DNA of 63,970 nucleotides, filler included, from Bipalium vagum (taxonomy: Eukaryota): assembly GCA_037834085.1 (NCBI GenBank). It is 3 parts of 3 records of this genome, joined end to end, with 100 filler letters (N's around TTAATTAATTAA, not from the genome) between each part and the next. Parts side by side here need not be neighbours in the genome. Positions count along the whole stretch, not along the records: positions 41,105 to 63,970 come from JBBMKC010215582.1; 2 more parts are not named here. One strand, 5' to 3'. Within the stretch, counting starts at the first letter, position 1. Each line of letters begins with the position of its first letter. A program made the position numbers and the translations under genes. The notes below the pieces were generated by a model. That model did not search any database and had not been told where the DNA came from. It saw only the letters and a program-made list of their open reading frames with translations. Shown piece by piece: positions 1 through 63,970 of the stretch.

Positions 1-836
1 TGCCAGATTTCAAAATATCATTTCAATATTTAAATTTTTTCGGTTCCATTCTAAGGACTTTTCAGCCCAACCATGTATTTCAACAAGCCGGAGATCCATG
101 CCATAAGTCAAGATTAGTTAGTTCATTTTTGGAAAATTCTGGTTTCAATTTTTTGAGTCGTAATGCTTTAGATCTTTCCTATCATTATCAAAGTTGCTCC
201 TTACTGCACACTTCACTTTTTCTACTTTTTCTGGAATGATAACTAAAAAATAATAAATTTTTTATCACACTATTGCTTAATAAAATGATAAAAAATTAAC
301 TTGAGTAATTGTTTTATTAAACAGAATATTCCCCATCAGACTTAATAAACTTCTGTCATCACTTCGGTTGATGATAAAAACGAATTAATAAAAATCTTGA
401 GTTTCGGAAAAATATTTTTAGAAAGCATATTTAATCTCTGCTTTTTCTCATACAAATTGTCAAGCCTTCAAATCAAAATCTCTTGAGGCTCAGCCTAGAT
501 GATATAGTGGATGCCGAATAATTTCAGAATTAATTTCCATAGATTTTACTTGAACTTGAATTCTGAAATTGTTTTGCAGTAGGAGAGATTCTTTACTGTT
601 ATACAAACCTGTATATTGTTTCGTCAACCTTCAAGATGTTCAAATAATAATGATCTCATGTTTTTTCCGTCAGATTGAGACCTTTAGTGTACGACCAGTT
701 TAAAATAAAATATAGACCTGGCTTTCATATGTTTAATAATCTCTCTTAAAATTGTACATAACAATTCATAAAATCAAAATTACTAATGTTGTTCAGAACT
801 TTTATGGTTTTACAAGTTGAATCAGTTCAAGATATG

Positions 837-2097
837 CACAGCTGGACAAAAAAATGAGACTTTAACAAAATATAAAATTTTTAAAAAGATGTTTAAATTG
901 GTTAACATTTATTACATTTTTAATATTTAAGCTATTGCACGTAATATGTATGTAATTTGGTGTTTTTTTTTCTATTTGTTTTAATAATTCCAGTTATAAA
1001 TAAAATGACAGACACATTTAAATGTCAAAATAAAAAATCGGATATGTGGCCTTTGTTACACAAAACTGTTATATTCTGAAATGCAGACTATTTTGAAAAA
1101 ACATGGTATTCAAATTCCAATTTCCAAAATACAAAGAATTGGCTACCAGTTCAAGACAACAGGTTCTGTAAAAAGAAAACCAGGCTCAAACAGACCCAGA
1201 AAAACTACAAGTCGAGATAACAATAGACTGAAAATTGAGGTCATTAAAGATCGTAAGAAAACTATTACAAAATTAGCTGAGGAATTCAAAAATGGAAATA
1301 ATGAAACAGTTTCTCGAAAAAAAATTGCAAGACGAGTCAAAGAATTGGTGTTTGCGTATATGAGTTGCGCAAGGAAACCATTTTATTCAAAAAAAGAATA
1401 TTAGAGACAGATTAAATTTTTATAATCTTTACGGTATGTATGACTCTCAGTGGTTCCAATATGTGTTCTGGAGTAATGAATGTCAATTTGAACTTCATAG
1501 TGATGCCCCTGAACGCTGTCTTCGAAGATCATCTGAAAAATATGTAATGGAGTGTATTCCCACCTCAAAAAAACATGGCACTGCGATAATTATGGTTTGG
1601 GGAATATTTTCAACATCTGGAGTTGGTGAGCTTATACAATGTACTGGGTCAATTAATGCCAAAGTGTACCAAAGGATATTAGATATTGGCTTGCTTCCAA
1701 GCATCGAGAAGTTATGCACGGAAAATGAAAGACAATATATTTTTTTCCAACTGGACAATCACCAGATTAAGATAATCCCATTGAGAATATATGGGAATAC
1801 ATAAAGGCAAACTAGTCGGGAAATTTTTCAATACTCCTGACCACCTGTGGAAAGCAGTCGAGAAAGAATGGAAAATCATTAGTACAGAACACTGTCAGAG
1901 ACTATCATATAGCCTACCCAAACGGCTCAAGTTGCTTAAATTGGCCAAAAGGAAATATATCCCTTATTAATATTTTTTATTTAGTTAATGATATATTGTT
2001 TGAAAATTTTTATAAAATTGTTGTAAAATTGTTAAAATAAATTTTGTCATAATATATGATATAAATATGTAAGCATCATTTTTTTTATCCAGGTGTG
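837..2097 (+). mobile_element. Tc1-family (DD34E) DNA transposon, near full length, transposase disrupted
   Basis: Imperfect TIRs (cacagctggacaaaaaaatga at 837; catcattttttttatccaggtgtg ending 2097, followed by TA). ORFs 1081-1404 (HTH, GSNRPRKTT) and 1436-1804 (FWSNECQF, IMVWGIF), then an NPIENIW motif in another frame. Stops and frameshifts present. Confidence 0.9.
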
Positions 2098-2326
2098 TAT
2101 TTTCATGATCAAACACTTCCTAGACATCATTAAGTTATCCTTTCCAAACTGCGTATTGAATAGGAACATTTTTATTCTGACAAAAAAACAATATATTTTA
2201 TTGATTTAATTTTGTAAACTTTTATTATTATTTGGATATTTTCCAGAAACTTTTTTTTACAAAACTTTGAATATATTTTAATTCCCAATATATTCTTTAA
2301 TCTACCAATCAATATTATATAAAATA

Positions 2327-3265
2327 TTAGGTTGGTACAAAAATAATGACCGTTTTTAAACTTATTAGTTTAAATTTCTTCTTTTCAGTCATTTTAGAAT
2401 CAATTTTTTTATTATTAATTATTATAATAATATTATATATTATATTATATATTAATATTATATATAAATTTAAAGATAAATTTTTGATTAATTAACTAAA
2501 ATAAGAAGTTGTTTAAATGCATTAATTAAATTAAATTTACTAACAATTTTAGAAATGCTTTCAAAACCAGAAATTCGAATAATTACTTTGCACATATTTA
2601 AATTTGGTCACAATGCTGCAGAAGTGACTAGAAACATTATCCAGGCATAAGGAGATGAAACGATTTCTGAACGGACGTAGATGTTTTGAAAAGTTTCTAG
2701 TTGAAAATACCAGTCTCGAGGGTGAAGATGGTCGTGGATGGCTCAGTTGAAATCAATGATCGAAGCAGACCCAAGGAAAACCATACGGGAATTTGCAAAA
2801 GACATCAACTTTAAAAATACCACTGTTCTTCGCGACTTGCACAAAATTGGAAAAGTACCGCACGACTTGACATAAAATCAAAAAAACCTCCGTTATGAAG
2901 TCTTCTCTAGATTTCTGCAAAACAAAATCGCATCGTTTCTTGATCTCATAGTAAAGTGCAATGAGAAATGGTTGTTGTATGATAATCGACAACAATCTGC
3001 TCAATAGTTGAATCATGGTGAGTGTCCACGACAATTTCCAAAGCCAATGTCGTACCTGAAAAAGATTATGGTGAGTATTTGGTGGTCGGTCTGATTCATT
3101 ACAGCTTTCTGAAAGTTGGTAAGACCATTAATACCGAGAGGTATGTTCTAGAGATAGATGAAATGCAGGAAAAACTTCGTTAACAAATCCAGCTTTAGTC
3201 AATCTGAGAGGTTGAATTTTAAAATATTTGCTTAAAAAACTGCCATTATTTTTGTACCAATCTAA
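2327..3265 (+). mobile_element. mariner (Hsmar1/cecropia-like) element, internally deleted
   Basis: TA-flanked TIRs ttaggttggtacaaaaataatg / cattatttttgtaccaatctaa. Transposase N-terminus MLSKPEIRIITLHIFKFGHNAAEVTRNI from about 2555, plus NEKWLLYDN and KKIMVSIWW. The C-terminal YSPDLAP region is absent. Confidence 0.9.
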
Positions 3266-4299
3266 TATACTAAAGAAATTAGAACTTCTTTAGAAGATAT
3301 CTAGCCCTTATCAAATTACTGAAAAGTTGGTTTTCTTTTCAAGGCATTTCTCCTATTTCTTTATGATTATAAATAAAAAAATTTCGCGATGTAAGGTTTT
3401 ACACTTGACAGTTTTTAAAAAAATTTTACTAGAAAAATAGTTTTTAGTTTTATATTTATAATTATTTTTTATTAAAATTCAATAAATATATTAATTGAGT
3501 ATTTAAAGAAATTTGAACTTCAAATGGTGCACATTAAATTTTTATATTATTATATTATATTATTAATTATATTTTCTTAATAAATTATATTACCATACCC
3601 TAATATCGAATTAATGTCAGAGATTGATTTTTGATAAGATAAAGTAGTCAATTAAGGACTTTTAAGACCTTGAATTGGGACTAATGAATTATGATTAGAA
3701 AGAACCATCCTAAACAACGATTACTCTCAAAAATGACTTTTAGATGCCCTCAGCTGATTTTCTGAAACAATATTTTAGAAAAAGTATAATGGTATAAATG
3801 AAATTGATAATTGGATTATTTCTAGATGAATTTGATCATTTTTGAAAATACTGAATGAGATTTATTGAAATACTGAACACCTTTGATCATGTACGATGAA
3901 ATATCAGTTTTATCATGAATAAAGAAATATTTTAAATGAACTCAAATTCTTTATGCTGCCCGTCAAAAATTTCTAGAACACGTGGATCTGCAAAATAAAA
4001 ATGATTTCAAACAAAATTTTTAATGTACAACAATGTCATACTTTCCAAAAGGATAGATAAATAATAAAATTTAATAACTTTTTTTAGAATGTCGAATTCA
4101 AAAATTGTTAAAACGGTCAAGTCAAAAGTTTCTAAAACACTTTAAAAAATTTATTTTTTATTTATTAATTACAAAATGTCTTAAAGCACTTATGATTAAG
4201 GGCAATTTAAAAATGGCATTTATTATTAAAAAAGGGCATTTAAAATTTTTTAAAAAATAACTGCTACGTAACAAACTTTGTAGAAATACAATTATCAAC

Positions 4300-4860
4300 A
4301 TTAACATAATTTGCCTTTATTCCCATATACAATAATGAATTAATTGCTCAAGACATGTTAAATGAAAGAATAACTTGCTTTGAGAACTTTGAGAGAATAT
4401 ATTTAAATATTTCTTTCTTTTATTTTCAGTTTCGTCAATTTCCAAAAAAATCTTTTCTTCCTTAAAATAATTTATTAATTTGGATATATTTTACTCTTAA
4501 TCGTTGTAATATGAATATGTCCTTGTCTTTGATTTAGAAATGGGGGGGTTTACCAAAATATCTGAACATTTTAATTATTTCAGGATTATTTAATTTGTAT
4601 AAGGAGTTATTACCAGATACAAAGTGCTTTGACAGCAACTTCAACATATTTGTCATAAGCTCCTGTTATATATGTTTGTTCAATTTTTTTGAAACTTCCT
4701 GAATCAAAATTCTTTTCAATAAATTTATAATACTTTTACTTTTCCGATGAGCATCTACATAATATTTTTTTCGTGATTCACGAAACAATCACAAATTTTG
4801 CACTATAGCTTGTTTTGTAATTGATGTAAAAAATCTTGACTGTTGTAGGTATTGCAATAA
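4300..4860 (-). mobile_element. hAT transposase remnant (CGGBP1-like N-terminus)
   Basis: Minus-strand translation gives CKICDCFVNHEKKYYVDAHRKSK and FVSGNNSLYKLNNPEIIKMF, resembling the zinc-finger and 'SANIPLxKLNN' motifs of CGGBP-related hAT transposases. Heavily decayed. Confidence 0.5.
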
Positions 4861-4956
4861 TAATTAATTATTTCCTTAACACTTTTCTTTTCTTTTAGCA
4901 TTTTAAAAATTTTTTTAATTAAAATTTTCTAATTTTAAGACTTTTCAAATGCTATT

Positions 4957-5210
4957 TTAAATGGCATTTATTGCAAAATACTTGCACTTAAGGTATGATA
5001 TACTATTACCCTTCTTCAATACGACATCTGCCAAATGCGATGGTACAGTTTTGTAAAGGTTTTGTATAACTTTCGGATCAATAATTATAGTCTCTGTCAA
5101 TGATTTTAATGAGGCCTGTATGACTAGTATACTGCATTTCGTCATAAATTTTAAATTCCAATAAATGCCAAACATTTTCTGTTAATAGGACATACGGAGT
5201 TCTAAGAAAC
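4957..5210 (-). mobile_element. Tc1 transposase C-terminal fragment
   Basis: ENVWHLL followed by QNLYKTVPSHLADVVLKKGNSISY, a typical Tc1 C-terminus. Confidence 0.65.
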
Positions 5211-5299
5211 TTGACACTTATTATTTATTGCTATAATTTTATTTTTATACTATTTTTTATATTATCAAACCCAATTGAATAGATTATTATTAGTACTGA

Positions 5300-6240
5300 T
5301 TTATACAGAAATTTCATTTTATATTACGATATTTATTAAGCCGAAGACATTCAAGACTTTTAATTCAGATTAAATAGTAGTCCTTCTTTCTTGAATTTAT
5401 AGTCAGATATAGAGATTTCGATACCTGACATATCAGCAAATGTGTTTTACATAAGTATTTATCTAAATACTTTTTAAAAAGATAATCCGTTGGAGCCAAG
5501 TCGGGTAAATATGGAAGATGCTGCAAAACATCATTATCCAATTCACGTAGCTTTTAAAAAGTTTTCATGGAAACATGTGGTCGAGCTTAAATTGGAGCAG
5601 AATTACTCCTTTTCTGTTGACTAATGAAAGCTGTTTATTGTTACATTTTTGGTGTATTATTTCAATTTCTGAGTAATATTTGTGGGCTGTGATAGTGTCA
5701 CCTGCATTTAGAAAAGAAGAGTGTGTTAGATCAGCTATAAACTAACAACTGTTATCATAGTTTTTTCAGGTAAAAATCCTGTTGTTGGAAGTGTTTTGTT
5801 GCCTCAGCAACATCCAATCATTGAGCCGAACATTTTCTATTTTTAAAAATTTTTCTTCGCATGTTATTATGGAATTAAAGAAATTGTGAGTCCTTTTGCG
5901 AATCAAGAATGATTTTCAATTCTTAGGAATCAATCAATAAATGTGGTATCCATTGATTTTACTTTTTTACTTTGCTAATCTCTTTCAAGTAGCACTAAAT
6001 TGTCATGGTGCCAACTTTGAATTGTTTTGCAATTTCTTGAACGGATTGAAAGGATTCTGTTCATCATTTTCTTGCAAATCTTCGTTGTAATTACCAACAT
6101 TGAGCCTTCCAGGGTTTCATAGCTGTATAGTACGACCATTAGTCGAATGTTGTTCAAATGGCGAATTAATGTTGCGTGTTGCTTCTGATGCGATATGTCG
6201 CAATTTCCACTCACACTAAAAATTTATTCTCATTTCTTCT
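5300..6240 (-). mobile_element. mariner remnant
   Basis: Minus-strand ARPHV...LQHLPYLPDLAPTDYLF (YSPDLAPSDY motif) near 5480-5590. N-terminal HTH-like segment in an alternative frame of ORF 5975-6214. Confidence 0.75.
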
Positions 6241-7399
6241 TTTGTAAATCAATACATTGTTTATTTAAAACAATTTGAATATTTGATTTATTTAAACAAC
6301 TTACAATATATCATACTGTTAAATTTGACCTTCAAAATGAGAAAAAATATTTTGCTATATTAAATATGGAATGATCTACTACATTTTTAAAATACCGACA
6401 GAAATCGGACGTTTCATATTATATAACTTAATATTTTTAAATTTAAAAATAAATAAAAATATTAATTTGTTTTAATGTCATTTAATTTTTATTAATTTCA
6501 CAATGAAAATAAAATAAACCTTTTGCACTAAAAGATTCTTTTTTCTTACAAGTAATAAAGTTAGATTTTTATGTACATTTGTGACCAAACTTAATCATTA
6601 TTATAACTGTCAACATTATTTAAACTACAATTAGTTGCGGTTAATTATGTAAAAGAATAATTTTAATTTTTTAATTACCAGTAATTAAGTAATTAATAAT
6701 TTTTAATAAATAAAAGTAACCGTTTATTAAAAATTAAAAAAAACTTTCAAATTTTTCTCAAGAAATAATTATAAAAATAAATTATTTTAAAATATAAAAC
6801 TAAATATTTTGTATAATTTTAGTTTTAATTCTTTCACACTTGTTTGAAACAATTTAATCTCACTGAAGTTGATTTATGCGATTTATCGAAAGATACTTTG
6901 AGAAGAATCGATTATGTCGGACATCAATATTTGACCCAGAAGAAAAGAGTATAATGGAGTGTATTTATAGATGTGAACCATCAAATGTTAAGTGTTAATT
7001 ATTTTACCATAATGAAATATGACGTTATTATTAAAAATTCATCATTTCATAGTATCATTGCCATACTTTCTCGGTTGTGTTTCCTCTTACGGTTATCACT
7101 GAAATGTTTTACCCATTTTGGTGGAAACATAATGATTATCATAATTTTAGTAACTTGATTCAATTAATAGGCATAATTCTGTGGAAACACTCAGTTTGGT
7201 GAGTTTATTAAATAACAGTAATGTGTTGTGAGATAAATTGAAAATTAGTCGGAGTATGTAGCTCCAGACGCGTCCAGATATAAATTAGTAAAGGTTTAAG
7301 AACAAGTCTTGAATAAGTCTTATTTATTATCTTTGTTCACATAGTTTTTGTTGTTGATTTTTCTTTTTCCTCAGGTCTCGAGACCATTTAGTTACTGTC

Positions 7400-8053
7400 G
7401 AGGGACGTTCAATGCGGAAATCGTTTGATATTTCGATAATTACTTATCAAAGTAGATAAAATGTATCGCATAAAAGAACCTGAAAAGCACAGTTCGGGTT
7501 TTTTTAATATTTTTTCCATATTATGAGCAATATAATTATCAAAAATAATAATATTACAACTATCTCAATACATTTGTCAGGACAATGTACCTTTTCAAAA
7601 AATTAAGAACATTCAAAATGTAATCGTAGAAAATTGACATGATTTAAGGTTTTTAATTCCATATACTCCACAATTTAACCCTATAGAAAATATGTCCAGT
7701 AAGTGGAAAAATCACATTAGAACTAGTCAATTCCAAAGAACGGAATTGATTTATATATTTAGATTGAAAATAGGTTCAAAATAATTACTACTACACAACT
7801 TAAAGACAACATTTCGGAACAAAGCGCTATGATCTCAATTGACTTATGCCAAAAGTTATGCAAAATTCCAAATAATAGCCCAAACTTGTAAGGTTACCAG
7901 AGGCGGTCATTTTAATGACATCATATTTAAAATATAAAATTTTGTAATATCTGTGTTTAAAAAGATTGTATAAATAAAATTACTTGGCTTTCTAGTTTTT
8001 ATGTACGGAGAAATAGCGACTTAAAGTAGTAAAGCTTCTTTTGGAAGACCCTG
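7400..8053 (+). mobile_element. Two juxtaposed Tc1/IS630-superfamily C-terminal fragments
   Basis: DNVPFQK...FLIPYTPQFNPIENMSSKWK (about 7580-7710), then RGGHFNDI and a TIR-like end ttttggaagaccctg followed by TA. Confidence 0.6.
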
Positions 8054-11000
8054 TATATATAAGTGACATCTTTACCTTTTTGATTTTACCTGCATTCATT
8101 TTTTAAAGGTTTGAAATTGAAGTTTAAGCCCTGTATATCATTCTTTGCTTACAAAAATAATTATTTATAAATTATAAATTTCTCATAATTAAATCTGTTA
8201 GTTTTGGATAAGTATTTGCTTTTGAAAAATTTTACAGAAATTAATGAAATATTCATCTTGTACATTTAGAAGTCAGTTCATTTGACACGCCCAAAATGTA
8301 CAGTCTCTTTAAAGCGGTTATTGAAATTGTTATATTGATAAGAATAATTAAGTTTCACAATACATTAAAAGTTAATATATTAATCACATTGTAGGGAGGA
8401 GCAAATTATCTGAAAAGGTCTAACGAAATGTTAATCAATTGAAAACTTGAAGAAGCATAATGTTTTAAATCATGTACTTCTTATCTAAGTCAACACTGGT
8501 TATGAATGTTCACAACGATACTTCAACTGAAATAAACAAACAAAAAATAGAACACTAACGAAAAAAACAAATTCCAATCAACTTCCAACTGAAATGTTTC
8601 TTTATTATTTAAAAGGTCAAAAATTTATATTTTATGAAAATTAAATTTTATTTTTTTCTCAAAAATATAATTTTTCAAAGACAGACAAAATGATAAAAGT
8701 TCAGTGTTAATGAAATTTAATTAAACACATTTTCAAAAATAAAGTAATAATAATAAAATTAAAAATCATTGAGATCCTAAAAAAGATTAAGTCAACAGAA
8801 AAATTAATAAAAATAAATAAATAAATGTAATAAATAATGCTTTTAAAAACAATTTACCAAAAATGAATTTAAACTGATTTTTAAACCAATCGTAAGCGCT
8901 AAGCTGTTTTCTGCAATATAATATGGAATTAAACAAGAGTGTAATGAATATCAATTAAATATCAGACTTAAATTACATTAATTAATTAACGCTGTTTAAA
9001 ATTGATTACAAAAAATAATATTTCTTACATAAAATAGATTACAGAAATAAAAGTAATTAATAAACTTCAAAATATAACTTTGCATTATAATATAAAGTGT
9101 CCTCGAAACTAATATTATATGTTTTAATTATGCATTATCATAAAAAACGAGGTCGGTTAAAGATACTCAAAATTCATTGAAATATTAAAGAAGTTAACAA
9201 TGATAAAATAAAAATGATAGAATTGTTTAAATAACACAAAATTATTTTAAAATGCACCACGTATTTCACTCATAAAAATAGCAATATTATTATATTCATG
9301 ATTGTGATTATTTAAACAAATTTGGGAAAATTTAGGTTTTTATGACGTCTCTCAATACTTAAAATTCTTTTATATTAAATTTAAAACAAATAAAACTTTA
9401 AAAAAAGTTTCTAATATTGCTTAAAATATACATTATTTTCATTAAAAATATTACTTACTTTAATATCAATTTTTGTCCTCAAATAGCTGACGCATCCTGT
9501 ATATTTGAATGATTCTCCCTCTTAAAGTAGAATATCGAGTTTAAGTTGAAAGATATTTTTTATATATTAATATTAAAATTATAAAAATGGGTTATATTTA
9601 ACTATCTTTAATATTATATATAGTTTTTTAAAAATCACAATCTCTTATTAATTTAGAAATAATAATTATTATTTAAAAAATTAAAAGATTTCGTTTAGAA
9701 AGTATACTTATTTATACTATCTAGTGGAAAAATTTATTTATTTATTAATTATATTTATTCAATGATTAAAATAACGTTGCAAATATTTATATTTATATAA
9801 TTAGTAATTAATTCTATTTATTTGATTTTGATAATATTACTGTAGATGTGATGACTATTTATATGGAGAGGTATATCCATCTCCATATAATTTGAAAATT
9901 AATTATCAGATAAAACAGGTATAATAATATCCACCTTTCAATATTTTAAAAATAATTAAAATATTTTTATACAAATATAAAAAGAAAATTTTAAAAATGT
10001 AAATGAGAAAAAAATTGAATAAAATTGTTTATATTTGTTAATCTTAATTTTCACAAGTCACGTTCATTAAAGGTAAAAACCAAATAATAACAAACTCAAA
10101 TCAAAAATATTATATCAAATATTTATTTTTTTATTTTTATTTTCTTAAAAATATATTTTAAAAAATGCAATTATTTATCAATATAATTTTAAAATTTTCA
10201 CATTTTCATTATAATTACTTTAAATTTGAAAATATATTTCTCATTAAATTCATAATTATGGAAATGTTAAAAGTTAGTTCAAATATGGTTTCAGAAAATT
10301 GACAAAATTTTAAATAATTAAATAAAAAAGGTTTAAAATGAAATAAATTTTAAAAACCGGCTAACCTGTCACCGTTTAGAAACTAATTTTATCAACCTAT
10401 AATCTTGGTCCTTAACATTTATTTTATCATTTTATTATACTTCTAAATTATATATAATTTGTAAAGGAGCTTTCATTGGTTATATGTTCTGATTAAATTA
10501 TTCACTTATTTTTTTAAAAGATGGGTTGGTGAAATTTGCTTTGCCTTAATATATTTGTTAAAATCAAAACACGCCAAAAGATTTTTTGAGAATAATAATA
10601 CTATTGATTCAAATTTTTATGAAATTGGGTATGAAATATATTGTTGGGTCATTCCTTTATTTATAACTTACTCCAAACGTTTAGACAGAGATTCCTCTTT
10701 TGAAAAAATATACAAGTTTTGACTCAAAATTCTTCAAACCGATCTGACAGGGGCACATGATCCTTAGAGGAAGTTTCAAATTTACTTTGTAGTGGAGATC
10801 AATATTGATGATAATCTGATGGGACTAAATCGGCGTATTTGTCGATTAAATTAACATCTCAAAACCGAATTTGAAGATTTCTGACTATATCGGTATAAGT
10901 ATTTGGAGTCTGGTATTGTGCTGTTGCAAAAAACCTACAAATGGGTTTTGATATCGTTTTCCTCAATTTCATGATAGAAATAAATTTCAGGGAGTTCATT

Positions 11001-12852
11001 ATCTGATTTTTTAAAGTAATTTTTCATTAAAAAAACTCCTTTCTACTTAATAAATACTAAGAATTTATTTTCGTGATTAAGATCTGTATCCTTAATGCAA
11101 ATTTTGATTTATCGCAGTTTCATTTTATGATTAAGTCATGTTTTATACCCATTTGTAATGCTTGATAAGATAAATTGATGATCTGCTGTTCAAATTTAAG
11201 AAAGTCACTTTTAACGATGGAAAATACTTCGATTTTAATGTGTCTGTTTGTAATAAGATAAATATTAAATTATTTAAAGTCCAAAATTTTTCCACTCTTC
11301 TAATAATAAACAAAAGACGTGAAATCGGTAATAAAATTATTATATTATAACTTCAATTCATGTGAACAAATCAATAACATCTTAATTTATCAATTATTAT
11401 TTCAAAATAAAGTATTTTAATTAATTTAAAAAACACCTTGTATAACAAAATAAGAAAAGAGATAATACCAAAAGCTTTAAAATAATAGTTCAGGCTTAAA
11501 TTTTCATACATATACCATTATTTATTACGTTGATACAAAAGAAATGTCGGATTTTAAATATCAACTTTCAGTGAACATAAAGATTTTCATAATAAATTTA
11601 TTTATCAAAATAACATCCATTAGAATCAACACAACACAACGTAAAAGTTTATTTGTTCCGGAAGCTTAGAATTCAGAGAGTCTTGATTAGACAAGATAGC
11701 TGAAGACATTTTTGGTATCATCTTGGCTCTTGAACATTTTCTCGCGCAAGTCCTGTTCGAGATTATAAACAACACTCACATATTTATTATAAAAATAAGT
11801 AGCAGATTCTGGGCTTTAAATTGAAACAAATAATGACATAATAATTTAATTTAAAACTTATTCACATATCAATGATAAACTAAAACAATACTTTAACCGA
11901 CAGTTCTTTTGCACAAACCTAATGTATATAAATTTCTGTCGACATTTCTTTTGTAGTCTTTTTCTAATATTTTTATCCCGGTTAACTTAAATTATCGATA
12001 AAGCCTATTTTAAAATTGTTAAAATAATCAAAAATTGCTATCATTTTTATTATAAAAATTCACATTATTTTTTATCTAAATTTCATTTATATTCAACAAA
12101 TCAAGAAAGAGCAATATTAATAATTTTATTACTAATCATATTAAATTTAAACTATAGACATATTCTATATATAATTAAATTAAATTAGTTATATTTAAAT
12201 TTTCCATCCTTTTATTTAATTAACAAAATAAGTATTGAACGACGTTCTTTTATATTACATACAATGATGCCTAATGGATTCTGTAGAATTCATGGTGAAT
12301 CAAAGAAGGAAATCGACAATATTTTTTAATATGATTTAGAATGCACGGCACTTTTGCTTTTACTTAACGCTGGTCTCCACTATACTTCATTAAAATTAAA
12401 TATTTTATAAATTTAAGTTCTTATAATTTTATTTATTTTTCTGGCTGATCCCTACCAATTTCGCTAGGAATTACTTGAGAAACATCAAATTATTGTAAAC
12501 TGATTATTCGATTTTAACTGCAATAAATAAATTGATTTTCAGTTTTTGTCGATGACAACCTACTCAAGGATCTCAAAAGACTATTTTAATCTGCATATTT
12601 TATCTTTTTTCTGTAGACTGTTTAAAATTTAAGGCATATTTCATTCAAGAATTTCAGCAAACTGTTTTCTTCCCCTTCGTAACAATTTAACACCGACCTG
12701 ACAGATATTTGATAACTTTTATTCTAAGAAAAATTTATCAATTTTTTCAAATTACTGATGTTTTAAGAGAAATTGTTGAATTTTGTAATTTAACTGTTGA
12801 TTTTACATAATGCGGATTTTAAAAAACAAGTTCTTGATTTCGATTTATATAT

Positions 12853-13370
12853 CGAGGGACCCAAAAAAGCAGAGTTTTTAATAAACCATATATTTTTATA
12901 CTTGAAAAATATTATTTATATAATCACTGAATGTTAACAAATCATTATTAAACCAATTATAATTATTAAGCAAATTCATTATATCTTGTTTAAATCTACT
13001 AATCTAAAGGGAAACAATCAACATGGAATCTTCGTGTAGAAGAATAATCACCCCCTTTCTAGCAGCAAAATTAAATCATGTCTATCCCACGATATTCTTC
13101 TGACATGAACATGATTGATTTCTTTATATTTCAGAATTATGAGTTAAAGAGAAAAATGAAAATTTTCGAATCCGTGCAGAAAAAAACTGTTCCCAGAACA
13201 GTTCTTGGAAGACCAGATAACGTGCACCCTATCTCATGAGCCGAACCGATCTGAATAGCATCATTTTGCTTAATAGTGACTATTTAAAGTGAATATTGGT
13301 CATAAAACGTTGGAGTAAATGTCCGATTTCTGGAATATATTTTTTTAAAAGTTTTGTTTTGGTCCCTTAC
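12853..13370 (-). mobile_element. Possible short mariner deletion derivative
   Basis: Weak inverted ends (cgagggacccaaaaaa / ttttggtcccttac) and an SGLPRTV (GRP-like) motif on the minus strand. Confidence 0.3.
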
Positions 13371-13791
13371 ATAATAATTATTTTTGAGATTATCATTATA
13401 TTATTAAATATTTTTTTGATAATACATTCCAAGTAAATACTTTATATTATGAAAAAAGTATCAATCACATAATTACTTTAATTTAATTGGCTGACTCATT
13501 CTGCATTTTAATGTGTGAACTAAATATTTAGGTTACAAGTACCATGTATAGGTTTTTTTATATTTTTCACACTTACATTTTAATATTTCAAACTTTAAGT
13601 ATTAAAATGAAATTTCTATCTTTTATGATTTTAATTTATGTTAATTAAAGTAGACAAATTATAGCCCGAAAAATATTCATATACCACAGTAAGAACTGAA
13701 ATGTGAAAAACATCAATCAATAAAATTTTGAGTAAAAGCTTAATACTTTTAATTGATGAGAAATAAGAACATTATTTGATTTAAATAAAAT

Positions 13792-16700
13792 ATGGATTCC
13801 CTGTTACCACAAGAGATTATAATGAAAAGGTACGGACAAAGATTTATAATATAAAATAATAAATTTATTTGAATGTTAATTTAAATAATTTTAAATAATT
13901 ATTTTCATTTTGCTTATATAATTTTACCTAAACTTGTTGACAAAATTCATCGTATATGATTTTATCTGTGATTTCTAAGACTATCGTATTTTGCTATTTA
14001 TTTTTAATCATTTATAATTCCTTGAGTATGTATACTTGATCATTTTTAAGTAATTGTTAAATAACAGTTTAAGGTCACTTGGAAACAGCAATAACAAAAA
14101 TCAAATTATTTTCCGTACGCCAAAGACTTTTTTATAAATGAGGCATTCTAAAAATTATGATAAAAATAATTAGTTTGAACGACACCAATAATGAGGAAAT
14201 AATTTTCTCAATTACTTAAAACAGGTTTAAGTTTTAAAACAAAGCTCTTACTAGAAGACCTTAATTATTTTTGATTTTTAATAGAAAAATACCTTCTGTT
14301 CTGATTTCTTAGATGATAATAGCCAATAAATTAGTCGTAATAAAAATTTACCTTCAATTATTAAAATGCTAATCATTGTTCCTTCTGGTTTTGGTAAAGT
14401 ATAATCATTATGTGATAAATATTATAAACCACAAATTATTAGATTATGATAAAATGATTATCTTTTTTGAAAAATAGCAAAAAGATACAAGTGGAAAAGA
14501 CTTAAGGGAAAACTAAGATTTCTTGAACGAAACTCATAATCTCAATACCAGACACCTTTTAATGAAGACCAGGTATATCATTATAATGATATTATAGTGA
14601 AATATAATGAAATCAAAAAATTGCAAAATACCTGTACAAAATCAAAGTCATCAAGTTATGATTATAAAATGAAGTATTTTTTAACTCCGTAAAGTACTTT
14701 AAGAAGTGATTATGTCATAGTCCGCTTCACTAATAGTATATCAATATTGATTGGTATCTACATTGTCATATTCAGTATAGCATGATTGAGAGTCAAGGTT
14801 TGTGGAATTCACTTTTGTCGGAATACAATCAAGCAAAAAAGAGAAATGTGACAATGAATTTTGAAAATATTAATAAAAACCTTAAAACCATACGGATTTT
14901 TATCTCCTCTACTTTTCGAGATTTTCATAATGAAAGAAACTTATTAGTAACGAAAATTTTTCCCAGACTTCGAGAATGGTGTCAGAATCACGGTCTTCAT
15001 TTAGTTGAATGTGACTTAAGGTGGGGTATTCCAGACTATTCGTCTTCTGAGGAAACATTAATAACTTGCTTTGAAGAAATTGATAAAGGTCGACATGAAT
15101 GTAATAATATGAATTTCTTTCTTGGCTTAATAGGCGACAGATTTGGATGGATTCCTGAATGTGGTCAAATTTCTGACGAGACGAGATTAAAGTATATTAT
15201 TTTCTATATATTATAATTTCTTCATTAATCTGTTTATTAAATTAAAATTATATTTAATTATTAATAAATAATCAAAATATTATTAATATATAATTAATCT
15301 AACTCAAAAATACGGATTATTTCTTTTTACTTATATTAATATTCCTTTCAAGACATATTCTAATCAATTAAAAGCGCCAAAGTTTCTATTGATAAACCTT
15401 TACTTATCTTCTTTCGTGATGCACTCTAGATTACAGAAGTTTATATATTTATGTGAAACGGTATTTTCATTTTAATAAATGTATTAAAATCAGCTCTGTT
15501 TTCAGAACCCTGCAACTATTGTTTATAAATTTTCGGGTGAATGCATTTTCTTTCTTCATTAATAATGGAACTTAAATACTACAGATCTCTTCACATACAT
15601 ATTTTCGTAAAATATCCTGTACTTTATATGGAAAATTATATAGTCTCAACATAACTTAAACTCATAGGTCATTCAGTATCATGTCGTCAATAATTTTAAG
15701 TGCTGTTACACATTTTTAATAACAGAGTAAATGAAAAAATTATTTTACAAAATATTTGATAAAATTAAACAATGAATAAATATATTTAAACGAATTTTTA
15801 AAAAGGTTTTCGGAATATTTGTGATAATTAAAAACCATTTACATTTTCCAGAGAGTCATATTTTAGAGATTTAAAAAGTTCTCACTGTTTCTGATTAAAT
15901 CTAAATTATAAAGCACAAAAATTAAAATAATTTGATTGGTTTAAATATTTTAATAATCATACAGAAATTTGAATTTCAATTGATAAAATTTATTTTTGAT
16001 ATTCCTTGGTATTTCTATTTAATTTTGGTATATCTGAAGTCGATGCCAGACTGTCTGTTTGCGATTATTGGTTAGAAAATGCCAAAGAAACTATTTTTAT
16101 GTTGTCTACCAGGCAAAACTTGCGTCAATGACAAACGTTTCAATTTTGAAAGTCTAATGGGTCTAGAAATAACAAAAATTATATATAAATATTTCACATG
16201 ATTTCTTACAAACTAAGGCTTAGACTATAAGGCTTTCAACTTCGCTACTTCAGTATTGCAAAAGAAAAGATTTTTGAAGACAGTCACTGTGCTCTTAGTG
16301 AATATTTTTTCATTTTTAAACTCTATTGATTATTTTCAACACCAGAGGTTAATTTTTGAAATATATATATGGTGGAAAGCAAAAGATTTTTTAATTAAAC
16401 CTTTTAAAACAAGATAAAATTATTACAAAAGCATTATACAAAGATATAAATTGATGCATAAAAAATCCTGGGAGAAGAAAGTTTTGAAAGACATTGGTTA
16501 GATATATTCTCCACCTATTAAGATAGTTCCTGAGACTTTTCCAATATGAGGAACACTAAATTGTAACAAATTTTTCTAGGCACATTTAACGTTAATTAAA
16601 AAAACTGGAAGAAAAATAATGAACAGACAATTCCTTTTTCAAATTTATTGAAATCACAAGTGCTATCTACAGATAGATTTTGTAACAACTGAAATTTAAG

Positions 16701-19700
16701 TTGACAGAATTGGCCAACTGATATTTACATTAAGGTTTCATCATCTACCATCTGCAGTCGTTTTAATTTTTAATTTAATTTTTTTTAAATTTAATTTCTG
16801 TCAGACCCGAAAATTTAATTTCGAAAAGATATAGCTATCCAAATTAAAAAAGCCTTGATTGCCTTATTATATTCAAAAAATTATTATTTAAAAAGTTTTG
16901 CCTGGTAAAGGTACAGTTTTAAGCTACATATTTACACAATACAATATAGTCATTCTCTTCATAAACACATCTCTGTCTCCTTTTTGTTAATCCTGTGAAA
17001 ACAGCCTTGTAAAATATGGAACAGAACTGCCCTTTTCTTATACAATGATCCAAAATCTTTTATAGTCTTCATTATAATTACATTTGCATGAACCGAATTG
17101 CTTTATTGCCCTATTGTTCTGTTCATTATTGGCTATACTTTCATCTTTATCCTCACTTTTCTTAGATTTTCTGATAAATTTAAAATTTTGATTTTTATAA
17201 TGTAATTTAGTTACAAATTGATAACGAACCAATACTAGGTCACTTGCATACCTGCAGTCTGTAGACACTACACCACATTACGCATTATACTTGTGTATTT
17301 ATGGACTTTAAGTCCATATTTAAAACTAAGACTAAGCATGAATAAGGTGATTTTAATTCCCTCAGTACCCTCAGAAGTTTTCGCGGCCCCGAATTTGCAA
17401 AACTGCATACATTTTTCATTATAGAATTTTTGAAGAATATAATAGATTTAGTATTCCCAATATCATATCCCTTTAATAGAACTAGTCATTTATAAGTTAC
17501 AGAGTCAGAAATATTCATTTTCTTGAAAATTTCTTGAATACAATTCTTTTCTTTTATTTCTGATAAGTTCAAGTTTTTCTTTTATTACATATTTGTTTCT
17601 ATATTTTTCCTTTCAGATTCTATAGAGGTGTGCTTTTTATAATAGATAATTTTTCGATATTTATACATAAACTATTTTTATTACTTCCTATATGTATATT
17701 ATATTATTTATTTATTTTATTCTATGATATTGATTGATTGATGACTCTGTCATAATCAATTATCTTTCATAATTGTCACAATTATTTCTAGGGTTTTAAC
17801 TATATAAATATTTTATTATTAAAATTTTATTAGTTATTTGTGAACAAGTTTTTATTAATAAAAGAAAATGGAAATTAGTGAAATATCGAAAAAATAACAT
17901 TTAATTATGATTTAGAAAATTTTAAAAATTAAGAAAAAAAATCAGAAAACTTAAGATATTTATATTTACCCATTGCTGTTTATTTATACTTAATATAAAA
18001 TATAAATTATAAAATTATATTTATATAAAATGTATTTATATAAGTTAATTACATCAAGAAAAATATTCTTTTGAAAGATTATTCAGACTTAATTAAATAT
18101 TTTTATTTAATAATACATTTGAAAATGCTTTTGTTAATTGTGTATTAATAATTGTAATGTTTACCTAAAAATATTTTTGAACTTAGAACATTTGTATTGG
18201 TCTTTCTCAATCGATTCTGATTCTTCTGAAAAATAATTTTATTTAAAATTATAAAATTCCTTTTCGGTTTGAAAATTATAAGATTTTATTATAAAAAGTG
18301 ATCGATATTGTTTTTAATTCTAATCATTTTTATTCGACCAGATTAAAAATTAATACTTTATAAGAACCAATAATACATTCACATAGATCATGACCTATGA
18401 AATGGTTGAACGATTCATATGTTTTTTTATCTTAGGTTCAAGTATCACTTTATTTTCTTATTTTCTCATATTATGAAAATTAGTATTAACAAAAAAATAT
18501 TGAACTGAAATATTGAATTAAAAGAATTTTATTAAATCAACAATTTGAAACTAGTACTAATATTTATATTTTTCCTTATTGATCGCATTCATTATTTTAA
18601 ATTCTTATTCTCTGGGAAATGATTCGGAAAACCCAGGCAATTGATAGGTATGAATTAATAGTGTTGAATTAAAGGCATTATGGAAGAGTAAAGGAAGTAT
18701 AAATGAACCCAACCATCTCCAGGAGCTTGATTTAGAAATTCCTCAACAATTCCTTTTTTTCCGCTCACTGTCTAACTAAGTGAAAGGTATTAATTTAAAA
18801 TAAGAGGAAGGCCTTAAAACCTATTGATCATTTCTTAAATAAAGGTTTTCACAATCTGTTTGTAAGATCAGAAAAGGTCCTAAATAATAACGGAAATTAC
18901 ATTATCGATGGATTTTTCATTATTAATTTTAAATAAAATGTTTTATTGATTATAAATATATATTATTCAAAATCAAGAAAATTTATATAAGATCGTTCTA
19001 TAAGTCTTTATTGTTTTTCATAGACTATTATTTTATGTTGTTTTACTACATTTATTTGATATGCTAATCATTTAAAATTATATGTAATGAAATTGTATTA
19101 TTCATATTCATGTACTTCTTTATATAAACTTAATCAATGAGTATTTTGGTGATGGCCTTTGTAGGAGAAATGATAAGAACATGCATGCTACATTTTTTAA
19201 ATTCAGATATTACATTAAATCATAAAAAATCAATTTTGAAGCAGTGAGAGGGTTATATTTCTTTATACTTTGATTAATCATTTCTTCGGAAAAAATATTT
19301 AATATTTCATCATGTAATGATTAAAACTCTTTTTTGAAAGAAATAAGGACTAAATATTATTGTAAAAACAAATAAAATATTTAAAATTAATAAAATCTTA
19401 TATTAATATAATACAAAAGGATTGATAAAATCATTAGTTTGAGATATGTTTACAATTTCAGATTTTTAAATTGAGCATGGTTGAAAAATGGTAATTAATA
19501 AAATATTAATTAATAAACACTTCTTTAATTTATTTCCTTTATTTAGTAATCACCATTTACACAGAAATAGATATAATTATTTATTTTTATCAAAAAATAA
19601 TTAAATAAAAATGAGATTGAACACGTCCTGTTCTCTCATTAATTAAGAAAACCGGAATTTGGAAAGTCTATTATAAATCTCTATTACAGAATCTCTGTGT

Positions 19701-22700
19701 TACAGTATCAAATGTTCTGAATGCAAATTAAAATAATTTTGTAATTGTAAATTTGTGTTAGTGTACTGGCTGCCAATTTTTAAAAATATTTTATTGTTTT
19801 TATGAATTAATATCAGTGATTCATTTCGATTATCTGGTAAAGGGAGAAATGATAACAGCAGAGAAATATTACCTAGATATTGATATTATGCAAAAAAAAT
19901 TGAAAAGAATATCAATAGAAATGGTCAAATTCTTTTGCTAGACAATGCCCGTCCACACATAGCAGATCAAATCATGGATAAGCTAAAAAGCCTACATTAT
20001 GAAATTCTGATACATCCTTCTTAGTCGCCTGATCTTTCGCCAACTGATCTCCATCTATCCAAACATTTACATAATTATTTGAAAAGTACTGAAAAGATTT
20101 CAGAACTAAGAGGAGAATTTGAACAGTTCATTGCCTTCAGATCTGTCGATTTCTATCGCAAATTAATGAAAAATTTGCCAACTCGTTGTCAAAAATGCAT
20201 AAATGCTAATTGTTTTTATTATAATCAGTAAACCTTTTATTTAGGCTGATTTATGCTGTTTTGATATGAATTTACAAAAAAATTGCAAAACTTTCTGAAC
20301 AGCCTAATATTATTCTATATTTTCATTTTATAAATACTTTGATTATTTGATTCCAGGATTATTACTTATGTGACTTTATATGAAATTGAATTCCGAGAAT
20401 TACTTTTAAATTAATTTTTACAATTGAAACCCAGTTCCAGATGACATGTTAAGTTCAACGCTGAAATCCGAAATCTTTCTCTATCACAAAAAAGACCTGC
20501 TCTTTTTATTCCTTGAACTTCTCATGTACAGATTATTATGTTTTTAAATATCTGAGAAAAGCGAAGCAATGTTAAAACTGACTTCAACAATCTCGTGATC
20601 TTCAGAATATATTACACTTCTGTTTTACAGGGTGACCAGAAAAAAAGGGACAAATTTTGCTGTGTTCTTAAAAGAAACTTTTTTGTTTTATTAATATACT
20701 TTTTTGTTTATTGAAATCTAGGATCGTGTTAGTATTGATTTTTTTCTTTTTTTAGATATTGATCATATTTTGTGTAATTTTTAAATGTCAAATAAACGTG
20801 AGATAATTTTTGAATTTTTTCCTTCCGGAAAAGTCAATTTAAAATTAGTTAATTGTTGAATGTCCCAAAAGCAAACAGTCTCTAACGTCATTCCACGATC
20901 CAAAGAACTTGGTCATATTGGTCGGCGTCCAGGAAGTGGAAGGAAACGAACTATCAATATCTCTTACAATCGCCAACTCATTAGTAAGAGGATCAAGCGA
21001 AATCCTACACTCTCCGTAATAAAAGTCACCCGTGAGAATGGGCTCAAACGTGAATCTGCTCGAATGATAGGAAAAAACGAGCTGCAGCTCGGGCCTTACA
21101 AGTTCCAATAAGTTCAGCTCTTAACGGATAAAAACAGACGAGTAAGACTCCAAAGATGTCGAGTTCTGAAACTGTAAACCGCAGGTCAGCGTTGGGAGCG
21201 AATTCTTTTCTCAGATGAAAGGTTATTTACCATCGAACAATCCCATAATCAACAAAATGATAGGATACGGTCACCAAAGGCTACTGCGAACTCCAAAATT
21301 ATAGAACACCACCAAAATACAGAATCTGTCATGGTCTGGGGTGGTGTCTGTGCAAGTGGCAAAACTCCTCTAATTTTCGTGGATAAGTGAGTGAAAATCA
21401 AACAAGATATATATATCGACGGGACATATTGGAATCACTTCCTTGGTCCAAATAGCATTTTAAGAATGAAGAATGGATCTTTCAACAAGACTCCACTCCA
21501 GCCCATAAAGCCAAAAATACTCATAAATAGTGCAAATCAAATTTACCGGATTTTATCACGTCTCGAGAATGACCGCCATACGCCCCGGATACTAACCCGA
21601 TGCACTACAGTATATGGTCTATTTTGGAGAAAAGAGTATATGCTGAGCGTCACCAAAATTTGGAAACACTGAAAAAATCTCTGAGTCGAGAATGGGACTG
21701 TTTGTCATCCAAAGAGCTGTGGCCAATTGCTGAGAATTCTACAAAACGTCTGGCAAACTATTTTCGCGAAAAGGGTTGACATTTCGAAACCAATTGAATA
21801 TATAAATTCAAAATGATTCATTTATTGTTAATTTTCTTATTTTCTTCTTATATTTCTTTTCTTTAAAAAATTATAGTTAAAAATATGTCAGGGCTTTTCT
21901 GGTCACCCTGTATATGCTACTTGTAATAATTATGTGCGAAAAAATATTTTTAAACTAAAAAAAATTTCATATATTCAATAAAAATGTTCATCAAAAATGA
22001 CACCTGTGGTTGTCAGATTTATTTCTAACTTATCTTTTTCAGATATCAGTGGATCGAAGGAAGCTCAGTAACATTAATGGAGATTTTGCATGGAATCATT
22101 AGGACCCTTACACCAAATGCCCTTATCATGATACGTTCACAAGAATTTTTAGAAGATTTGCCCAATAACTTCAAATCAGATTTCATTGAAACCAATTCAG
22201 TGCCAATAGTCAATTTGAAATTGTTTAAAGATTTTTTGATGTTGAAATTTAGAAAAAACGCAACTTTGAATTTTTATAATGTTGAATACGATGGAATAAT
22301 TCATGATAAGCTTTTAGATAAAAATAGAGTAACCTTTAAGAAATTAGAAGAATTTGCTAAATATGTTGAAAACCATTTCATAAAGTGCATTAAGAACAAT
22401 TTCATACCTTTTATTAAGTCTCCAATATCTGCAGATAATATGGACGAGGTTCACGAATATATGGTCGATTGTTTAGTTAAACCAAATACAATAGGAAACG
22501 CAACATTTTATAAACTTTTTAATCATCTCAAAGACTTATCTGTGAACCTTAACCGAAACTCAAATTCTATATTAATTCTTTCTGGACAAGCTGGAATGGG
22601 CAAGTCGACAATATTAGCACAATGTGCTAAAGAGATAAAGAAGTTGGCAAATTGTGATGCCTTTTTTCACAGTTTCTCATGCACTTCTAATAGCAAATTT

Positions 22701-24110
22701 AATTCTACGGTTGGAGACAGATTACTTCGATTTTTATCAATTGAAAACCATATGGATACTCAGACAATAGAAGAAAGAATGGAAACTATTCTCAAGGCCT
22801 TAAAATATGGTCCGAAGAGAAAAGGAAAAGAGATCTATTATATTTTTTTAGATGGAATTGACGAAATGTCTTACGACCATAGCTTACAATGGATTCCGGA
22901 CTGTACCTCAGCTACAATTGTTATGGTAATCAGTAGCCTAATTGATCCTGATAAAGATTCATTCTACTCTCTTTTAACAAATTCCCAAAAATGTATAAAT
23001 GAATTCTCAATAGAATCTATGGAAAGACATGAATTACTCAGTATGGTTAACGATTATCTTGACAGTTTTGGAAAGAGGCTAGATTCCGATCAAATAAGTA
23101 AACTGATGAGTTTTAAAAACTCTAACAATCCACTTTGGCTGATTTCAGCTTGTGAAGAGCTTAGGATCCATGGTGACTATTCCACATTGACGAAACTCAT
23201 CCTATCTTTGCCTCCTACTATAGCCGAGTTAAATGAGATGATTATTAAACGATTATTAAGACAGGATTCGAAGAATATTTTGAGAACATTTCTTCAATTA
23301 CTTGTGATTTCTAAGTCTGGTTTATGGGAGAGCTTAGTAAAAGATATGTTGGCCACAAGATTAAATTATCCCGAGACGGTAAGTCATTGTCTGTGGATTG
23401 ATGTTAAATGGCAATTTAAAGGGTTTTTACTATTTGAGGCTCAATGTCTACCACTCATCAAATTACGGCATAGAGTAATAAAAGAATCTATTGAAAAAGA
23501 ACTGTCCATGGGCAACAAATTTCAAATATCCCTGCATAAAGAAATGGCTTTATTTTATGAAAAGCACTTAAATAATTCAAGTCATATGTTTCTTCCAGAT
23601 TACATATATCATCTTGTCAAATCCAATTCTCGCAACCAATTGATAAGGTTCATGAGAACTAGAAGGTCATGGGAAATATTTAGACAATCATATATTCGTG
23701 GAATGATAATGTTAAGTATGCGCTGTAATAATAAAACTATTCACTGTTCCTCAAAAAAAGAAGACGAGTTGGTCATGTGCAATTTTTGTGCCCATAAGTC
23801 TGGAGAGTTATCCATCCATACATCGAACAGGAATTGTTGTTTTTTCTGCGGAAATGTGATTTTCAACAATAACATAAAAACAAAATTATTTTCCTGTCAG
23901 TTTCATAAGCAATTGTCTTGTCAAAAGAAATGCAGTTTATGTGAAGGGGTGACATCGAGTTTGGGAAGAGTGAAACTTCAAGTCTGTCAATTGTGTCAAG
24001 TCGGCAATGAATTTGGAAAGTGTGGAGTTCTCGTTAAAGAAGAAGACATTCTGTTTGATCAACAATTGGAATTCAGTAAAGCTGTTTATAAAATTGAAAA
24101 CTTTATCTAA
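13792..24110 (+). CDS. DUF4062 + STAND/NACHT NTPase (TEP1/NPHP3/NWD-like) with C-terminal Cys-rich zinc module; 3 exons, 838 aa
   Basis: Exons 13792-13829, 14781-15191 and 22043-24110 join at GT-AG sites with matching phase 2/2 into one 2517-nt ORF. DUF4062 signature IRIFISSTFRDFHNERNLL...ECDLRWGI...GDRFGW, then SVTLMEI. Walker A GQAGMGKST (about 22584), Walker B YYIFLDGIDE, NPLWL motif. Exon 1 is the least certain. Confidence 0.88.
19800..20307 (+). mobile_element. mariner 3' half, in intron 2 of the STAND gene
   Basis: LLLDNARPHIA and HPS*SPDLSPTD motifs; TIR-like end aaaactttctgaacagcctaa followed by TA. Confidence 0.85.
20628..21910 (+). mobile_element. DD37D (maT-like) Tc1/mariner element, full length but disrupted, intronic
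   Basis: TA-flanked TIRs cagggtgaccagaaaa / ttttctggtcaccctg. Motifs GSGRKRT, FSDERLFTIE, VMVWGGV, FQQDSTPAH and PPYAPDTNPMHYSIW. Stops and frameshifts present. Confidence 0.9.
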
Positions 24111-25256
24111 CACAACCGTCATTCAAAATTTATCAGAAATAATATACAATATTTTATTTTCGAAAAAAGAAAAATGTCAATTAATAATGCAAAAATGCTT
24201 ATTTAATCAGTAGTTATATAAAATGTCTCAGTAATTACTGTTAATTAGTTATGAAATTGCAAGAAATAAAATAAATAAAAATATTTTTAAACTGATATTA
24301 TAACTAGATATGAATTAAAACAAAATCGATAACTAGATGGAACGGTGATAAATATTTTTGATTAATTTTCACAATTATTATCATATGAAATATATTATAT
24401 AGAAAATCATTGGCCATAAATTAAAGATATATATTTGGAAGGATAAAAATAAAACGCTGATACGGTAATAAAAAGGAAATATAAGTGTAAGTATCAATCT
24501 TTTGTTGATATATTGTTAATCAAGTTTGCAAAATCTGTTATTCATAGAATAGATATGGAATTTTCCTATTTACTTTTCTAAAGAATTTTTTGACTTTCAG
24601 AGCAATGGAAAAGTAATAATAATAGAGGACTTCTATTCATGTGAGGAGATTTGTATATCAATTAGACTCTATTGAAATTTAGACAATTTGATCAGCCACC
24701 GAGTTTTGAACTCATGGCTATCAGATAATCATTTTCCTTAAATCATTCTCATAAGTGACATAAAAGATAAACGGTATTTTATATTTTTCTGTTAGAATCC
24801 AAACACCATGTGGACAGAATATTATGAGATCGACCTATCTGGAAAAAAAAAGAATTTTTAATATGAAATTTCGAAAAGAATTTTGTACAGTCAAACTGGA
24901 AAATAAACTGAAGAAAAATATCTTTTAAATTAAATCCTTTAAAAAATTAATTAATTTATCTTAATGAGGCGTAAAAAAATGTTCTATTTACATCTTTTCG
25001 GAAAATAATAGTACTAAACGGAATTATTTGGTTTTAACTATGAGAATGACCCATAAGTTTTCAGAGTTTGTAATATAATTTTGTTATTGGATACAAAAAT
25101 AATAATGATCCAAAAATAGATATTGACAACAGAATTAAGACTTTGGTTTAGTATTCATCGTGTACGTTCATTTGTCAGCTGTTCTTAATAGAGTAAAATA
25201 TCTACATACTCTAATGTATTTTAAGATATTTAAGAGAAAGGTTTCATATTGTGATA

Positions 25257-25257
<1 letters not shown>

Positions 25258-25327
<70 letters not shown>
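25258..25327. repeat. (AAT)n microsatellite running into an assembly gap
   Basis: Perfect aat repeat of more than 20 units ending at the N run. Confidence 0.95.
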
Positions 25328-25427
25328 NNNNNNNNNNNNNNNNNNNNNNNNNNNNNNNNNNNNNNNNNNNNTTAATTAATTAANNNNNNNNNNNNNNNNN
25401 NNNNNNNNNNNNNNNNNNNNNNNNNNN
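25328..25427. other. Scaffold gap with artificial six-frame-stop spacer
   Basis: 44 N + TTAATTAATTAA + 44 N = 100 nt. Confidence 0.97.
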
Positions 25428-26399
25428 ATGGTAGCAAGAATGTCTCCTTACTTTTACTCTTTTCAGAAAATACGCGGTTTTTTTTGAATACCCCTATATT
25501 AATATAATATAATATAATAATAAAAAATAATAAAATAATAAAATAATAAAATATAAAATAATAATATAAATAAAAAAATTTAAATAAAAAATAATACAAT
25601 AACAAAATAATATATTATAATAAAATTATAAACTTTAAAAAATTATTCACTACAATATTTTTAAAAATATTATTTTTTATTATTTTTTACTAATTGGTAT
25701 GAAGTAAATAATATATACAACAATTTGCAGAATAATAAAGGATAAAATAAATTAAATGAATAAATATTCTCATCAAAATAGCTTTAAAAATGAATGAAAC
25801 AGAAAACTGCATTAAAAATAAAAAAAAATAAGAATAAAAATAATTACTACACTGATTGGATTTTTTGAATTATAAAATTAATGATAATATAATAATAAAA
25901 TGGAAAATGCAAATTAAGAATAATGAGATTTATAGCAATATTAAAATTATTACTAAAGAATTCAATTAAATAAAAAAAGATAAATAATTTTATATTTTTA
26001 ATTGCAGTGTTTAATCTGTGCTTTTATTTTTGTTTAGGTTTGCAGAATTACCTCAATCTCTCCTTTTTCAATTGAATATAAAATAAATAAAAATAAAAAT
26101 CATATTTTTCATATTACATTTAAATGTTTTTTTTTAAGTTTTTACTTTAATTTTCTTTGTTTTAATTTTAAAACGTCTCAAAATATCATGTATTGTAACA
26201 CGCGGTTTTACTAAATAAATTAAGAAGGAGAAATTCCTTCACTATGAAATTAAACAAATTATTAGATGGATCTTTATGTATATTTTAACAACTTTGAAGT
26301 GTAATAAATCTTTGAATATTTAGTTTTGTTTGACTGAACTATTTGACGCACGTAAATTGACATGTATTATATAAAAATTGTAATATAATTAATTTTATT

Positions 26400-27330
26400 T
26401 TTAGATTATGCATTGATTGTAGGGCAGGCGATAGACTTATCGTTGAAGAGAGAGTCAAAATAATTGAAATGAACTATAAATTTAGCTTACTCATAACAAT
26501 TCAAAGAATATGGAAACCAGAAAAAAATACAGATCCACAATGTAGACGAACGCAATATTTTAAAAATTCATCAACATCGGAAGTGTCTTGGATGCAGGAA
26601 AAAGTGGATTCTAGCCAAGCAGGAGTGAAAATATTATGGATGAAAAAATTAATCACTGCTGCAAGAAAAACCAAACACCGCTTAGATGGCTGTCAATGAA
26701 TGTCATACCTCACTTGAGTTAGTTCGTAAAATAGTGAAGACAGTAGATTTTAAACCGTACATCTCCAGAATAGTTCAGTCTTTGACAGAAGATGATTTTG
26801 ATAAACAAGGAGAGTCTTGTGAGGAATTCCTTTTTCGACAGAGAAGCAAATCTGTGGAATCCTTATTCTGAGGAACGATGAAATTAAATTTTATGTCGAC
26901 AGCTGTGTGATAACGGAGCTTTATTGGTGGTCACACAATCATCATCTAAGACTGGAACGGTTGATCAATTCTTCTGGTGTCATGTTTGGGACCCTTGTTT
27001 ATGATGGTGGCTTGATTTGAATTTATTTCTTCAAAAATGTGGCAGGCACAAATTACCTACACATATTTAAAGCTTACTTTTGTACTGTTTTATATGAATT
27101 ATCACTAGCTTCCTCAATGCTTTCCATGCAAGATGGCACTCTTGTATACAGGTCTTTAGCAATTCCAGAATGACTACGACAAGATTTTCAAAAAAAGTAG
27201 ATATGAGAAGAAGATGGATTGATTGATTTTTTTTTGATTGGCCTGTAAGTCACCGGAGCTGACCACCATGAATTTTTTTGTGTGGACCATATCAATCACA
27301 TAGTTTGCAGGTCTCGTTTATAACCAATTC
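26400..27330 (+). mobile_element. Tc1/mariner (DUF4817-type) transposase remnant
   Basis: EERVKII, GSVLDAGKSG, KPYISRIVQSLTEDDFDK, and a degenerate WPxxSPxLTP motif near 27240. Multiple frameshifts. Confidence 0.7.
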
Positions 27331-27606
27331 TTCACTTAATCTTTTTAGCTGATGTTAATATTCTTTCCCTTAATTATTGGACAATCTCTATAACTGTTTT
27401 TCTATGCTACGTATTCATGTATATATATACCGGGTGTTCAAGTTAAAAGTTCATAGATAAAAGATTGTTCAAACTTCCTACAGGTAATGAATTTATGAAA
27501 ATTTTACATTTTCATTAAGATAAAAGATGCGGATTTATTTTTTTAACTAAATTGAATTACAAGATTTGTTATATTTTATCAAAATAGTACATGTAAAATA
27601 TATATA

Positions 27607-28146
27607 CAGGATTTTTCAAAAATGTATACACATTTAATTGAAAGTGTGAACTAACATTGGTATGTAGCATTTCATGTAGCAGCGCCCTAAAGTTTGGTGA
27701 ACAGAATCTTTTGAGATTCCTAGCTCAAAACTCTTGCTTGTATCACAGATGTTTGTGGACGTCGATTAAACAATTCCAGTATTCTTTCTTCCTTGGTAGT
27801 ACTTCTGGATATTCTCCGTCTTCCAGAACGGTTTGTGTAGACATTATTAATAGTTCCATATTTTTCGAATTTATCCTTTATTTGACTGATTATCAGTCTT
27901 GTTGAAGAATCTATCTGAAATTCTTTCTTGAAAAGAGTCTGTACCTCTTTTATGTTTTCAAACTTGAAGTAATTTTTGAAAATAAATTTTCGCTGCTTAA
28001 GTTCAACCTATCTTTTATGATTCAACCTTTCATGAATCATTTTAGATGTTTAAAATTTCTTACCAGTTATTGGAGTATTTAAACAAACTATATAACAAGT
28101 AATAAGGATTTATAATTACTTAACCATTCATATTTAAAGTTTCTAT
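27607..28146 (-). mobile_element. Internally deleted Tc1/mariner derivative
   Basis: TA-flanked imperfect inverted ends caggatttttcaaaaatg / catttttgagacactctg. RSGRRR motif on the minus strand. Confidence 0.45.
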
Positions 28147-29687
28147 TCATTTTTGAGACACTCTGTATGTACAAAGGGAGCAGAAAAGCAATTAATAATA
28201 TTATTTTAAATTATATTCTAAAAATAAAATTAAAAAATGATCCCCTAAAAATTAAGAATGACCTTTAATAAGTATAGTTCACAAAATATTATAAAAATTG
28301 TCAATAAAATTTTAAATCCTACTGATACATTTGTATAAATGTATCGATCTTCCCTTTGTGGCCGACAGTTGAAAAACTGAATTAACTTTTGCAGCCGATT
28401 CTTTAAAAAAATAAATTATTTCTAAATTAACATATTACATTGGGTGAACAGTTCTCTTTTCAATAACAAAATCTGTTCTCCAAACCTTTCTTTGAAGGCT
28501 GTCTTCGTTTTGTTTTCGCGCTTTCCGTGTCGGATTAATGGGAGACTTGAGCATTTTTTGATGAATTATCTGTTTTTGAGCTTTGACGGTTAGTCGGTTG
28601 TATTCTATGTCAACTGAGCCTTTGCTTCCTTCGTTCTCCTCCTCAATTTTCCCTTTGATAGTAATTAATTATTCATATTGAGTAAAATTTAATTTAAAAT
28701 ACACCAAATACAATTATAATTATCTTTATAAAATAATATATTATCATTGATAATAATCATAAAAATATATTATAATTATAAAAAATAATATCAAGTGAGA
28801 ATAAAATTCGGTTTGACCCTGTTTTGTTTAAATATGCTATTTAAAATTTAAAGGTTACGAGTTATTAAAAAAATTGTTAATTTTTATTTTATAGTTCTCT
28901 TCAGAGATAAAATTATTGATTGTAAAAAAGATAACAATTTATTTGGCATTTTTACGTCATAAAGTTTATTCACAATCTAACCACATAAAAATTGTAACAG
29001 CCGATTCTTGTAGCCATAAGAGGACTTTCATTTTGTTTATAAATTATTTAGATAAAAATTAATAATCTATCATGAAATAAAAATCAATTTCATTTCACCT
29101 TTAAAATAATTATAATTAATACATTTAAACAAAATAGAACCAAATCGAAATTAACCTTCAAATAACAATGAAAATAAAATTATTAAAATAAATGAACTAA
29201 AATAAATGAATGAATGAAATAAATGAAATAAATATAAATGAAAAAACAGATAATACACACTAAAATAAAAACCTAATCAGAGTATAAAAATTATAATATG
29301 AAATAAGTGTTATAGTTATATTTGATATTTTGTAACACTTTTCGACTCGTTTCACAATGGCAATAGCCAGTCTTTATACCTTTGCAACTCTCATACCCAT
29401 AATGCTCATTAACTTACATGGTGGACTGCTAATTGAATTTTCGGTCTCCTTCATCTCAAAGAATTAGCCGCTTTGTGGATCGGTATGCAATTTGTATCAA
29501 ATATTGATTCTGTAACTAGTCGGTCTTCACAGCAAGTCATCCGTATAATTGTCTATAGACAACGAATGAAAAGTAAGGGGATTTAACATGTCTTAATCTC
29601 ACAAAAGTTTTGAATATGTTTGTATAATTAGAGTTTTGTGTTACATGAAATGAATTAAGTGATCCAGACTATCACAATAGAGATATA

Positions 29688-29995
29688 TTGGGTTGATTCA
29701 TAAGTTCGTGCATTTTTAATGAAAATATTATACGTGTTTTAGAGATAAGAATCAGGCAATCAAACAAATTTTTTACAGAAAAATAAAGACCATTATGTTC
29801 AACTGTCTTAATCCAACGATGGGCAGGTTGCTCGATGTCACTCTGGTACCATGCTTTATCTTTGGAAAGGAAAAATTTACGCATCCATTTGCAACCTGTT
29901 CTATATTCTCAAACTGTCGCCAAATTCTAAGGAAATGAGCCATGATCGGTAAAGGTGATAATTGCTAGCTGCTAGATCTGGACTGAATATTTAGA
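29688..29995 (-). mobile_element. mariner 3' end
   Basis: YSPDLAASNYHLYRSMAHFL-like segment, then FFLSKDKAWYQSDIEQPAHRWIKTVEHNGLYF. TIR ttgggttgattcataagttcgtgc. Confidence 0.85.
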
Positions 29996-32239
29996 AGAAA
30001 TCACAAGAAGAGATATTGGTATTTGAGAGCACTTTTGTTGGAAGGAAAGATCTCCGTCGATAAATATTAAATTGCGATCGTTACATCCTTTTTCAGAAGA
30101 TTTGAAGTAATGTATTGATCAAAACAATGATCCAGATCTTCCATTAGCTAATAAAAGGAACAATAGCTTTGTTTTATTACTTTTCAAGTTCCTCCTATTT
30201 ATGTATATAAATTTTTCATCATCTGTAATGATGATAAGTGTAAGTGAGAAAATGAAGGCAATCTTTTATTGTAAAGGTAAATATAACGTAATTATCCGAT
30301 TTTTGAGCACAGCAAAATGAAAATATTATAATTAAATATATTTAATTTACATTTTTCTAAGAAAAAGAATTTCCGAAATTTAATTTAAGCGTTTAATTGT
30401 TTAAATAAGTCAATTTTACGTAATTTAATTTCGATTAAATTTCAAATTTTATTAATGTTCTGTATTGAAGAAAGAGTGCAAATTGTTTTTGAAAAATAAG
30501 GTGAAATCAGGTACGGTGAAACGGCATTGAGAGTGCTGAAATGGAAAAAATACTTAGAGCGAGTTATTAAGTGAATATATGTTACTGTATTATATCTTAA
30601 AATCGGATACTTAATTTACACTGTGTATTTATATAATTTATTATTATTTTATATTGTTATTTATTTATAGTTTTATTATTAACTCAATCTACTTCGAGAA
30701 AGGCGTCATGTGAGGAAATGACTCTAAATGGGAAAATGCTGTAGGAAAGAGGACTCGTGAATATTATTTTATATCGAATGAAAAACCTCAGTTAAAACAA
30801 AAAGTCATTTTAATATATTCCTGCTTAACTTTTATAAAAAATTATTATTTCTTTTCCGTTTCTTAAAGAAAAGAAATATTTTCGTTAAATATGTTTATAT
30901 AAACAAATCTAAATATACTCAAGTTCTTTAAACTAGAACACATATTACTAACTAATTATATTATTAAATAAATATATTAATAAATATATCACTAAATTTA
31001 TCACTATATATATAATTAAAAATAATTCATTAATAATACAAATTCATATTTCATAATGAATAAATCTTTAGTAAATATGGATTAAAATATCGAAATTTAT
31101 AAAGATAGTAAAATTGAATTAACTAAACAAACCAATGATAAAAATGTTCTCAATTTTATAAATGAAATATAAAATATATTATAAAAATAATAAATTTATT
31201 AATAACAATATGTAAATAATATTTGTAATAAAAATAAAAATTTAATATTTAACAATATTCCGTTAGGTTGTATGACAAAAAAACAATTTTTCCAGCATTT
31301 GAATCTAATTATATATTTTTATATTTGTTTCCTTTTATTTTTTTTCATAAATTAATTTTAAAAAATCAACATAAAAATGTTTTTTATCTCAAATGACAGA
31401 GAAAAAATGTTTATCTAACTCAAGCAGGGATACATTAAAAATATTTTGTTTTAACTGTCATTTGGTCTTTTGTTCAATGTAAAGGAATTATAACTGACGA
31501 GTGCCTTTTCCTTCAGCAGATTCTTAACCACTAAGTGATTCCCAGATAGACATTTTCTCATTAAAAATTCGTATATGCATAAATGTTTGTGAGATCTGTG
31601 TTTAAATGCATTAAACAGTTAAAAGCAAAATCACCCAACCGTGCACTGAGTGAATATGAATTTAGGAAAAGATGCATAACGCACTGCTTTATTTGTCAAT
31701 ATTTTCAAGCTTTTGTTCGAATTTGTCGATTTTGTTTTCGATTCTGTCTTGTCCCAGCAACCGTGACTATGGAGAATTATAAAAAATATAAATAAATAAA
31801 ATTTGATCTTCCCTTTCAGAAAAATTAAAATTGATAATCTTCGAAAAGTCAAAGAAACATATTAAGAAGTCTCTGAAATCTGTGGAGACATGAGAAATCA
31901 ATGTTCGTTCAATATCTTAGTTGCAACATGATCGGATCAGATTATTTTTTGATCGTGTAACATTTCACAATGAGAAAGAAATTGATATATTGTTATAATC
32001 AGATTTTAAAAAATTCGAAAATGTTTTAATATCGATTTTTAAAATAAATAAATAATTAATCTCATAATTGGAAATAATGATTAATGATTAAGCTTGGATT
32101 TTGATGACGTCATAATATTTTCGAAAATTCATATTTCTCTATTTTTATCTTAAAGTCATATTTTATTTTTAAGTCATAAATTTAACGTTTAAGACATGTT
32201 TTAATAAATAAATTTAGTTTTAATTTAGTTAAAATATAG

Positions 32240-32830
32240 AATATTTAAATATTCCAAAAATTAAACCATCGCTATCTCAACATTTGAGAAACACGTGGTA
32301 AATGGATTTGGAAATGACCTATTTCGTACCGATGGAGCAATTATATTTTGCCAAATATGCGACAAGAAGATTGCATCAGAAAAAAATTCCGAGTTGAGCA
32401 ATATGTTTCATCTACGGACCATAAGACAGACTTGAAAGATTAGAAGCTAAGAAACATTCCTTAATAAACTTTTCAACGGTTCAAAATGACAATTCTGTAA
32501 ATTTTCTTTTGACTTATGCCATGCATTTTTGTCTGCAAATATTTCGTTGAGTAAGCTGAATAATTTAAAATTTCGAACATTTTTAGAAAATTACATGGAT
32601 TATTAATTAATCTTCTGAGTCTACTCTAAGAAAGTCGTATGTCAATATTAGTTATGATAAAACAATAAATGGAATACGTTAGATAAAGGATTAATATAAA
32701 AGTTAAGTATTACATAAAAGAAACGACTTCAACTACTCGATTATTTTCATTAAATTAATATTACGTACAATGTTGACTTAATGAATTCAAACAAAACTGA
32801 CACTTTGGCAGTTACTGACAATTATGAGGG
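32240..32830 (+). mobile_element. hAT transposase remnant (CGGBP1-like), internally deleted
   Basis: FRTDGAIIFCQICDKKIASEK, DLCHAFLSANISLSKLNNLKFRTFLENY and ESTLRKSYV motifs. Confidence 0.75.
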
Positions 32831-33250
32831 TAACCTCTTATTTTATATTATAACGAAAAAGACATAAAATACTATAATTAATACAGAACAACAAAAATTG
32901 ACATAAAAATTAGCGGCATGTAAATTTTTAAATCATCTTTGACATTGCTGTACTTATAGGGGTTCAGTGTCATAGGCAACATTTCATATTTGGTAAATTC
33001 CAAGTGCTTCTTTGCCTTTCCGAAAATCAAAATATATTTTATTAATATTTTTCATTTTTATTAATTTTTATCATAAATAACCAGTCGGTCAATTGGAATT
33101 GAAAATTGGGACAGTGTGAGTAGACTGTATATCGAATACGAAGGTATAACCAATTTTTTTAATTTATTTGGTAGTCAAGGGTTTTTAGCGTTACTGGACG
33201 AGCACTATTCACTAAGCAATCGATCTTTCCATATCGAATAAAAAGTATTT

Positions 33251-33780
33251 ATGGTCTGTCTATAAAGTAAAGAGACTGGATCAAAAAAGAATATTAACAC
33301 ACAATAATCATTTATAATATTCATTCATAAAAAACAGTAAAATATTTATTTTGTTTATTTGAATTAAATTCATAAAAATATTTGTTATTTTTTTGAAAAA
33401 ATATTATTTTATTTTAGAATATTGCGTTCTGAAATAGAACAGCGAGTTATCTTGATATTCTTGGTGAAAATAAACAAAACAACAACTGAGAGTTTGCAGA
33501 TGATCATGCAGGTTTATGAAGAGAAATGCATCTCCCGCGCTAGAGTGTTCGAGTCCCTGAATCACTGAAGGTCGTCAGAAGGTGGAAGATAGCAAACGCC
33601 CTGGAAACCGACAACGTCAAGAACCAGCGAAAAAACTGAAAAGATCGGCCAGATTGTTCGGGCAGACCGTTGACTGAGTGTCCGAATGATTTCTGAGATG
33701 ACTAACATTGGTATATACACTGTGGAGGTATTTTTCCAGAGGAGGGATCTCAATCCAATTACGGTGTGACTCAGAGAATA
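33251..33780 (+). mobile_element. mariner 5' end (TIR + HTH)
   Basis: TIR-like ggtctgtctataaagtaaagagactg. EQRVILIFLVKINKTTTESLQMIMQVY...SRARVFE...VEDSKRPG. Confidence 0.8.
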
Positions 33781-36099
33781 TTAACAAAATGTCAATTTTA
33801 AAATATTTATTTATATATAACGCACTATAAAATAATAAATATAAATAATACATATATTCAATGTTCCGAAATTCTCCATCAACCTGGCCAATAACAAAGG
33901 ATAATATCTCATGATGAAAGTAAACAAGTGAGTCTAGAAGATAAATAAATATATTATTTATTAAAATATAATTAATTTATCATTTTAGTTATAAGTTTAA
34001 AATTATTATTATTTTATCATGTAGGTAAGCTGGTTTCCAGATCAATACTTGTGATCATTTTAAGTATAATATTAATGAGAGAGGTTCATGTAACTGAAAT
34101 GTAAGTAGTTTCAGGAATCATTGGACTAAAATATCGAGATTTTTGTTTAAATGAAATGCTGATTTAAAGAAATAATTGTTTTTCTTCTAGACATTATTGG
34201 ACCATTGGAGTCTCTAAACACGTTCCTCCTGAAGAGATTGTTGACCTGGGGCAGTCTTATTTGTCTCTCACTGCCGTTAGGGGCACTTATATTAATTTTT
34301 TCCTCTTCACATTTTACTTAATTTTTCTTTCTTTTTCTGGGTTGGCAATTCGGAGCACTTAAAGCTCTCAAGTGAAACTTGACTCAAAATAAATTAACAA
34401 AGATAAAAATATTGATACTTCCAGTCTAAAAGTATGAGGTCCAATTTAGTCTTTTATTCTTTTTGTTTTATTTAAAGTTAAGTGAGGACAGGATTTTTTT
34501 TATTTATATAATATCTTTTTGCGAGTTTTTTCGTGTTTCTTACAATAAAGATCTCAAAGCTCTCTTGATCGGGAAAACCCTCCGTAAAACCATGAAATTG
34601 AAGGCTGTACAGATATATTAGTTTGTAAACATGAATTAAATAACCATAAATTAAATTCTAATTAATTTAGAATTATTATTATATGTTTTCATTGGACTAA
34701 AAGATAATCTTTATATTTATATTTATTAATAATAATTACATAATAATATTATATATTTAATAATAATATTTAAAATTTTGTTTTAAACTTATAAAAATTA
34801 TTTAGGTCGTCTTTAGTTTGGTAAATTTTTTAATTTTTTTTAATACAATGCCACCAATCGCTACTTTTTAAAGGCTATTTCCTTCGATAGTCTAAAATTT
34901 CCTAAACTATGTTACAATTAACTCGACGACGAGAATTGGTACATAAACTATTCTATTAATAATTAATTTTTATCTGGACGGCGTACTAAATCAGTACTTG
35001 TATTTTAGGTATATTATGGATAATTAATTATTATCTCGACGATGAGATAAATTTTTATTTTTACAAGTTTTAAAATTATCATTATCAATAATTAATTAAT
35101 ATTATTATTGATATTTAGTGGTCTTGCCTTTGTCGAACCCATTAATATAATAGATATGGGATCATCATTAAGATGAATACTAAAGTTATTATTTATGGAT
35201 AATTTATAAAAGGAAATGGAAATCTTTTAATAAAATTGACTATTGGTATAATAAATGTACGTTGATAATGTATTCCTAGCATTCAGTAAGGAAAATACAT
35301 TGATCCATTCCTGGAATATATACTAAGCAACGGGATATGAAATTGAAAATCCCAAATAATAATAAATTACCATTTTTATATGCATTATTAAAAAAAAACG
35401 AAAACAACAGATTAAATTATTAATTTAAGATAATTTTATTTAGTTGAAACAGTCAAAATTGGAATAAGGCAGCATTCCACAAAAAATGGAAAACAGAAAG
35501 TATTGATAATTGTTTGAATTATAAAGAGGGAACCAGATAAAATATGCAAATGAACATCGTATTTCTCTGATAATTTATTCGGATAGATATTGAAAAAATA
35601 AAGAAAATTTTGAGTTAATCGTTTAAATTAAAATGATAAAAAATGCGATTAATTCATATTTGAGAAAGCCAAAATAAATGGATAAATAATGCTTAATCAA
35701 TTGAAATTTGATTTAATTGCTCAAGGTCATTTGGTTGTTTATTTAAATCAATTATAAAACTGAATATAATTTTTTATTAATTTGTAAGCACATTTGTTTT
35801 AACGCCACATGTTTGTGTGTGTAAATATTATATAGTTAAATATTTATAATTTTTTTTAAAAAATTTAATTTGCTACAAAAAAGATAAAATTAGTTTTTTT
35901 AAAAATAAATTCCATCTTATTTCTTATCAAATTGATTATTTAAAACAAATTCCTTTCGGTGGCATTGAAATTAAACGAGATCTGTTTTCTCAATTATACG
36001 TTTTAATTAATTAAAAAAAATTATAATAAAAGGAATAATTTTTAAAAATTTTAAACTCAAAAATTCTTTGTGCACACCATTAATATGTGATTTATAACA

Positions 36100-36750
36100 A
36101 TGAAAATATAAAATATTAACATTGAATGAAGTGCTGTTGGACGAGAGATACGTCATAACAATGTTTTTTTCGAAGATACATCATCTTGGAATAACCGTGA
36201 CTCCCTCAGCTTATTTGAACGATTATAGGGCTTACATGGGACAATACAAAAAATGGTGGAATGGTAAATGGACAATTACCAAATCAGAATTATCAAAGAT
36301 ACTAGAAGGAAAGTTAGTAGTGAGGTACGATGTTAGAAAAGTATAAGAAACTGTTAGGATAGACTTTAGTTCGATTCGAAGATTCTTGGATCTTGCGAAA
36401 CTGCCTTTAATCAACACAGATAGACCTATAAGAGATGACAGTGTCATTACATAAGCTTTTCCAATATTATGTTAATCAAAAGATGTTGGAGAAAAGAGAG
36501 CACGATGCTCTGAAACAAAACGTATCATTCATGTTGAAGGTGTGGACAGAATTATTGACCGTCAATTTTGTTTGAGTAATTCTTTCAAATATTCATTTTA
36601 GACGAAACTAATTGGCTTTCCAAGTTTATCATTGCCAAGATTTGTGTCTCTCTCTTTAAGCATTTTAAATTATAGTTAAACTGTACATACGTCAAAAGTA
36701 TTATTTCCAAAAGCTCATCTGATGTTCTTAATCAATTGTTAAACCTTATG
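36100..36750 (+). mobile_element. Possible hAT transposase remnant
   Basis: Fragments such as FFSKIHHL and VSFMLKVWTELL resemble the middle of hAT transposases. Very decayed. Confidence 0.3.
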
Positions 36751-36861
36751 GACAAATTTTAATTCATACAGGAAAATAGATCTAAAATTGCAGTTATTCA
36801 TCTTAACCATTGATAATATAAAATGATAACATATTATTACTTGTAAATTTTAAATAAGCTA

Positions 36862-38083
36862 TTAGTTTGTCCCTAAAGTTCATGATCACTTTTTGAAATT
36901 GTAATATTTAAAGGTAAATTGTTTAAATAGTCTAATAAATTAAACTTAGTCACAGTTACTTTGAAAAGACACGATAACAAGTTATATGTGCTAGAAAAAA
37001 ATATATTGATGTAATACGTTTTTCTTAGTATTACAGAATGTTATGAAAGTTGATCAAAACTATAATATTAATCCTATTACTCCATTATTGGAAAAAAGAA
37101 TTCAGTGCCAAATCCTGCTGTAGGAGACAAATTCGCCAGTAAAAGCGCAACTACTTAATGTTTTAAAAGATTCAATTCGGGCAATACGGATCTTAATGGT
37201 GAGTCACGTTCTGAAAGACCCTCAACAGTTGATTAAAGCAATTATGTATTCTTTTGATGAAAATCCCTGTATTAAAAATATTCAGAAGACTTTAAGATGA
37301 AGTTCAAATTCTGAAATCTTCATTACATCACAAACCTTTGTCTCATGGAAAGTTAAAACGGAGATGAAAAGTTGTTCTGTATGATATGACTCCAGATTAA
37401 GCGGAAAAACGTTTGTAAATATTTGAAAAACTCCTTCTCTACCAAAATGATGAACTATTTTTAAAAACTATCGTTATTTGCTTACTTTCGGAATCCAAAC
37501 TTGCGAGATCAGTAGTTAACCCCTAATTAGACTCCCATGCCAAGTGTCAACAATTTGAACACAATGTTTTGTTGGAATTACGAAGACCCAATAGAAATTG
37601 AATTGGTTCAAAATGGACGTACAATAACAGCACAGTTTTATGTTGAAAGATGCAAAGTATGTATGAAATCATTGCGGCCAAATACACAGTTCTAATAATC
37701 ATGAAAATGAAATTGGTACATCAGGACAATGCTCTTCCACATGTTGCTTATAAAACCAAAAATAAATAAGGGAACTAGAATGGGTTAAAGTAATATCACA
37801 TCCATCATATAGTCCGGATCTTGCATTTTCAGATTATTATTTCTCTCATTCTATGACTCTGCAAGGAAAAAGTTTTCAAAATGTAGAAGTGAGAACTGGT
37901 ATCACTGATTTTTTGTATTAAAGTCCAAAGAGTGGTACATGAATAAATTAAGTGGTAGATGGTAAAAAAGACAATTAAATACAACGGATTATATTTTGAA
38001 AACTGATTCATGTTGTAAATGTCATAATAAAAACATTGTTTTAATTCCATATTGTAGTCACCACTAACTTTTGGCACACCATA
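36862..38083 (+). mobile_element. mariner element, decayed, near full length
   Basis: RFNSGNTDLNGESRSERPS, HQDNALPHVA and HPSYSPDLAFSDY motifs; TIR-like ends. Confidence 0.85.
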
Positions 38084-39114
38084 ATATCAAACATTCAAAT
38101 TAATGACTTCCTCGATGATTAAAATTAGCTTAAGCAAACCAATCATAAAAAAGAAATTTATTAATTGAACAATCTAAGAAATATAAAACGATATTGATTT
38201 TTTTTAGAAATGAATTGATTTCTTTAATTTGGATAAGTTAATTTGGCCCAATAATAATGAAGAAAATAATAAAATGAAAATTGTTTTATTTAGAAATATA
38301 TCAGAATATGTTCATCAAAGATGATTAGAAATAAATAAATAAATATTATATAATATATAATTTTAATATTTACTCATTGAGCCTTGTCACCCTCTGCTTG
38401 AGAATCATCAAATGTTTACATTTGTTATAAAAATAATCAAATTATTTCTATCTGGAATTTCTTTAGTTTTTTAAAAAATAAACATTTACAAAGCAGTGTT
38501 GAAAAATATTTTTAAAAACAAACAAAAATTTTTGAAATTGTATATCTTCCTGTAACAGGAATCTCGTACAGGAGACAGAGAAGGAGAGGGGTGATTTCTT
38601 GTTTAATATATTACAGAATATACATTTGCAGGGCGTAGGGTTTCTGAATTCTATTAGAAAAGTAAGCAAATTTCTCTTAAAAGATTAAGAAAAGTACATG
38701 TTAATTCTGAACCACAGTCTTAATGTCTTTGCAATTGAAATGTCGATCTTCCCCACTGTAATAAGGAAGCTCTTGTTTAATGATATATCTAGCGGGAGAT
38801 GAATTATGTCATGTATAGATCACAAACATTGATGTGTGCTATACTTCATTTTGAAATGATATTGTTCCATTCAACAGGACGTAGGGGAATGACAGAGTTC
38901 TCTATGATAATGTTTGAAACGATTTCAGGATTTACTTGAGATATTTTCGTATAATTGTTATGCATTTAGCATTCTACAATCTGGAACATAAATTCATTAA
39001 TTCCTGTACAGTGTTTCACGAAAGGACAGTTGTGCAGTATTATTACAGGGACAGGACTTACAGAAATCACAATTAGTTAAGTATTAGGAGGTTTCATATA
39101 TTGTAATAAAATGT

Positions 39115-39750
39115 AAAGATCTGAAAGTACATGCAGTACTGCATCATGAGTAAACATTTATTCAATAAAACTGTCACCATTTGAATCAATTGTTTGTTGT
39201 CGGCGGTCAGGTAAATTAAAATGTCTCTTTTTGATAAAAGACATTATTTTTACAAACTAGAAAATTCTGGAGGGCCAAATGGCAGAAGCTCAGTATATGT
39301 ATCGATTTTTGCTCATGAAGTTGTTCGAAATTATGAAATGGCGGAAATCGACTGGCTGATAAATTGGGTGGGCCAGAGATTTGTCCCACGGGCAGCAATT
39401 TAGCTATAACAATGTGTCGCCGGACGTTATGTTGCAGCAGAATAGATTTATGAATATTCACAAAAGAACAGTTTATAAAACGGCTTTTTGTTCATTTCTT
39501 CAATTTCTTTACAATAAGAATCCATTATAATGCTTTCACCAGGTTTGAGGAACTTTTCATGTAAAAACCTTTTACATGAATTCGTCACCTGTATTTGTCG
39601 AATTTTATGAATTAATGTCAATTTCTTAGGGACATGTCCAGGTTCTTCAATATGTCAATCTTTTTAATCTGACGACCTTTGAAGGCTGCGAATAGCTTTA
39701 ACGTCTGCACAATACATAATGCTTTAGTCGAACCTCATCATCATTTTGAC
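39115..39750 (-). mobile_element. mariner remnant
   Basis: FLKPGESIIMDSYCKEIEEM and ILLQHNVRRH motifs on the minus strand. Confidence 0.65.
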
Positions 39751-40933
39751 TTATAAATAACTTCTTTTTTTTCATTAACATCTTGGTAATATGATGTTAG
39801 TATGGGAATTGTGAATGTTTGGCGATCGAATTGGCCAGGGTTTTTAATATTAGTACTGTAAAATGATAATACTGTCATACTATCAACTGAAATGGTCCTG
39901 AATCAAAATCCTAGTTTGAGACGCGGGTTTAATTTGGTATGTTAATAAAATTTATTTATTTCCAATAAGTCAAATGATGATGAAGCTTCATAACTTTAAG
40001 TCAGGGATCGTCCTCCGCTCAACAGAGAATCAAGTCTTTGATGACTGCCGCGAGGCCTAAATCGGATTCTAACGGGACCGGGGCTGAAGTCAACATTAAA
40101 TCGTGTTTCTCTTAAATGACTTCGCAGTATTGTAAATAGATTTCCTTGATCTGATCACGAGGAAATCTTTTTAGGTTGTAATAATATCAATATGTGGTAC
40201 TGATCATGAAGGTAAAGGTTGAGGTTTAATGACGATATTTGTATAAGGCTGTGATCTAAATAAAATGTACTCTCTTAAATTATCCATTTGGTAGGGCTTT
40301 AGTTGGGATATGAAAACCACCATAAAAAGTGTCGAGTGCAGTAGATAGGTTGGTTAATATTTCGTCTCAGATTATTGCTTCAGTACATCATGTGGTCTAA
40401 ATGACAACACGGAGTCTTTCCCTACCATAGGTATTTCAAAGTATTGTGATAACTACCATAAGCTGACAGTAAGAGCATAAAGCGAGACTACAAAATTAAT
40501 TGTTATTGATGCGCACCTAAGAATATAAGGTTAAATATTCTTACGGTGACCGCTTGATCAGATCAGATCGCATTTTATAAAATAACAAGGTACATAAAAG
40601 GATGTTTCAAAACCAAGGAAATGTAATCTGTGAAAATGATGATGTATTTGAGGCTGTTGATCTTTATCCGGAAATTCATTTCGTCCCAGTTAATTTTGCT
40701 CATTTTTTTTATATTTTAAATAAAATAATAATTATTTTTATTATTTCATATCGCGATAAATCTGTAAAATAAGCTTTAAACTAATTAGAGATACGATGGA
40801 CTGATGTCTCTGGGCTTCATGAACAATGATTAAGTATACTACATTTTATGTGATTTATATTATTTATTTATTTATTTTAAATTTAGTTAAATACAACAGG
40901 TAACATATTACGATATAAAAAGGATATAAACTA

Positions 40934-41004
<71 letters not shown>
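40934..41004. repeat. (ATT)n microsatellite at a gap edge
   Basis: Perfect att repeat ending at the N run. Confidence 0.95.
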
Positions 41005-41104
41005 NNNNNNNNNNNNNNNNNNNNNNNNNNNNNNNNNNNNNNNNNNNNTTAATTAATTAANNNNNNNNNNNNNNNNNNNNNNNNNNNNNNNNNNNNNNNN
41101 NNNN
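41005..41104. other. Scaffold gap with artificial six-frame-stop spacer
   Basis: 44 N + TTAATTAATTAA + 44 N. Confidence 0.97.
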
Positions 41105-41289
41105 ATTTATCAGATTCGTTGTTTTACTTCAGGGCGTCTGCACATTTCCTGGTGTAGATTGAATATCTTCTTTAATTAAAAATATATTGTCATTTTAATT
41201 TTAGTAAAAGAAAAACTTTTTAAAAAGTTGTAAAAAGTGTATTAAAATAAAATTTTTAAAAATTGTTTTGTTGTGATCAGTACACTACC

Positions 41290-41879
41290 TTAGGAGTCAG
41301 ATTAGGATAAGTTGTACACATCCTCACTCTCACAAAACTTAACACCACAAACAGTGGCAAAGCCGAAATAGCAGCCAAATAAGGTCATGCTTTTCATCTG
41401 GTTGGATTACAGAGGAATCATCTACCAAGAAATGCTCCAACCAGGTCCAAATGTTGACTCTTCTCTACTATCAACAATTAACTAGAGTACAGCAACGAAT
41501 TGCAATAAAGCGGATTTTCTTCACTGAAATGCAATACCACGTGTCTTTGATGAATCAATAAAAAAAGATCTTGATTGGGAAATTTTGTTGCATCCTCCAT
41601 GGAGACCTGATGTTGTGTCGTCAGAATATCATTTTTTTCATGCACTGCAGAACTTCCTTGATGTTGTAAAATTGAATTCAAAGGACACAGAAAACCACTC
41701 ATCTTAGTTTTCAGCGTAAAATCCTAGTTCTACAATGACGGAATTCTCACTTTACCAAAGAAATGGCAGGACATTTTCGACCAAGATGGTGCATATGCAA
41801 TTTAATAAAGTTCTGAAATTGTCTGTTTCTTACGTTTTTCATATTGCTAAAATCGGCAGAAATATTTTAGACAAACCAA
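41290..41879 (+). mobile_element. mariner 3' half
   Basis: WDYRGIIYQEML, HPPWRPDVVSSEYHFFHALQNFL and LPKKWQDIFDQDGAY motifs; TIR-like end. Confidence 0.85.
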
Positions 41880-42474
41880 TATAATTATATAGAAATAATA
41901 TATAATTCCTAAAATCCTATAAAATCAAGATGTCGTAATTGATTCTAATCTCTTTATGTCTAACAAATAAAGATAAAACCGTGGCTCAAACATTCTAAAT
42001 ACTTTTCTAAAGAATATCGAAATACAACTTTTTATATTGTTTTAAAACCGAAGAATTGAAAATGGAGAAAACAATCAATAATCATTAACATGAATTTTTA
42101 TTTGAAAAAGGAGATGAGAAAAGTAAAAAAATGATCCCTATTAACATAAGAATGAGCAAATTACAAAGCCAACAATATTGATTATTTTATAACTTCAGTT
42201 AAAATCAATAAATAACACAGATTAAATTGTGCAAAGCTTTCCTTCCTCTCATCTCACAGAATTGATTGACAAAATAGAAATCATAGTCGCAAAAATATTT
42301 TCCAAAAAACTATAGAACCGAAAAACATCAATATTCTTATCACACTGAACACAAACGAGAGAAACTGAACCATTAAAAAACAAAGTCATATATTAGAAAA
42401 ATAATTACAGAATATATATGTCAGCAAAATATGAAATCACGACCTTTTTACAGCCAAAGACAAAAGACACAAAA

Positions 42475-45400
42475 TCACAAAACCGATATTTTATCTTGTT
42501 TCGAGCTTCTATACCGTTTCGAATGGTTTGGACGCTTCCGTTTTTCTTTTCTCCATTCCAGGAACTCTGTGTCTCGAAGCAGAGCCGTATTTTCTTCATT
42601 GACATTGGTTTCTGATGAGCTGCTGTCTAGCTCCGACAATTTTGACTGGATTGAACCCGGGAAATATTGATGTATCGAGTTTGGAAATCGGTGAAAATGA
42701 CCACGGACCCACTTGTAAAGAGTAGTATAGAGATTGGGAAATTTCAGGTCGATATAGTCCGCTAACCCACTCGGGTTACTGTTGAATAGGGTTTTTGATA
42801 GATCTATAGGCAGTTCGTGAAAATGGTTTCTTTTGTTTCTGAGCGCTCTAGCAAGATTTGACAGGTTCTTTGACTGCTCGACAGAAGACAGATAGAAAAA
42901 TCAATAACACCAATGCAAATGATGAGATTTTACAAACGCCAACCTTGTAACTCCTCTGGACTGTGAGATTCTCAATCAGCTCCGGTTCCAAATCATCTGT
43001 CCACTTGTCGGGAAATACGTCATTGCTTCTTTTGTCCAAAGAAGTCTGCAAAGTTGGATTGTTTTTCTCTATGAAATCTGAGACGTCCTGAAAACCAAAA
43101 AGAAAAATAAACCAATAAACAATCTCCTAAGCCAAAAAAATAACATAAATATTAATAATCAATAATTTTTTTTGCTATTTTTGTCAAATATCAACAAATC
43201 TATTGATCATTTCTGCGTGTATGATAACCTCGCGAATAATTTATTGATTCTCCTTCCACAGATATTCAACAAAAAAATTAATACAAAAGACTAATTAGTT
43301 CATGGATTTTTTTTTCGGTAACGGTATAAAGAAACTCATAGGACATTGGTAAAATGTTGTAGATGCCAATGGTGCATATTTTGATTCATAAAATTTTTTA
43401 TAATGACTTATCGACTTTTGATTTGTGATACGAAAAAGAAACAACACTTCCCCCAAACTAATATTTTATTCTTTTCACAACAAAATCTTAATTATGAACT
43501 TCATAAATGATAAAAAGAAAATTTGATTTTTTTTGCTTTCAAAACTTTTGAGATCACATTTCTCCAACCAAGTATTACTTAGATTTTTTTCAAATAAAAT
43601 AACAGAATTTATTTCGTAAAGATATTTTCATTTGTTAAAAACTGATCATAATAAAAAATATTAATTATTATTATTATTATCAAAAATTAAATTATAAATA
43701 TCATAATTAAAATGGTTGTAAAAAATTTCCAAAATAATTATTGAAATTTTTATATTTTTATTTCAATATAAAAAATAATTTTTGAATTTATTACGTTGAA
43801 TATGTTTTAAATAAATAAATTTTAAAATAAAATAAATTTTAAAAAGTTTAAATCATTGGTCAAGAAAATTTTTTTTTCGATTTTAATATTTTTTCGTATT
43901 TAATTAACTGTTTTATTAATTACTTATTTGTTGATATTCAATTTTTTAATATTTTAAACACAATGATCAATAAAGTTTTAGATCTGAAACATCTATGAAA
44001 TTTGACTTCTGTACATAAAAAAGTAAAACTTCTCTAAATCCACTCTATAATCGAAACACGGCACTTTGGGAAAAAGCAATATTATGCACTCTCAATAAAT
44101 AACAGAAAAATTAGACAAGATTTAATTTAAGTTACTTTTCATTACTTGAAAATAAAAAAAGTTACTTAAATAAATATTGATAAAAAACTTAGATTAAATC
44201 TTAACCTAAAAATTATTCGGATGAAAAATACCTGAAAGATAAAAAATTTTAAAATCAATATTTTGTTTTAAACAATCAATAAATATATTACATACAAATC
44301 TTAAGAACTATAAAAGAATTTTGAACTTCAAATTGAGACACTAATGAATGGAAAAAAATAAAAATGAGGCCCTATTGGTGAAATATTATAATTATGTATT
44401 ATAAATTACAAGATAATTTATAATAACATTTTTATAAAATGATCAATACAATTTTGAAAAATTGAGTTAAGAATTAAAATAATATAGATTCTAAAAATCG
44501 ATTTTAAATGTATTAATTAATTTTTTTCTACGATAATTTCATTAAATAATTATAATCAAACAAATTCAAAGTGAAACATTCTGTTTTATAAAAATCGTTG
44601 AAATACTAAAAAATCATTTTATTGAGATAAGGATAAAATCAACGTTCAGCTTTCAGTAGATAAATAGAATACTTACACAGAGAAATGACAACTTCTTCAA
44701 AGATTCCCAAAATAAAGGACCACAAAGAATTTCTTCTGCACAAGGTCTCTTACTCGGAGATGATTCAAGCATCATGGAGATGAAATACATGACCATGTAG
44801 TCTGTAGACCATATCAATTATTTTTATTATAATAAATCGCTGACAATGTTAAAATAATAATAAAATATTTCAAAAGTTCAATATTATTTATCTGAACACT
44901 TAAGATTATTGCTTCTACTTCAGAGCTAACACAAAATAAAAAATGAATAACATTTTGAAAAAATATTTTTTAAACAATTTTTTAACATAAATCGATAATA
45001 ATTTCTTTGAAATATTAATGAACAAATTTTTGCTGAATATTTATTAGCATAAATTTGAAACAATGAACTAAATCTGCTTCATGTGTAGTTTTTATATGGG
45101 TTAAATAATTACCATAAATTTGAAAACATGGTGTTGTATAATGTACAAAATATGACGAAAATGAGATTTTCACAATTATTGTTCGATTTCAGTATTTTTT
45201 TACTTCAAAATTTACTCGAAATAACGTTTTAAAATATTTGCATATTCTCTATAGCAGAAAGATAGCACCAGTTTCTTAAAAATAATCTTAAAAGAAAATT
45301 GATTTCAGCCAGTTTTTTTAAATATATTATGCAATCAGAAGTAAGAAATCACATTTTTATTAATACCTACCGGTTTGGAATACATAAAAGTAAGTCTTAA

Positions 45401-46439
45401 ATAATTTATTAATTGATAAATATGCACAATATTTAAATACATTTCATCAAACCATGGGGTTTTAATATATAAGCAATTTTTAAAAATACAGTTAAATCTA
45501 AATTATATGCTGAACATTATTAATTTACTAAATTTATTCTTTTAAGTTATTAAATTAAATTCCATAATAAATTAATCAGAACAATAAAGTAACTAACAAA
45601 ATACTTAAAAATTTTTTATAAGCAGGCATTAATTTTCTAAAACCAAGATATTATAAGTATTGAGTTGTTCCATTTTATATAGCGTTTTATATTTAAAATT
45701 CCACAACCTGTACCTTATTGGTTAATAAATATATATAGACAGTCAATAGTAAATATATTTGAAAATAATCTTATAAATAGTTAAAAATTCCCGTTATCTG
45801 ATCAGCCTCTTTATAATCATTATTATTTATTATTGATGTAATTTATATAAATAACTTAATGAATAATAAAATATACATTGTTGAACAAATGTTTTGACAA
45901 ATTAAAATAAAAATAGTGTTTATTTTATAAATAATCACTACCCATTAAAAAAGTTCGTTGTAAAATATATTTTCATAATTGCTATAATTTTAGGAGTTGA
46001 AAATAAATTTTATTAGAGAAATAAAAAATTCAAATAATTTTAATGGTTAATTTATTTTCTTCAGAAAAAAAAATTAAATTTCAAATAAGAAAAGAATTAC
46101 CAGTGATAAGACCGTGGTCGAGATGGTAATTTCCCTCACGAATTCTATGTTGTCGAGACAAGATGTCACTACCAAAAGGATGGTGTCCGTCGGTAAATAC
46201 GTAGTAAAACAAAATTCCACACGAAAATATGTCGCTACTTTTGCTCTATCATTTGAAAATGACAATAGACAATCAATGTTTTATATAATCAAACGTACAA
46301 TTCGTGTCACATCATCTCGACCAAGTTCCGGAGCCATATAACCCGATGTACCTCCACAGCCGGTTTTGGTGATTGAATTTCCACTATCTACGCTTTGGCG
46401 ACTCAGACCAAAATCGGTAATTATTATCTTGTATTGAAA

Positions 46440-46514
<75 letters not shown>

Positions 46515-49500
46515 TCTTAAAGGAAGTCGCAGCTGGACCTTATTTTTTCTCATAATAAGAACGTTTTTTGGCTTTAAATCGCGATGGACTGAAAAATTTT
46601 CTCTTTATTTTCGTATTAATATAAAAACGAATTTCATACCAATTCCTCTATCATGAAGATAATGAACGCCAACAACTATCTGTTTGCATATACTGAGCTT
46701 ATCCATGACACAAACCTCTTTAAGCTTAACACCAGAAACATACTCTTCCAGTGTACATTCACAGAGTTCCAAAGCAAGAAATGTAAATTCCCTTGACTGA
46801 GTCTAGAAAATGTTGTTTTCATTACTGTTACTATAATATATTATAATATCTCGAAAATTGAAAACAATTGTCACTCTACACATTTTCTATATTATTTTAC
46901 AAATAAAATTATTTATTATAAATATTTATTGACTTTTCAATCAATACTTCAAGTGATCATTAGTAATTTGACTGGGTTTAATAATAATCGTAATAATTAT
47001 ATATTAAAATAATTATATCCAAATAAGTTCTTGTAGATTTTATTAAATTGATATTTCATTAAATAGTTAACGAATTATTCCTCAGAAAATCAATTTGTTT
47101 TATTTGATTACTTTAAATGAAGCATATAATTTAAAATTTAAAATATCATTAATTCATATTTAAATTTTTTTAATAGTCAAAATTGCGGACAGAAATTTAA
47201 TCATTCGTTTTTGCTTACTTTATAAATTTAAGCCTGGATCATATGCCCTAGAAGCCAGTTGAAAATTTTACTCGGCATTTGGAGAAGTTGTAATAAAGAA
47301 AAGAACTGGTCGTTTTTGGTTCGAGAAGTTTCGTTCAAATGATGAAAATCTGTAAGACCCGTTAACATGACCAATGATGACTTGAGAAAAACAATCGAGT
47401 TATATTCAATTCAAACGTGTAAGGAGCTTGGTTTGATATTTAATGTCAACAAAGAAACAACCAGATTAGAAAGAGATAGTTAATAAGCAAGTTGGTCCCA
47501 CATGACTTAACGACAGAGAATGGATCTCTTCTCATCTTAATCTTAGTCATCTAAAAGTAAAGCCACATGGAACACTGATATCCGATTAAAGGTAAGTAAT
47601 GTATTCTAAACCAAAGACAACACATCATTGACTATCTCCTACGGATCCATTACAATAAGTGCTTATTGCTGGACATTGCACAAAAAGCTTTTACTGTGTT
47701 TGATGGACTTATGAGGGAAACAATCATTGAGTTCATAAAACCGAAAGAAACAATAACCGCTGACATATATTAGAAAAATTATTAGAGAAATAGCAGGCGT
47801 TAGTGAACAGAAATAAAGTTCTATTTCTTCAAGACAATGCTCGACCGCATGTTGCAAAAAAATAATGATCAAGATAACACAACTTGGTTGAGAGATCATG
47901 TCATCCACCATATTCCACTAATGTCTCGTCAACAGTTTATTTTTTTATTTGAAGGGAAAGAAGTTCACAAATGAAATGGATCTAAAAAAAGAAGCGCCAA
48001 TTTCTTCTTCAGTAAGAAAAAAGTTTTTTATGAAAATAGAATTACCAAGTTGCAAAACCATTTGGATAAACAATGAGATGGATCATATTTAATGAATAAA
48101 TATATCTAAAATTAGAAATATTGACTTTTTTTTTAAAAAAAAACTCAGCATTAAATATTTGGATACCATAACAATAACAACTCAAATTCAACAAAAATGA
48201 AAATTTTCAACATAAATATTTCAATATATTGAAAAACAAAATGAAACAAACCAGTCTATGTTTAAATATCAATAATTCAATTAAGCGATTTTTCACTGAG
48301 CATTTTATTTACTTTCTGGACATAAACTTTATAAAGTCTTAAAACATTGGTTTCGTGATATTTTTAGGCTGCTTATTTATTACCACATATTTTCAATTTT
48401 TAAATTAATCATTTTCATTCGTTATGAAATGTTAATAAACAAAAATAAAAAATCAAATCACTTTAGAATCAATTATTTAGCACAAAATAATAATAATAAT
48501 AATAATAATTAGTATTAATAATAATAATGAATGAAAATTGTTTTATTGTTTAAATCGTTTTCAATCATTAGAATAGTCTGTTACGACAGAATATATTTAC
48601 ATTTCTTATATGAAACTTGATCATAGCAGAACTATACAATTGTTTTCATAACAAGATTGATATTATCAAAACAAATGACATCATTTCCTTTCGGAAGACT
48701 TTCGATCTAGGAAATGTATCTAAAATACAAATATCGAATAGTTTACAATAGGAAAATGATCGATTATGTAAATGTGCACTTCGAAAATGAAAAGCAAATA
48801 TTATTCAAAAAGATATTTATATAACTACTTTACACTAGAAAATAACACAACAGTCTTGAGGAACCTATTAACATGAATTTTTTCAATGTGAATCGATCAT
48901 TAAACAATTTCGATCTCGAAACAATTTCTTCAACACTGACAGAAATCAAAATCTTTAAATTGAAGAATTTATCGATTGATTTCATACTAAAAACAGTTAT
49001 TTGTGGGTTTTATAGTGATTTTTTATAATTTACTAGAAAATTTTTTTAAGTCATTCAAAAACACTTTTATTGATCTCCTTTAATAGCCATTGACAATAAT
49101 AAAGATTGAGTCAATAATTTTTAAAGAAACGAAGTTATTAAATTGATTTTTAATTTATTTATTTATAAGTTTATTATTATTATTATTATATATATATTAT
49201 TTATTTATTATCATTGAATATTATTATTCTATTGTTTTACAGTATAGTATACTTTATTTATTATTAATACTATAATTATTATTTCTCACTGAATATTTTC
49301 AACCTAATTCATAAGTTTATAATGAAAAAATCAAAGGACTATCAAAATTGATGAACGTACAATATAGAAGCACTTGATCAAATTACTGCAATCAAATGAC
49401 TGACGTAGAAATTTGAGTTCGTGTTGAATAAGATCACTTTTCAACAATCTTTTAACGGCTACCGGTTGATCGTTGCTAAGAAAAACTCCTCTGAAAGATA

Positions 49501-51708
49501 AATAATTAATAGAAATAAAATTAATGTTATTTTTAACACAAATAACCAATCAATAGTTGAAGCTAAAATATGAAAAATATCATGAAAAATAATAACAATA
49601 AATATTATTATCATCAATAATAAGGAAAAGATAAATAAAAATACAAAAGATAAATACTCTTACTGATAAACAATCGTTCCGTTTGTGCCATAACCCAGAA
49701 CCTTATCTGGATAGTAACGCAGATCAGAAATTACGATCTCATCATTATCCTTTTGATATTTGATGTCACAAGAATTGTAATTGTCGTTTTTTGGCGTATT
49801 TTTATTTTGGTGATCTTGTTGACTCTTTAGAAACTTCTGAAAAAGTAAGGTCTAATTTAATGATATAAACAACAATTAAATATTAATCAGTTTTCCATTG
49901 CAAATCAATTTCAATTTTTTTCTAATTTTAATATTAATCAATAATGATCAATAAGAAAATTTAATAATGACAATTAATCAATAATATAAATAGTAATAAA
50001 TAATAAACAATAATATTAAATTATAATCCTTAAAATTACCGATAAATATCAATGGAACCTCACCTGTTTTGTAATGAGATATGTTATGTAAGTGACCATT
50101 ACAAACGTTGCGAAAACAAATATGCCTAATATCTTAATCTGGATTGAATCACCTTGTATAAATGACGATTGCTGATATGAATAAAGCTTATCATTCTCTT
50201 TGGAAATTAGAGATGTGTTGAATCTGAAATGAAAAATTAATTAAGCTGTTGGCTTAAGGTTGTATTATGAAAATGGAAAGTCATTACTATTAATAATTAC
50301 GAAAACCTGAAAACGGTTCCGGATTAATATATTATTCATGATACATCATTATTATTACAATCAGAATTTTAATTATAATTTTCCAATGTAAATCGACAAA
50401 TTTAAATAATGGAAAAATTAATTTGCACGCCGGTTTTCTTTTCACTTTAATGTAAGAAATATTTTAATTCTTAATCGATTAATTCAATATCGATAAAAAT
50501 AAAAACAATTACAATCGATATAATAGTTCATGAATAACAATTATGAATATAACAAAAAGCTAACGGAAATAAAATAATAATAATAAATCAATTTATTTTT
50601 GGTTATTTGAATGAAATGTATATTTATTCTTATTATAGATATTCACTTGAAAAACCCATTATAACAAAGTAAAAAAATTGTTTATTTAGTTATTTCAAAA
50701 TAATTAACGTAGAAATAAATTCCATGTTTGAAGAACATTCATTATTTTTTATAGATTTAATAGAAAAGCACCTGCTAAACCCGCACTTCTGCCTTACAAG
50801 TGTCGATAATAATTTGAAATTATGGTATGAGAAAAAAATTACAATCAATAAATTTTCAAAAATTTTTCAAGTAACAATAATTAAACTATTAACAGAAGTA
50901 TTACAATAATTTTAAAAAAATAATTCATAATAATATTTAATAATAATTATTAATAATAGAAATTTTAAAATATTTTTAAAAATTCAAAATAATAATCAAT
51001 AACAAATAGTAAAAATCAATTGAACTACTAACTGGATTCTATCGAAATCTAAAAGATAGTTCGATATGACAACTCTGTTATGGTTGTTAATAAACTTTTC
51101 AGGTGGGATTTCATAAAAACCTTTAATTAGTTTATTGTTGTTACTTAAATCTTGGTTTTTTATCGATCCGTTCACCGGTCCAGCTATCAATGGCAAATGT
51201 TGACGAGAATTTGTTTTAATTTTATTATCCTGGTGAATGAATGTCTTGAGCACGTACCAGCTGTTTGTTGCCTGACCAAAAAAAACTGCTTTCCTTTAAA
51301 AAATAATTAAACCAATTGCAGTATAAACCACATGGGAACATATTGAAATATAAATCGGAAATATTTTTTAATCAAACTATCAGGGAGAAAAATATTTATA
51401 TCAAATAAAATAATGTAAAGTAAAGATATTTCAATAAAAAAAATTTCAAATAATCAATATTTGTTTAAATTTGAGCAGTTATGACATTAATAAAAATTTA
51501 ATGTTAAATATTTACCGAAATCCATTCAAATAATTTCAGAGTAAATAACCCTGTTGTATTTCAAACAATAAATGATTAAAATTAAAATCCTAAGCGAAGA
51601 AAAATCATTTAATTTAACAGAGTAATAAAATCAAATTAATATCTTAAGTTAATATTAGAAATGTATAGGAAAAATGGAAATAAATTGTAAATTATTAAAA
51701 TGTTGCTG

Positions 51709-51746
<38 letters not shown>

Positions 51747-54700
51747 TCAATAAAATATAAGGATAGTTTTATAACATCAATTTTTTTATATTTGAATTTA
51801 AGTAACTTATCATCTATTTTCTCAAAATTAAAAAAAAATTCTTATTTGACAAATAGAAAATAATAATAAAATCAAGATTTAATTTAAATTTTGAAAATAA
51901 AAATGATACAAGACAAGGAAAATTGATTTTAATTACTATATCAAATTTAATAAAAAAATCTTCATCTGTAATATTCTTCTATTATCTTTCACTTAAGATA
52001 TAGTGAAAGAAAAACTAACTCCACCTCTCAGTTATCGATGCATTTTTGGTTACTATTAGCAACAAGACATGTATTTGTTTAAAATAATGCTCTTTTCATG
52101 TTTAATTTTGTTTTTCCATTAATACTTTTCTTTGTAATTCTTTAAATTCTAACAAACTTTAATGAACGTCGATATTCCTGTAATAGTTTCATTTTTCTAA
52201 GTGTCAATCATTGATATAACAGAAAAGGACTACTTCAAACCAAAATATAAAATAAGAACTCTCAAAAGAATTATTGAAAAAATTGGCAAACCCAAAAATT
52301 TCAATAGAATCTTATAAAAACACTAAAGTCAATGAAATAATTCAATTATAAACAATATTTAAATATATATACTATTTTGTTATACAGGGTGTTTCATAAA
52401 TATGTATCCGCGTTTAAAGAAAAAATAATCAACTAATTTTCAACCGTCTTTTTGTACAAAAACTATGCAAATAAAAATTGGCTATCAACCAATTTAATTA
52501 ATAATATATTGAAATAGTTTTCATTCCTTGGACATCCATACATTTTTGTAATCTTGGCAATACAGATCTGAAAACTTTCTGACAAAGATCTACTGGAATC
52601 AGACTGATTTCTCCAAAAAGTTTTCCAGATATTTATAAAATATTTATACTTTTCCAGTGATTTATCTTCAATAGTACATGGTGTCCCAAAAGTCAGTGGT
52701 AATTTGAATGTTTTATAATTTTTTGAAAATTTGATTTAATTGAAATTTCTTGACATTTATATGATAATCGATCTTTAAAGTTTTATTAAGACTTAAAAGA
52801 TTTCAGGTAAAATGAGTTTTTGTATATAAAAAATGATTCCTGTTCATTGAAAAATTCTTATTGTTTAAACGGGTTTTTTTAAACACCCTGTATGTTTAGT
52901 CAATTTAAAATCTATATGTTTATAAAAAATCATAAATCAAATATCACCAAAAATATAAATCAATATGTAACTAATTGATTTAAAGTTTTAAAAAATTAAT
53001 TAAAATTGCGAAATACCATTGCGACATGAAGTTCAATAAAAATCTATAAATAAAAAAACGATAATTAAAATTTCTTAGATATTGAATTATTATTGAAATT
53101 TTTTTCGAGTTTCTTCGAAATGTTGCTTTACAAAAAATAAATAATATAAATATATGTTCACTAAAATTTGAAAAAAGTTAAAAATCAATGTAAGACAATC
53201 TTAAATGATGAAGTATGCCAGGCTGTCCAATATATCTTTAGGTATACAGAAATAAAATGAAAAATCAATATTTTATATATTTTTAAATAGTTCAATACTA
53301 TTGAATTTCGTAAAAAAATCTTTATAAACAAGATAATCAATAGAAAAAAAAATATTATAGAATATTACTTTAAGGAAACTTGGTTGTGATTCCAAACAGA
53401 TTTATTGAAGAACAGATACAAAAGCGTCTGGTGCGACATGGACGTAAATTGGACTCGGCTGAGAATGCCCTGAGAAGTGATCTCATATAATCCCGTAACC
53501 GACGAGTCCAGTGTGGTCGACCAGCCGGTTTCAATGTCTGATCAGAATCACGATTTTAATGGAATATCGATCAAAAAGTGTACAGTTAACAAACCGTTCG
53601 TTTTGAACTTGGTAACAACCAGGCCCGAATCACTGGACACGTAGTGGCGCATATCTGCAATGGAAAATCAATGAGAGGATATGAAGAAATCAAAAACTCT
53701 GAATTCAGGCTTTCTTTTAATCTAATTTTTAATCGACTCACCGTATTCGTCCAAATCAGTAGCGGCGTGAGTTGTCAGAGAATTGAGGAAAACGTTGTAT
53801 CTGAAAATGAATTTTTTTCATTAACAAAAAATTAATTCTAAACATTCGCAACTAATTAACCTGTAAAAGAAGCACGAAATGTTACTAGTTTATCAATATA
53901 TTTAATTAGTTCATGGTGGTTTCCGTTACAGAAAGGATAAGAAACAATGTGGTCAGTTCAGTTACTTTCGGTAGTTTATAAGAATTGATTGAAAAACGAA
54001 ATGATAAAAGAGAAACAGTAAAGAATTGAGAAAGCAAACAGAAATAGCAGGATGTGATTATACTGATTTTAGAGAAAAATATCCGAAATGTTTCATTAAG
54101 AAGAAAGAAGATTTAAGCCAACCCTTAACACGTTTTTGTTGGTTAGTATTTTTGTCTAAAAAAATAATAAGGATAGATTTTAAATGAAAATTTTATTAGA
54201 ACATTTAAAATTGAATTCTTGCTAACGAATTCAAACTTTTTACACAGAAATCTCAAAGCATTTTGATATAATGAACACTGACGAAAGTGTCAAATTTTAA
54301 TGGGAAAACCAGTGAGCGAAAGAATTTAAAAAGATCGTCTCAAATATGAGAAGGAAAACTTTCAATCCAGAGATTAGTGAAAACTTTATTTCGATGATAA
54401 CGAATGTGATATTTCTTATTCATCTTTTTCCAAAGAAAAGATCCAAGGTGGTTGTCACAAATACCACTTTACTGATTAAATGGATTTTTTGGTTCAATTT
54501 ATTGTAGTCTTCGTTACAAAAATAATAAGACTTGATATTTCAACTTCTTGACAATACATCTAATTGATTTTTTATTGATTAGAAATAATCAATAAAAGAT
54601 GTTACATCAGAGAATTTTGGAAAGCCCTAAGAACGAAGTTCGCAACATTATTTTAATAACTCATATTAAGATAGTTTCAGACTATAAAAGGGGAATAGTT

Positions 54701-56614
54701 TTAAATATTTCGTTATTGATTTTTCCGTTAATTTCCAAGGCAATGTAGTAAATGAAAGAAGCTTTGACAACATAAAATCCAGAGAAATAGTGAGGATCAA
54801 TGGAAAGCATAAAGGAAATTCGAACAAAATAGTTAAAATTTACTTGAAATAACAAAAATAATGAGTTATTTCATTTTCCATAGACGAGTTTCACATATAA
54901 AAATGCAAAGATTGTGCGATACGAAGGTGTACCTTCGTTTTAAAAGATCATTCTCCATCATTATCAACAAGGATTGTTTTTTTTTACAATGAACTTCTCT
55001 GAAAACATGTAGCTTAGATTATCAACAACAAAACCAAACGATAACGTAACTGTTTTCAACAATCCGGATCAACAGACACTGAAATTGAATCCATTAACCG
55101 ATCAACTGCAAATACACGACCCACCACAATGACACATGGTAATGTGTTTTATTTGATTTTCTTATTAGAGATTGATTATTTTTCTGAGATATGGCCAATT
55201 ATCAACAATAAAGTAATTATTTATTTATACCAACGGTTCTCGACCTTTTCAAAAATATTACATTTTTCCTAATCATAAACATGCAACCCCTATGGTTTTG
55301 AAATTGAATTTCATGTTTTTATAACAAGATCCAGATCACTGTCACTACTAATTTCGAGGTAGCGCTTCAGGTTGCTGGACTCTATTAACTCCTTGGATAG
55401 AACTACATCATAAATGATATACTGGTTTCACATTCACATTCTTGTGAAAAAGAAGTTTAGAAATGCCTCATTTTAACTTGTTTCAGTGATGTCGATGATA
55501 TCATGGAGCAGAAATATATTTGAGAAAGAGGAAGAAGTCAAGATTCCAACAAAAGAAAATTTTGAAGTTTTAATAAATGTGGGGAAAACTGAAATAACAA
55601 CATAGTTTTCAATTTTTGCGGAGGAAAAAACATTGGAGAGCGGTGACACTGTAAAGAGAACAGAATTTCTCTAAAAATAAAGTGAAAATGATAATCATAA
55701 AGACTATTATTTGTGAATGGAAAACTCTCCTCTAGCGTTTAACATTAAACAATATGTATATTATACCTATTTTTTCCATTCTTTCTGGGATCTAAGAAAA
55801 TACAACCTCCTAATCACAGGTTGGAACCATTGATTTAGATGATGTCCATATATTTCACAAAGACATGAATTTATTGTCATATTTCGAATAAATTCATAAC
55901 TTTGATACCCTCCAGGAAGAAAAACAACAACCTATAATCTTATGGTATTTACACTATTTAACCGTTTTTTCTCGAAGTATTAATGTTATTACAAGAATTG
56001 AATATTAAATAATATAAACTTACATTATTTGTCTGCTAGTGGGTTCACTCACTACAAGATTGTATTGGCAAATCCCAATGAATATCGTTCGATTTAACTG
56101 AATATTGTGATTGCTCTGAGGACAATTGTCATTGTTACCCGTTTGATATTTGTGTAGAACTTCACCGGTTTCGATATCTATTGACAGCCATTGGTCGCTT
56201 TTGCTACCAGTTAATAATAGGTTATCTAGAAATAACGGAGTCTTTTTAACATAATCCATCAAACTATATTCCAGGGGTGAAAACACATTTCCAGTTATTT
56301 GATGATGAAATATGTACAGTTTTCCGTTGATTGGATTTGGAATTAATATTGAGCCATTAGTAGTTGTTGTTTTGATCACAGGTGATAATTTAGTTGACCA
56401 CTTTAATTCACCAGTATATCGATCTAATAAGTGAATATTTCCATTTATTGTTGATGCAAATAATAAATTATCATGTGAATCCTGAAAATATTAGTATTAG
56501 TATTAGAAGAACCTGTAACGAAATACAAACATCGGAAATTTTCAAAACTTCGTTTTCACAACTACAAAATAAGCACAATATATGAAAGATAAAGACTGAA
56601 ACATGTATAATCAT
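42475..56614 (-). CDS. IRE1: IRE1 serine/threonine kinase / endoribonuclease (UPR sensor); 15 exons, 939 aa
   Basis: Phase-consistent GT-AG exons: 56614-56531, 56481-56024, 53800-53742, 53654-53595, 53537-53369, 51293-51033, 50223-50064, 49836-49664, 49490-49361, 46802-46640, 46588-46299, 46245-46101, 44801-44677, 43087-42944, 42873-42475 (2820 nt). Signal peptide MIIHVSVFIFHILCLFCSC. Luminal domain LLFASTINGNIHLLDRYTGELKW and LIPNPINGKLY. TM ILGIFVFATFVMVTYITYLI. Kinase LGYGTNGT, VAVKR, ALELC, HRDLKPKN, DFG, APE, DIFSCGILFYYVFTDGHHPFG. KEN RNase RSYK...LARALRNKRNHFHELP. Confidence 0.95.
43200..43462 (+). mobile_element. mariner 3' fragment in an IRE1 intron
   Basis: GIKKLIGHW*NVVDANGAYFD followed by a TIR-like end. 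Confidence 0.65.
46440..46514 (-). repeat. Coding (AAT)25 microsatellite = poly-Asn in the IRE1 kinase domain
   Basis: In-frame within exon 46588-46299, between HRDLKPKN and the DFG motif. Confidence 0.9.
47010..48170 (+). mobile_element. mariner element in an IRE1 intron, decayed
   Basis: IRFCLLYKFKPG, WVPHDL, QDNARPHVA and HPPYS motifs. Confidence 0.85.
52385..52890. mobile_element. Non-autonomous Tc1/mariner (MITE-like) element in an IRE1 intron
   Basis: TA-flanked inverted ends cagggtgttt / aaacaccctg; about 500 bp; no intact ORF. Confidence 0.7.
53860..55750 (-). mobile_element. Possible highly decayed piggyBac-like element in IRE1 intron 2
   Basis: Fragmentary DYNK...DQ-like motif near 54500 and a coding-like composition. 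No clear TIR pair. Confidence 0.25.
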
Positions 56615-57483
56615 ATTTAAATTGTATATTTAAATAATTATACTTTTAACACACAATACAATTAGCATAAAACTTTCAAATTTACAGCGAATATATTAAA
56701 TTAAATTTAATTGTTTGAAATATTAAAACAAAACCTTATTAATGATAAGTAATTATCAAATTAATTTATCCAAAAAAAATTTTTCAAAACAATAATGCCC
56801 CATGGACAATTATTTCAAGTTTTAGAGTAGTAGAAAATGCTTAAATCATAAGAAATTGTTATTTTTGATTGCTCAAAACTCTTATGTTAATGCTTTTCCG
56901 GAATATGAGATATTAATAAATTTACCGAGATTTTATAATATTGTAAACTTATAGTCGCTGATAAATTATAAATTAATTATTTATTCAAACTTAAGTCATA
57001 ATTAAAAAAATATTCTATAATAACTAAATTGACAATCTTTGAAAATCTATAAACGTAATTACACACAAGTTAAAATTATTTATAACTTTCAAAGTTTCTC
57101 AAAGATACATCTTTGAAAACCCTTATTCCATGTTCTTAATACAAAATGAGTATATAGATAATATGAAAATAAATTCGCAAAACCATTTTTATTAAATATT
57201 AAGTATTTATAAGAGTGATTTTGGTATTTAAACATATAATTCAAAAATTCATAATTTATTTCTAATCAACTTTATTAAATAAAAAAATAATTTCCATCTG
57301 AATCAACAATTTTTTGCGATATGTTAACAAGTTATTTATACCAGTTCAAAATAACGATGGTTCAAAAATCACTTCTTGTCCATTAGGTAAATTGGTAGCT
57401 AATAGACATATCTGTTCGTGGCGGGCGGGTATAATAGCTTGATCCAGCACAATGGCTACATGATCAGCATTTTTACAACTTTT

Positions 57484-57819
57484 TTAGTGTATAAATTTTA
57501 ATTGTTGAGTTACAAAATCAAGGATAAATCCGCGAATTTTTGATAAAATATCCACGCTAATTATACACTCGAGTTCATTATTTTCCATTAACTTCAATAT
57601 ATGATCTATATCGTGACCCATTATTCTAATAATACTTCTGCATGTTCCTAATAAAGGTACTAATTTGCCATCTACTCCTATTACTGATATCGGTGATGTG
57701 TTTACTGCAGCTTGCTCCTCTGCGTTTAAAAATCGAGCGTCAATGAGAGATGTCTGTGCTCTAGTATATACTAGAGCCAGAACTCTATGTTTATTTACTT
57801 TGATCGTAATCATGGGTCG
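57484..57819 (-). pseudogene. Retroviral-type aspartic protease 2 (catalytic motif decayed)
   Basis: RPMITIKVNKHRVLALVYTRAQTSLI...VIGVDG...IISVDIL. YTR differs from DTG by single-base changes (TAT vs GAT, AGA vs GGA). Followed by IIPARHE, typical of the PR-RT linker. Confidence 0.8.
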
Positions 57820-57987
57820 GGTTTCGTTGGTTATGAATGAATTTCTTACGTAATTCACACTAGGTGGTGGTGAATTATTGTCGTTTCTATTTACAGGGTG
57901 ATAATTAAAATCGGAAAATATGTCTATTTGATCAAATAATGAGAGGACTTGTTGCATACTGATTGTGGCATTATATTCGGCTACGGC

Positions 57988-58617
57988 TAGTAGAGTTATA
58001 TTTTCTGTTAATTGCTTGTCTCGAGCCATGTCTAACGCAGTTTGACCGTATATATTTCGGTGAAATAAGTTTACATCAGGCCTTTTAAGCAATATTTTAA
58101 TTATTTCTGTATTTACTTCATGACGGCTTGCAAGATGAAGGGGTGTTTCATCGTTTAAATATTCTCTCTCGTTTACGTCTGCCATAATTTCATTGTCGTA
58201 TCCTCTGAGTTCAATCATTAACTTTACTGCTTCTACAAAATTTGATGACACCGCTAAATGTAGGGATGTTTGAATGTTGTTTCGATATCCTTAGAACATT
58301 TGGGGTAAGTGTTTGCATTGGATTTGTACCATTAAGTATCGCAAGGCATCTATATTGGTGGCCTCTAAAGCATGGTCTATAATTGATTTGCCTGCTTTGT
58401 CCCAGTGATCTATTTTACATCCACTCCCAACTAATTTGATTTTTACATTTAATGAAATATCACATGCAGGTGTTACTAGAAGTGGTGTATGTCCAAAAGT
58501 ATTTTCGAAATTGAGAACCAATCTAAAATTATTTTTTATAATTTAGATTATTTCAAGTGCTCCTGCTGAGTTTCCTTTCAAAATTGCGTTGTGTAATATG
58601 GTATCACCGTACTTATC
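57988..58617 (-). pseudogene. Six ankyrin repeats (IkB/Cactus-like) inside the retroelement polyprotein
   Basis: GDTILHNAI, GHTPLLV, GKSIIDHA, QTSLHLAV, ETPLHLAS and GQTALDMA. Same reading frame as both proteases; two point stops. Confidence 0.85.
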
Positions 58618-58984
58618 AGGAACTGTGAATAAAGCAGATATCTTTCTAGCCATTTCGTTGAAGGTTTCTTCCTTTGTTAAGCCCATTGCAAAATAATGAG
58701 CTATTTTGGACATGTCAGTAAAGAATTGTCTTAGAGCATTTGTGTGCATATTTGAGTTTACTGTGGCGGGCATAGGTGTAACTATCATGACGGGTTTTTC
58801 TATCTGTTGATTAGACTCGTTTAAGGTATTGTTTTCGTTTGTGCGGTTTTCTTCTGCCATTTCCTCTATTGTTTCTTCTCTAATGCCAAGTACCTCCTCA
58901 AATGATTGAATTGAAGATGCACCACTAGATGAAGACCTTTCACTATCGGATTCTTGAGGATTTTCTGTATACATTTTATTTGTT

Positions 58985-59292
58985 CTTAAATTTAGTACCA
59001 AATTGGGAATCCTTTTTAATAAGTCCATGCCTACTACACAACTACTGGAATTTGAGTCAATTAATTATATGGTATGTTCTAATACTTGGTTTAGGAGGTG
59101 TATTGTACAATTTAATGTACCTGTGAGACAATATGGGGTATTTCCTACTTCGTATGCTACCGTAGGGTTATATTCGAGACGCTCTTCCTCTTGTTCTGTT
59201 AAAATTTCCTTGTGTAAGCATCACGTTTGTGAACCCGTATCAATTAATTCTAACATTATATGCTCATTTATCTTCATGACTACATATGGCCT
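58985..59292 (-). pseudogene. Retroviral-type aspartic protease 1
   Basis: RPYVVMKINEHIMLELIDTGSQT*...CVVGMDLL; intact DTG; two in-frame stops. Confidence 0.85.
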
Positions 59293-59739
59293 TTGGTCTC
59301 TTTCTAATCCATCCATCATCATGTATGATGTACGTTGAGGTATTCCTAAACGAAACATAACATCATTTTCTTGAATGGACTTTCGAATTGTTGTTAGTTC
59401 AGATTGGGGATATACAGTTGATCGGTTTGGCAATCTATCTAGGCTGTTGGTTTGGTGTGTCTGAAATTCTATTGTTTAAATTACAGGGGGTGTTTTTGTT
59501 TTCTTGGAAATACTAGTTTTAAATTTATTGTAAACTTGTGAGGTGGTACTATAGACGTCTTTTGGTTCCTCTATATCCTAATTAGGCCAGTAATCTTTGG
59601 GTTCTGTGATTGCGGGCTTTGACAATGTTGATCCATTGTCATCATGGCTATTATTATGCTTCCTATGGTGATGATGCCGGTGCTTTGAAGTTCTGGTAAT
59701 GGGTTTGTATCTATAATGGCATTATTTCCTCAATAAATC

Positions 59740-61520
59740 AATGTCTTTTCGATGTCTTTTGTGCAATTCTCGATTGGCTGTTGGTGAACATATGGCTATA
59801 ATTAATTTCCATGAGCATCCTAGTGCGTGATGTAAACTGCGGCCTGACATAAAGCTGCTACCGATTCCTCTTAGTATTTGGAAAATGAAGTATATACCTG
59901 AAAATCCGGCAACCCATGTGCCAAATGTATTAAAACCTCCTCAAATATACGTGATGACATTTTTTGCTGCATGTATGTAATGGTCTGCTCCGAATAATAG
60001 GTTGTAATCCATTTTCCTTTACCGGGCATTATAAATTTTCGTGATCATTTCTATTATACTTCTCTTTTGTGCCTGAGGAAAGAGTATTACTTTCCTGGCC
60101 TGATCAATGTCTTCGGGAGAATATATTCCTCCTTCATTAATAGAAGACAATGGTGTAAACTCAACCATATTTTGTCTCTATTGTTTGTACTTTTTCTCTT
60201 GGCGGTTTCCTCTCCGGTAAGGCTATCCATTGTTCACCGATCTTATATAAAGGGGATATAATGGGACCACACATGGCTATTTGAGGCTGTACATTTACTT
60301 CTAGTATTATTATAGTTAATGGGGATACAAACCTTAACATCTTTTGATAAATAATAGGTAAGTCACTAGTACATTCGTTAAATTTTCCTAACGGGACATT
60401 TACTTTCTCGTACTTGTACTTGTACAAGGCTTCGCCCATTTTTCGACTGAAAACGCCATCCTGTACTAATAAGGGTGATGTCAATTCGGGATTATTAATG
60501 GCTAAAAGTAACCGATTTTTTAATATTTCACGTCCTAATTTGCAGTCATTTAAAATAGTCTCTTGATATACGTCTTTTAATTGTTCCTGTAAATCGTGAT
60601 GTAGATAGACTATTTTATTATTTAAATACATATTTAGCTTGATATCTGAGCTATCTTTTATACTCTATCCTTAGTGACGTTTCAATATAATAATAATAAC
60701 CTTTATAATTGGTTTCAAATACTGCTACTCCACACTTTACTACTTGTTTCTTAATAATCAATTGGATTATTTCCTTTTTATCCGTTGTTATTAGAACAGT
60801 AGGTGTTTTTGCTTCATCTATGGCAGAACTGCGTCTAGGAGCTGTTCGGTAATTTTCTGGAATTTTTGTGTATTCATTTTGGGTGTAGTTAAGTCGTACA
60901 TCAGTTATTTCTTGAAATTTTGTCAATTTCAGACTTCTCAGGTTACAATGATCTTTATTATTGTCATATAATAGTGTTGCTTCTTTTGTAACATAATATC
61001 CTTTTTACAAATTACAACTGGGTTTCGATAATAGTTGTCCGGTAATGACATCGAATACACCTTCATACATAAGTAGTTCAACTTGATAGTCCTCTATATC
61101 TACATATATCGTTTACATCTTGTCCAGACATCTTTTTCTGTTCTCCTTCGCATTTCCCATTATAATCTATTGATCCCCTTGTAACTATTTGTCTTGTTAT
61201 TGTATTTTCCTTTACCACAATGGCTATTTTGTCATCTATTCTAATTTTATTGAATTGAAAATCATTTTCACATGTTTCGGCTGTTACACGTACTTCTCGG
61301 GGTAATAATTTAGCGGATATTATTGAGTTATGATACGTAATTTCTTGCACCATAGTTTTTGTGGTAGCTACGTTTCGTATGGTTAAATTATCGGGGTATT
61401 TGTAATATATGGTGAAAATCGTTTCTACCTCTGACCATTCTCTCTCTATTTTTTGTAATAACTGAAGCTCTATAGGGGAATTACTCTATGAAATCGTAAG
61501 AAATGTTTCACCTCTTCAAT
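59740..61520 (-). pseudogene. Chuvirus-like envelope glycoprotein (env)
   Basis: Colinear motifs IELQLLQK; GSIDYNGKCEG; YLNNKIVY; CKLGREILKNRLLLA; MGEALY; CTSDLPI; FVSPLT; GGIYSPEDID...ILFP; TM region FGTWVAGFSGIYFIFQILRGIG...LHHALGCSWKLIIAI. These match my recollection of Jingchuvirales G proteins and their retroelement-borne copies. Confidence 0.75.
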
Positions 61521-63185
61521 GTGAATTTCCCGGTTATCCATTGTTGTGCTATTTCGTTAGCATTTCTTACCTCTATTGCTTTATCTGAAATAATAGTGAT
61601 GTGGTTAGATGCCTCTTGTTGAGGTTCGCCTAATCTCTCTACATTCGCATACTTCTCTCTTAATAATGATTCTAGTCTATCAATGTGTGACATGCTTGCT
61701 TCAAGTGTATTATTTATTTCCTTATTATCGTTTACAATATTTATTTTAGGTGTTAGTGCGGGACAACTTCTCTGTAAGTGTCCAAATTTTCCACAAATAA
61801 AACATTTTGTCTTTCCCTCAACATTTACTTGTTGACGTTGGGGTGAGTTGAAATTTATGCTCTGTGGCTGATTAAAATTTATACCTTGAGGTGGGTTAAA
61901 ATTTATACTTCCACACACGTCTTTTACGTGTCCTCTTTTTCCACATTGTAAGCATAATAAATTTTACGCTCTGCATTCATTGGCATTATGATTTTGTCGT
62001 GCACATTTAGTATATTGCTTATTAGCATTATTAATTTCTAATTATTTACTCCCGATACTATTATTATATTCAAATGATTTTCCGTAATTATTATTGTACT
62101 CTAATGGTTTATTATTATATTCAAATGATTTGCTTGCAAAATTATTTCCATTATTATAATTATTTCTATTTGTATATTGATTTACTGGGGTTCTCATTTG
62201 GTTTCGTTGGTTACCTCCATCTAAAACATTATAAGGCTTAGTGGAGTATTCATTTTTTTTGTCATTGGGACATTCTCGGGCTCCATGACCCATTTCATTA
62301 CATTTATAACGTTGTATTTGATTATTACTATTATTTGTTTTAATGGGAGATTTTGGCCTTAATCCGGGGGACTGCGGACTTTTACTTATTACATTTATTG
62401 TTTTCATTTCTACTGCCGTTTTTGCTAATTTTGCCTTTTTTATTAATTGTTCAAACACTTCATCTCTATATAGCATAATAGCTGCTTTGATTTCATATCT
62501 TAAACCTGACCACCATTGGTCTTTTACTATAACTTTGGTATTTTCGTCCCACTTATCTTGTAAACCGAAAGCTCTTTGGGCTACGGTTCTTAAATTATGT
62601 GTATATTCGGATACTGTTTCGTTTAATTTCTGTTTTAAACTATAAAATTGTTGCCTAAATAAATGGCCTGTGTCACCTGTGAAAATTTGTTCTTCTAATG
62701 CTGCTTTTACTGATGCCCAATTGTCATCTTTTCCTTTAGCTACTATATCTAAATAGGCGTCTCTTGCTCTACCTTTTAAATAAGTGGGGAGTCTGTTCAT
62801 CATTACGTTTTCGTTAAAACCATATGCGCGCATTATTATATAATAGTTTGATAGAAGATCAGGTAATTCGGCTGGGTTTCCGCTATAGGTATCCATCTTA
62901 ATATAACCAGTATACGTACTCTATTGTCTTCATGCTCACTTTCGGTCATTTTATTTAATTTATTTTTATTACTTTTTTCTGTAAAATTCGGGCGAGTTTG
63001 AAAACGAGTGATGATAGGTTTTTCAACAATTAAACTTTGCTTTTTGGACTTTTTAACTTTTACTTTTTTAACTTGGCTATCGGATTCGAAATTAACAGTT
63101 GTTACGTTTAGAAAATTATTATTATCTTCAGAATCAAAATTATTATTATTATCAATATGTTTTTGGCCACACCAATAATTTCCAT
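61508..63185 (-). pseudogene. Retrotransposon Gag with four CCHC zinc knuckles
   Basis: Capsid-like LPTYLKGRARDAY...W...LKQKLNETVSEY...GLRYEI. Knuckles (R)YKCNEMGHGAREC, (Y)TKCARQNHNANEC, CLQCGKRGHVKDVC and CFICGKFGHLQRSC. ORFs starting 62896 and 61918 share one frame. Confidence 0.9.
61838..61909 (-). repeat. Three 24-nt tandem repeats in gag, encoding (S/G)INFNxPQ
   Basis: SINFNPPQ GINFNQPQ SINFNSPQ. Confidence 0.85.
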
Positions 63186-63259
63186 AACATGATAGATTTA
63201 TAATTCTATAAGTACTTTGATCCAGTCTTTATTTAACTACCTGAAAGAATATGTTGAAG

Positions 63260-63800
63260 TACATGTTTCCAATCAAAACTTTCCAAAGCATTATATTTTT
63301 AAATGCAGAAAAGGCGATTTTTTTAAGAACATCACTTTTTAAGTAATTTTGAATACAAATCTAAAACATCCGTAAAACATTTTTTTTATATTTAAAAGGA
63401 CCAAACACATCTTAAAAAACAGTCAACCTCATGAACAATTAAGATACTCAAAATACGTATCTTATATTCATACCTTTTTTAATCACCTCTTGGACCCCTC
63501 TTGGTATGCTTTCATAAGGATTTTTAATCTTAGATGCTGAAATCATTGCCCACTGCTCCCCCGAATTCTTCCACAGTGCCTCAATATTTTCCGGCCTATA
63601 CATAGCAACTCTGGATTTCAGATCAGCCCAGAACGACTCAATTATATTCAGATCTGTTAATTAAGCGGGCTAATCACTCAGTAAGCTTAACTTGGAATTT
63701 TTCAAAGTCACCAATCTTGATTTGTGACATGGAGCTCTAGTTGAAATATATTCTGTGCCTCATATAGTCCTCCTCAAGTTTATTGAACACTTGACATTTT
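63260..63800 (-). mobile_element. Tc1 (DD34E) 3' half
   Basis: APCHKS, DLNIIESFWADLK and NPYESIPRGVQEVIK motifs. It abuts the 5' end of the retroelement gag. Confidence 0.8.
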
Positions 63801-63970
63801 GCTTTAAAATGTTTGTTATATAATAGCAATTATAATTGCATCGATATTTATGAAAACATGAATAATAAACTTTAAATATTTTTTAAAAATGTGGTTAAAG
63901 TACTGCGTTGTTTTTATAGTCTAATTAAAAGAAGTAGACATTTTAGTTTTTTAAATATAAATAATTGGTC

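What the first reader, a model, noticed from the sequence alone, without database searches (positions are those of the whole stretch)
23724..24023. STAND NTPase ending in a PHF5A/Rds3-like zinc-knot pattern instead of WD40/TPR repeats
Seen: C-x10-CNFC-x16-CFFC-x15-CQFH-x8-CSLC-x14-CQLC-x8-C. Established: PHF5A/Rds3 has C-x11-CxxC-x3-CxxC-x12-CxxC-x8-CxxC-x10-CxxC-x9-C and binds three Zn in a knotted fold, while DUF4062-NACHT proteins (TEP1, NWD, NPHP3) usually end in WD40 or TPR sensors. Inference: an NLR-like protein with a nucleotide-processing-type DUF4062 effector and an integrated PHF5-like zinc sensor or decoy domain.
Basis: partly seen in the sequence, partly recalled or inferred. Interest (0 to 1): 0.7.

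Follow-up and report, generated by a model that had tools for sequence, protein, structure and literature searches.

The report
Animal NADase receptor with PHF5A-like knot
This animal gene is predicted to encode an immune-receptor-like switch protein whose head keeps the residues that let human TEP1 break down NAD+, and whose tail, where close relatives carry a repeat array, is a conserved cysteine-rich domain predicted to fold like the knotted splicing protein PHF5A and likely acts as a new kind of sensor.

Summary
The finding holds. The cysteine tail (23724-24023) ends a predicted two-exon, 825-residue gene: DUF4062 (TeTIR/NIR, a TIR-like NADase domain), NACHT ATPase, helical region, zinc domain.

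All 12 ligands are kept in 97 of 99 aligned family members. These run from a choanoflagellate through placozoans, cnidarians, molluscs and echinoderms to lampreys and amphibians, and are mostly labelled 'TEP1-like'. The first spacing is C-x17, not x10.

Two independent AlphaFold models (pLDDT 87 and 94) each match only PHF5A and Rds3 among 48,161 solved chains (Z about 6, moderate). A profile alignment is in register and beats shuffles that keep the cysteines in place. It is a PHF5A-like fold, not a PHF5A orthologue.

The domain starts where a sister subfamily starts its TPR array. All six residues needed for TEP1 NADase activity are present. The knot is basic in 99 of 99 members, which hints at an RNA or acidic-lipid ligand.

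Sensor function, knotting, zinc binding, enzyme activity and splicing are untested. A PHF5A decoy role is poorly supported. The 2026 papers on this domain family that I read name only WD40 or TPR tails. Verdict: new variant of a known kind.

The parts
14782..15191 (+). Coding exon 1 (inferred): ATG, short helix, N-terminal half of DUF4062/TeTIR. Holds the equivalents of TEP1 F902 (14899), R914 (14935), the RWG loop (15019-15027), C959 (15067) and R976 (15139). An in-frame AG at 14775 leaves an unseen upstream exon possible.
15192..22042 (+). GT..AG phase-2 intron (6,851 nt), inferred from homology; the join gives 825 codons without a stop and is collinear with homologue P0002
   Evidence: blastp of the model to P0002: residues 35-801, E 2e-97, 30% identity; no RNA evidence
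22043..24110 (+). Coding exon 2: second half of TeTIR, NACHT, helical region, zinc domain, stop
22080..22082 (+). Glu150, equivalent of the TEP1 catalytic E1008
   Evidence: alignment to PDB 11gz chain residue 115; offset +893 fixed by R908, R954 and R976; kept in 98 of 99 rows
22569..22892 (+). NACHT nucleotide-binding core; Walker A GQAGMGKST at 22584-22610, Walker B IFLDGIDE at 22842-22865
22893..23723 (+). Rest of the STAND module (helical domain 1 with NPLWL at 23127, winged helix, helical arm; these domain names are inferred from general STAND anatomy). Shared with the TPR-bearing sister subfamily up to about 20 residues before the first zinc ligand.
23724..24023 (+). PHF5A/Rds3-like triple-zinc domain. 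Ligands: C 23724, 23778, 23787, 23838, 23847, 23895; H 23904; C 23931, 23940, 23985, 23994, 24021
24024..24110 (+). 28-residue C-terminal extension and stop; most homologues end 3-11 residues after the last Cys
20610..21928 (.). Decayed Tc1/mariner-like DNA transposon inside the intron (family name recalled from the sequence pattern); not part of the protein
   Evidence: inverted arms, 49 nt, 73% complementary; depth 290-820 against about 23 in the exon; no Pfam hit for three fragments at E 0.001

Best explanation
The gene is predicted to encode a TeTIR(DUF4062)-NACHT STAND switch in which a domain predicted to fold like the PHF5A three-zinc knot stands where the sister subfamily has a TPR array and likely serves as the sensor, so that binding of an acidic ligand would trigger nucleotide exchange and oligomerisation and would switch on NAD+ cleavage by the head domain.

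Shown: domain content, conserved ligands, conserved catalytic and Walker residues, the position of the domain, its basic charge and the breadth of the family.

Predicted: the splice, the PHF5A-like fold and homology to PHF5A.

Inferred from TEP1 and general STAND biology: NADase activity, autoinhibition, oligomerisation and an outcome of NAD+ depletion or cell death.

Most speculative: the ligand. RNA or acidic membrane lipid are my first candidates.

My odds step by step: PHF5A-like fold about 0.88; active NADase about 0.7; knot is the regulatory input about 0.6; ligand is a polyanion about 0.35.
For: Fold: AF2 models of the window tail (pLDDT 87, 19 rows) and the Xenopus tail (pLDDT 94, 97 rows) each gave only 2 of 48,161 chains at Z of 2 or more, PHF5A and Rds3. 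Window: Z 6.3, rmsd 2.8, 82 of 85 aligned, and Z 5.5. Xenopus: Z 6.2, rmsd 3.2, 78 aligned, and Z 6.0. The first and last Cys are in register with PHF5A C11 and C85 (ranges; numbering). The top Foldseek rows, 15 listed in each search, have the size and entry titles of PHF5A/Rds3 chains.

Sequence: hhalign of 99 tails against 21 PHF5A sequences aligns CxxC2-5 in register (probability 85, score 33.2). Sixty shuffles that keep the 12 Cys in place score 14.5 +/- 3.1, maximum 24.0; reversed PHF5A scores 13.2.

Position: 12 of 13 TPR-type rows align to the knot family up to residue 737-743 of P0005 and one up to 709 (the knot starts at 762); they then carry 235-357 other residues.

Enzyme: F902, R914, R942, C959, R976 and E1008 are each needed for TEP1 activity (10.64898/2026.09.21.753143). 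All six are present here and in 93 of 95 rows that cover them. Walker A G and K are kept in 99 of 99.

Charge: knot net K+R-D-E is +4 to +14 in 99 of 99 rows, while the family's TIR and NBD regions average about -6 to -7. PHF5A itself contacts RNA backbone (PMC5458519 section 9).
Against: Z about 6 is middling by the tool's own note, and no Foldseek row reaches E 0.001 (best 0.029). The 19-row profile finds no PHF5A in the PDB at E 10, and hhalign with it gives probability 39. PHF5A HMM scores on single tails barely beat reversed tails (mean 3.4 against 0.4 bits). AlphaFold was trained on PHF5A, so a matching Cys pattern could bias the model. I had no coordinates to check zinc pairing or knotting.

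Conserved catalytic residues do not guarantee activity: NWD2 was weak and TTC41 showed no toxicity, and full-length NWD1, NWD2 and NPHP3 were inactive. The second Walker B acid is N in 78 of 99 rows, so hydrolysis may be atypical. In this protein the TIR (-2) and NBD (+1) are less acidic than the family mean. No ligand or immune phenotype is known. The 99 rows were picked by tail-HMM score, so 97 of 99 is partly by selection.
Confidence: 0.5

Rival explanations
1. The knot is a structural cap or a targeting module (membrane, partner or particle), not the sensor; the switch is controlled by something else.
For: It is small (about 100 aa) for a STAND sensor. It has few conserved surface residues (mean top-residue share 0.32 against 0.61 in the TIR). 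It is basic, and 46 of 96 Met-starting rows begin MG, 36 of them MGxxx[ST], a recalled myristoylation-type signal.
Against: It replaces the TPR array at nearly the same junction. Low surface conservation on a fixed scaffold also fits a diversifying sensor.
Confidence: 0.22
2. The TeTIR head is not an active NADase in this subfamily; the protein is a signalling or scaffolding ATPase like NWD1, NWD2 or NPHP3.
For: Of four full-length human DUF4062 proteins only TEP1 was active (PMC13174449). One of five eukaryotic domains was toxic in E. coli (10.64898/2026.09.04.749371).
Against: All six required residues, including C959 that the TeTIR paper ties to TEP1-type enzymes, are kept in 93 of 95 rows. 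The only PDB match of the head is TEP1 (E 1.2e-15). Sponge and amoeba TEP1-like domains were active.
Confidence: 0.13
3. The knot is an integrated decoy that mimics spliceosomal PHF5A and guards the SF3b complex against pathogen proteins or splicing-blocking compounds.
For: Homology in register. The Y36-equivalent position is F, W or Y in 31 of 99 rows against a 9.5% background, plus H in 21. PHF5A is a target of microbial splicing modulators (PMC5458519).
Against: Only 14-22% identity to PHF5A, whereas PHF5A is about 86% conserved among 21 sequences. The window protein has V at the Y36 position. The modulator pocket is shared with SF3B1. The charge differs (+8.6 against +1). Earlier unchecked scan notes report similar knots outside the spliceosome, so PHF5A need not be the donor.
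Confidence: 0.08
4. The tail is a string of three ordinary zinc ribbons or treble clefs; the PHF5A likeness comes from the Cys pattern alone and there is no knot.
For: Moderate Z, no significant Foldseek or HMMER hit, 4 of 19 tails weakly hit a RING family (best E 0.038), and spacers are longer than in PHF5A (first CxxC-to-CxxC spacer median 17 against 3).
Against: RING, FYVE, PHD and LIM rows have TM-scores of about 0.2 or less and rmsd mostly 7-20 A. The lone-Cys, five-CxxC, lone-Cys layout is the PHF5A layout. The shuffle control keeps the Cys and still scores far lower.
Confidence: 0.07

Closest known systems
TeTIR / NIR / DUF4062-NACHT STAND proteins (TEP1, NWD1, NWD2, TTC41, NPHP3; PMC13174449, bioRxiv 10.64898/2026.09.21.753143, 10.64898/2026.09.04.749371)
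   Same: TIR-like DUF4062 head directly before a NACHT ATPase; catalytic Glu, RWG loop, C959 and the substrate arginines kept.
   Different: No WD40 or TPR array; a 100-residue triple-zinc domain ends the protein. No TROVE or vWA is seen in the full-length homologues scanned. The TeTIR paper states that the C-terminal part holds either WD40 or TPR repeats.
PHF5A / Rds3 (SF3b subunit; Pfam PF03660; PDB 5SYB, 5ZYA chain D, 5GM6 chain J, 2K0A)
   Same: 12 ligands as C, five CxxC-type pairs, C; the only structural match at Z of 2 or more; profile alignment in register.
   Different: Fused to a STAND protein; one Cys is His; longer loops; 14-22% identity; below the Pfam cut-off; fast-diverging (30% mean pairwise identity); strongly basic.
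TPR-ending DUF4062-NACHT sister subfamily (for example P0133 from Strongylocentrotus, P0141 from Owenia; annotated 'TEP1' or 'DDB_G0287407-like')
   Same: Homologous from the head to about 20 residues before the knot; same MG-type N-terminus in 13 of 13 rows.
   Different: Ends in 235-357 residues with TPR-type Pfam accessions (names recalled). Forms its own branch: 9 of 42 rows, SH-aLRT 100, quick tree.
Plant NLRs with integrated domains and APAF-1-type STAND switches (recalled; APAF-1 also as summarised in PMC13174449)
   Same: Effector - STAND ATPase - C-terminal regulatory layout; a domain borrowed from another cellular context.
   Different: Plant integrated decoys are added to an LRR and are recent, lineage-specific fusions (recalled). 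Here the domain replaces the repeats and is stable from a choanoflagellate to amphibians.

Membership tests
PHF5A/Rds3 fold | 12 zinc ligands: five CxxC plus two single Cys at the ends | tested here: met
   the third pair is CxxH in 99 of 99 rows; definition from PMC5458519
PHF5A/Rds3 fold | Structural superposition over the whole domain, in register | tested here: met
   VIA Z 6.3, rmsd 2.8, 82 of 85 aligned and Z 6.2, rmsd 3.2, 78 aligned; moderate Z, predicted models
PHF5A/Rds3 fold | Permuted pairing (1+4, 2+5, 3+ends), trefoil knot, three bound zinc ions | not testable with these tools
PHF5A orthologues (PF03660) | Pfam PHF5 score above the gathering cut-off of 26.7 bits | tested here: not met
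   window tail has no PHF5 hit at E 1; 1 of 19 tails hits at E 0.0018; P0004 scores 17.6 bits; a true PHF5A scores 155 bits
PHF5A orthologues (PF03660) | Stand-alone small protein with a near-invariant surface including Y36 | tested here: not met
   fused; V at the Y36 position in the window; F/W/Y in 31 of 99 rows; tails 30% alike
TeTIR/NIR (DUF4062) STAND proteins | DUF4062 above the Pfam cut-off and similar to the TEP1 TIR-like structure | tested here: met
   37.5 bits against 24.7; PDB 11gz E 1.2e-15 and 4.4e-4 for the two halves
TeTIR/NIR (DUF4062) STAND proteins | Catalytic Glu plus F902, R914, R942, C959 and R976 equivalents | tested here: met
TeTIR/NIR (DUF4062) STAND proteins | Head directly upstream of a NACHT domain in one chain | tested here: met
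   on the inferred splice; directly in full-length homologues
TeTIR/NIR (DUF4062) STAND proteins | C-terminal WD40 or TPR repeats, as described in the TeTIR paper | tested here: not met
   none in Pfam at E 1; the ORF stops 28 residues after the last Cys
TeTIR/NIR (DUF4062) STAND proteins | NAD+ hydrolysis to ADP-ribose and nicotinamide | not testable with these tools
   needs an enzyme assay
NACHT-type STAND NTPases | NACHT Pfam score above the cut-off; Walker A and Walker B | tested here: met
   28.7 against 26.7 bits; motifs
NACHT-type STAND NTPases | Ligand-triggered oligomerisation | not testable with these tools
   needs biochemistry
TEP1 orthologues (the label most databases give) | TROVE and vWA before the TIR-like domain, WD40 after NACHT | tested here: not met
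   no TROVE, vWA or WD40 in the window ORF or in the homologues scanned; homologues are mostly 800-1,100 aa

The most novel reading that the evidence does not exclude
An undescribed, ancient (pre-animal) subfamily of NLR-like NADases uses a PHF5A-type trefoil zinc knot as its sensor. It would be a third sensor class beside WD40 and TPR for TeTIR proteins and a non-spliceosomal animal use of a fold reported as unique. Its basic surface reads RNA or another polyanion and turns on NAD+ destruction in invertebrates, lampreys and amphibians.
Probability: 0.35. Interest if true: 0.85.

Novelty: new variant of a known kind. Interest (0 to 1): 0.66.

Why it matters
TeTIR/DUF4062 proteins were shown to be NADases only in 2026, and the papers I read name no trigger for any eukaryotic member. 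This subfamily is compact (about 850 aa), has the full TEP1-type active site and a 100-residue candidate sensor, and exists in laboratory animals (Xenopus, Hydra, Hydractinia, Macrostomum, lamprey). That makes the activation question far easier to test than in the very large TEP1. It also gives the PHF5A/Rds3 knot, described as having no other structural relative (PMC5458519), a second family in animals, which bears on how the knot arose and what it binds. More than 90 database entries, mostly labelled 'TEP1-like' or 'TPR repeat-containing', would need re-annotation.

Tried and rejected
Complex prediction of the Xenopus knot (residues 730-832) against residues 50-668 with three zinc ions, to test fold-back: no answer, score 0.00, alignment not used, partner fold uncertain. 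It is no evidence either way.

No RNA holder was listed. Run X1 behaves as DNA: intron retained, flat exon depth, no joint at the predicted splice among the 15 of 36 joints shown. Expression and splicing are therefore untested.

ESM Atlas: only leads under 0.9 for the window tail (bacterial clusters at 0.80-0.82) and nothing for P0060's tail.

The tail profile against PDB sequences gave no PHF5A at E 10. phmmer with P0004 hit PHF5A weakly and out of register, which I read as the fold's internal repeat (E 0.13).

The search for the knot in longer proteins of other architecture returned only 3 family members and is weak evidence. Shorter, stand-alone forms were not searched. Searches of prokaryote and viral contigs with the tail alignment could not run, so prokaryotic relatives remain open.

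No whole genome is held, so copy number and the presence of PHF5A and TEP1 in this organism are unknown. No upstream exon with a family-like start was found in 1-14760. P0020 was rejected as a spurious repeat-protein hit.

RING, LIM, FYVE and PHD readings were rejected on TM-score and rmsd. The careful tree did not finish; the quick tree has no outgroup root and the window row has a long branch (2.79), so I claim no donor or order of events. van Roon 2008 is not held.

Full report
OBSERVATION. The window is AT-rich (GC 0.19-0.36) with few long ORFs, as expected for an intron-rich eukaryote. The ORF at 22077-24110 ends in the stated motifs. The first conserved ligand is 17 residues before CNFC (23724); the Cys that gives x10 (23745) is private to this protein. 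A loose version of the pattern occurs once in six frames of the window and in 0 of 10,000 shuffles of the tail. One contig of run X1 covers 21801-24600 with no other letter. X1 may be the assembly's own source, so this only says that the exon is not a local assembly slip.

GENE. Exon 2 scores as NACHT (28.7 bits, cut-off 26.7) and NPHP3_N, with no WD40 or TPR at E 1. The homologue P0002 (841 aa) found the missing front end at 14884-15195 (52% identity, E 5e-34), which scores as DUF4062. A phase-2 GT..AG intron (15192-22042) joins the two into 825 codons without a stop, collinear with P0002. The splice is inferred; no RNA was available. An in-frame AG at 14775 leaves an upstream exon possible.

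FAMILY. A search of 1.84 billion representatives with the last 306 residues gave 24 proteins, one of them spurious. A profile of 15 full-length members gave 682 hits at E 1e-10 or better, of which 120 were listed. Of these 120, 96 score over 40 bits with the tail HMM. Thirteen are the longer sister type, most with TPR-type Pfam accessions (names recalled). Eleven stop before or inside the knot, probably partial models or short isoforms (inference). Named carriers include the choanoflagellate Codosiga, Trichoplax, Hydra, Actinia, Pocillopora, Rhopilema, Macrostomum, Lingula, Lineus, many molluscs, Priapulus, echinoderms, hemichordates, Branchiostoma, Petromyzon, Xenopus and other amphibians. 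No amniote, teleost or arthropod is among the named rows, but 562 hits were not listed, so absence is not shown. In 99 aligned rows (window model, the 96, P0009, P0017) all 12 ligands are kept in 97; P0098 lacks one and P0115 lacks the last three. These rows were chosen by tail score, so the less biased figure is 96 of 107 non-TPR rows holding the tail. In a quick unrooted tree of 42 rows built without the tails, the 9 TPR rows form one branch (SH-aLRT 100). Two rows labelled knot there are truncated (P0127, P0132), and the window row has a long, unsure branch.

FOLD. AF2 on the window tail gave pLDDT 87.0 and pTM 0.81; on the Xenopus tail, 94.1 and 0.87. VIA-align against 48,161 representative chains returned two chains at Z of 2 or more for each model, human PHF5A (5zya_D) and yeast Rds3 (5gm6_J): Z 6.3, rmsd 2.8, 82 of 85 aligned and Z 5.5; Z 6.2, rmsd 3.2, 78 aligned and Z 6.0; names. 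The aligned ranges put the first and last Cys on PHF5A C11 and C85. Foldseek ranked SF3b and spliceosome chains of PHF5A size first in both searches, with probability up to 0.98, but the best E was only 0.029 and 0.044. RING, FYVE and PHD rows had TM-scores of about 0.2 or less.

SEQUENCE TEST OF THE FOLD. I fetched PHF5A genes from metagenome contigs, aligned 21 of the 40 intron-free hits, duplicates included in that count, and confirmed one by Pfam. hhalign of 99 tails against them aligned CxxC2-5 in register (probability 85, score 33.2). Sixty shuffles that kept the 12 Cys in place scored 14.5 +/- 3.1, maximum 24.0, and the reversed profile 13.2. Against this: the 19-row profile gave probability 39 and found no PHF5A in the PDB, and single-sequence HMM scores are weak. 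PHF5A is defined by five CxxC and two single Cys, paired 1+4, 2+5 and 3+ends in a trefoil knot, and had no structural relative but Rds3 (PMC5458519). I could not check pairing or knotting. Conclusion: very likely the same fold and probably a remote homologue, but not an orthologue.

EFFECTOR. The head's only clear PDB match is the TEP1 TIR-like domain. With offset +893, fixed by three arginines named in PMC13174449, the window protein keeps F902, S905, R908, R914, R942, W943, C959, R976 and E1008. All six residues that mutagenesis showed to be required are in 93 of 95 rows. R908 is kept here but is uncommon in the family (4 of 99), which agrees with the TeTIR paper's finding that it is dispensable. 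Against: several DUF4062 proteins with the Glu were weak or inactive. Walker A is intact; the family's Walker B is mostly DAxNQ, here DGIDE.

WHAT THE KNOT DOES. The TPR sister proteins align with the knot family until about 20 residues before the first ligand (12 of 13; one stops about 50 before) and then carry 235-357 other residues, so the knot fills the sensor slot. Its non-ligand residues vary (30% mean pairwise identity against 50% for the TIR), yet its net charge is +4 to +14 in 99 of 99 rows against +1 for PHF5A 10-86; the family's TIR and NBD are acidic. That fits binding of RNA or acidic lipid, or an internal clamp on the acidic ATPase. Forty-six of 96 rows start MG, 36 with MGxxx[ST], a recalled myristoylation-type signal that suggests a membrane; the window's predicted start does not. 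The Y36-equivalent is F, W or Y in 31 of 99 rows (background 9.5%) but V here, a thin thread for the decoy idea. I commit to: knot as sensor, STAND switch, NADase output, at about 0.5 for the whole chain.

LITERATURE. Seven searches listed no paper whose title or abstract joins a PHF5A-like domain to NACHT or DUF4062. What I saw: PMC13174449, parts 1-2 of 6, passages, and a term search of its one supplement (no 'zinc', no 'PHF5'). bioRxiv 10.64898/2026.09.21.753143, parts 1-4 of 7 and a term search ('zinc' 0, 'PHF5' 0; it says the C-terminus holds WD40 or TPR). 10.64898/2026.09.04.749371 and 10.64898/2026.06.25.731849, passages only ('zinc' 0, 'PHF5' 0). PMC5458519, section 9 and passages. PMC4506424, passages. 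van Roon 2008, seen only in reference lists. bioRxiv supplements and all figures were not visible and could show this architecture; subscription journals are not covered. Earlier scan notes (unchecked AI notes) report PHF5A-like triple-zinc modules in bacteria, archaea and protists.

VERDICT. Real, conserved, and not found in the literature I could search. New variant of the TeTIR-NACHT kind with a PHF5A-like domain in the sensor position. Interest 0.66.

Noticed in passing
window 57484-63228, minus strand: A broken LTR-retrotransposon-like element: gag and zinc knuckles, pieces matching a Monjiviricetes (chuvirus-type) fusion glycoprotein (60161-60631, E 4e-25; 61081-61485), then ankyrin repeats and an aspartyl protease (57484-58251). 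A retroelement that seems to have captured a viral glycoprotein gene and ankyrin repeats; several frames are interrupted.
   Followed up: no
window 42478-56490, minus strand: Exons of an IRE1-like gene (name inferred): PQQ-type beta-propeller (56023-56490), protein kinase (46284-46604) and 2-5A-type ribonuclease (42478-43126). It lies directly beside the retroelement.
   Followed up: no
window 20610-21928; 1009-1401; 27723-28007: Decayed DNA transposon pieces: one with inverted ends inside the gene's intron, one Tc3-type HTH match and one DUF4817 HTH match.
   Followed up: partly
window 25328-25427 and 41005-41104: Two assembly gaps, each made of two N runs around a 12-base spacer; the first follows a long AAT microsatellite.
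   Followed up: no
P0131, P0133-P0144: The TPR-ending sister subfamily of DUF4062-NACHT proteins starts MGCGxS in 13 of 13 rows, a recalled dual-acylation-type signal.
   Followed up: partly
P0011, P0013, P0002, P0009 and other lophotrochozoan rows: Many mollusc rows, plus Macrostomum and Lineus, start M[YF]xx[YF] instead of the MG start seen in other lineages, a possible change of targeting signal.
   Followed up: no

Follow-up and report, generated by a model that had tools for sequence, protein, structure and literature searches.

The window (the whole 63,970-nucleotide stretch analysed) contains, very probably, a decayed, 3′-truncated member of a GAG-ENV-POL retrotransposon family that is present in many copies, is likely Ty3/gypsy and related to the planarian Burro elements, and likely has a planarian host. 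This copy itself is dead. Our best overall explanation (probability roughly 0.7) is that the family made a polyprotein, running at least from the Env tail to the second protease, in which an ankyrin module, a candidate IκB-like inhibitor, is bracketed by proteases. A Pfam profile search of the window revealed Gag, a chuvirus-type (gB-like) Env, a first protease (PR1), an ankyrin module of six repeats and another protease (PR2), colinear on the minus strand; the sequence-only reading had given all five domains the same place, strand and order. The features, in the order of the element, were as follows.

62950..63240, minus strand: multi-copy leader rich in AT, for which neither an LTR partner nor a defined 5′ end was found
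61508..62949, minus strand: gag; frame broken once near its start, stops at two internal positions and at 61510
59740..61500, minus strand: env, fusion glycoprotein of the chuvirus/gB type (PF24664), with point stops and three frame breaks
59302..59739, minus strand: spacer following the Env anchor and sharing the frame of the Env tail and PR1; P0020 is homologous over its length (31% identity)
59005..59301, minus strand: PR1, retroviral-type aspartic protease; D-T-G kept, two point stops
58732..59004, minus strand: Ser/Glu/Asn-rich linker, read directly from the sequence
57967..58731, minus strand: ankyrin module, six repeats preceded by N-terminal helices specific to the family; interrupted by two point stops; Ank_2 E 7.1e-15
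57487..57828, minus strand: PR2, pol-proximal aspartic protease; catalytic D-T-G motif not intact in the window copy
57350..57486, minus strand: first part of the PR-to-RT spacer, preceded by a stop; end of the truncated element

The four ORF starts that had been reported as congruent are all 0 mod 3, and the shared frame proved longer than claimed, running from within Env (60168) to 57355 with 10 stops in 938 codons; the other two frames have 98 and 71. The Env tail is in frame with PR2, which joins Env to the pol side in one polyprotein, as in Burro. The earlier reading linked gag and env to this frame by isolated frameshifts; there are five frame breaks in all, at ~62920 (gag start), ~61500 (gag/env), ~61100, 60660 and 60170, the last three within env, in addition to the gag stops. 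Homology reaches ~45 codons beyond PR2 into the pre-RT spacer of relatives and ends at ~57350; P0031 (1076-1235) and P0029 (253-415) align over PR2 plus the 57350..57486 stretch. This PR-to-RT spacer is named dUTPase-like in the available text on Burro (PMC6431247). Pfam and repeat searches of the window revealed no RT, RNase H, integrase or LTR and no long direct repeat, the copy being 3′-truncated and ending near the window edge; the family assignment therefore rests on relatives at 25-45% identity.

Gag matched Retrotrans_gag (E 4.5e-8, ~62788-62567) and zf-CCHC (E 1.2e-5). It has four zinc-knuckle positions, two with intact CCHC (61954 and 61804) and two degenerate (62311 and 62014), and its combination of capsid domain and CCHC knuckles is that of Ty3/gypsy (Metaviridae). 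Relatives of the element carry gypsy-type RVT_1, RT_RNaseH, Integrase_H2C2 and rve and no BEL-specific family. Membership of BEL/Pao (Belpaoviridae) was rejected, no BEL-type protease or Gag Pfam family being present in the window or in RT-bearing relatives.

One intact natural ORF of 4,844 aa (P0161) reads Env-PR-PR-PR-PR-ANK-PR-RT-RH-IN-PR-PR, with an ankyrin of the same family as that of the window. P0026, P0031 and P0046 are natural single ORFs of the form Env-PR(s)-RT-RH, and P0020 follows the path Env tail-spacer-PR in frame. The order RT-RH-IN, absent from the window, was found among P0161, P0026, P0031, L001 and L002. At the gag/env junction the window copy has a stop plus a frame change, and several indel variants occur among the contigs; Gag or a knuckle is fused to Env in the natural ORFs P0017, P0028 and P0031. 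The Env tail, PR1, ankyrin module and PR2 were presumably made as one polyprotein, likely continuing into RT-RNaseH-integrase. The single long polyprotein envisaged earlier is upheld for the part from Env tail to PR2, and P0161 continues into RT-RH-IN; in the window family a Gag-Env fusion is putative.

The multi-copy state was evident from contig depth. All 24 bins from 57198 up, on the element side, had a summed contig depth of 2,100-55,000; in the flank below 57198, five of six bins had 25-55 and one had 1,693. At the gag/env junction, 30 of 30 bins were covered by multi-copy contigs (lowest 290), and along the element rows of 8-36 contigs extended 31-177 bases in both directions. The element is spanned by no contig; those listed within it are pieces of 167-529 bases, so that linkage is by overlapping tiles only. 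High-depth contigs show clustered differences from the window copy shortly upstream of the gag/env junction, and some continue unlike it, so other subfamilies may differ. Three of the 10 long-frame stops coincide with the 24 difference rows listed for that stretch (~0.3 expected; 40 of 991 rows; compared by hand), and three of the five frame breaks are at or next to one of the indel rows listed (12 of 38; also by hand). The stops and frame breaks look private to the window copy. Location of the element inside an IRE1 intron was ruled out: the signal-like first exon starts at 56614, and the element lies ~740 bases upstream. A host-gene search gave two matches among 8,000 sequences scored, the one with a name being a starfish protein at 28%.

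Three pieces of Env, arranged as in the profile, matched Monjiviricetes_fusion (PF24664; 91-157, E 4.5e-4; 301-447, E 1.1e-26; 466-638, E 3.4e-20), and Env showed homology (28-42%) to intact relatives over nearly its whole length. In the Env tree it grouped with polyprotein-borne Envs (89/95), separate from the stand-alone glycoproteins of 655-668 aa. P0100, in which Bcl-2 precedes Env, fell in the same clade; this feature and the tree grouping support the kinship with Burro-like elements that had been raised earlier. The position of Env between gag and pol and its chuvirus/gB type are features of GAG-ENV-POL errantiviruses, and the window element has both. For the captured RNA-virus fusogen proposed at first, a fresh capture was not supported: this Env is ancient and common to the whole clade. 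No signal-like hydrophobic stretch precedes Env in any frame of the window copy. The best 15-mer hydropathy in this region was 0.39 in the gag frame and 0.53 and 1.13 in the others; the same region reached 1.5-2.8 in 11 of 11 relatives having the Env start motif (12 relatives examined). The C-terminal membrane segment of Env is weak (1.34, near 59928-59872). With its breaks, its stops and no signal-like stretch, the window copy does not encode an intact, secretable Env with signal sequence and anchor. In this copy, the missing signal sequence ahead of Env casts doubt on the infectivity suggested earlier.

PR1 and PR2 are 24% identical. In the protease tree they clustered with P0020, P0042 and P0114 (92/89), and the pair is, judging by this grouping, a duplication within the element's own lineage. 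A single clade of pre-ankyrin proteases was rejected (p-AU 0.00016) in clade tests that were chosen after the tree had been seen and that left out the degenerate protease immediately preceding the L001 and L002 ankyrin. This test ruled out one mobile 'protease-ankyrin' cassette common to P0161, L001 and L002. At least two proteases were found in 7 of 12 relatives having Env sequence and a protease (P0040 and P0161 form one cluster, and several of the ORFs are incomplete). The number varies from 1 to 7 per ORF among relatives, and some copies are degenerate. Proteases in this clade have evidently been duplicated repeatedly, and separately in different lineages.

The ankyrin module has six motifs spaced 34-41 aa apart and belongs to the same family as those of P0161, L001, L002 and the planarian protein P0072 (UniRef T1E117, 'BCL3-1', from Dendrocoelum lacteum), to which it is 29% identical over 174 aa (E 4e-20). 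In the ankyrin tree the window, the element-borne copies, P0072 and P0052 formed one clade (97/94); P0093, more distant and without element domains, was sister to the whole group. Residues 27-119 of P0072 matched RHD_DNA_bind at E 0.0028, which does not reach the Pfam cut-off. For the N-terminal 265 aa of this protein, no PDB sequence matched and folding gave pLDDT <50, the predicted model being poor outside residues 325-460. The closest non-element relative of the module is, as far as homology indicates, a planarian protein with a weak Rel-homology match, and a host NF-κB-like gene is the likely source of the module. Regarding the host origin claimed earlier, membership of one family with a planarian cellular protein stood, and the direction of transfer was not fixed by the trees. 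PDB matches to the ankyrin were generic, Kidins220 and DARPin ranking ahead of Bcl-3 (third) and p100 and IκBα ranking low; the N-terminal extension matched no solved protein in PDB. The ankyrin profile gave 34 pattern matches in viral contigs and 3 in prokaryote genomes, none of them confirmed. Among longer proteins, a word-seeded search with PR1-ANK-PR2 yielded 2 matches, to generic ankyrin, from 7,454 candidates, and one with the middle Env piece yielded 1 match from 486. The available text of PMC13563047 shows no immune role for planarian RHD proteins.

These features are consistent with the following mechanism. Across the clade, Env would be threaded into the ER by a signal sequence that follows Gag, and its C-terminal anchor would keep the enzymes in the cytosol as a tail that the element's own proteases then release. 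In the window element, a duplicate of the pol-proximal protease would have come to bracket the ankyrin cargo, probably through recombination between related genomes. The two proteases would then cut the module free in soluble form; solubility is predicted because no membrane segment follows the module in the window, unlike in six of the seven ankyrin-bearing relatives tested. We consider protease release of the module fairly likely. Viral IκB mimics bind Rel-homology dimers and keep them inactive. By analogy, the freed module might bind host Rel-homology dimers and hold them inactive; we put this forward tentatively. Such mimics have about six ankyrin repeats, related to the C-terminus of the host IκB/NF-κB precursor, and lack the Rel domain; the module has six repeats and forms one clade with P0072, whose Rel-homology match is weak.

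The same element could instead carry the ankyrin as a passenger, or as a scaffold for particle assembly or processing, with the second protease a recombination scar. This is a minority possibility that draws on several observations: the module lies before RT in P0161 and the window and after integrase in L001, L002 and P0012, a membrane segment follows it in most relatives, unlike a soluble IκB, its PDB matches are generic, and protease number varies with some copies degenerate. However, the N-terminal helices and six repeats are kept across elements only 27-35% alike, both are shared with a cellular protein having a Rel-homology match, and PR1 retains D-T-G despite its divergence from PR2. 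Flow in the reverse or lateral direction, in which planarian RHD-ankyrin genes acquired ankyrin from elements, or elements and viruses exchanged it, appears improbable. P0072 and P0052 do lie inside the fork of element-borne copies, whose monophyly was not found in the tree, yet was not rejected (p-AU 0.119); but RHD-plus-ankyrin is an old NF-κB precursor layout according to the available text of PMC6211748, and the sister position of P0093 also argues against such flow.

Less likely than not, in our view, is a non-autonomous or non-infectious derivative that lost its Env signal long ago, with a Gag ending at or near its own stop, and that was copied in trans or intracellularly. Such a derivative would account for the missing signal-like stretch, for the short gag/env junction being itself tiled by multi-copy contigs, for the weak membrane segment and for the absence of RT-IN from the window. 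It fits poorly with the homology kept over nearly all of Env, with junction contigs that diverge from the window copy and may represent other subfamilies, and with a break after PR2 that falls mid-spacer, as from a local deletion. Least probable by far is a nested insertion or local chimera, in which a separate protease-ankyrin element sits inside an Env-bearing one. The low PR1/PR2 identity and the lack of any single contig across the stretch would allow it, but one frame runs across all three junctions, every bin has multi-copy cover with contig rows crossing along the stretch, P0020 has Env tail, spacer and PR in frame, and PR1 and PR2 are close kin. Because the stretch is multi-copy and an intact natural ORF (P0161) has the same order, it is not nested debris. 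The sequence-only reading had staked itself on one element rather than nested ones and on a layout not yet described; the former held, and the latter fell.

Since its headline layout is known, the element founds no new class. The candidate new points, both drawn from sequence comparison, are protease duplication in the clade and kinship of the ankyrin to a planarian protein with a weak Rel-homology match. In the open literature, that is, outside subscription journals, Repbase Reports and figures, we found no description of repeated protease duplication in LTR retrotransposons or of a retrotransposon-captured IκB-like ankyrin in planarians. The prevailing view is that retroviral-type elements need a single protease; a clade with two to seven, separately duplicated by lineage, runs against this expectation. 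If the IκB-like reading is true, the element-borne module would offer a handle on whether the divergent planarian RHD proteins have an antiviral or anti-transposon role, because two unrelated parasites appear to have acquired the same type of inhibitor domain.

GAG-ENV-POL elements are already known from flatworms, nematodes and bryozoans. According to the main text of PMC13524379, these 'ancient errantiviruses' (Platyhelminthes, Nematoda, Bryozoa) have the same gag-env-pol order, a chuvirus-like gB-type Env and multiple copies; that text contains no mention of 'ankyrin' and one of 'protease', and describes no cargo or protease duplication. Compared by eye with the six Schmidtea Envs in supplement 2 of that paper, the window Env has their motif pattern and is identical to none of them; the six Schmidtea elements span 14.5-18 kb. 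Anakin elements of mosquitoes have the same Env type, a chuvirus glycoprotein (PMC7642597, cited in PMC12440569, as far as these texts were available), but are BEL/Pao, whereas the window relatives carry gypsy-type domains. An in-polyprotein Env between gag and pol with ankyrin cargo is known from planarian Burro, so that this layout is not new. The available text on Burro/GYPSM1 (PMC6431247) describes one polyprotein, a Gag with 2-3 CCHC, an Env in frame between gag and pol and related to mononegavirus fusion proteins, a protease followed by the dUTPase-like spacer, ankyrin cargo and an AT-rich host. Burro ORF1, at 4,873-5,140 aa, additionally has MATH, BIR, SMC, BCL2 and SUMO-like domains (same text). 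In the window, Gag abuts Env without these cargo domains and PR2 is reached within 5.5 kb; that text names one protease, whereas the window has two bracketing the ankyrin. Because only ~100 codons separate the last knuckle from Env, with no MATH/BIR/SMC/BCL2/SUMO-like Pfam match, the element is evidently Burro-related and not a Burro member, set apart by description. The planarian nidovirus PSCNV likewise has ankyrin in a giant viral polyprotein, and the available text of PMC6211748 gives as its closest kin planarian proteins from Schmidtea and Dendrocoelum, some of them RHD-ANK (T1E117 is not named there), and proposes IκB mimicry. PSCNV differs in being an RNA virus with three repeats and a membrane-linked product, and mimicry is only proposed in that text. 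Speculatively, planarian GAG-ENV-POL elements could form a modular cargo system in which duplicated proteases free captured host domains, one of them an IκB mimic derived from the flatworm NF-κB-like gene, a host module that the nidovirus captured independently; the compact family of the window would then be its clearest example, with a soluble inhibitor of six repeats excised between two proteases.

The minus strand of 57100-63500 was translated in three frames, and the pieces were scanned against Pfam with X in place of stops. The feature is real and was rightly seen by the sequence-only reading; its proposed order (Gag, Env, protease, ankyrin, protease) was borne out. Gag matched Retrotrans_gag (E 4.5e-8), with two intact and two degenerate zinc knuckles, and Env matched PF24664 (Monjiviricetes_fusion) in three pieces that kept the profile order. 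Intact relatives aligned along Env in four segments, which together reach from 61332 down to about 59704. From 60168 (Env tail) to 57355, one frame had 10 stops in 938 codons, vs. 98 and 71 in the other two, indicating that the Env tail, spacer, protease PR1, linker, ankyrin module, protease PR2, and start of the next spacer were formerly one frame. The common frame claimed for PR1, linker, six ankyrin repeats, and PR2 thus holds, and takes in the Env tail. Five frame breaks lie upstream (gag start, gag/env junction, and three in env). PR1 and PR2 are 24% identical; D-T-G is present in PR1 and absent from PR2 of this copy. Homology stops at about 57350, inside a spacer that precedes reverse transcriptase (RT) in the protein relative P0031, and no RT, integrase (IN), or LTR was found in a search across the window. 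The window copy is dead and truncated. The element has 33.8% GC and 40% A on the coding strand; the window is mostly 19-33% GC. The N gaps near 25328 and 41005 (176 N in total) adjoin long (AAT)n tracts, and none lies within the element.

Contigs were taken from one public DNA run, which may be the window's own source and hence is not independent. The flank up to 57313 had exact contig matches at depth 22-25. Above 57198, all 24 bins had summed contig depth of 2,100-55,000, a measure that is not copy number; we infer that family copies number in the hundreds. Identity of the 4,358 aligned contigs was ≥99% for 432, 95-99% for 890, 90-95% for 1,479, and <90% for 1,557, a spread indicating a large, mostly old family. 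The gag/env junction was covered in 30/30 bins (minimum 290). None of the contigs listed spanned the whole element, so linkage is pieced together from contigs that overlap. Where differences from the contigs are best supported, few or none of the contigs carry the window's letter; three of 10 stops and three of five frame breaks fell on such sites among the few rows listed. This suggests that the stops and frame breaks are private decay of the window copy.

When the 894-aa frame was searched with phmmer against 1.84 billion representative sequences, 1,259 matches were obtained. The best 150 were listed and all aligned back to the window, and 26 of these were Pfam-scanned. Single ORFs with Env before the enzymes occur among the matches listed.

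Domain orders in natural relatives (PR, protease; RH, RNase H; ANK, ankyrin)
P0026: Env-PR-PR-RT-RH-IN-PR; single ORF, Pfam
P0031: knuckle-Env-PR-RT-RH-IN; single ORF, Pfam
P0046: Env upstream of enzymes; single ORF, Pfam
P0017: knuckles-Env-PR x4; single ORF, Pfam
P0028: Gag-Env-PR-PR; single ORF, Pfam
P0100: Bcl-2 ahead of Env, a Burro hallmark; single ORF, Pfam
P0161: 4,844 aa, Env-PR-PR-PR-PR-ANK-PR-RT-RH-IN-PR-PR; cluster member

P0161 and the window have a common ankyrin family (30% over 217 aa). In a metagenome scan, 143 sites matched the pattern and 4 were confirmed; in loci L001 and L002, an ankyrin module of the window's family is placed behind integrase. In a 16-row tree of a 150-aa Env piece, the window joined 10 Envs of the polyprotein type (89/95), and four glycoproteins of the stand-alone type fell outside that group. 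The relatives' ORFs and the Env tree indicate that the window's domain order is genuine biology of a clade. Judged from these relatives, RT-RH-IN very likely followed PR2 originally.

L001 and L002 have a membrane-anchored domain after the ankyrin module, and two accessory ORFs each downstream of the polyprotein (L001 6861-9923, L002 7268-11517), one of them with an RNase T-type exonuclease (E 6.5e-9 and 1.5e-11); L002 also has a weak ubiquitin-like ORF. P0031 (HBK71150.1) is an Env-PR-RT-IN polyprotein deposited under a Flavobacteriaceae MAG; it probably represents animal sequence that was wrongly assigned to a bacterial bin.

A 34-domain protease tree grouped PR1 and PR2 with P0020, P0042, and P0114 (92/89), within a looser group (93/92) containing proteases directly before RT. 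A clade of ankyrin-preceding proteases was rejected (p-AU 0.00016 with five rows, 0.00025 with three; groups chosen after viewing the tree). Tree and rejection together indicate that in the window lineage the lineage's own pol-proximal protease was duplicated, leaving a copy on each side of the ankyrin module, in an event separate from that in P0161. At least two proteases occurred in 7 of 12 relatives having Env sequence and a protease, with seven in the single ORF of P0161 and four in that of P0017. Neighbouring copies paired in the tree (P0017 PR2/PR3, P0161 PR1/PR2, P0028 PR1/PR2), pointing to repeated, independent duplication.

With an ankyrin profile made from natural relatives, 16 of the 161 proteins scored reached 69-255 bits (five of these had been used to build it), and none of the others exceeded 37. 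High scorers included P0072 (UniRef T1E117, 'BCL3-1'), a cellular protein of the planarian Dendrocoelum lacteum, and two unnamed proteins resembling it. P0072 has a basic cluster ahead of the repeats and a sub-threshold Rel-homology match (E 0.0028), which neither PDB search nor folding confirmed. The window ankyrin, element copies, P0072, and P0052 formed one clade (97/94); the trees are compatible with transfer in either direction between host and elements, and solved-structure matches were generic. P0093 and P0052 carry the same ankyrin family and preceding basic cluster without element domains, and are possibly additional divergent NF-κB-like proteins. The kinship of the ankyrin module with planarian proteins makes a planarian host likely for the element.

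A hydrophobic signal preceded the Env start in 11/11 relatives with a start motif (12 examined), and an anchor closes Env in relatives. As in type I membrane proteins, the signal would take Env into the ER with a cytosolic tail; the enzymes would stay on the cytosolic side as part of that tail, to be released by the proteases. The protease-bracketed ankyrin module would be cut free in soluble form, like an IκB; the brackets, and the absence of a membrane segment behind ankyrin in the window (present in 6/7 relatives), argue for soluble release. We put the probability of release by the proteases at about 0.6; that the freed module mimics IκB is possible, with the odds somewhat against it. In none of the three frames did the window copy show a signal-like stretch ahead of Env, so either envelope function was lost in the family or the junction decayed. 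The earlier interpretation was right only in part; nothing seen supports its suggestion of potential infectivity.

Neighbouring genes and remnants in the window
42475-56614 (-): IRE1-like host gene, exon domain set
from 56614 (-): its signal-like first exon
56020-56490 (-): its beta-propeller exon, Pfam
46281-46604 (-): its kinase exon, Pfam
42475-42900 (-): its RNase exon (Ribonuc_2-5A), Pfam
14737-24110 (+): DUF4062 + NACHT gene, 693-codon exon
63430-63700 (-): Tc1/mariner-type transposase remnant, DDE_3 E 0.025
1009-1804 (+): Tc1/mariner-type transposase remnant, HTH_Tnp_Tc3_2 E 3.5e-6

The domain set of the first gene reads as that of a putative IRE1; the element lies on the strand of this gene and ends ~740 bases upstream of the gene's start codon. 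An (AAT)n tract at 46440-46515 encodes ~25 asparagines in frame within the kinase ORF; it could be either a short intron or a genuine insertion. The best named match of the NACHT gene was a TEP1-like starfish protein (28%). The 63430-63700 remnant adjoins the element's leader, and probably accounts for high contig depth to the window end.

In the planarian nidovirus PSCNV, the ankyrin has its nearest kin among proteins of Schmidtea and Dendrocoelum, of which two have an RHD-ANK layout, and IκB mimicry was proposed for it (PMC6211748). Schmidtea has seven divergent RHD genes, without a shown immune role (PMC13563047). Burro/GYPSM1 elements encode one polyprotein, in which Gag has 2-3 knuckles, ankyrin is among the cargo domains, Env resembles the fusion proteins of mononegaviruses and lies in frame with gag before it and pol after it, and PR is followed by a dUTPase-like spacer (PMC6431247). 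GAG-ENV-POL elements with gB-type, chuvirus-like Env occur in flatworms, nematodes, and bryozoans, including six Schmidtea families of 14.5-18 kb; their Env was argued to be ancient, and ankyrin is unmentioned in the main text (PMC13524379). The headline architecture is thus already published. Neither duplicated proteases nor IκB-like cargo was found for such elements in the literature searched; Grohme 2018, Repbase, and figures, outside the search, may show some. Two leads lend themselves to testing: the independent protease duplication, and the tie between the cargo and NF-κB-like proteins of planarians. The window's element lacks the giant cargo-filled Gag-Env interval of Burro; it works like both of these kinds of element and belongs among the GAG-ENV-POL elements.

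What the first reader, a model, noticed from the sequence alone, without database searches (positions are those of the whole stretch)
57988..58960. IkB/Cactus-like ankyrin cargo with a degron-like Ser-rich leader
Seen: six ANK repeats, the first reading DKYGDTILHNAI, preceded by an acidic/Ser-rich segment ESDSERSSSSGASS. Established: IkB proteins have 6-7 ANK repeats starting DxDGDTxLHxA and a DSGxxS phosphodegron; polydnaviruses and other viruses use IkB mimics. Inference: a retroelement-borne immune or transcription modulator. SSGASS (58929-58912) may be a degron relic or simple low complexity. Whether the host even has Rel/NF-kB is unknown.
Basis: partly seen in the sequence, partly recalled or inferred. 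Interest (0 to 1): 0.75.

Follow-up and report, generated by a model that had tools for sequence, protein, structure and literature searches.

The report
Jumping gene's IkB-like ankyrin cargo
A broken copy of an envelope-carrying jumping gene, likely from a planarian flatworm, holds a six-repeat ankyrin domain that it shares with related jumping genes and with an RNA virus matching the planarian nidovirus; the domain likely worked as a decoy inhibitor of NF-kB-type signalling, but the proposed degradation signal in front of it is not supported.

Summary
The six ankyrin (ANK) repeats are real but carry two in-frame stops. They lie in a decayed gag-env-protease-ANK-protease Ty3/gypsy copy of the Burro/GYPSM1 type, whose ankyrin cargo has been known since 2007. 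The ANK block is a stable family trait: other copies carry it, intact relatives keep it under purifying selection, and retroelement ANKs form one clade. New here: that clade also holds the ANK of a virus contig matching the planarian nidovirus PSCNV, whose closest published host relatives are planarian NF-kB-like RHD-ANK proteins. IkB affinity is likely, not shown: repeats align 6-to-6 with IkBs, share their long-short-long spacing, and a relative's model matches IkBbeta, IkBalpha and Bcl-3 best (tied with a DARPin); profile scores and trees do not single out IkB. The degron is not supported: no DSGxxS, and SSGASS is absent from four relatives. Best reading: a protease-released, degron-free NF-kB decoy shared by retroelements and an RNA virus. 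Host and binding are untested. This scan noted an IkB-like ANK in a Burro-like element before, on other DNA (e1-9115182).

The parts
61508..62950 (-). gag with CCHC zinc knuckles, broken by stops and a frameshift
   Evidence: Retrotrans_gag E 2.1e-8, zf-CCHC E 2.5e-5; frames
59750..61500 (-). env-like fusion glycoprotein between gag and protease, with frameshifts and stops
   Evidence: PF24664 Monjiviricetes_fusion E 4.5e-4, 1.1e-26 and 7.8e-21 on three pieces
59008..59286 (-). retropepsin-like domain 1, two stops
   Evidence: Asp_protease E 7e-8; stops
58912..58953 (-). Ser-rich low-complexity stretch ESDSERSSSSGASS, not a DSGxxS degron
58620..58740 (-). conserved helical segment before ANK1 (H-x-x-A-x-G motif), shared with relatives and the nidovirus
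   Evidence: pN/pS 0.24 between L001 and L002; helices in models
57975..58620 (-). six ankyrin repeats, spacing 38-34-39-41-35, in-frame stops at 58545-58543 and 58293-58291
57500..57825 (-). retropepsin-like domain 2, catalytic motif not intact in this copy
   Evidence: RVP E 3.6e-6; matches the last protease of P0166 and the pre-RT protease of L002
57349..57500 (-). post-protease linker; the element is cut off here, no RT, RNase H, integrase or LTR in the window
   Evidence: tblastn with P0166 runs to 57367; no RT/IN hit with L002 ORF1; GC falls from 0.32-0.36 to about 0.2; no LTR pair found

Best explanation
This is a decayed copy of a Burro-like gag-env-pol gypsy element whose polyprotein carries a conserved six-repeat ankyrin domain between two retropepsin domains; the domain is likely derived from a host IkB/NF-kB-precursor ankyrin array and would be cut free by the element's protease to act as a degron-free decoy that holds Rel-homology (RHD) transcription factors inactive. 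Shown: the architecture, the family-wide conservation, the shared clade with a PSCNV-like nidovirus ANK, the lack of a degron, and that this copy cannot make the protein. Inferred: planarian host, NF-kB-family origin (about 0.7), proteolytic release, and RHD binding (about 0.5).
For: Family trait: 420 contigs of run X1 lie on 57940-59000, 316 of them under 95% alike. Contigs about 85% alike bridge ANK-protease 2 and protease 1-Ser-rich. At each stop codon most contig depth reads otherwise (32 and 16 contigs), so the stops are largely private to this copy. Of the best 150 hits of 6,836, six match in one in-register stretch; P0030 is RT-RH-IN-PR-ANK and P0047 ANK-PR, and P0166 is PR-PR-ANK-PR. 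L001 and L002 are open gypsy ORFs with the block; ANK pN/pS 0.33 against 1.09 in the linker. Retroelement ANK clade 100/99. IkB-likeness: 6-to-6 in-register alignments to three IkBs; long-short-long spacing is shared with those IkBs and found in only 49 of 2,839 windows of 167 generic proteins. The L001 model (pLDDT 89) best matches IkBbeta Z 21.9 (rmsd 2.1, 211 aligned), IkBalpha 21.6 (2.2, 208), a DARPin 21.3 and Bcl-3 21.2 among 48,161 chains. Acidic tail after ANK6 in three relatives (8-12 D/E in 35 residues). Top viral-structure hit is the PSCNV polyprotein, E 9.2e-11 against 6.7e-8 for rank 2. L012 ANK against the family profile E 7e-29, against 1e-13 to 1e-16 for IkBs. [quoted passage not shown]
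Against: Profiles rank Notch first, or KIDINS220, Notch and MIB1 with or above Bcl-3. The best IkB ranks 17th and 16th of 181 (that generic set was selected for likeness to the query). In one search the clade was sister to IkBs in 0 of 200 bootstrap trees; AU tests reject neither that grouping (p 0.28, 0.32) nor a control grouping with generic ankyrins (p 0.17). The window's own model gave no IkB preference, Foldseek E-values did not either, and the top Z values differ by under 1. ANK4-5 spacing is 40-41, against 34-35 in P0179 and P0185. The IkBs used were found through words shared with the family, which biases the shared HNAI motif. Two papers find no clear NF-kB or IkB in flatworms (PMC4484250, PMC11432056), and one finds only divergent RHD genes (PMC13563047). 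No host RHD-ANK sequence was in hand, and the host was not identified.
Confidence: 0.55

Rival explanations
1. Same capture from an NF-kB-family gene, but the domain no longer binds RHD proteins. It serves the element as a scaffold or spacer, or binds another host protein (for example in apoptosis or ubiquitin control, like the other Burro cargo domains).
For: Relatives have lost the canonical TPLH histidines in most repeats, some keep only 4-5 repeats, and most carry a signal-like membrane segment behind the ANK. Flatworm RHD factors are divergent, and knockdown of the most Relish-like one did not change transgene silencing (PMC13563047).
Against: Purifying selection on ANK and on the preceding helices; an unrelated RNA virus keeps the same module; the IkB-like geometry is kept.
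Confidence: 0.25
2. The ANK comes from a non-IkB ankyrin protein such as Notch or MIB1, and the IkB likeness is convergence within a generic fold.
For: Notch tops and shares QD-x-x-G-x-TPL and T-x-LIL with family repeats 1-2; trees show no IkB sister relation.
Against: Notch aligns out of register and needs gaps of 4 and 6 residues where Bcl-3 needs two single-residue gaps over ANK1-3. PSCNV ANK, a clade member, is reported closest to RHD-ANK proteins.
Confidence: 0.15
3. A regulated IkB mimic with a relic phosphodegron (SSGASS).
For: The stretch is acidic and Ser-rich and lies upstream of ANK1 in the same frame.
Against: No DSG; absent in the 160 residues before ANK1 in L001, P0030, P0045 and P0166; 19% chance match; the matching linker shows no constraint between L001 and L002.
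Confidence: 0.05

Closest known systems
Burro / GYPSM1 giant gypsy elements of planarians (Jurka 2007, Grohme 2018, as reviewed in PMC6431247, section 7 read)
   Same: gag with CCHC knuckles, env with mononegavirus-fusion hits between gag and protease, ankyrin cargo, decayed copies with stops and frameshifts
   Different: This copy is about 5.8 kb and cut off before RT. No BIR, BCL2, MATH or SUMO-like domain between gag and env. The ANK's place in Burro is in a figure that was not seen. The review does not call the ANK IkB-like.
PSCNV ankyrin domain (PMC6211748, passages and supplement text read)
   Same: Same clade, same pre-ANK helix and ANK1 motif, 28% identity over 185 residues; proposed IkB mimic
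   Different: PSCNV is an RNA nidovirus, its ANK is shorter and lies between membrane segments, and the paper infers capture from the host without mentioning retroelements.
IkBalpha / Cactus / Bcl-3 / IkBbeta
   Same: Six repeats in register, long ANK1-2 and ANK3-4 links, best structural matches
   Different: No DSGxxS degron, only 22-24% identity, embedded in a polyprotein, longer ANK4-5 link
Viral IkB mimics (polydnavirus vankyrins, ASFV A238L; recalled, and cited in PMC6211748)
   Same: Ankyrin-only inhibitor without the signal-response degron (recalled)
   Different: Those are stand-alone genes of large DNA viruses; no sequence comparison was made here
GAG-ENV-POL errantiviruses with gB-type env in Nematoda, Bryozoa and Platyhelminthes (PMC13524379, passages read)
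   Same: Gene order and env type
   Different: No ankyrin mentioned in that paper's main text; RT is missing here, so clade placement is untested

Membership tests
Classical IkB (IkBalpha/Cactus) | Six ANK repeats in IkB register with long ANK1-2 and ANK3-4 links | tested here: met
Classical IkB (IkBalpha/Cactus) | N-terminal DSGxxS phosphodegron | tested here: not met
Classical IkB (IkBalpha/Cactus) | Acidic/PEST tail after ANK6 | tested here: inconclusive
   4 D/E in 35 residues in the window, 8-12 in three relatives
Classical IkB (IkBalpha/Cactus) | Groups with IkBs in a tree | tested here: inconclusive
   not sister in free trees, not rejected by AU; only three IkBs in hand
Classical IkB (IkBalpha/Cactus) | Binds RHD dimers | not testable with these tools
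NF-kB precursor (p105/p100/Relish) | N-terminal Rel homology domain | tested here: not met
   Pfam of the window frame and relatives
NF-kB precursor (p105/p100/Relish) | Helical region before ANK1 homologous to that of p100 | tested here: inconclusive
   4ot9 aligns over model 3-266 (Z 20.2, rmsd 4.1, 237 aligned), but other ankyrins do too; sequence matches to 4ot9 start at ANK1
Burro/GYPSM1 | gag with CCHC knuckles, env between gag and protease, ankyrin repeats | tested here: met
   against PMC6431247
Burro/GYPSM1 | MATH, BIR, BCL2, SUMO-like cargo and a 25-30 kb LTR element | tested here: not met
   none in the window pieces scanned; copy about 5.8 kb, no LTR pair; so filed as Burro-like only
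Burro/GYPSM1 | RT clade shared with Burro | not testable with these tools
   no RT in the window; no Burro sequence in hand
PSCNV-type ankyrin module | Pre-ANK helix plus ANK1-4 homology and one clade | tested here: met
   (100/100)

The most novel reading that the evidence does not exclude
Planarian gypsy elements captured the inhibitory ankyrin half of a host NF-kB precursor, use it as a non-degradable IkB decoy released by their own protease, and passed it on to the nidovirus PSCNV: a retroelement-to-RNA-virus transfer of an immune antagonist. The nidoviral ANK nests inside the retroelement clade (97/99, 98), though a retroelement-only clade is not rejected (AU p 0.20).
Probability: 0.3. 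Interest if true: 0.8.

Novelty: new variant of a known kind. Interest (0 to 1): 0.55.

Why it matters
It gives the long-noted but unexplained ankyrin cargo of giant planarian retroelements a testable identity, and ties it to the ankyrin of the largest-genome planarian nidovirus. If true, retrotransposons carry an NF-kB decoy, the divergent flatworm RHD factors matter in defence against mobile elements, and retroelements can hand cargo to RNA viruses. This copy itself is dead, and ankyrin cargo in such elements is already in print.

Tried and rejected
No whole genome is held, so the host donor gene and host RHD genes could not be sought. A host search with the window's NACHT gene gave only 27-28% hits, so the host is unidentified. 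One search (whole protease-ANK-protease frame) found only generic ankyrins. No RNA holder was listed. The first viral scan found nothing; the second found L012. Eight weaker loci (L004-L011) were not examined. Codon positions of the 40 listed differences (of 207) were 15/7/18, p about 0.09, so uninformative. The mixture-model careful tree did not finish; LG+G4 trees were used, and the bootstrap had not settled. The higher likelihood of the constrained tree did not hold on the better alignment. One IkB duplicate (P0189) was dropped, and 24, then 8, generic stretches were picked by profile score. A sequence test of the pre-ANK helix against p100 was negative: 4ot9 was not among the 60 shown. A PDB search for likeness of the acidic tail was uninformative. 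One search was an irrelevant comparison. No complex was predicted, for lack of an RHD partner. Grohme 2018 was not held. Paper searches showed no paper linking gypsy ANK to IkB or to PSCNV (listings only, apart from the papers named). Figures (Burro Fig. 2A, PSCNV Fig. 6 and S16) and the Repbase report could not be seen and may bear on novelty.

Full report
Observation. The - strand frame 60168-57349 runs 940 codons with 10 stops. It holds the env C-terminus, retropepsin 1, a Ser-rich stretch (58953-58912), a linker, a helical segment, six ANK repeats (58620-57975), retropepsin 2 and a linker. Repeat spacing is 38-34-39-41-35. Two stops fall inside the ANK block. Upstream lie a frameshifted env (PF24664) and gag with CCHC knuckles. 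RT, integrase and LTRs are absent from the window. The copy sits upstream of an IRE1 gene in DNA of about 25% GC.

What the element is. The order gag-env-protease, with a mononegavirus-type fusion protein and ankyrin repeats, is that described for planarian Burro/GYPSM1 elements (PMC6431247, section 7 read). GAG-ENV-POL elements are also reported in nematodes and bryozoans (PMC13524379, passages). A planarian host is therefore inferred, not shown: no genome is held, and the host search was uninformative.

The ANK is a family trait. In run X1, 420 contigs lie on 57940-59000, 179 of them under 90% alike; X1 may be the source sample, and depth is no copy number. Divergent contigs bridge ANK-protease 2 (57 differences in 372 letters) and protease 1-Ser-rich (52 in 355). 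At both stop codons most depth reads otherwise (32 and 16 contigs). Among 1.84 billion proteins, 6 of the best 150 hits match in a single in-register stretch. P0030 and P0047 carry retroelement domains, P0072's cluster mate P0166 has protease-protease-ANK-TM-protease, and P0032, P0045 and P0089 show only ANK by Pfam but are 65%, 91% and 55% identical to L001, P0047 and P0047. Three of 11 metagenome loci (L001-L003) hold the block in open gypsy ORFs, here behind integrase, so the protease-ANK cassette sits at different places in the family. Between L001 and L002, pN/pS is 0.33 for ANK, 0.24 for the pre-ANK helices, 0.04-0.06 for RT/RH/IN and 1.09 for the linker (synonymous sites near saturation).

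The degron. There is no DSGxxS in the frame. SSGASS is missing from the 160 residues before ANK1 in four relatives, and a relaxed match arises in 19% of shuffles. It is low-complexity linker.

IkB affinity, for. In one search, the natural chains first listed after designed repeats are IkBalpha, Bcl-3 and p100, all in register. The family profile aligns 6-to-6 with a clam IkBalpha-like protein, a fish IkBzeta and an unnamed IkB-like protein. Their spacing is 36-33-(39 to 51); the long-short-long pattern occurs in 49 of 2,839 generic windows and 23 of 167 proteins. A confident model of the intact L001 domain ranks IkBbeta, IkBalpha, a DARPin and Bcl-3 first (Z 21.9-21.2, tied), then MIB1 20.6, Notch1 20.3 and p100 20.2.

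IkB affinity, against. Profile scores put Notch first, and IkBs rank 16th-17th among 181 session proteins. Trees give a firm retroelement clade (100/99) with unresolved deeper nodes, never sister to IkB in 200 bootstraps; AU tests reject neither the IkB grouping nor a control. The window's own model was not discriminating.

The nidovirus link. The L001 model's best viral match is the PSCNV polyprotein. A scan with the pre-ANK/ANK1 alignment found one contig, L012: 41,178 nt, with one frame open across the 6.2 kb fetched, a Thr-rich stretch, fibronectin II and ANK at the position given for PSCNV. Its ANK shares the pre-ANK helix and ANK1 motif, scores E 7e-29 against the family profile and lies in the clade (100/100), inside it next to the relatives with the window as the deepest branch (97/99; 98); a retroelement-only clade is not rejected (p 0.20). 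PMC6211748 (passages; supplement text; figures not seen) reports planarian RHD-ANK proteins as the closest host homologs, proposes an IkB mimic and does not mention retroelements. This is the strongest tie to NF-kB, and it is indirect: those host sequences were not in hand. Other papers (passages) find NF-kB and IkB absent from flatworms (PMC4484250; PMC11432056) or seven divergent RHD genes (PMC13563047). Term look-ups in PMC4993586, PMC13238120 and PMC7958881 added nothing.

Mechanism. Inferred: after the env membrane anchor the polyprotein is cytosolic, and the retropepsins would free a six-repeat domain of about 30 kDa that lacks a degron and so would hold RHD dimers through signalling, as recalled for viral IkB mimics. 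Relatives and the nidovirus add a signal-like hydrophobic segment behind the ANK, which this lineage lacks. This copy cannot express the domain.

Verdict. Known cargo in a known kind of element, dead in this copy, with a rejected degron but a likely NF-kB-family origin and a link to the PSCNV ankyrin that the searches listed did not find in print. Interest 0.55.

Noticed in passing
L001 6861-9923; L002 7268-10374; L003 2318-5424: Two accessory ORFs follow the polyprotein; the second has a DEDDh exonuclease (RNase_T E 6.5e-9 in L001), and the first looks like a degenerate one by eye.
   Followed up: partly
L002 10906-11517; L003 5956-6576: ORF ending in a weak ubiquitin/SUMO-like domain (E 0.04-0.1), recalling Burro's Ubi2 motif.
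   Followed up: partly
L001 about 5200-6660 and L002 ORF1 C-terminus: After the ANK come a signal-like segment, a Cys-bearing ectodomain of about 400 residues without a Pfam hit, and a membrane anchor: an unexplained surface protein fused to pol.
   Followed up: no
P0166, L001, L002; window 59286-57500: Two or three retropepsin-like domains in one polyprotein, travelling with the ANK as a cassette before or behind RT-IN.
   Followed up: partly
window 42475-56490 (-): Host IRE1 gene (luminal, kinase and RNase exons); an AAT microsatellite abuts a kinase exon near 46440-46515.
   Followed up: partly
window 14737-24110 (+): TEP1-like DUF4062-NACHT gene with a Cys-rich C-terminus, only 27-28% like its nearest hits.
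   Followed up: partly
window 1009-1804 (+) and about 63450-63750 (-): Tc1/mariner transposase remnants (Pfam for the first; the second by eye only).
   Followed up: no
window 59730-59640 (-): Basic His-rich stretch (SKHRHHHHRKH) between the env anchor and protease 1.
   Followed up: no

Follow-up and report, generated by a model that had tools for sequence, protein, structure and literature searches.

How does the ectodomain of a chuvirus-like glycoprotein enter the endoplasmic reticulum (ER) if its gene follows gag directly and no hydrophobic leader precedes it? A first-pass annotation raised this question for a locus of Bipalium vagum (GCA_037834085.1), within a stretch of 63,970 nucleotides, filler included, that joins three parts of the genome assembly and is called the window here. 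Our answer, held with good confidence, is that the window copy is a broken and truncated gypsy-type retroelement carrying a gB/chuvirus-type fusion gene between gag and protease, that in its intact relatives gag, env, and protease are encoded as a single long protein whose internal hydrophobic stretch is the likely ER signal, and that the window copy probably lost this signal by deletion.

Anatomy and decay of the element

The window consists of AT-rich animal sequence with spliced genes. An IRE1-like host gene lies at 42475-56490 on the minus strand, with a luminal propeller exon (56020-56490), a kinase exon carrying a poly-Asn insert (46281-46604), and an RNase exon (42475-42900); the retroelement lies about 900 bases upstream of the propeller exon. 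A TEP1-like DUF4062-NACHT gene at 14737-24110 on the plus strand has a 693-codon exon and a cysteine-rich tail; its nearest matches are at 27 to 28% identity, and in the Atlas it matched bacterial NACHT clusters. Two Tc1/mariner-like transposase fragments were recognized by eye, one at 1009-1804 (plus strand), which has no match, and one at 63448-63660 (minus strand), with a weak DDE_3 match (E 0.09).

A single element occupies 62900-57350 on the minus strand, with the following features.

61508-62900, minus strand: gag, capsid domain and coiled tail (Pfam PF03732 Retrotrans_gag, E 4.7e-8; PF00098)
61336-61512, minus strand: 59-codon stretch between gag and env homology, likely a gag-side spacer (no cysteine, no hydrophobic core, no match)
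61333-61346, no strand assigned: likely deletion junction and onset of env homology (profile match starts at 61335; contig ends from both sides)
59722-61335, minus strand: PF24664 gB/chuvirus-type env remnant in four frame pieces, with a C-terminal membrane segment (Pfam, profile, fold, hydropathy)
59008-59298, minus strand: retropepsin-type protease 1 with a DTG motif (Pfam PF09668/PF13975; tblastn to P0153, E 8e-14)
57960-58725, minus strand: ankyrin repeats between the two proteases (Pfam Ank_2, E 2e-14; ankyrin region of P0155, 30% identity, E 7e-19)
57349-57864, minus strand: protease 2, with a degenerate catalytic Asp motif, and the start of the protease-RT linker (protease domain at 57484-57864; homology ends near 57350)

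The PF03732-type gag, like the gypsy-order pol of the relatives, agrees with the gypsy-like carrier proposed by the annotation. It contains four knuckle-like motifs, two degenerate (62311 and 62014) and two full CCHC (61954 and 61804), is interrupted by in-frame stops at 62044 and 61966, and matches the gag of the relative locus L001 at 25% identity (E 2e-25). The wording reported for its end is accurate: gag closes with ...QQWITG on the minus strand, its reading ending at a stop at 61510, and the next frame reads GETFLTIS*...IELQLLQK. Env does not begin there, as had been supposed, since its homology starts at 61335 and the stretch 61512-61336 has neither a cysteine nor an env-profile match. 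Instead of the one frameshift reported, the copy has four frame changes (near 61515, 61110, 60680, and 60185) and a total of more than 10 in-frame stops, those on the env side being at 61488, 61007, 60021, 59943, and 59724. From the env C terminus through protease 1, the ankyrins, and protease 2, a single frame runs to 57486 with stops and no frame change. The window copy is dead: no envelope protein can come from it.

With ten relatives as tblastn queries, no reverse transcriptase (RT), RNase H, or integrase was found in the window; lacking RT, the copy is placed in its clade by gag, env, and domain order. No long terminal repeat (LTR) pair was found in the window, which contains a 3'-truncated copy and extends just 1 kb upstream of gag, and none was seen at L001 either. 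The single-copy flank resumes at about 57313.

The env remnant belongs to a class III fusion glycoprotein family

Three of the four env pieces match the Pfam family PF24664 (Monjiviricetes fusion glycoprotein) at E 1e-26, 3e-21, and 5e-4, and the fourth has no Pfam match. A profile built from 11 intact relatives places env at 61335-61102, 61121-60693, 60655-60200, and 60174-59641 with 43, 93, 164, and 107 bits, respectively; the onset at 61335 corresponds to profile position 98 of 688. The C-terminal membrane segments noticed earlier were recovered as hydrophobic segments near 59925-59860 and 59826-59776, weaker in hydropathy than those of relatives (1.46 versus 1.75 to 2.46).

An unbroken window piece of 167 residues was modeled with a pLDDT of 89.5 as a 52-residue helix plus a beta domain. 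Foldseek returned 23 viral matches to this piece at E <= 0.001, headed by chu-like and related glycoproteins, the matches to chuvirus-like G ranging from E 2e-10 to 1e-5. Against the PDB, herpes gB chains rank first, the best at E 0.034 and none at E <= 0.001, and the model of the intact relative P0004 (pLDDT 82.6) matches herpes gB at E 1e-12. A sequence search of the PDB found herpes gB alone, at E 0.03 to 0.75. The models and the PF24664 match thus indicate that the assignment to the chuvirus-G/herpes-gB class III family holds, as the description of a chuvirus-like glycoprotein had anticipated.

Intact relatives carry the env inside a polyprotein

A phmmer search against 1.84 billion representatives gave 389 hits, of which 150 were listed. 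The best 8 of the 389 are long proteins with 38 to 44% identity (E 2e-32 to 1e-25); 6 of them have protease or RT domains, P0008 has a gag-like start, and P0004 has only a weak Bcl-2 match, located before its leader. Pfam analysis of 18 hits revealed protease or RT downstream of env in 10 and gag domains upstream in 2. The order env-proteases-RT-RNase H-integrase lies in one chain in the cluster members P0153 and P0155. At the DNA level, L001 has one open reading frame (ORF) of 3703 codons that encodes knuckles, env, two proteases, RT, RNase H, and integrase. The scores of two named chuvirus G proteins are much lower (33% identity, E 2e-14; 28%, E 7e-9). Six pattern matches among viral contigs included no relative, and a word-index protein search returned 1 match among 485 candidates for the central env piece and 0 among 175 for the N-terminal piece.

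Several features of these polyproteins deserve mention on their own. The ankyrin module between two retropepsins recurs in P0155, which has at least 6 protease-like motifs, most relatives having 2 to 5. The gag-env spacers of P0007, P0009, P0081, and P0153 share a module of about 150 residues that looks helical and then ubiquitin-like by eye. After the integrase, the same ORF of P0005, P0007, and P0153 continues with a hydrophobic segment, a beta-rich domain, and a membrane segment, possibly a second membrane protein within the polyprotein. Downstream of the intact polyprotein of L001, a 462-codon ORF at 12085-13473 (plus strand) with a weak exonuclease (RNase_T) match is perhaps an accessory gene of that element. 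P0007 is filed at NCBI under a Flavobacteriaceae metagenome-assembled genome and is probably animal DNA in a bacterial bin.

An internal signal is the likely route of the lineage's env into the ER

The mature start of env is marked by an xYDC motif, found in 79 of the 105 proteins of at least 430 residues that were compared. In stand-alone proteins, this motif mostly lies 15 to 50 residues from the first Met with a hydrophobic signal before it, and in polyproteins it lies 149 to 1365 residues in. By a simple hydropathy measure, used for both leader and membrane calls, a hydrophobic core precedes xYDC in all 12 intact relatives tested (9-residue Kyte-Doolittle values of 2.52 to 3.83) and likewise in L001 (3.44). 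In each of the 13 intact relatives tested, the internal hydrophobic signal stands about 20 to 25 residues ahead of the mature start; five clade members that begin inside env are outside this count. Small residues follow the core directly before the mature start, and at the cut-off used a membrane segment occurs about 530 to 555 residues after it in 12 of 13 rows.

An internal signal, cleavage by signal peptidase, and a stop-transfer segment form the polyprotein pattern of the alphavirus/flavivirus type. By analogy, the internal hydrophobic stretch is likely the route by which the env of this lineage enters the ER. Synthesis of the intact polyprotein would begin with Gag in the cytosol and continue there until the internal signal starts translocation; signal peptidase would then cleave immediately ahead of the conserved xYDC motif, folding of the ectodomain would take place in the lumen, and the C-terminal membrane segment would stop transfer, so that protease, RT, RNase H, and integrase would remain cytosolic. 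Among the papers listed by our literature searches, none examines this topology experimentally. The constant spacing between signal and mature start in every intact relative tested offers a testable model in which a single ORF gives rise to Gag, a luminal fusogen, and cytosolic enzymes; the window copy itself is ill suited to addressing it.

The window copy has probably lost its leader by deletion

The window copy does lack a hydrophobic leader, as first noticed: its best 9-residue hydropathy over three frames of 61700-61336 is 1.44, against 2.52 to 3.83 in the 12 intact relatives. No frame of the window gives a match to profile positions 1 to 97, which comprise the leader, xYDC, and four cysteines. 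The copy thus lacks its leader as well as ~65 residues from the start of env, and 4 of the relatives' 14 cysteines are gone. About 156 codons separate the last knuckle from the env homology in the window; in the 5 relatives (of 8) that have a knuckle, 233 to 625 residues separate the last one from the mature start. As no intact copy of the window family was seen, we infer its leader from relatives at about 40% identity. Among the routes of ER entry that the annotation had considered, the internal signal appears to hold for the lineage and the deleted leader for the window copy.

To look at other copies, we used contigs from run X1, which may derive from the same sample as the window, its flank contigs being identical. 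Summed contig depth, which is not a copy number, is 7,000 to 48,000 over 57200-63199 versus 31 to 57 over 53600-56399. Gag, env, and proteases are all highly repeated in this family. For a 451-base junction region, 218 contigs were compared; the listing covers 8 of these pieces and 6 of the 42 loose ends. Two contigs (records 2 and 3) match the upstream stretch as far as 61340 and 61346, beyond which 133 and 69 letters, respectively, do not fit, and six contigs fit the downstream env and end at 61326-61333. None of the contigs listed joins across the proposed deletion. Because contigs from both sides end where env homology begins, a single larger deletion at 61333-61346 in the window copy is suggested, and we rank it above erosion in place.

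Erosion in place would mean that the leader and env N terminus are still present across 61535-61335, altered by small indels and substitutions. Between the gag end and the onset of env homology there are about 60 to 70 codons, roughly as many as the missing mature N terminus would take up. In other copies, 61472-61532 is altered by small indels at several positions; one contig spans 61482-61636 with just 10 gap letters, and tblastn extends the match to L001 as far as 61359 over a gap of 14 codons (E 0.001), an extension that would fit small deletions instead. Dips in contig depth at 61342-61373, 61422-61469, and 61518-61533 carry no weight in this comparison. However, read as an eroded env N terminus, 61512-61336 scored at best -2.6 bits with the env N-terminal profile versus 53 to 124 bits in leave-one-out runs, and a frame-tolerant alignment was no better than 60 of 60 shuffles. 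The main frame of the stretch also has zero cysteines where relatives have four, and the contig ends at 61333-61346 come from both sides. Taken together, this makes erosion in place unlikely. An impression by eye that the same stretch is a ubiquitin-like or helical spacer domain was also rejected (best profile score -1.3 bits, shuffles reaching 9.4); in pairwise comparison with 13 relatives, 10 of 300 shuffles were as good as the best, and it has no Pfam match.

The deletion might also not be confined to one copy. It is quite improbable that a high-copy flatworm gypsy lineage has shed both internal signal and spacer cargo and keeps a leaderless cytosolic env between Gag and tandem proteases with ankyrins; if true, such a lineage would present an envelope in the process of loss or repurposing. 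It is very improbable that the whole family is leaderless, a high-copy lineage that lost ER targeting, spreads intracellularly or non-autonomously, and carries a vestigial env. The high repetition over gag, env, and proteases alike would suit a leaderless family, as would the short gag-side junction that contig records 3 to 5 share, which is common to other copies. Yet contigs that diverge exactly at the onset of env homology indicate that other copies hold sequence missing here, and the leader is kept in all 13 intact relatives. We therefore retain the reading of a deletion in the window copy.

The env groups with retroelement-borne envelopes

For phylogenetic analyses, the window env was read through with X at the breaks. 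A FastTree phylogeny of 96 rows (each covering at least 400 profile positions; P0155 and P0157 dropped as near-duplicates) assigns it, with SH-like support of 100, to a clade of 18 rows made up of envs carried by polyproteins and of fragments, and an IQ-TREE phylogeny of 25 hand-picked rows assigns it to one of 12 rows (100/100), with a branch length of about 0.95 changes per column. In the latter, the named chuvirus G proteins lie across a long branch from the window env clade (100/100). P0065, a G protein fused to DUF5641, a BEL/Pao-type domain, falls on the viral side of the tree, apart from the window. Both trees are unrooted, so they do not fix the direction or date of any virus-to-element transfer. 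As judged from these alignments, the window env groups with a widespread retroelement-borne envelope clade and beside no sampled chuvirus G. The comparison with chuvirus and retroelement G proteins that had been called for thus bore out the class relation and separated chuvirus G from the window env; the independent capture suggested alongside it is not supported, the nearest relatives of the window env being retroelement polyproteins, with which both trees group it at support of 100.

A recent capture of chuvirus G by a gypsy element, or a chuvirus endogenous viral element (EVE) within a gypsy copy, perhaps with a spliced leader, is hardly credible: the PF24664 match, the fold matches to chuvirus-like G, and chuvirus EVEs beside gypsy fragments in arthropods, as reported in PMC10084718, would fit it, but named chuvirus G proteins score far lower and lie beyond the long branch, env and protease share one frame, the identical gene order recurs in many relatives, and both trees appear largely to refute it.

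Comparison with known systems

The annotation had also called the position of the glycoprotein unusual, but the gag-env-pol layout is already published (PMC13524379 and PMC6431247). Arkhipova and Yushenova (2019, PMC6431247, citing Grohme 2018 and Jurka 2007) describe Burro/GYPSM1, giant gypsy-like planarian elements whose env lies in frame after gag and ahead of protease. These elements are described as having a retrotrans_gag with 2 to 3 CCHC knuckles, ankyrin repeats, an env matching mononegavirus-type fusion glycoproteins, a size of >25 kb, and BCL2-like, MATH, BIR, and SUMO-like cargo domains; decayed copies with stops and frameshifts are described for Dugesia japonica. The window copy resembles them in its retrotrans_gag, CCHC knuckles, env in the protease frame, and ankyrins, and a planarian host is likely for it too; its gag-env join is broken by a frame change, its gag-env spacer is short, and it has no BCL2-like, MATH, BIR, or SUMO-like domain. 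Since these cargo domains were not found in the window copy, we name it Burro-like, not Burro. The spacer module and the P0004 Bcl-2 match recall Burro cargo, and neither occurs in the window.

Chary and Hayashi (eLife 2026, PMC13524379) describe GAG-ENV-POL errantiviruses with an HSV/gB-type ENV from Platyhelminthes, Nematoda, and Bryozoa; in intact members, the ectodomain lies between a signal/membrane segment and a membrane segment at the C terminus. The window shares the gag-env-protease order on one strand and the gB-type env, and the relatives have the full order; of the two bounding segments, the C-terminal one is present in the window, and the N-terminal one is absent here but present in 13 of 13 intact relatives. 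Smed errantivirus 4 is identical to the window env at 19 of 64 residues in one stretch (hand count from supplement 2 of PMC13524379), near the 31 to 64% mutual identity of six Schmidtea elements in the rows shown there. The window copy differs in being defective, without RT, integrase, or LTRs, and in its two proteases with ankyrins, absent from the main text of that paper (0 matches for "ankyrin").

Other systems share the glycoprotein and differ in its setting. Anakin, a BEL/Pao element with chuvirus G in mosquitoes (Dezordi 2020, PMC7642597), has the same glycoprotein family, whereas the window carrier has a Ty3/gypsy-type gag. The G proteins of Wufeng shrew chuvirus 2 and Fushun oxya chinensis chuvirus 1 and herpesvirus gB share the PF24664 family and class III fold; chuvirus G is, however, a stand-alone protein of about 660 residues with an N-terminal signal, 28 to 33% identity to the window env, and a clade of its own. 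Unlike a chuvirus-derived solo glycoprotein EVE, the window env is not nested among chuvirus G proteins and shares a frame with protease. On domain order and homology, the window copy is best described as a defective Burro-like copy of the GAG-ENV-POL type, with formal family membership dependent on RT, and it adds one more defective example of an envelope within a gypsy polyprotein.
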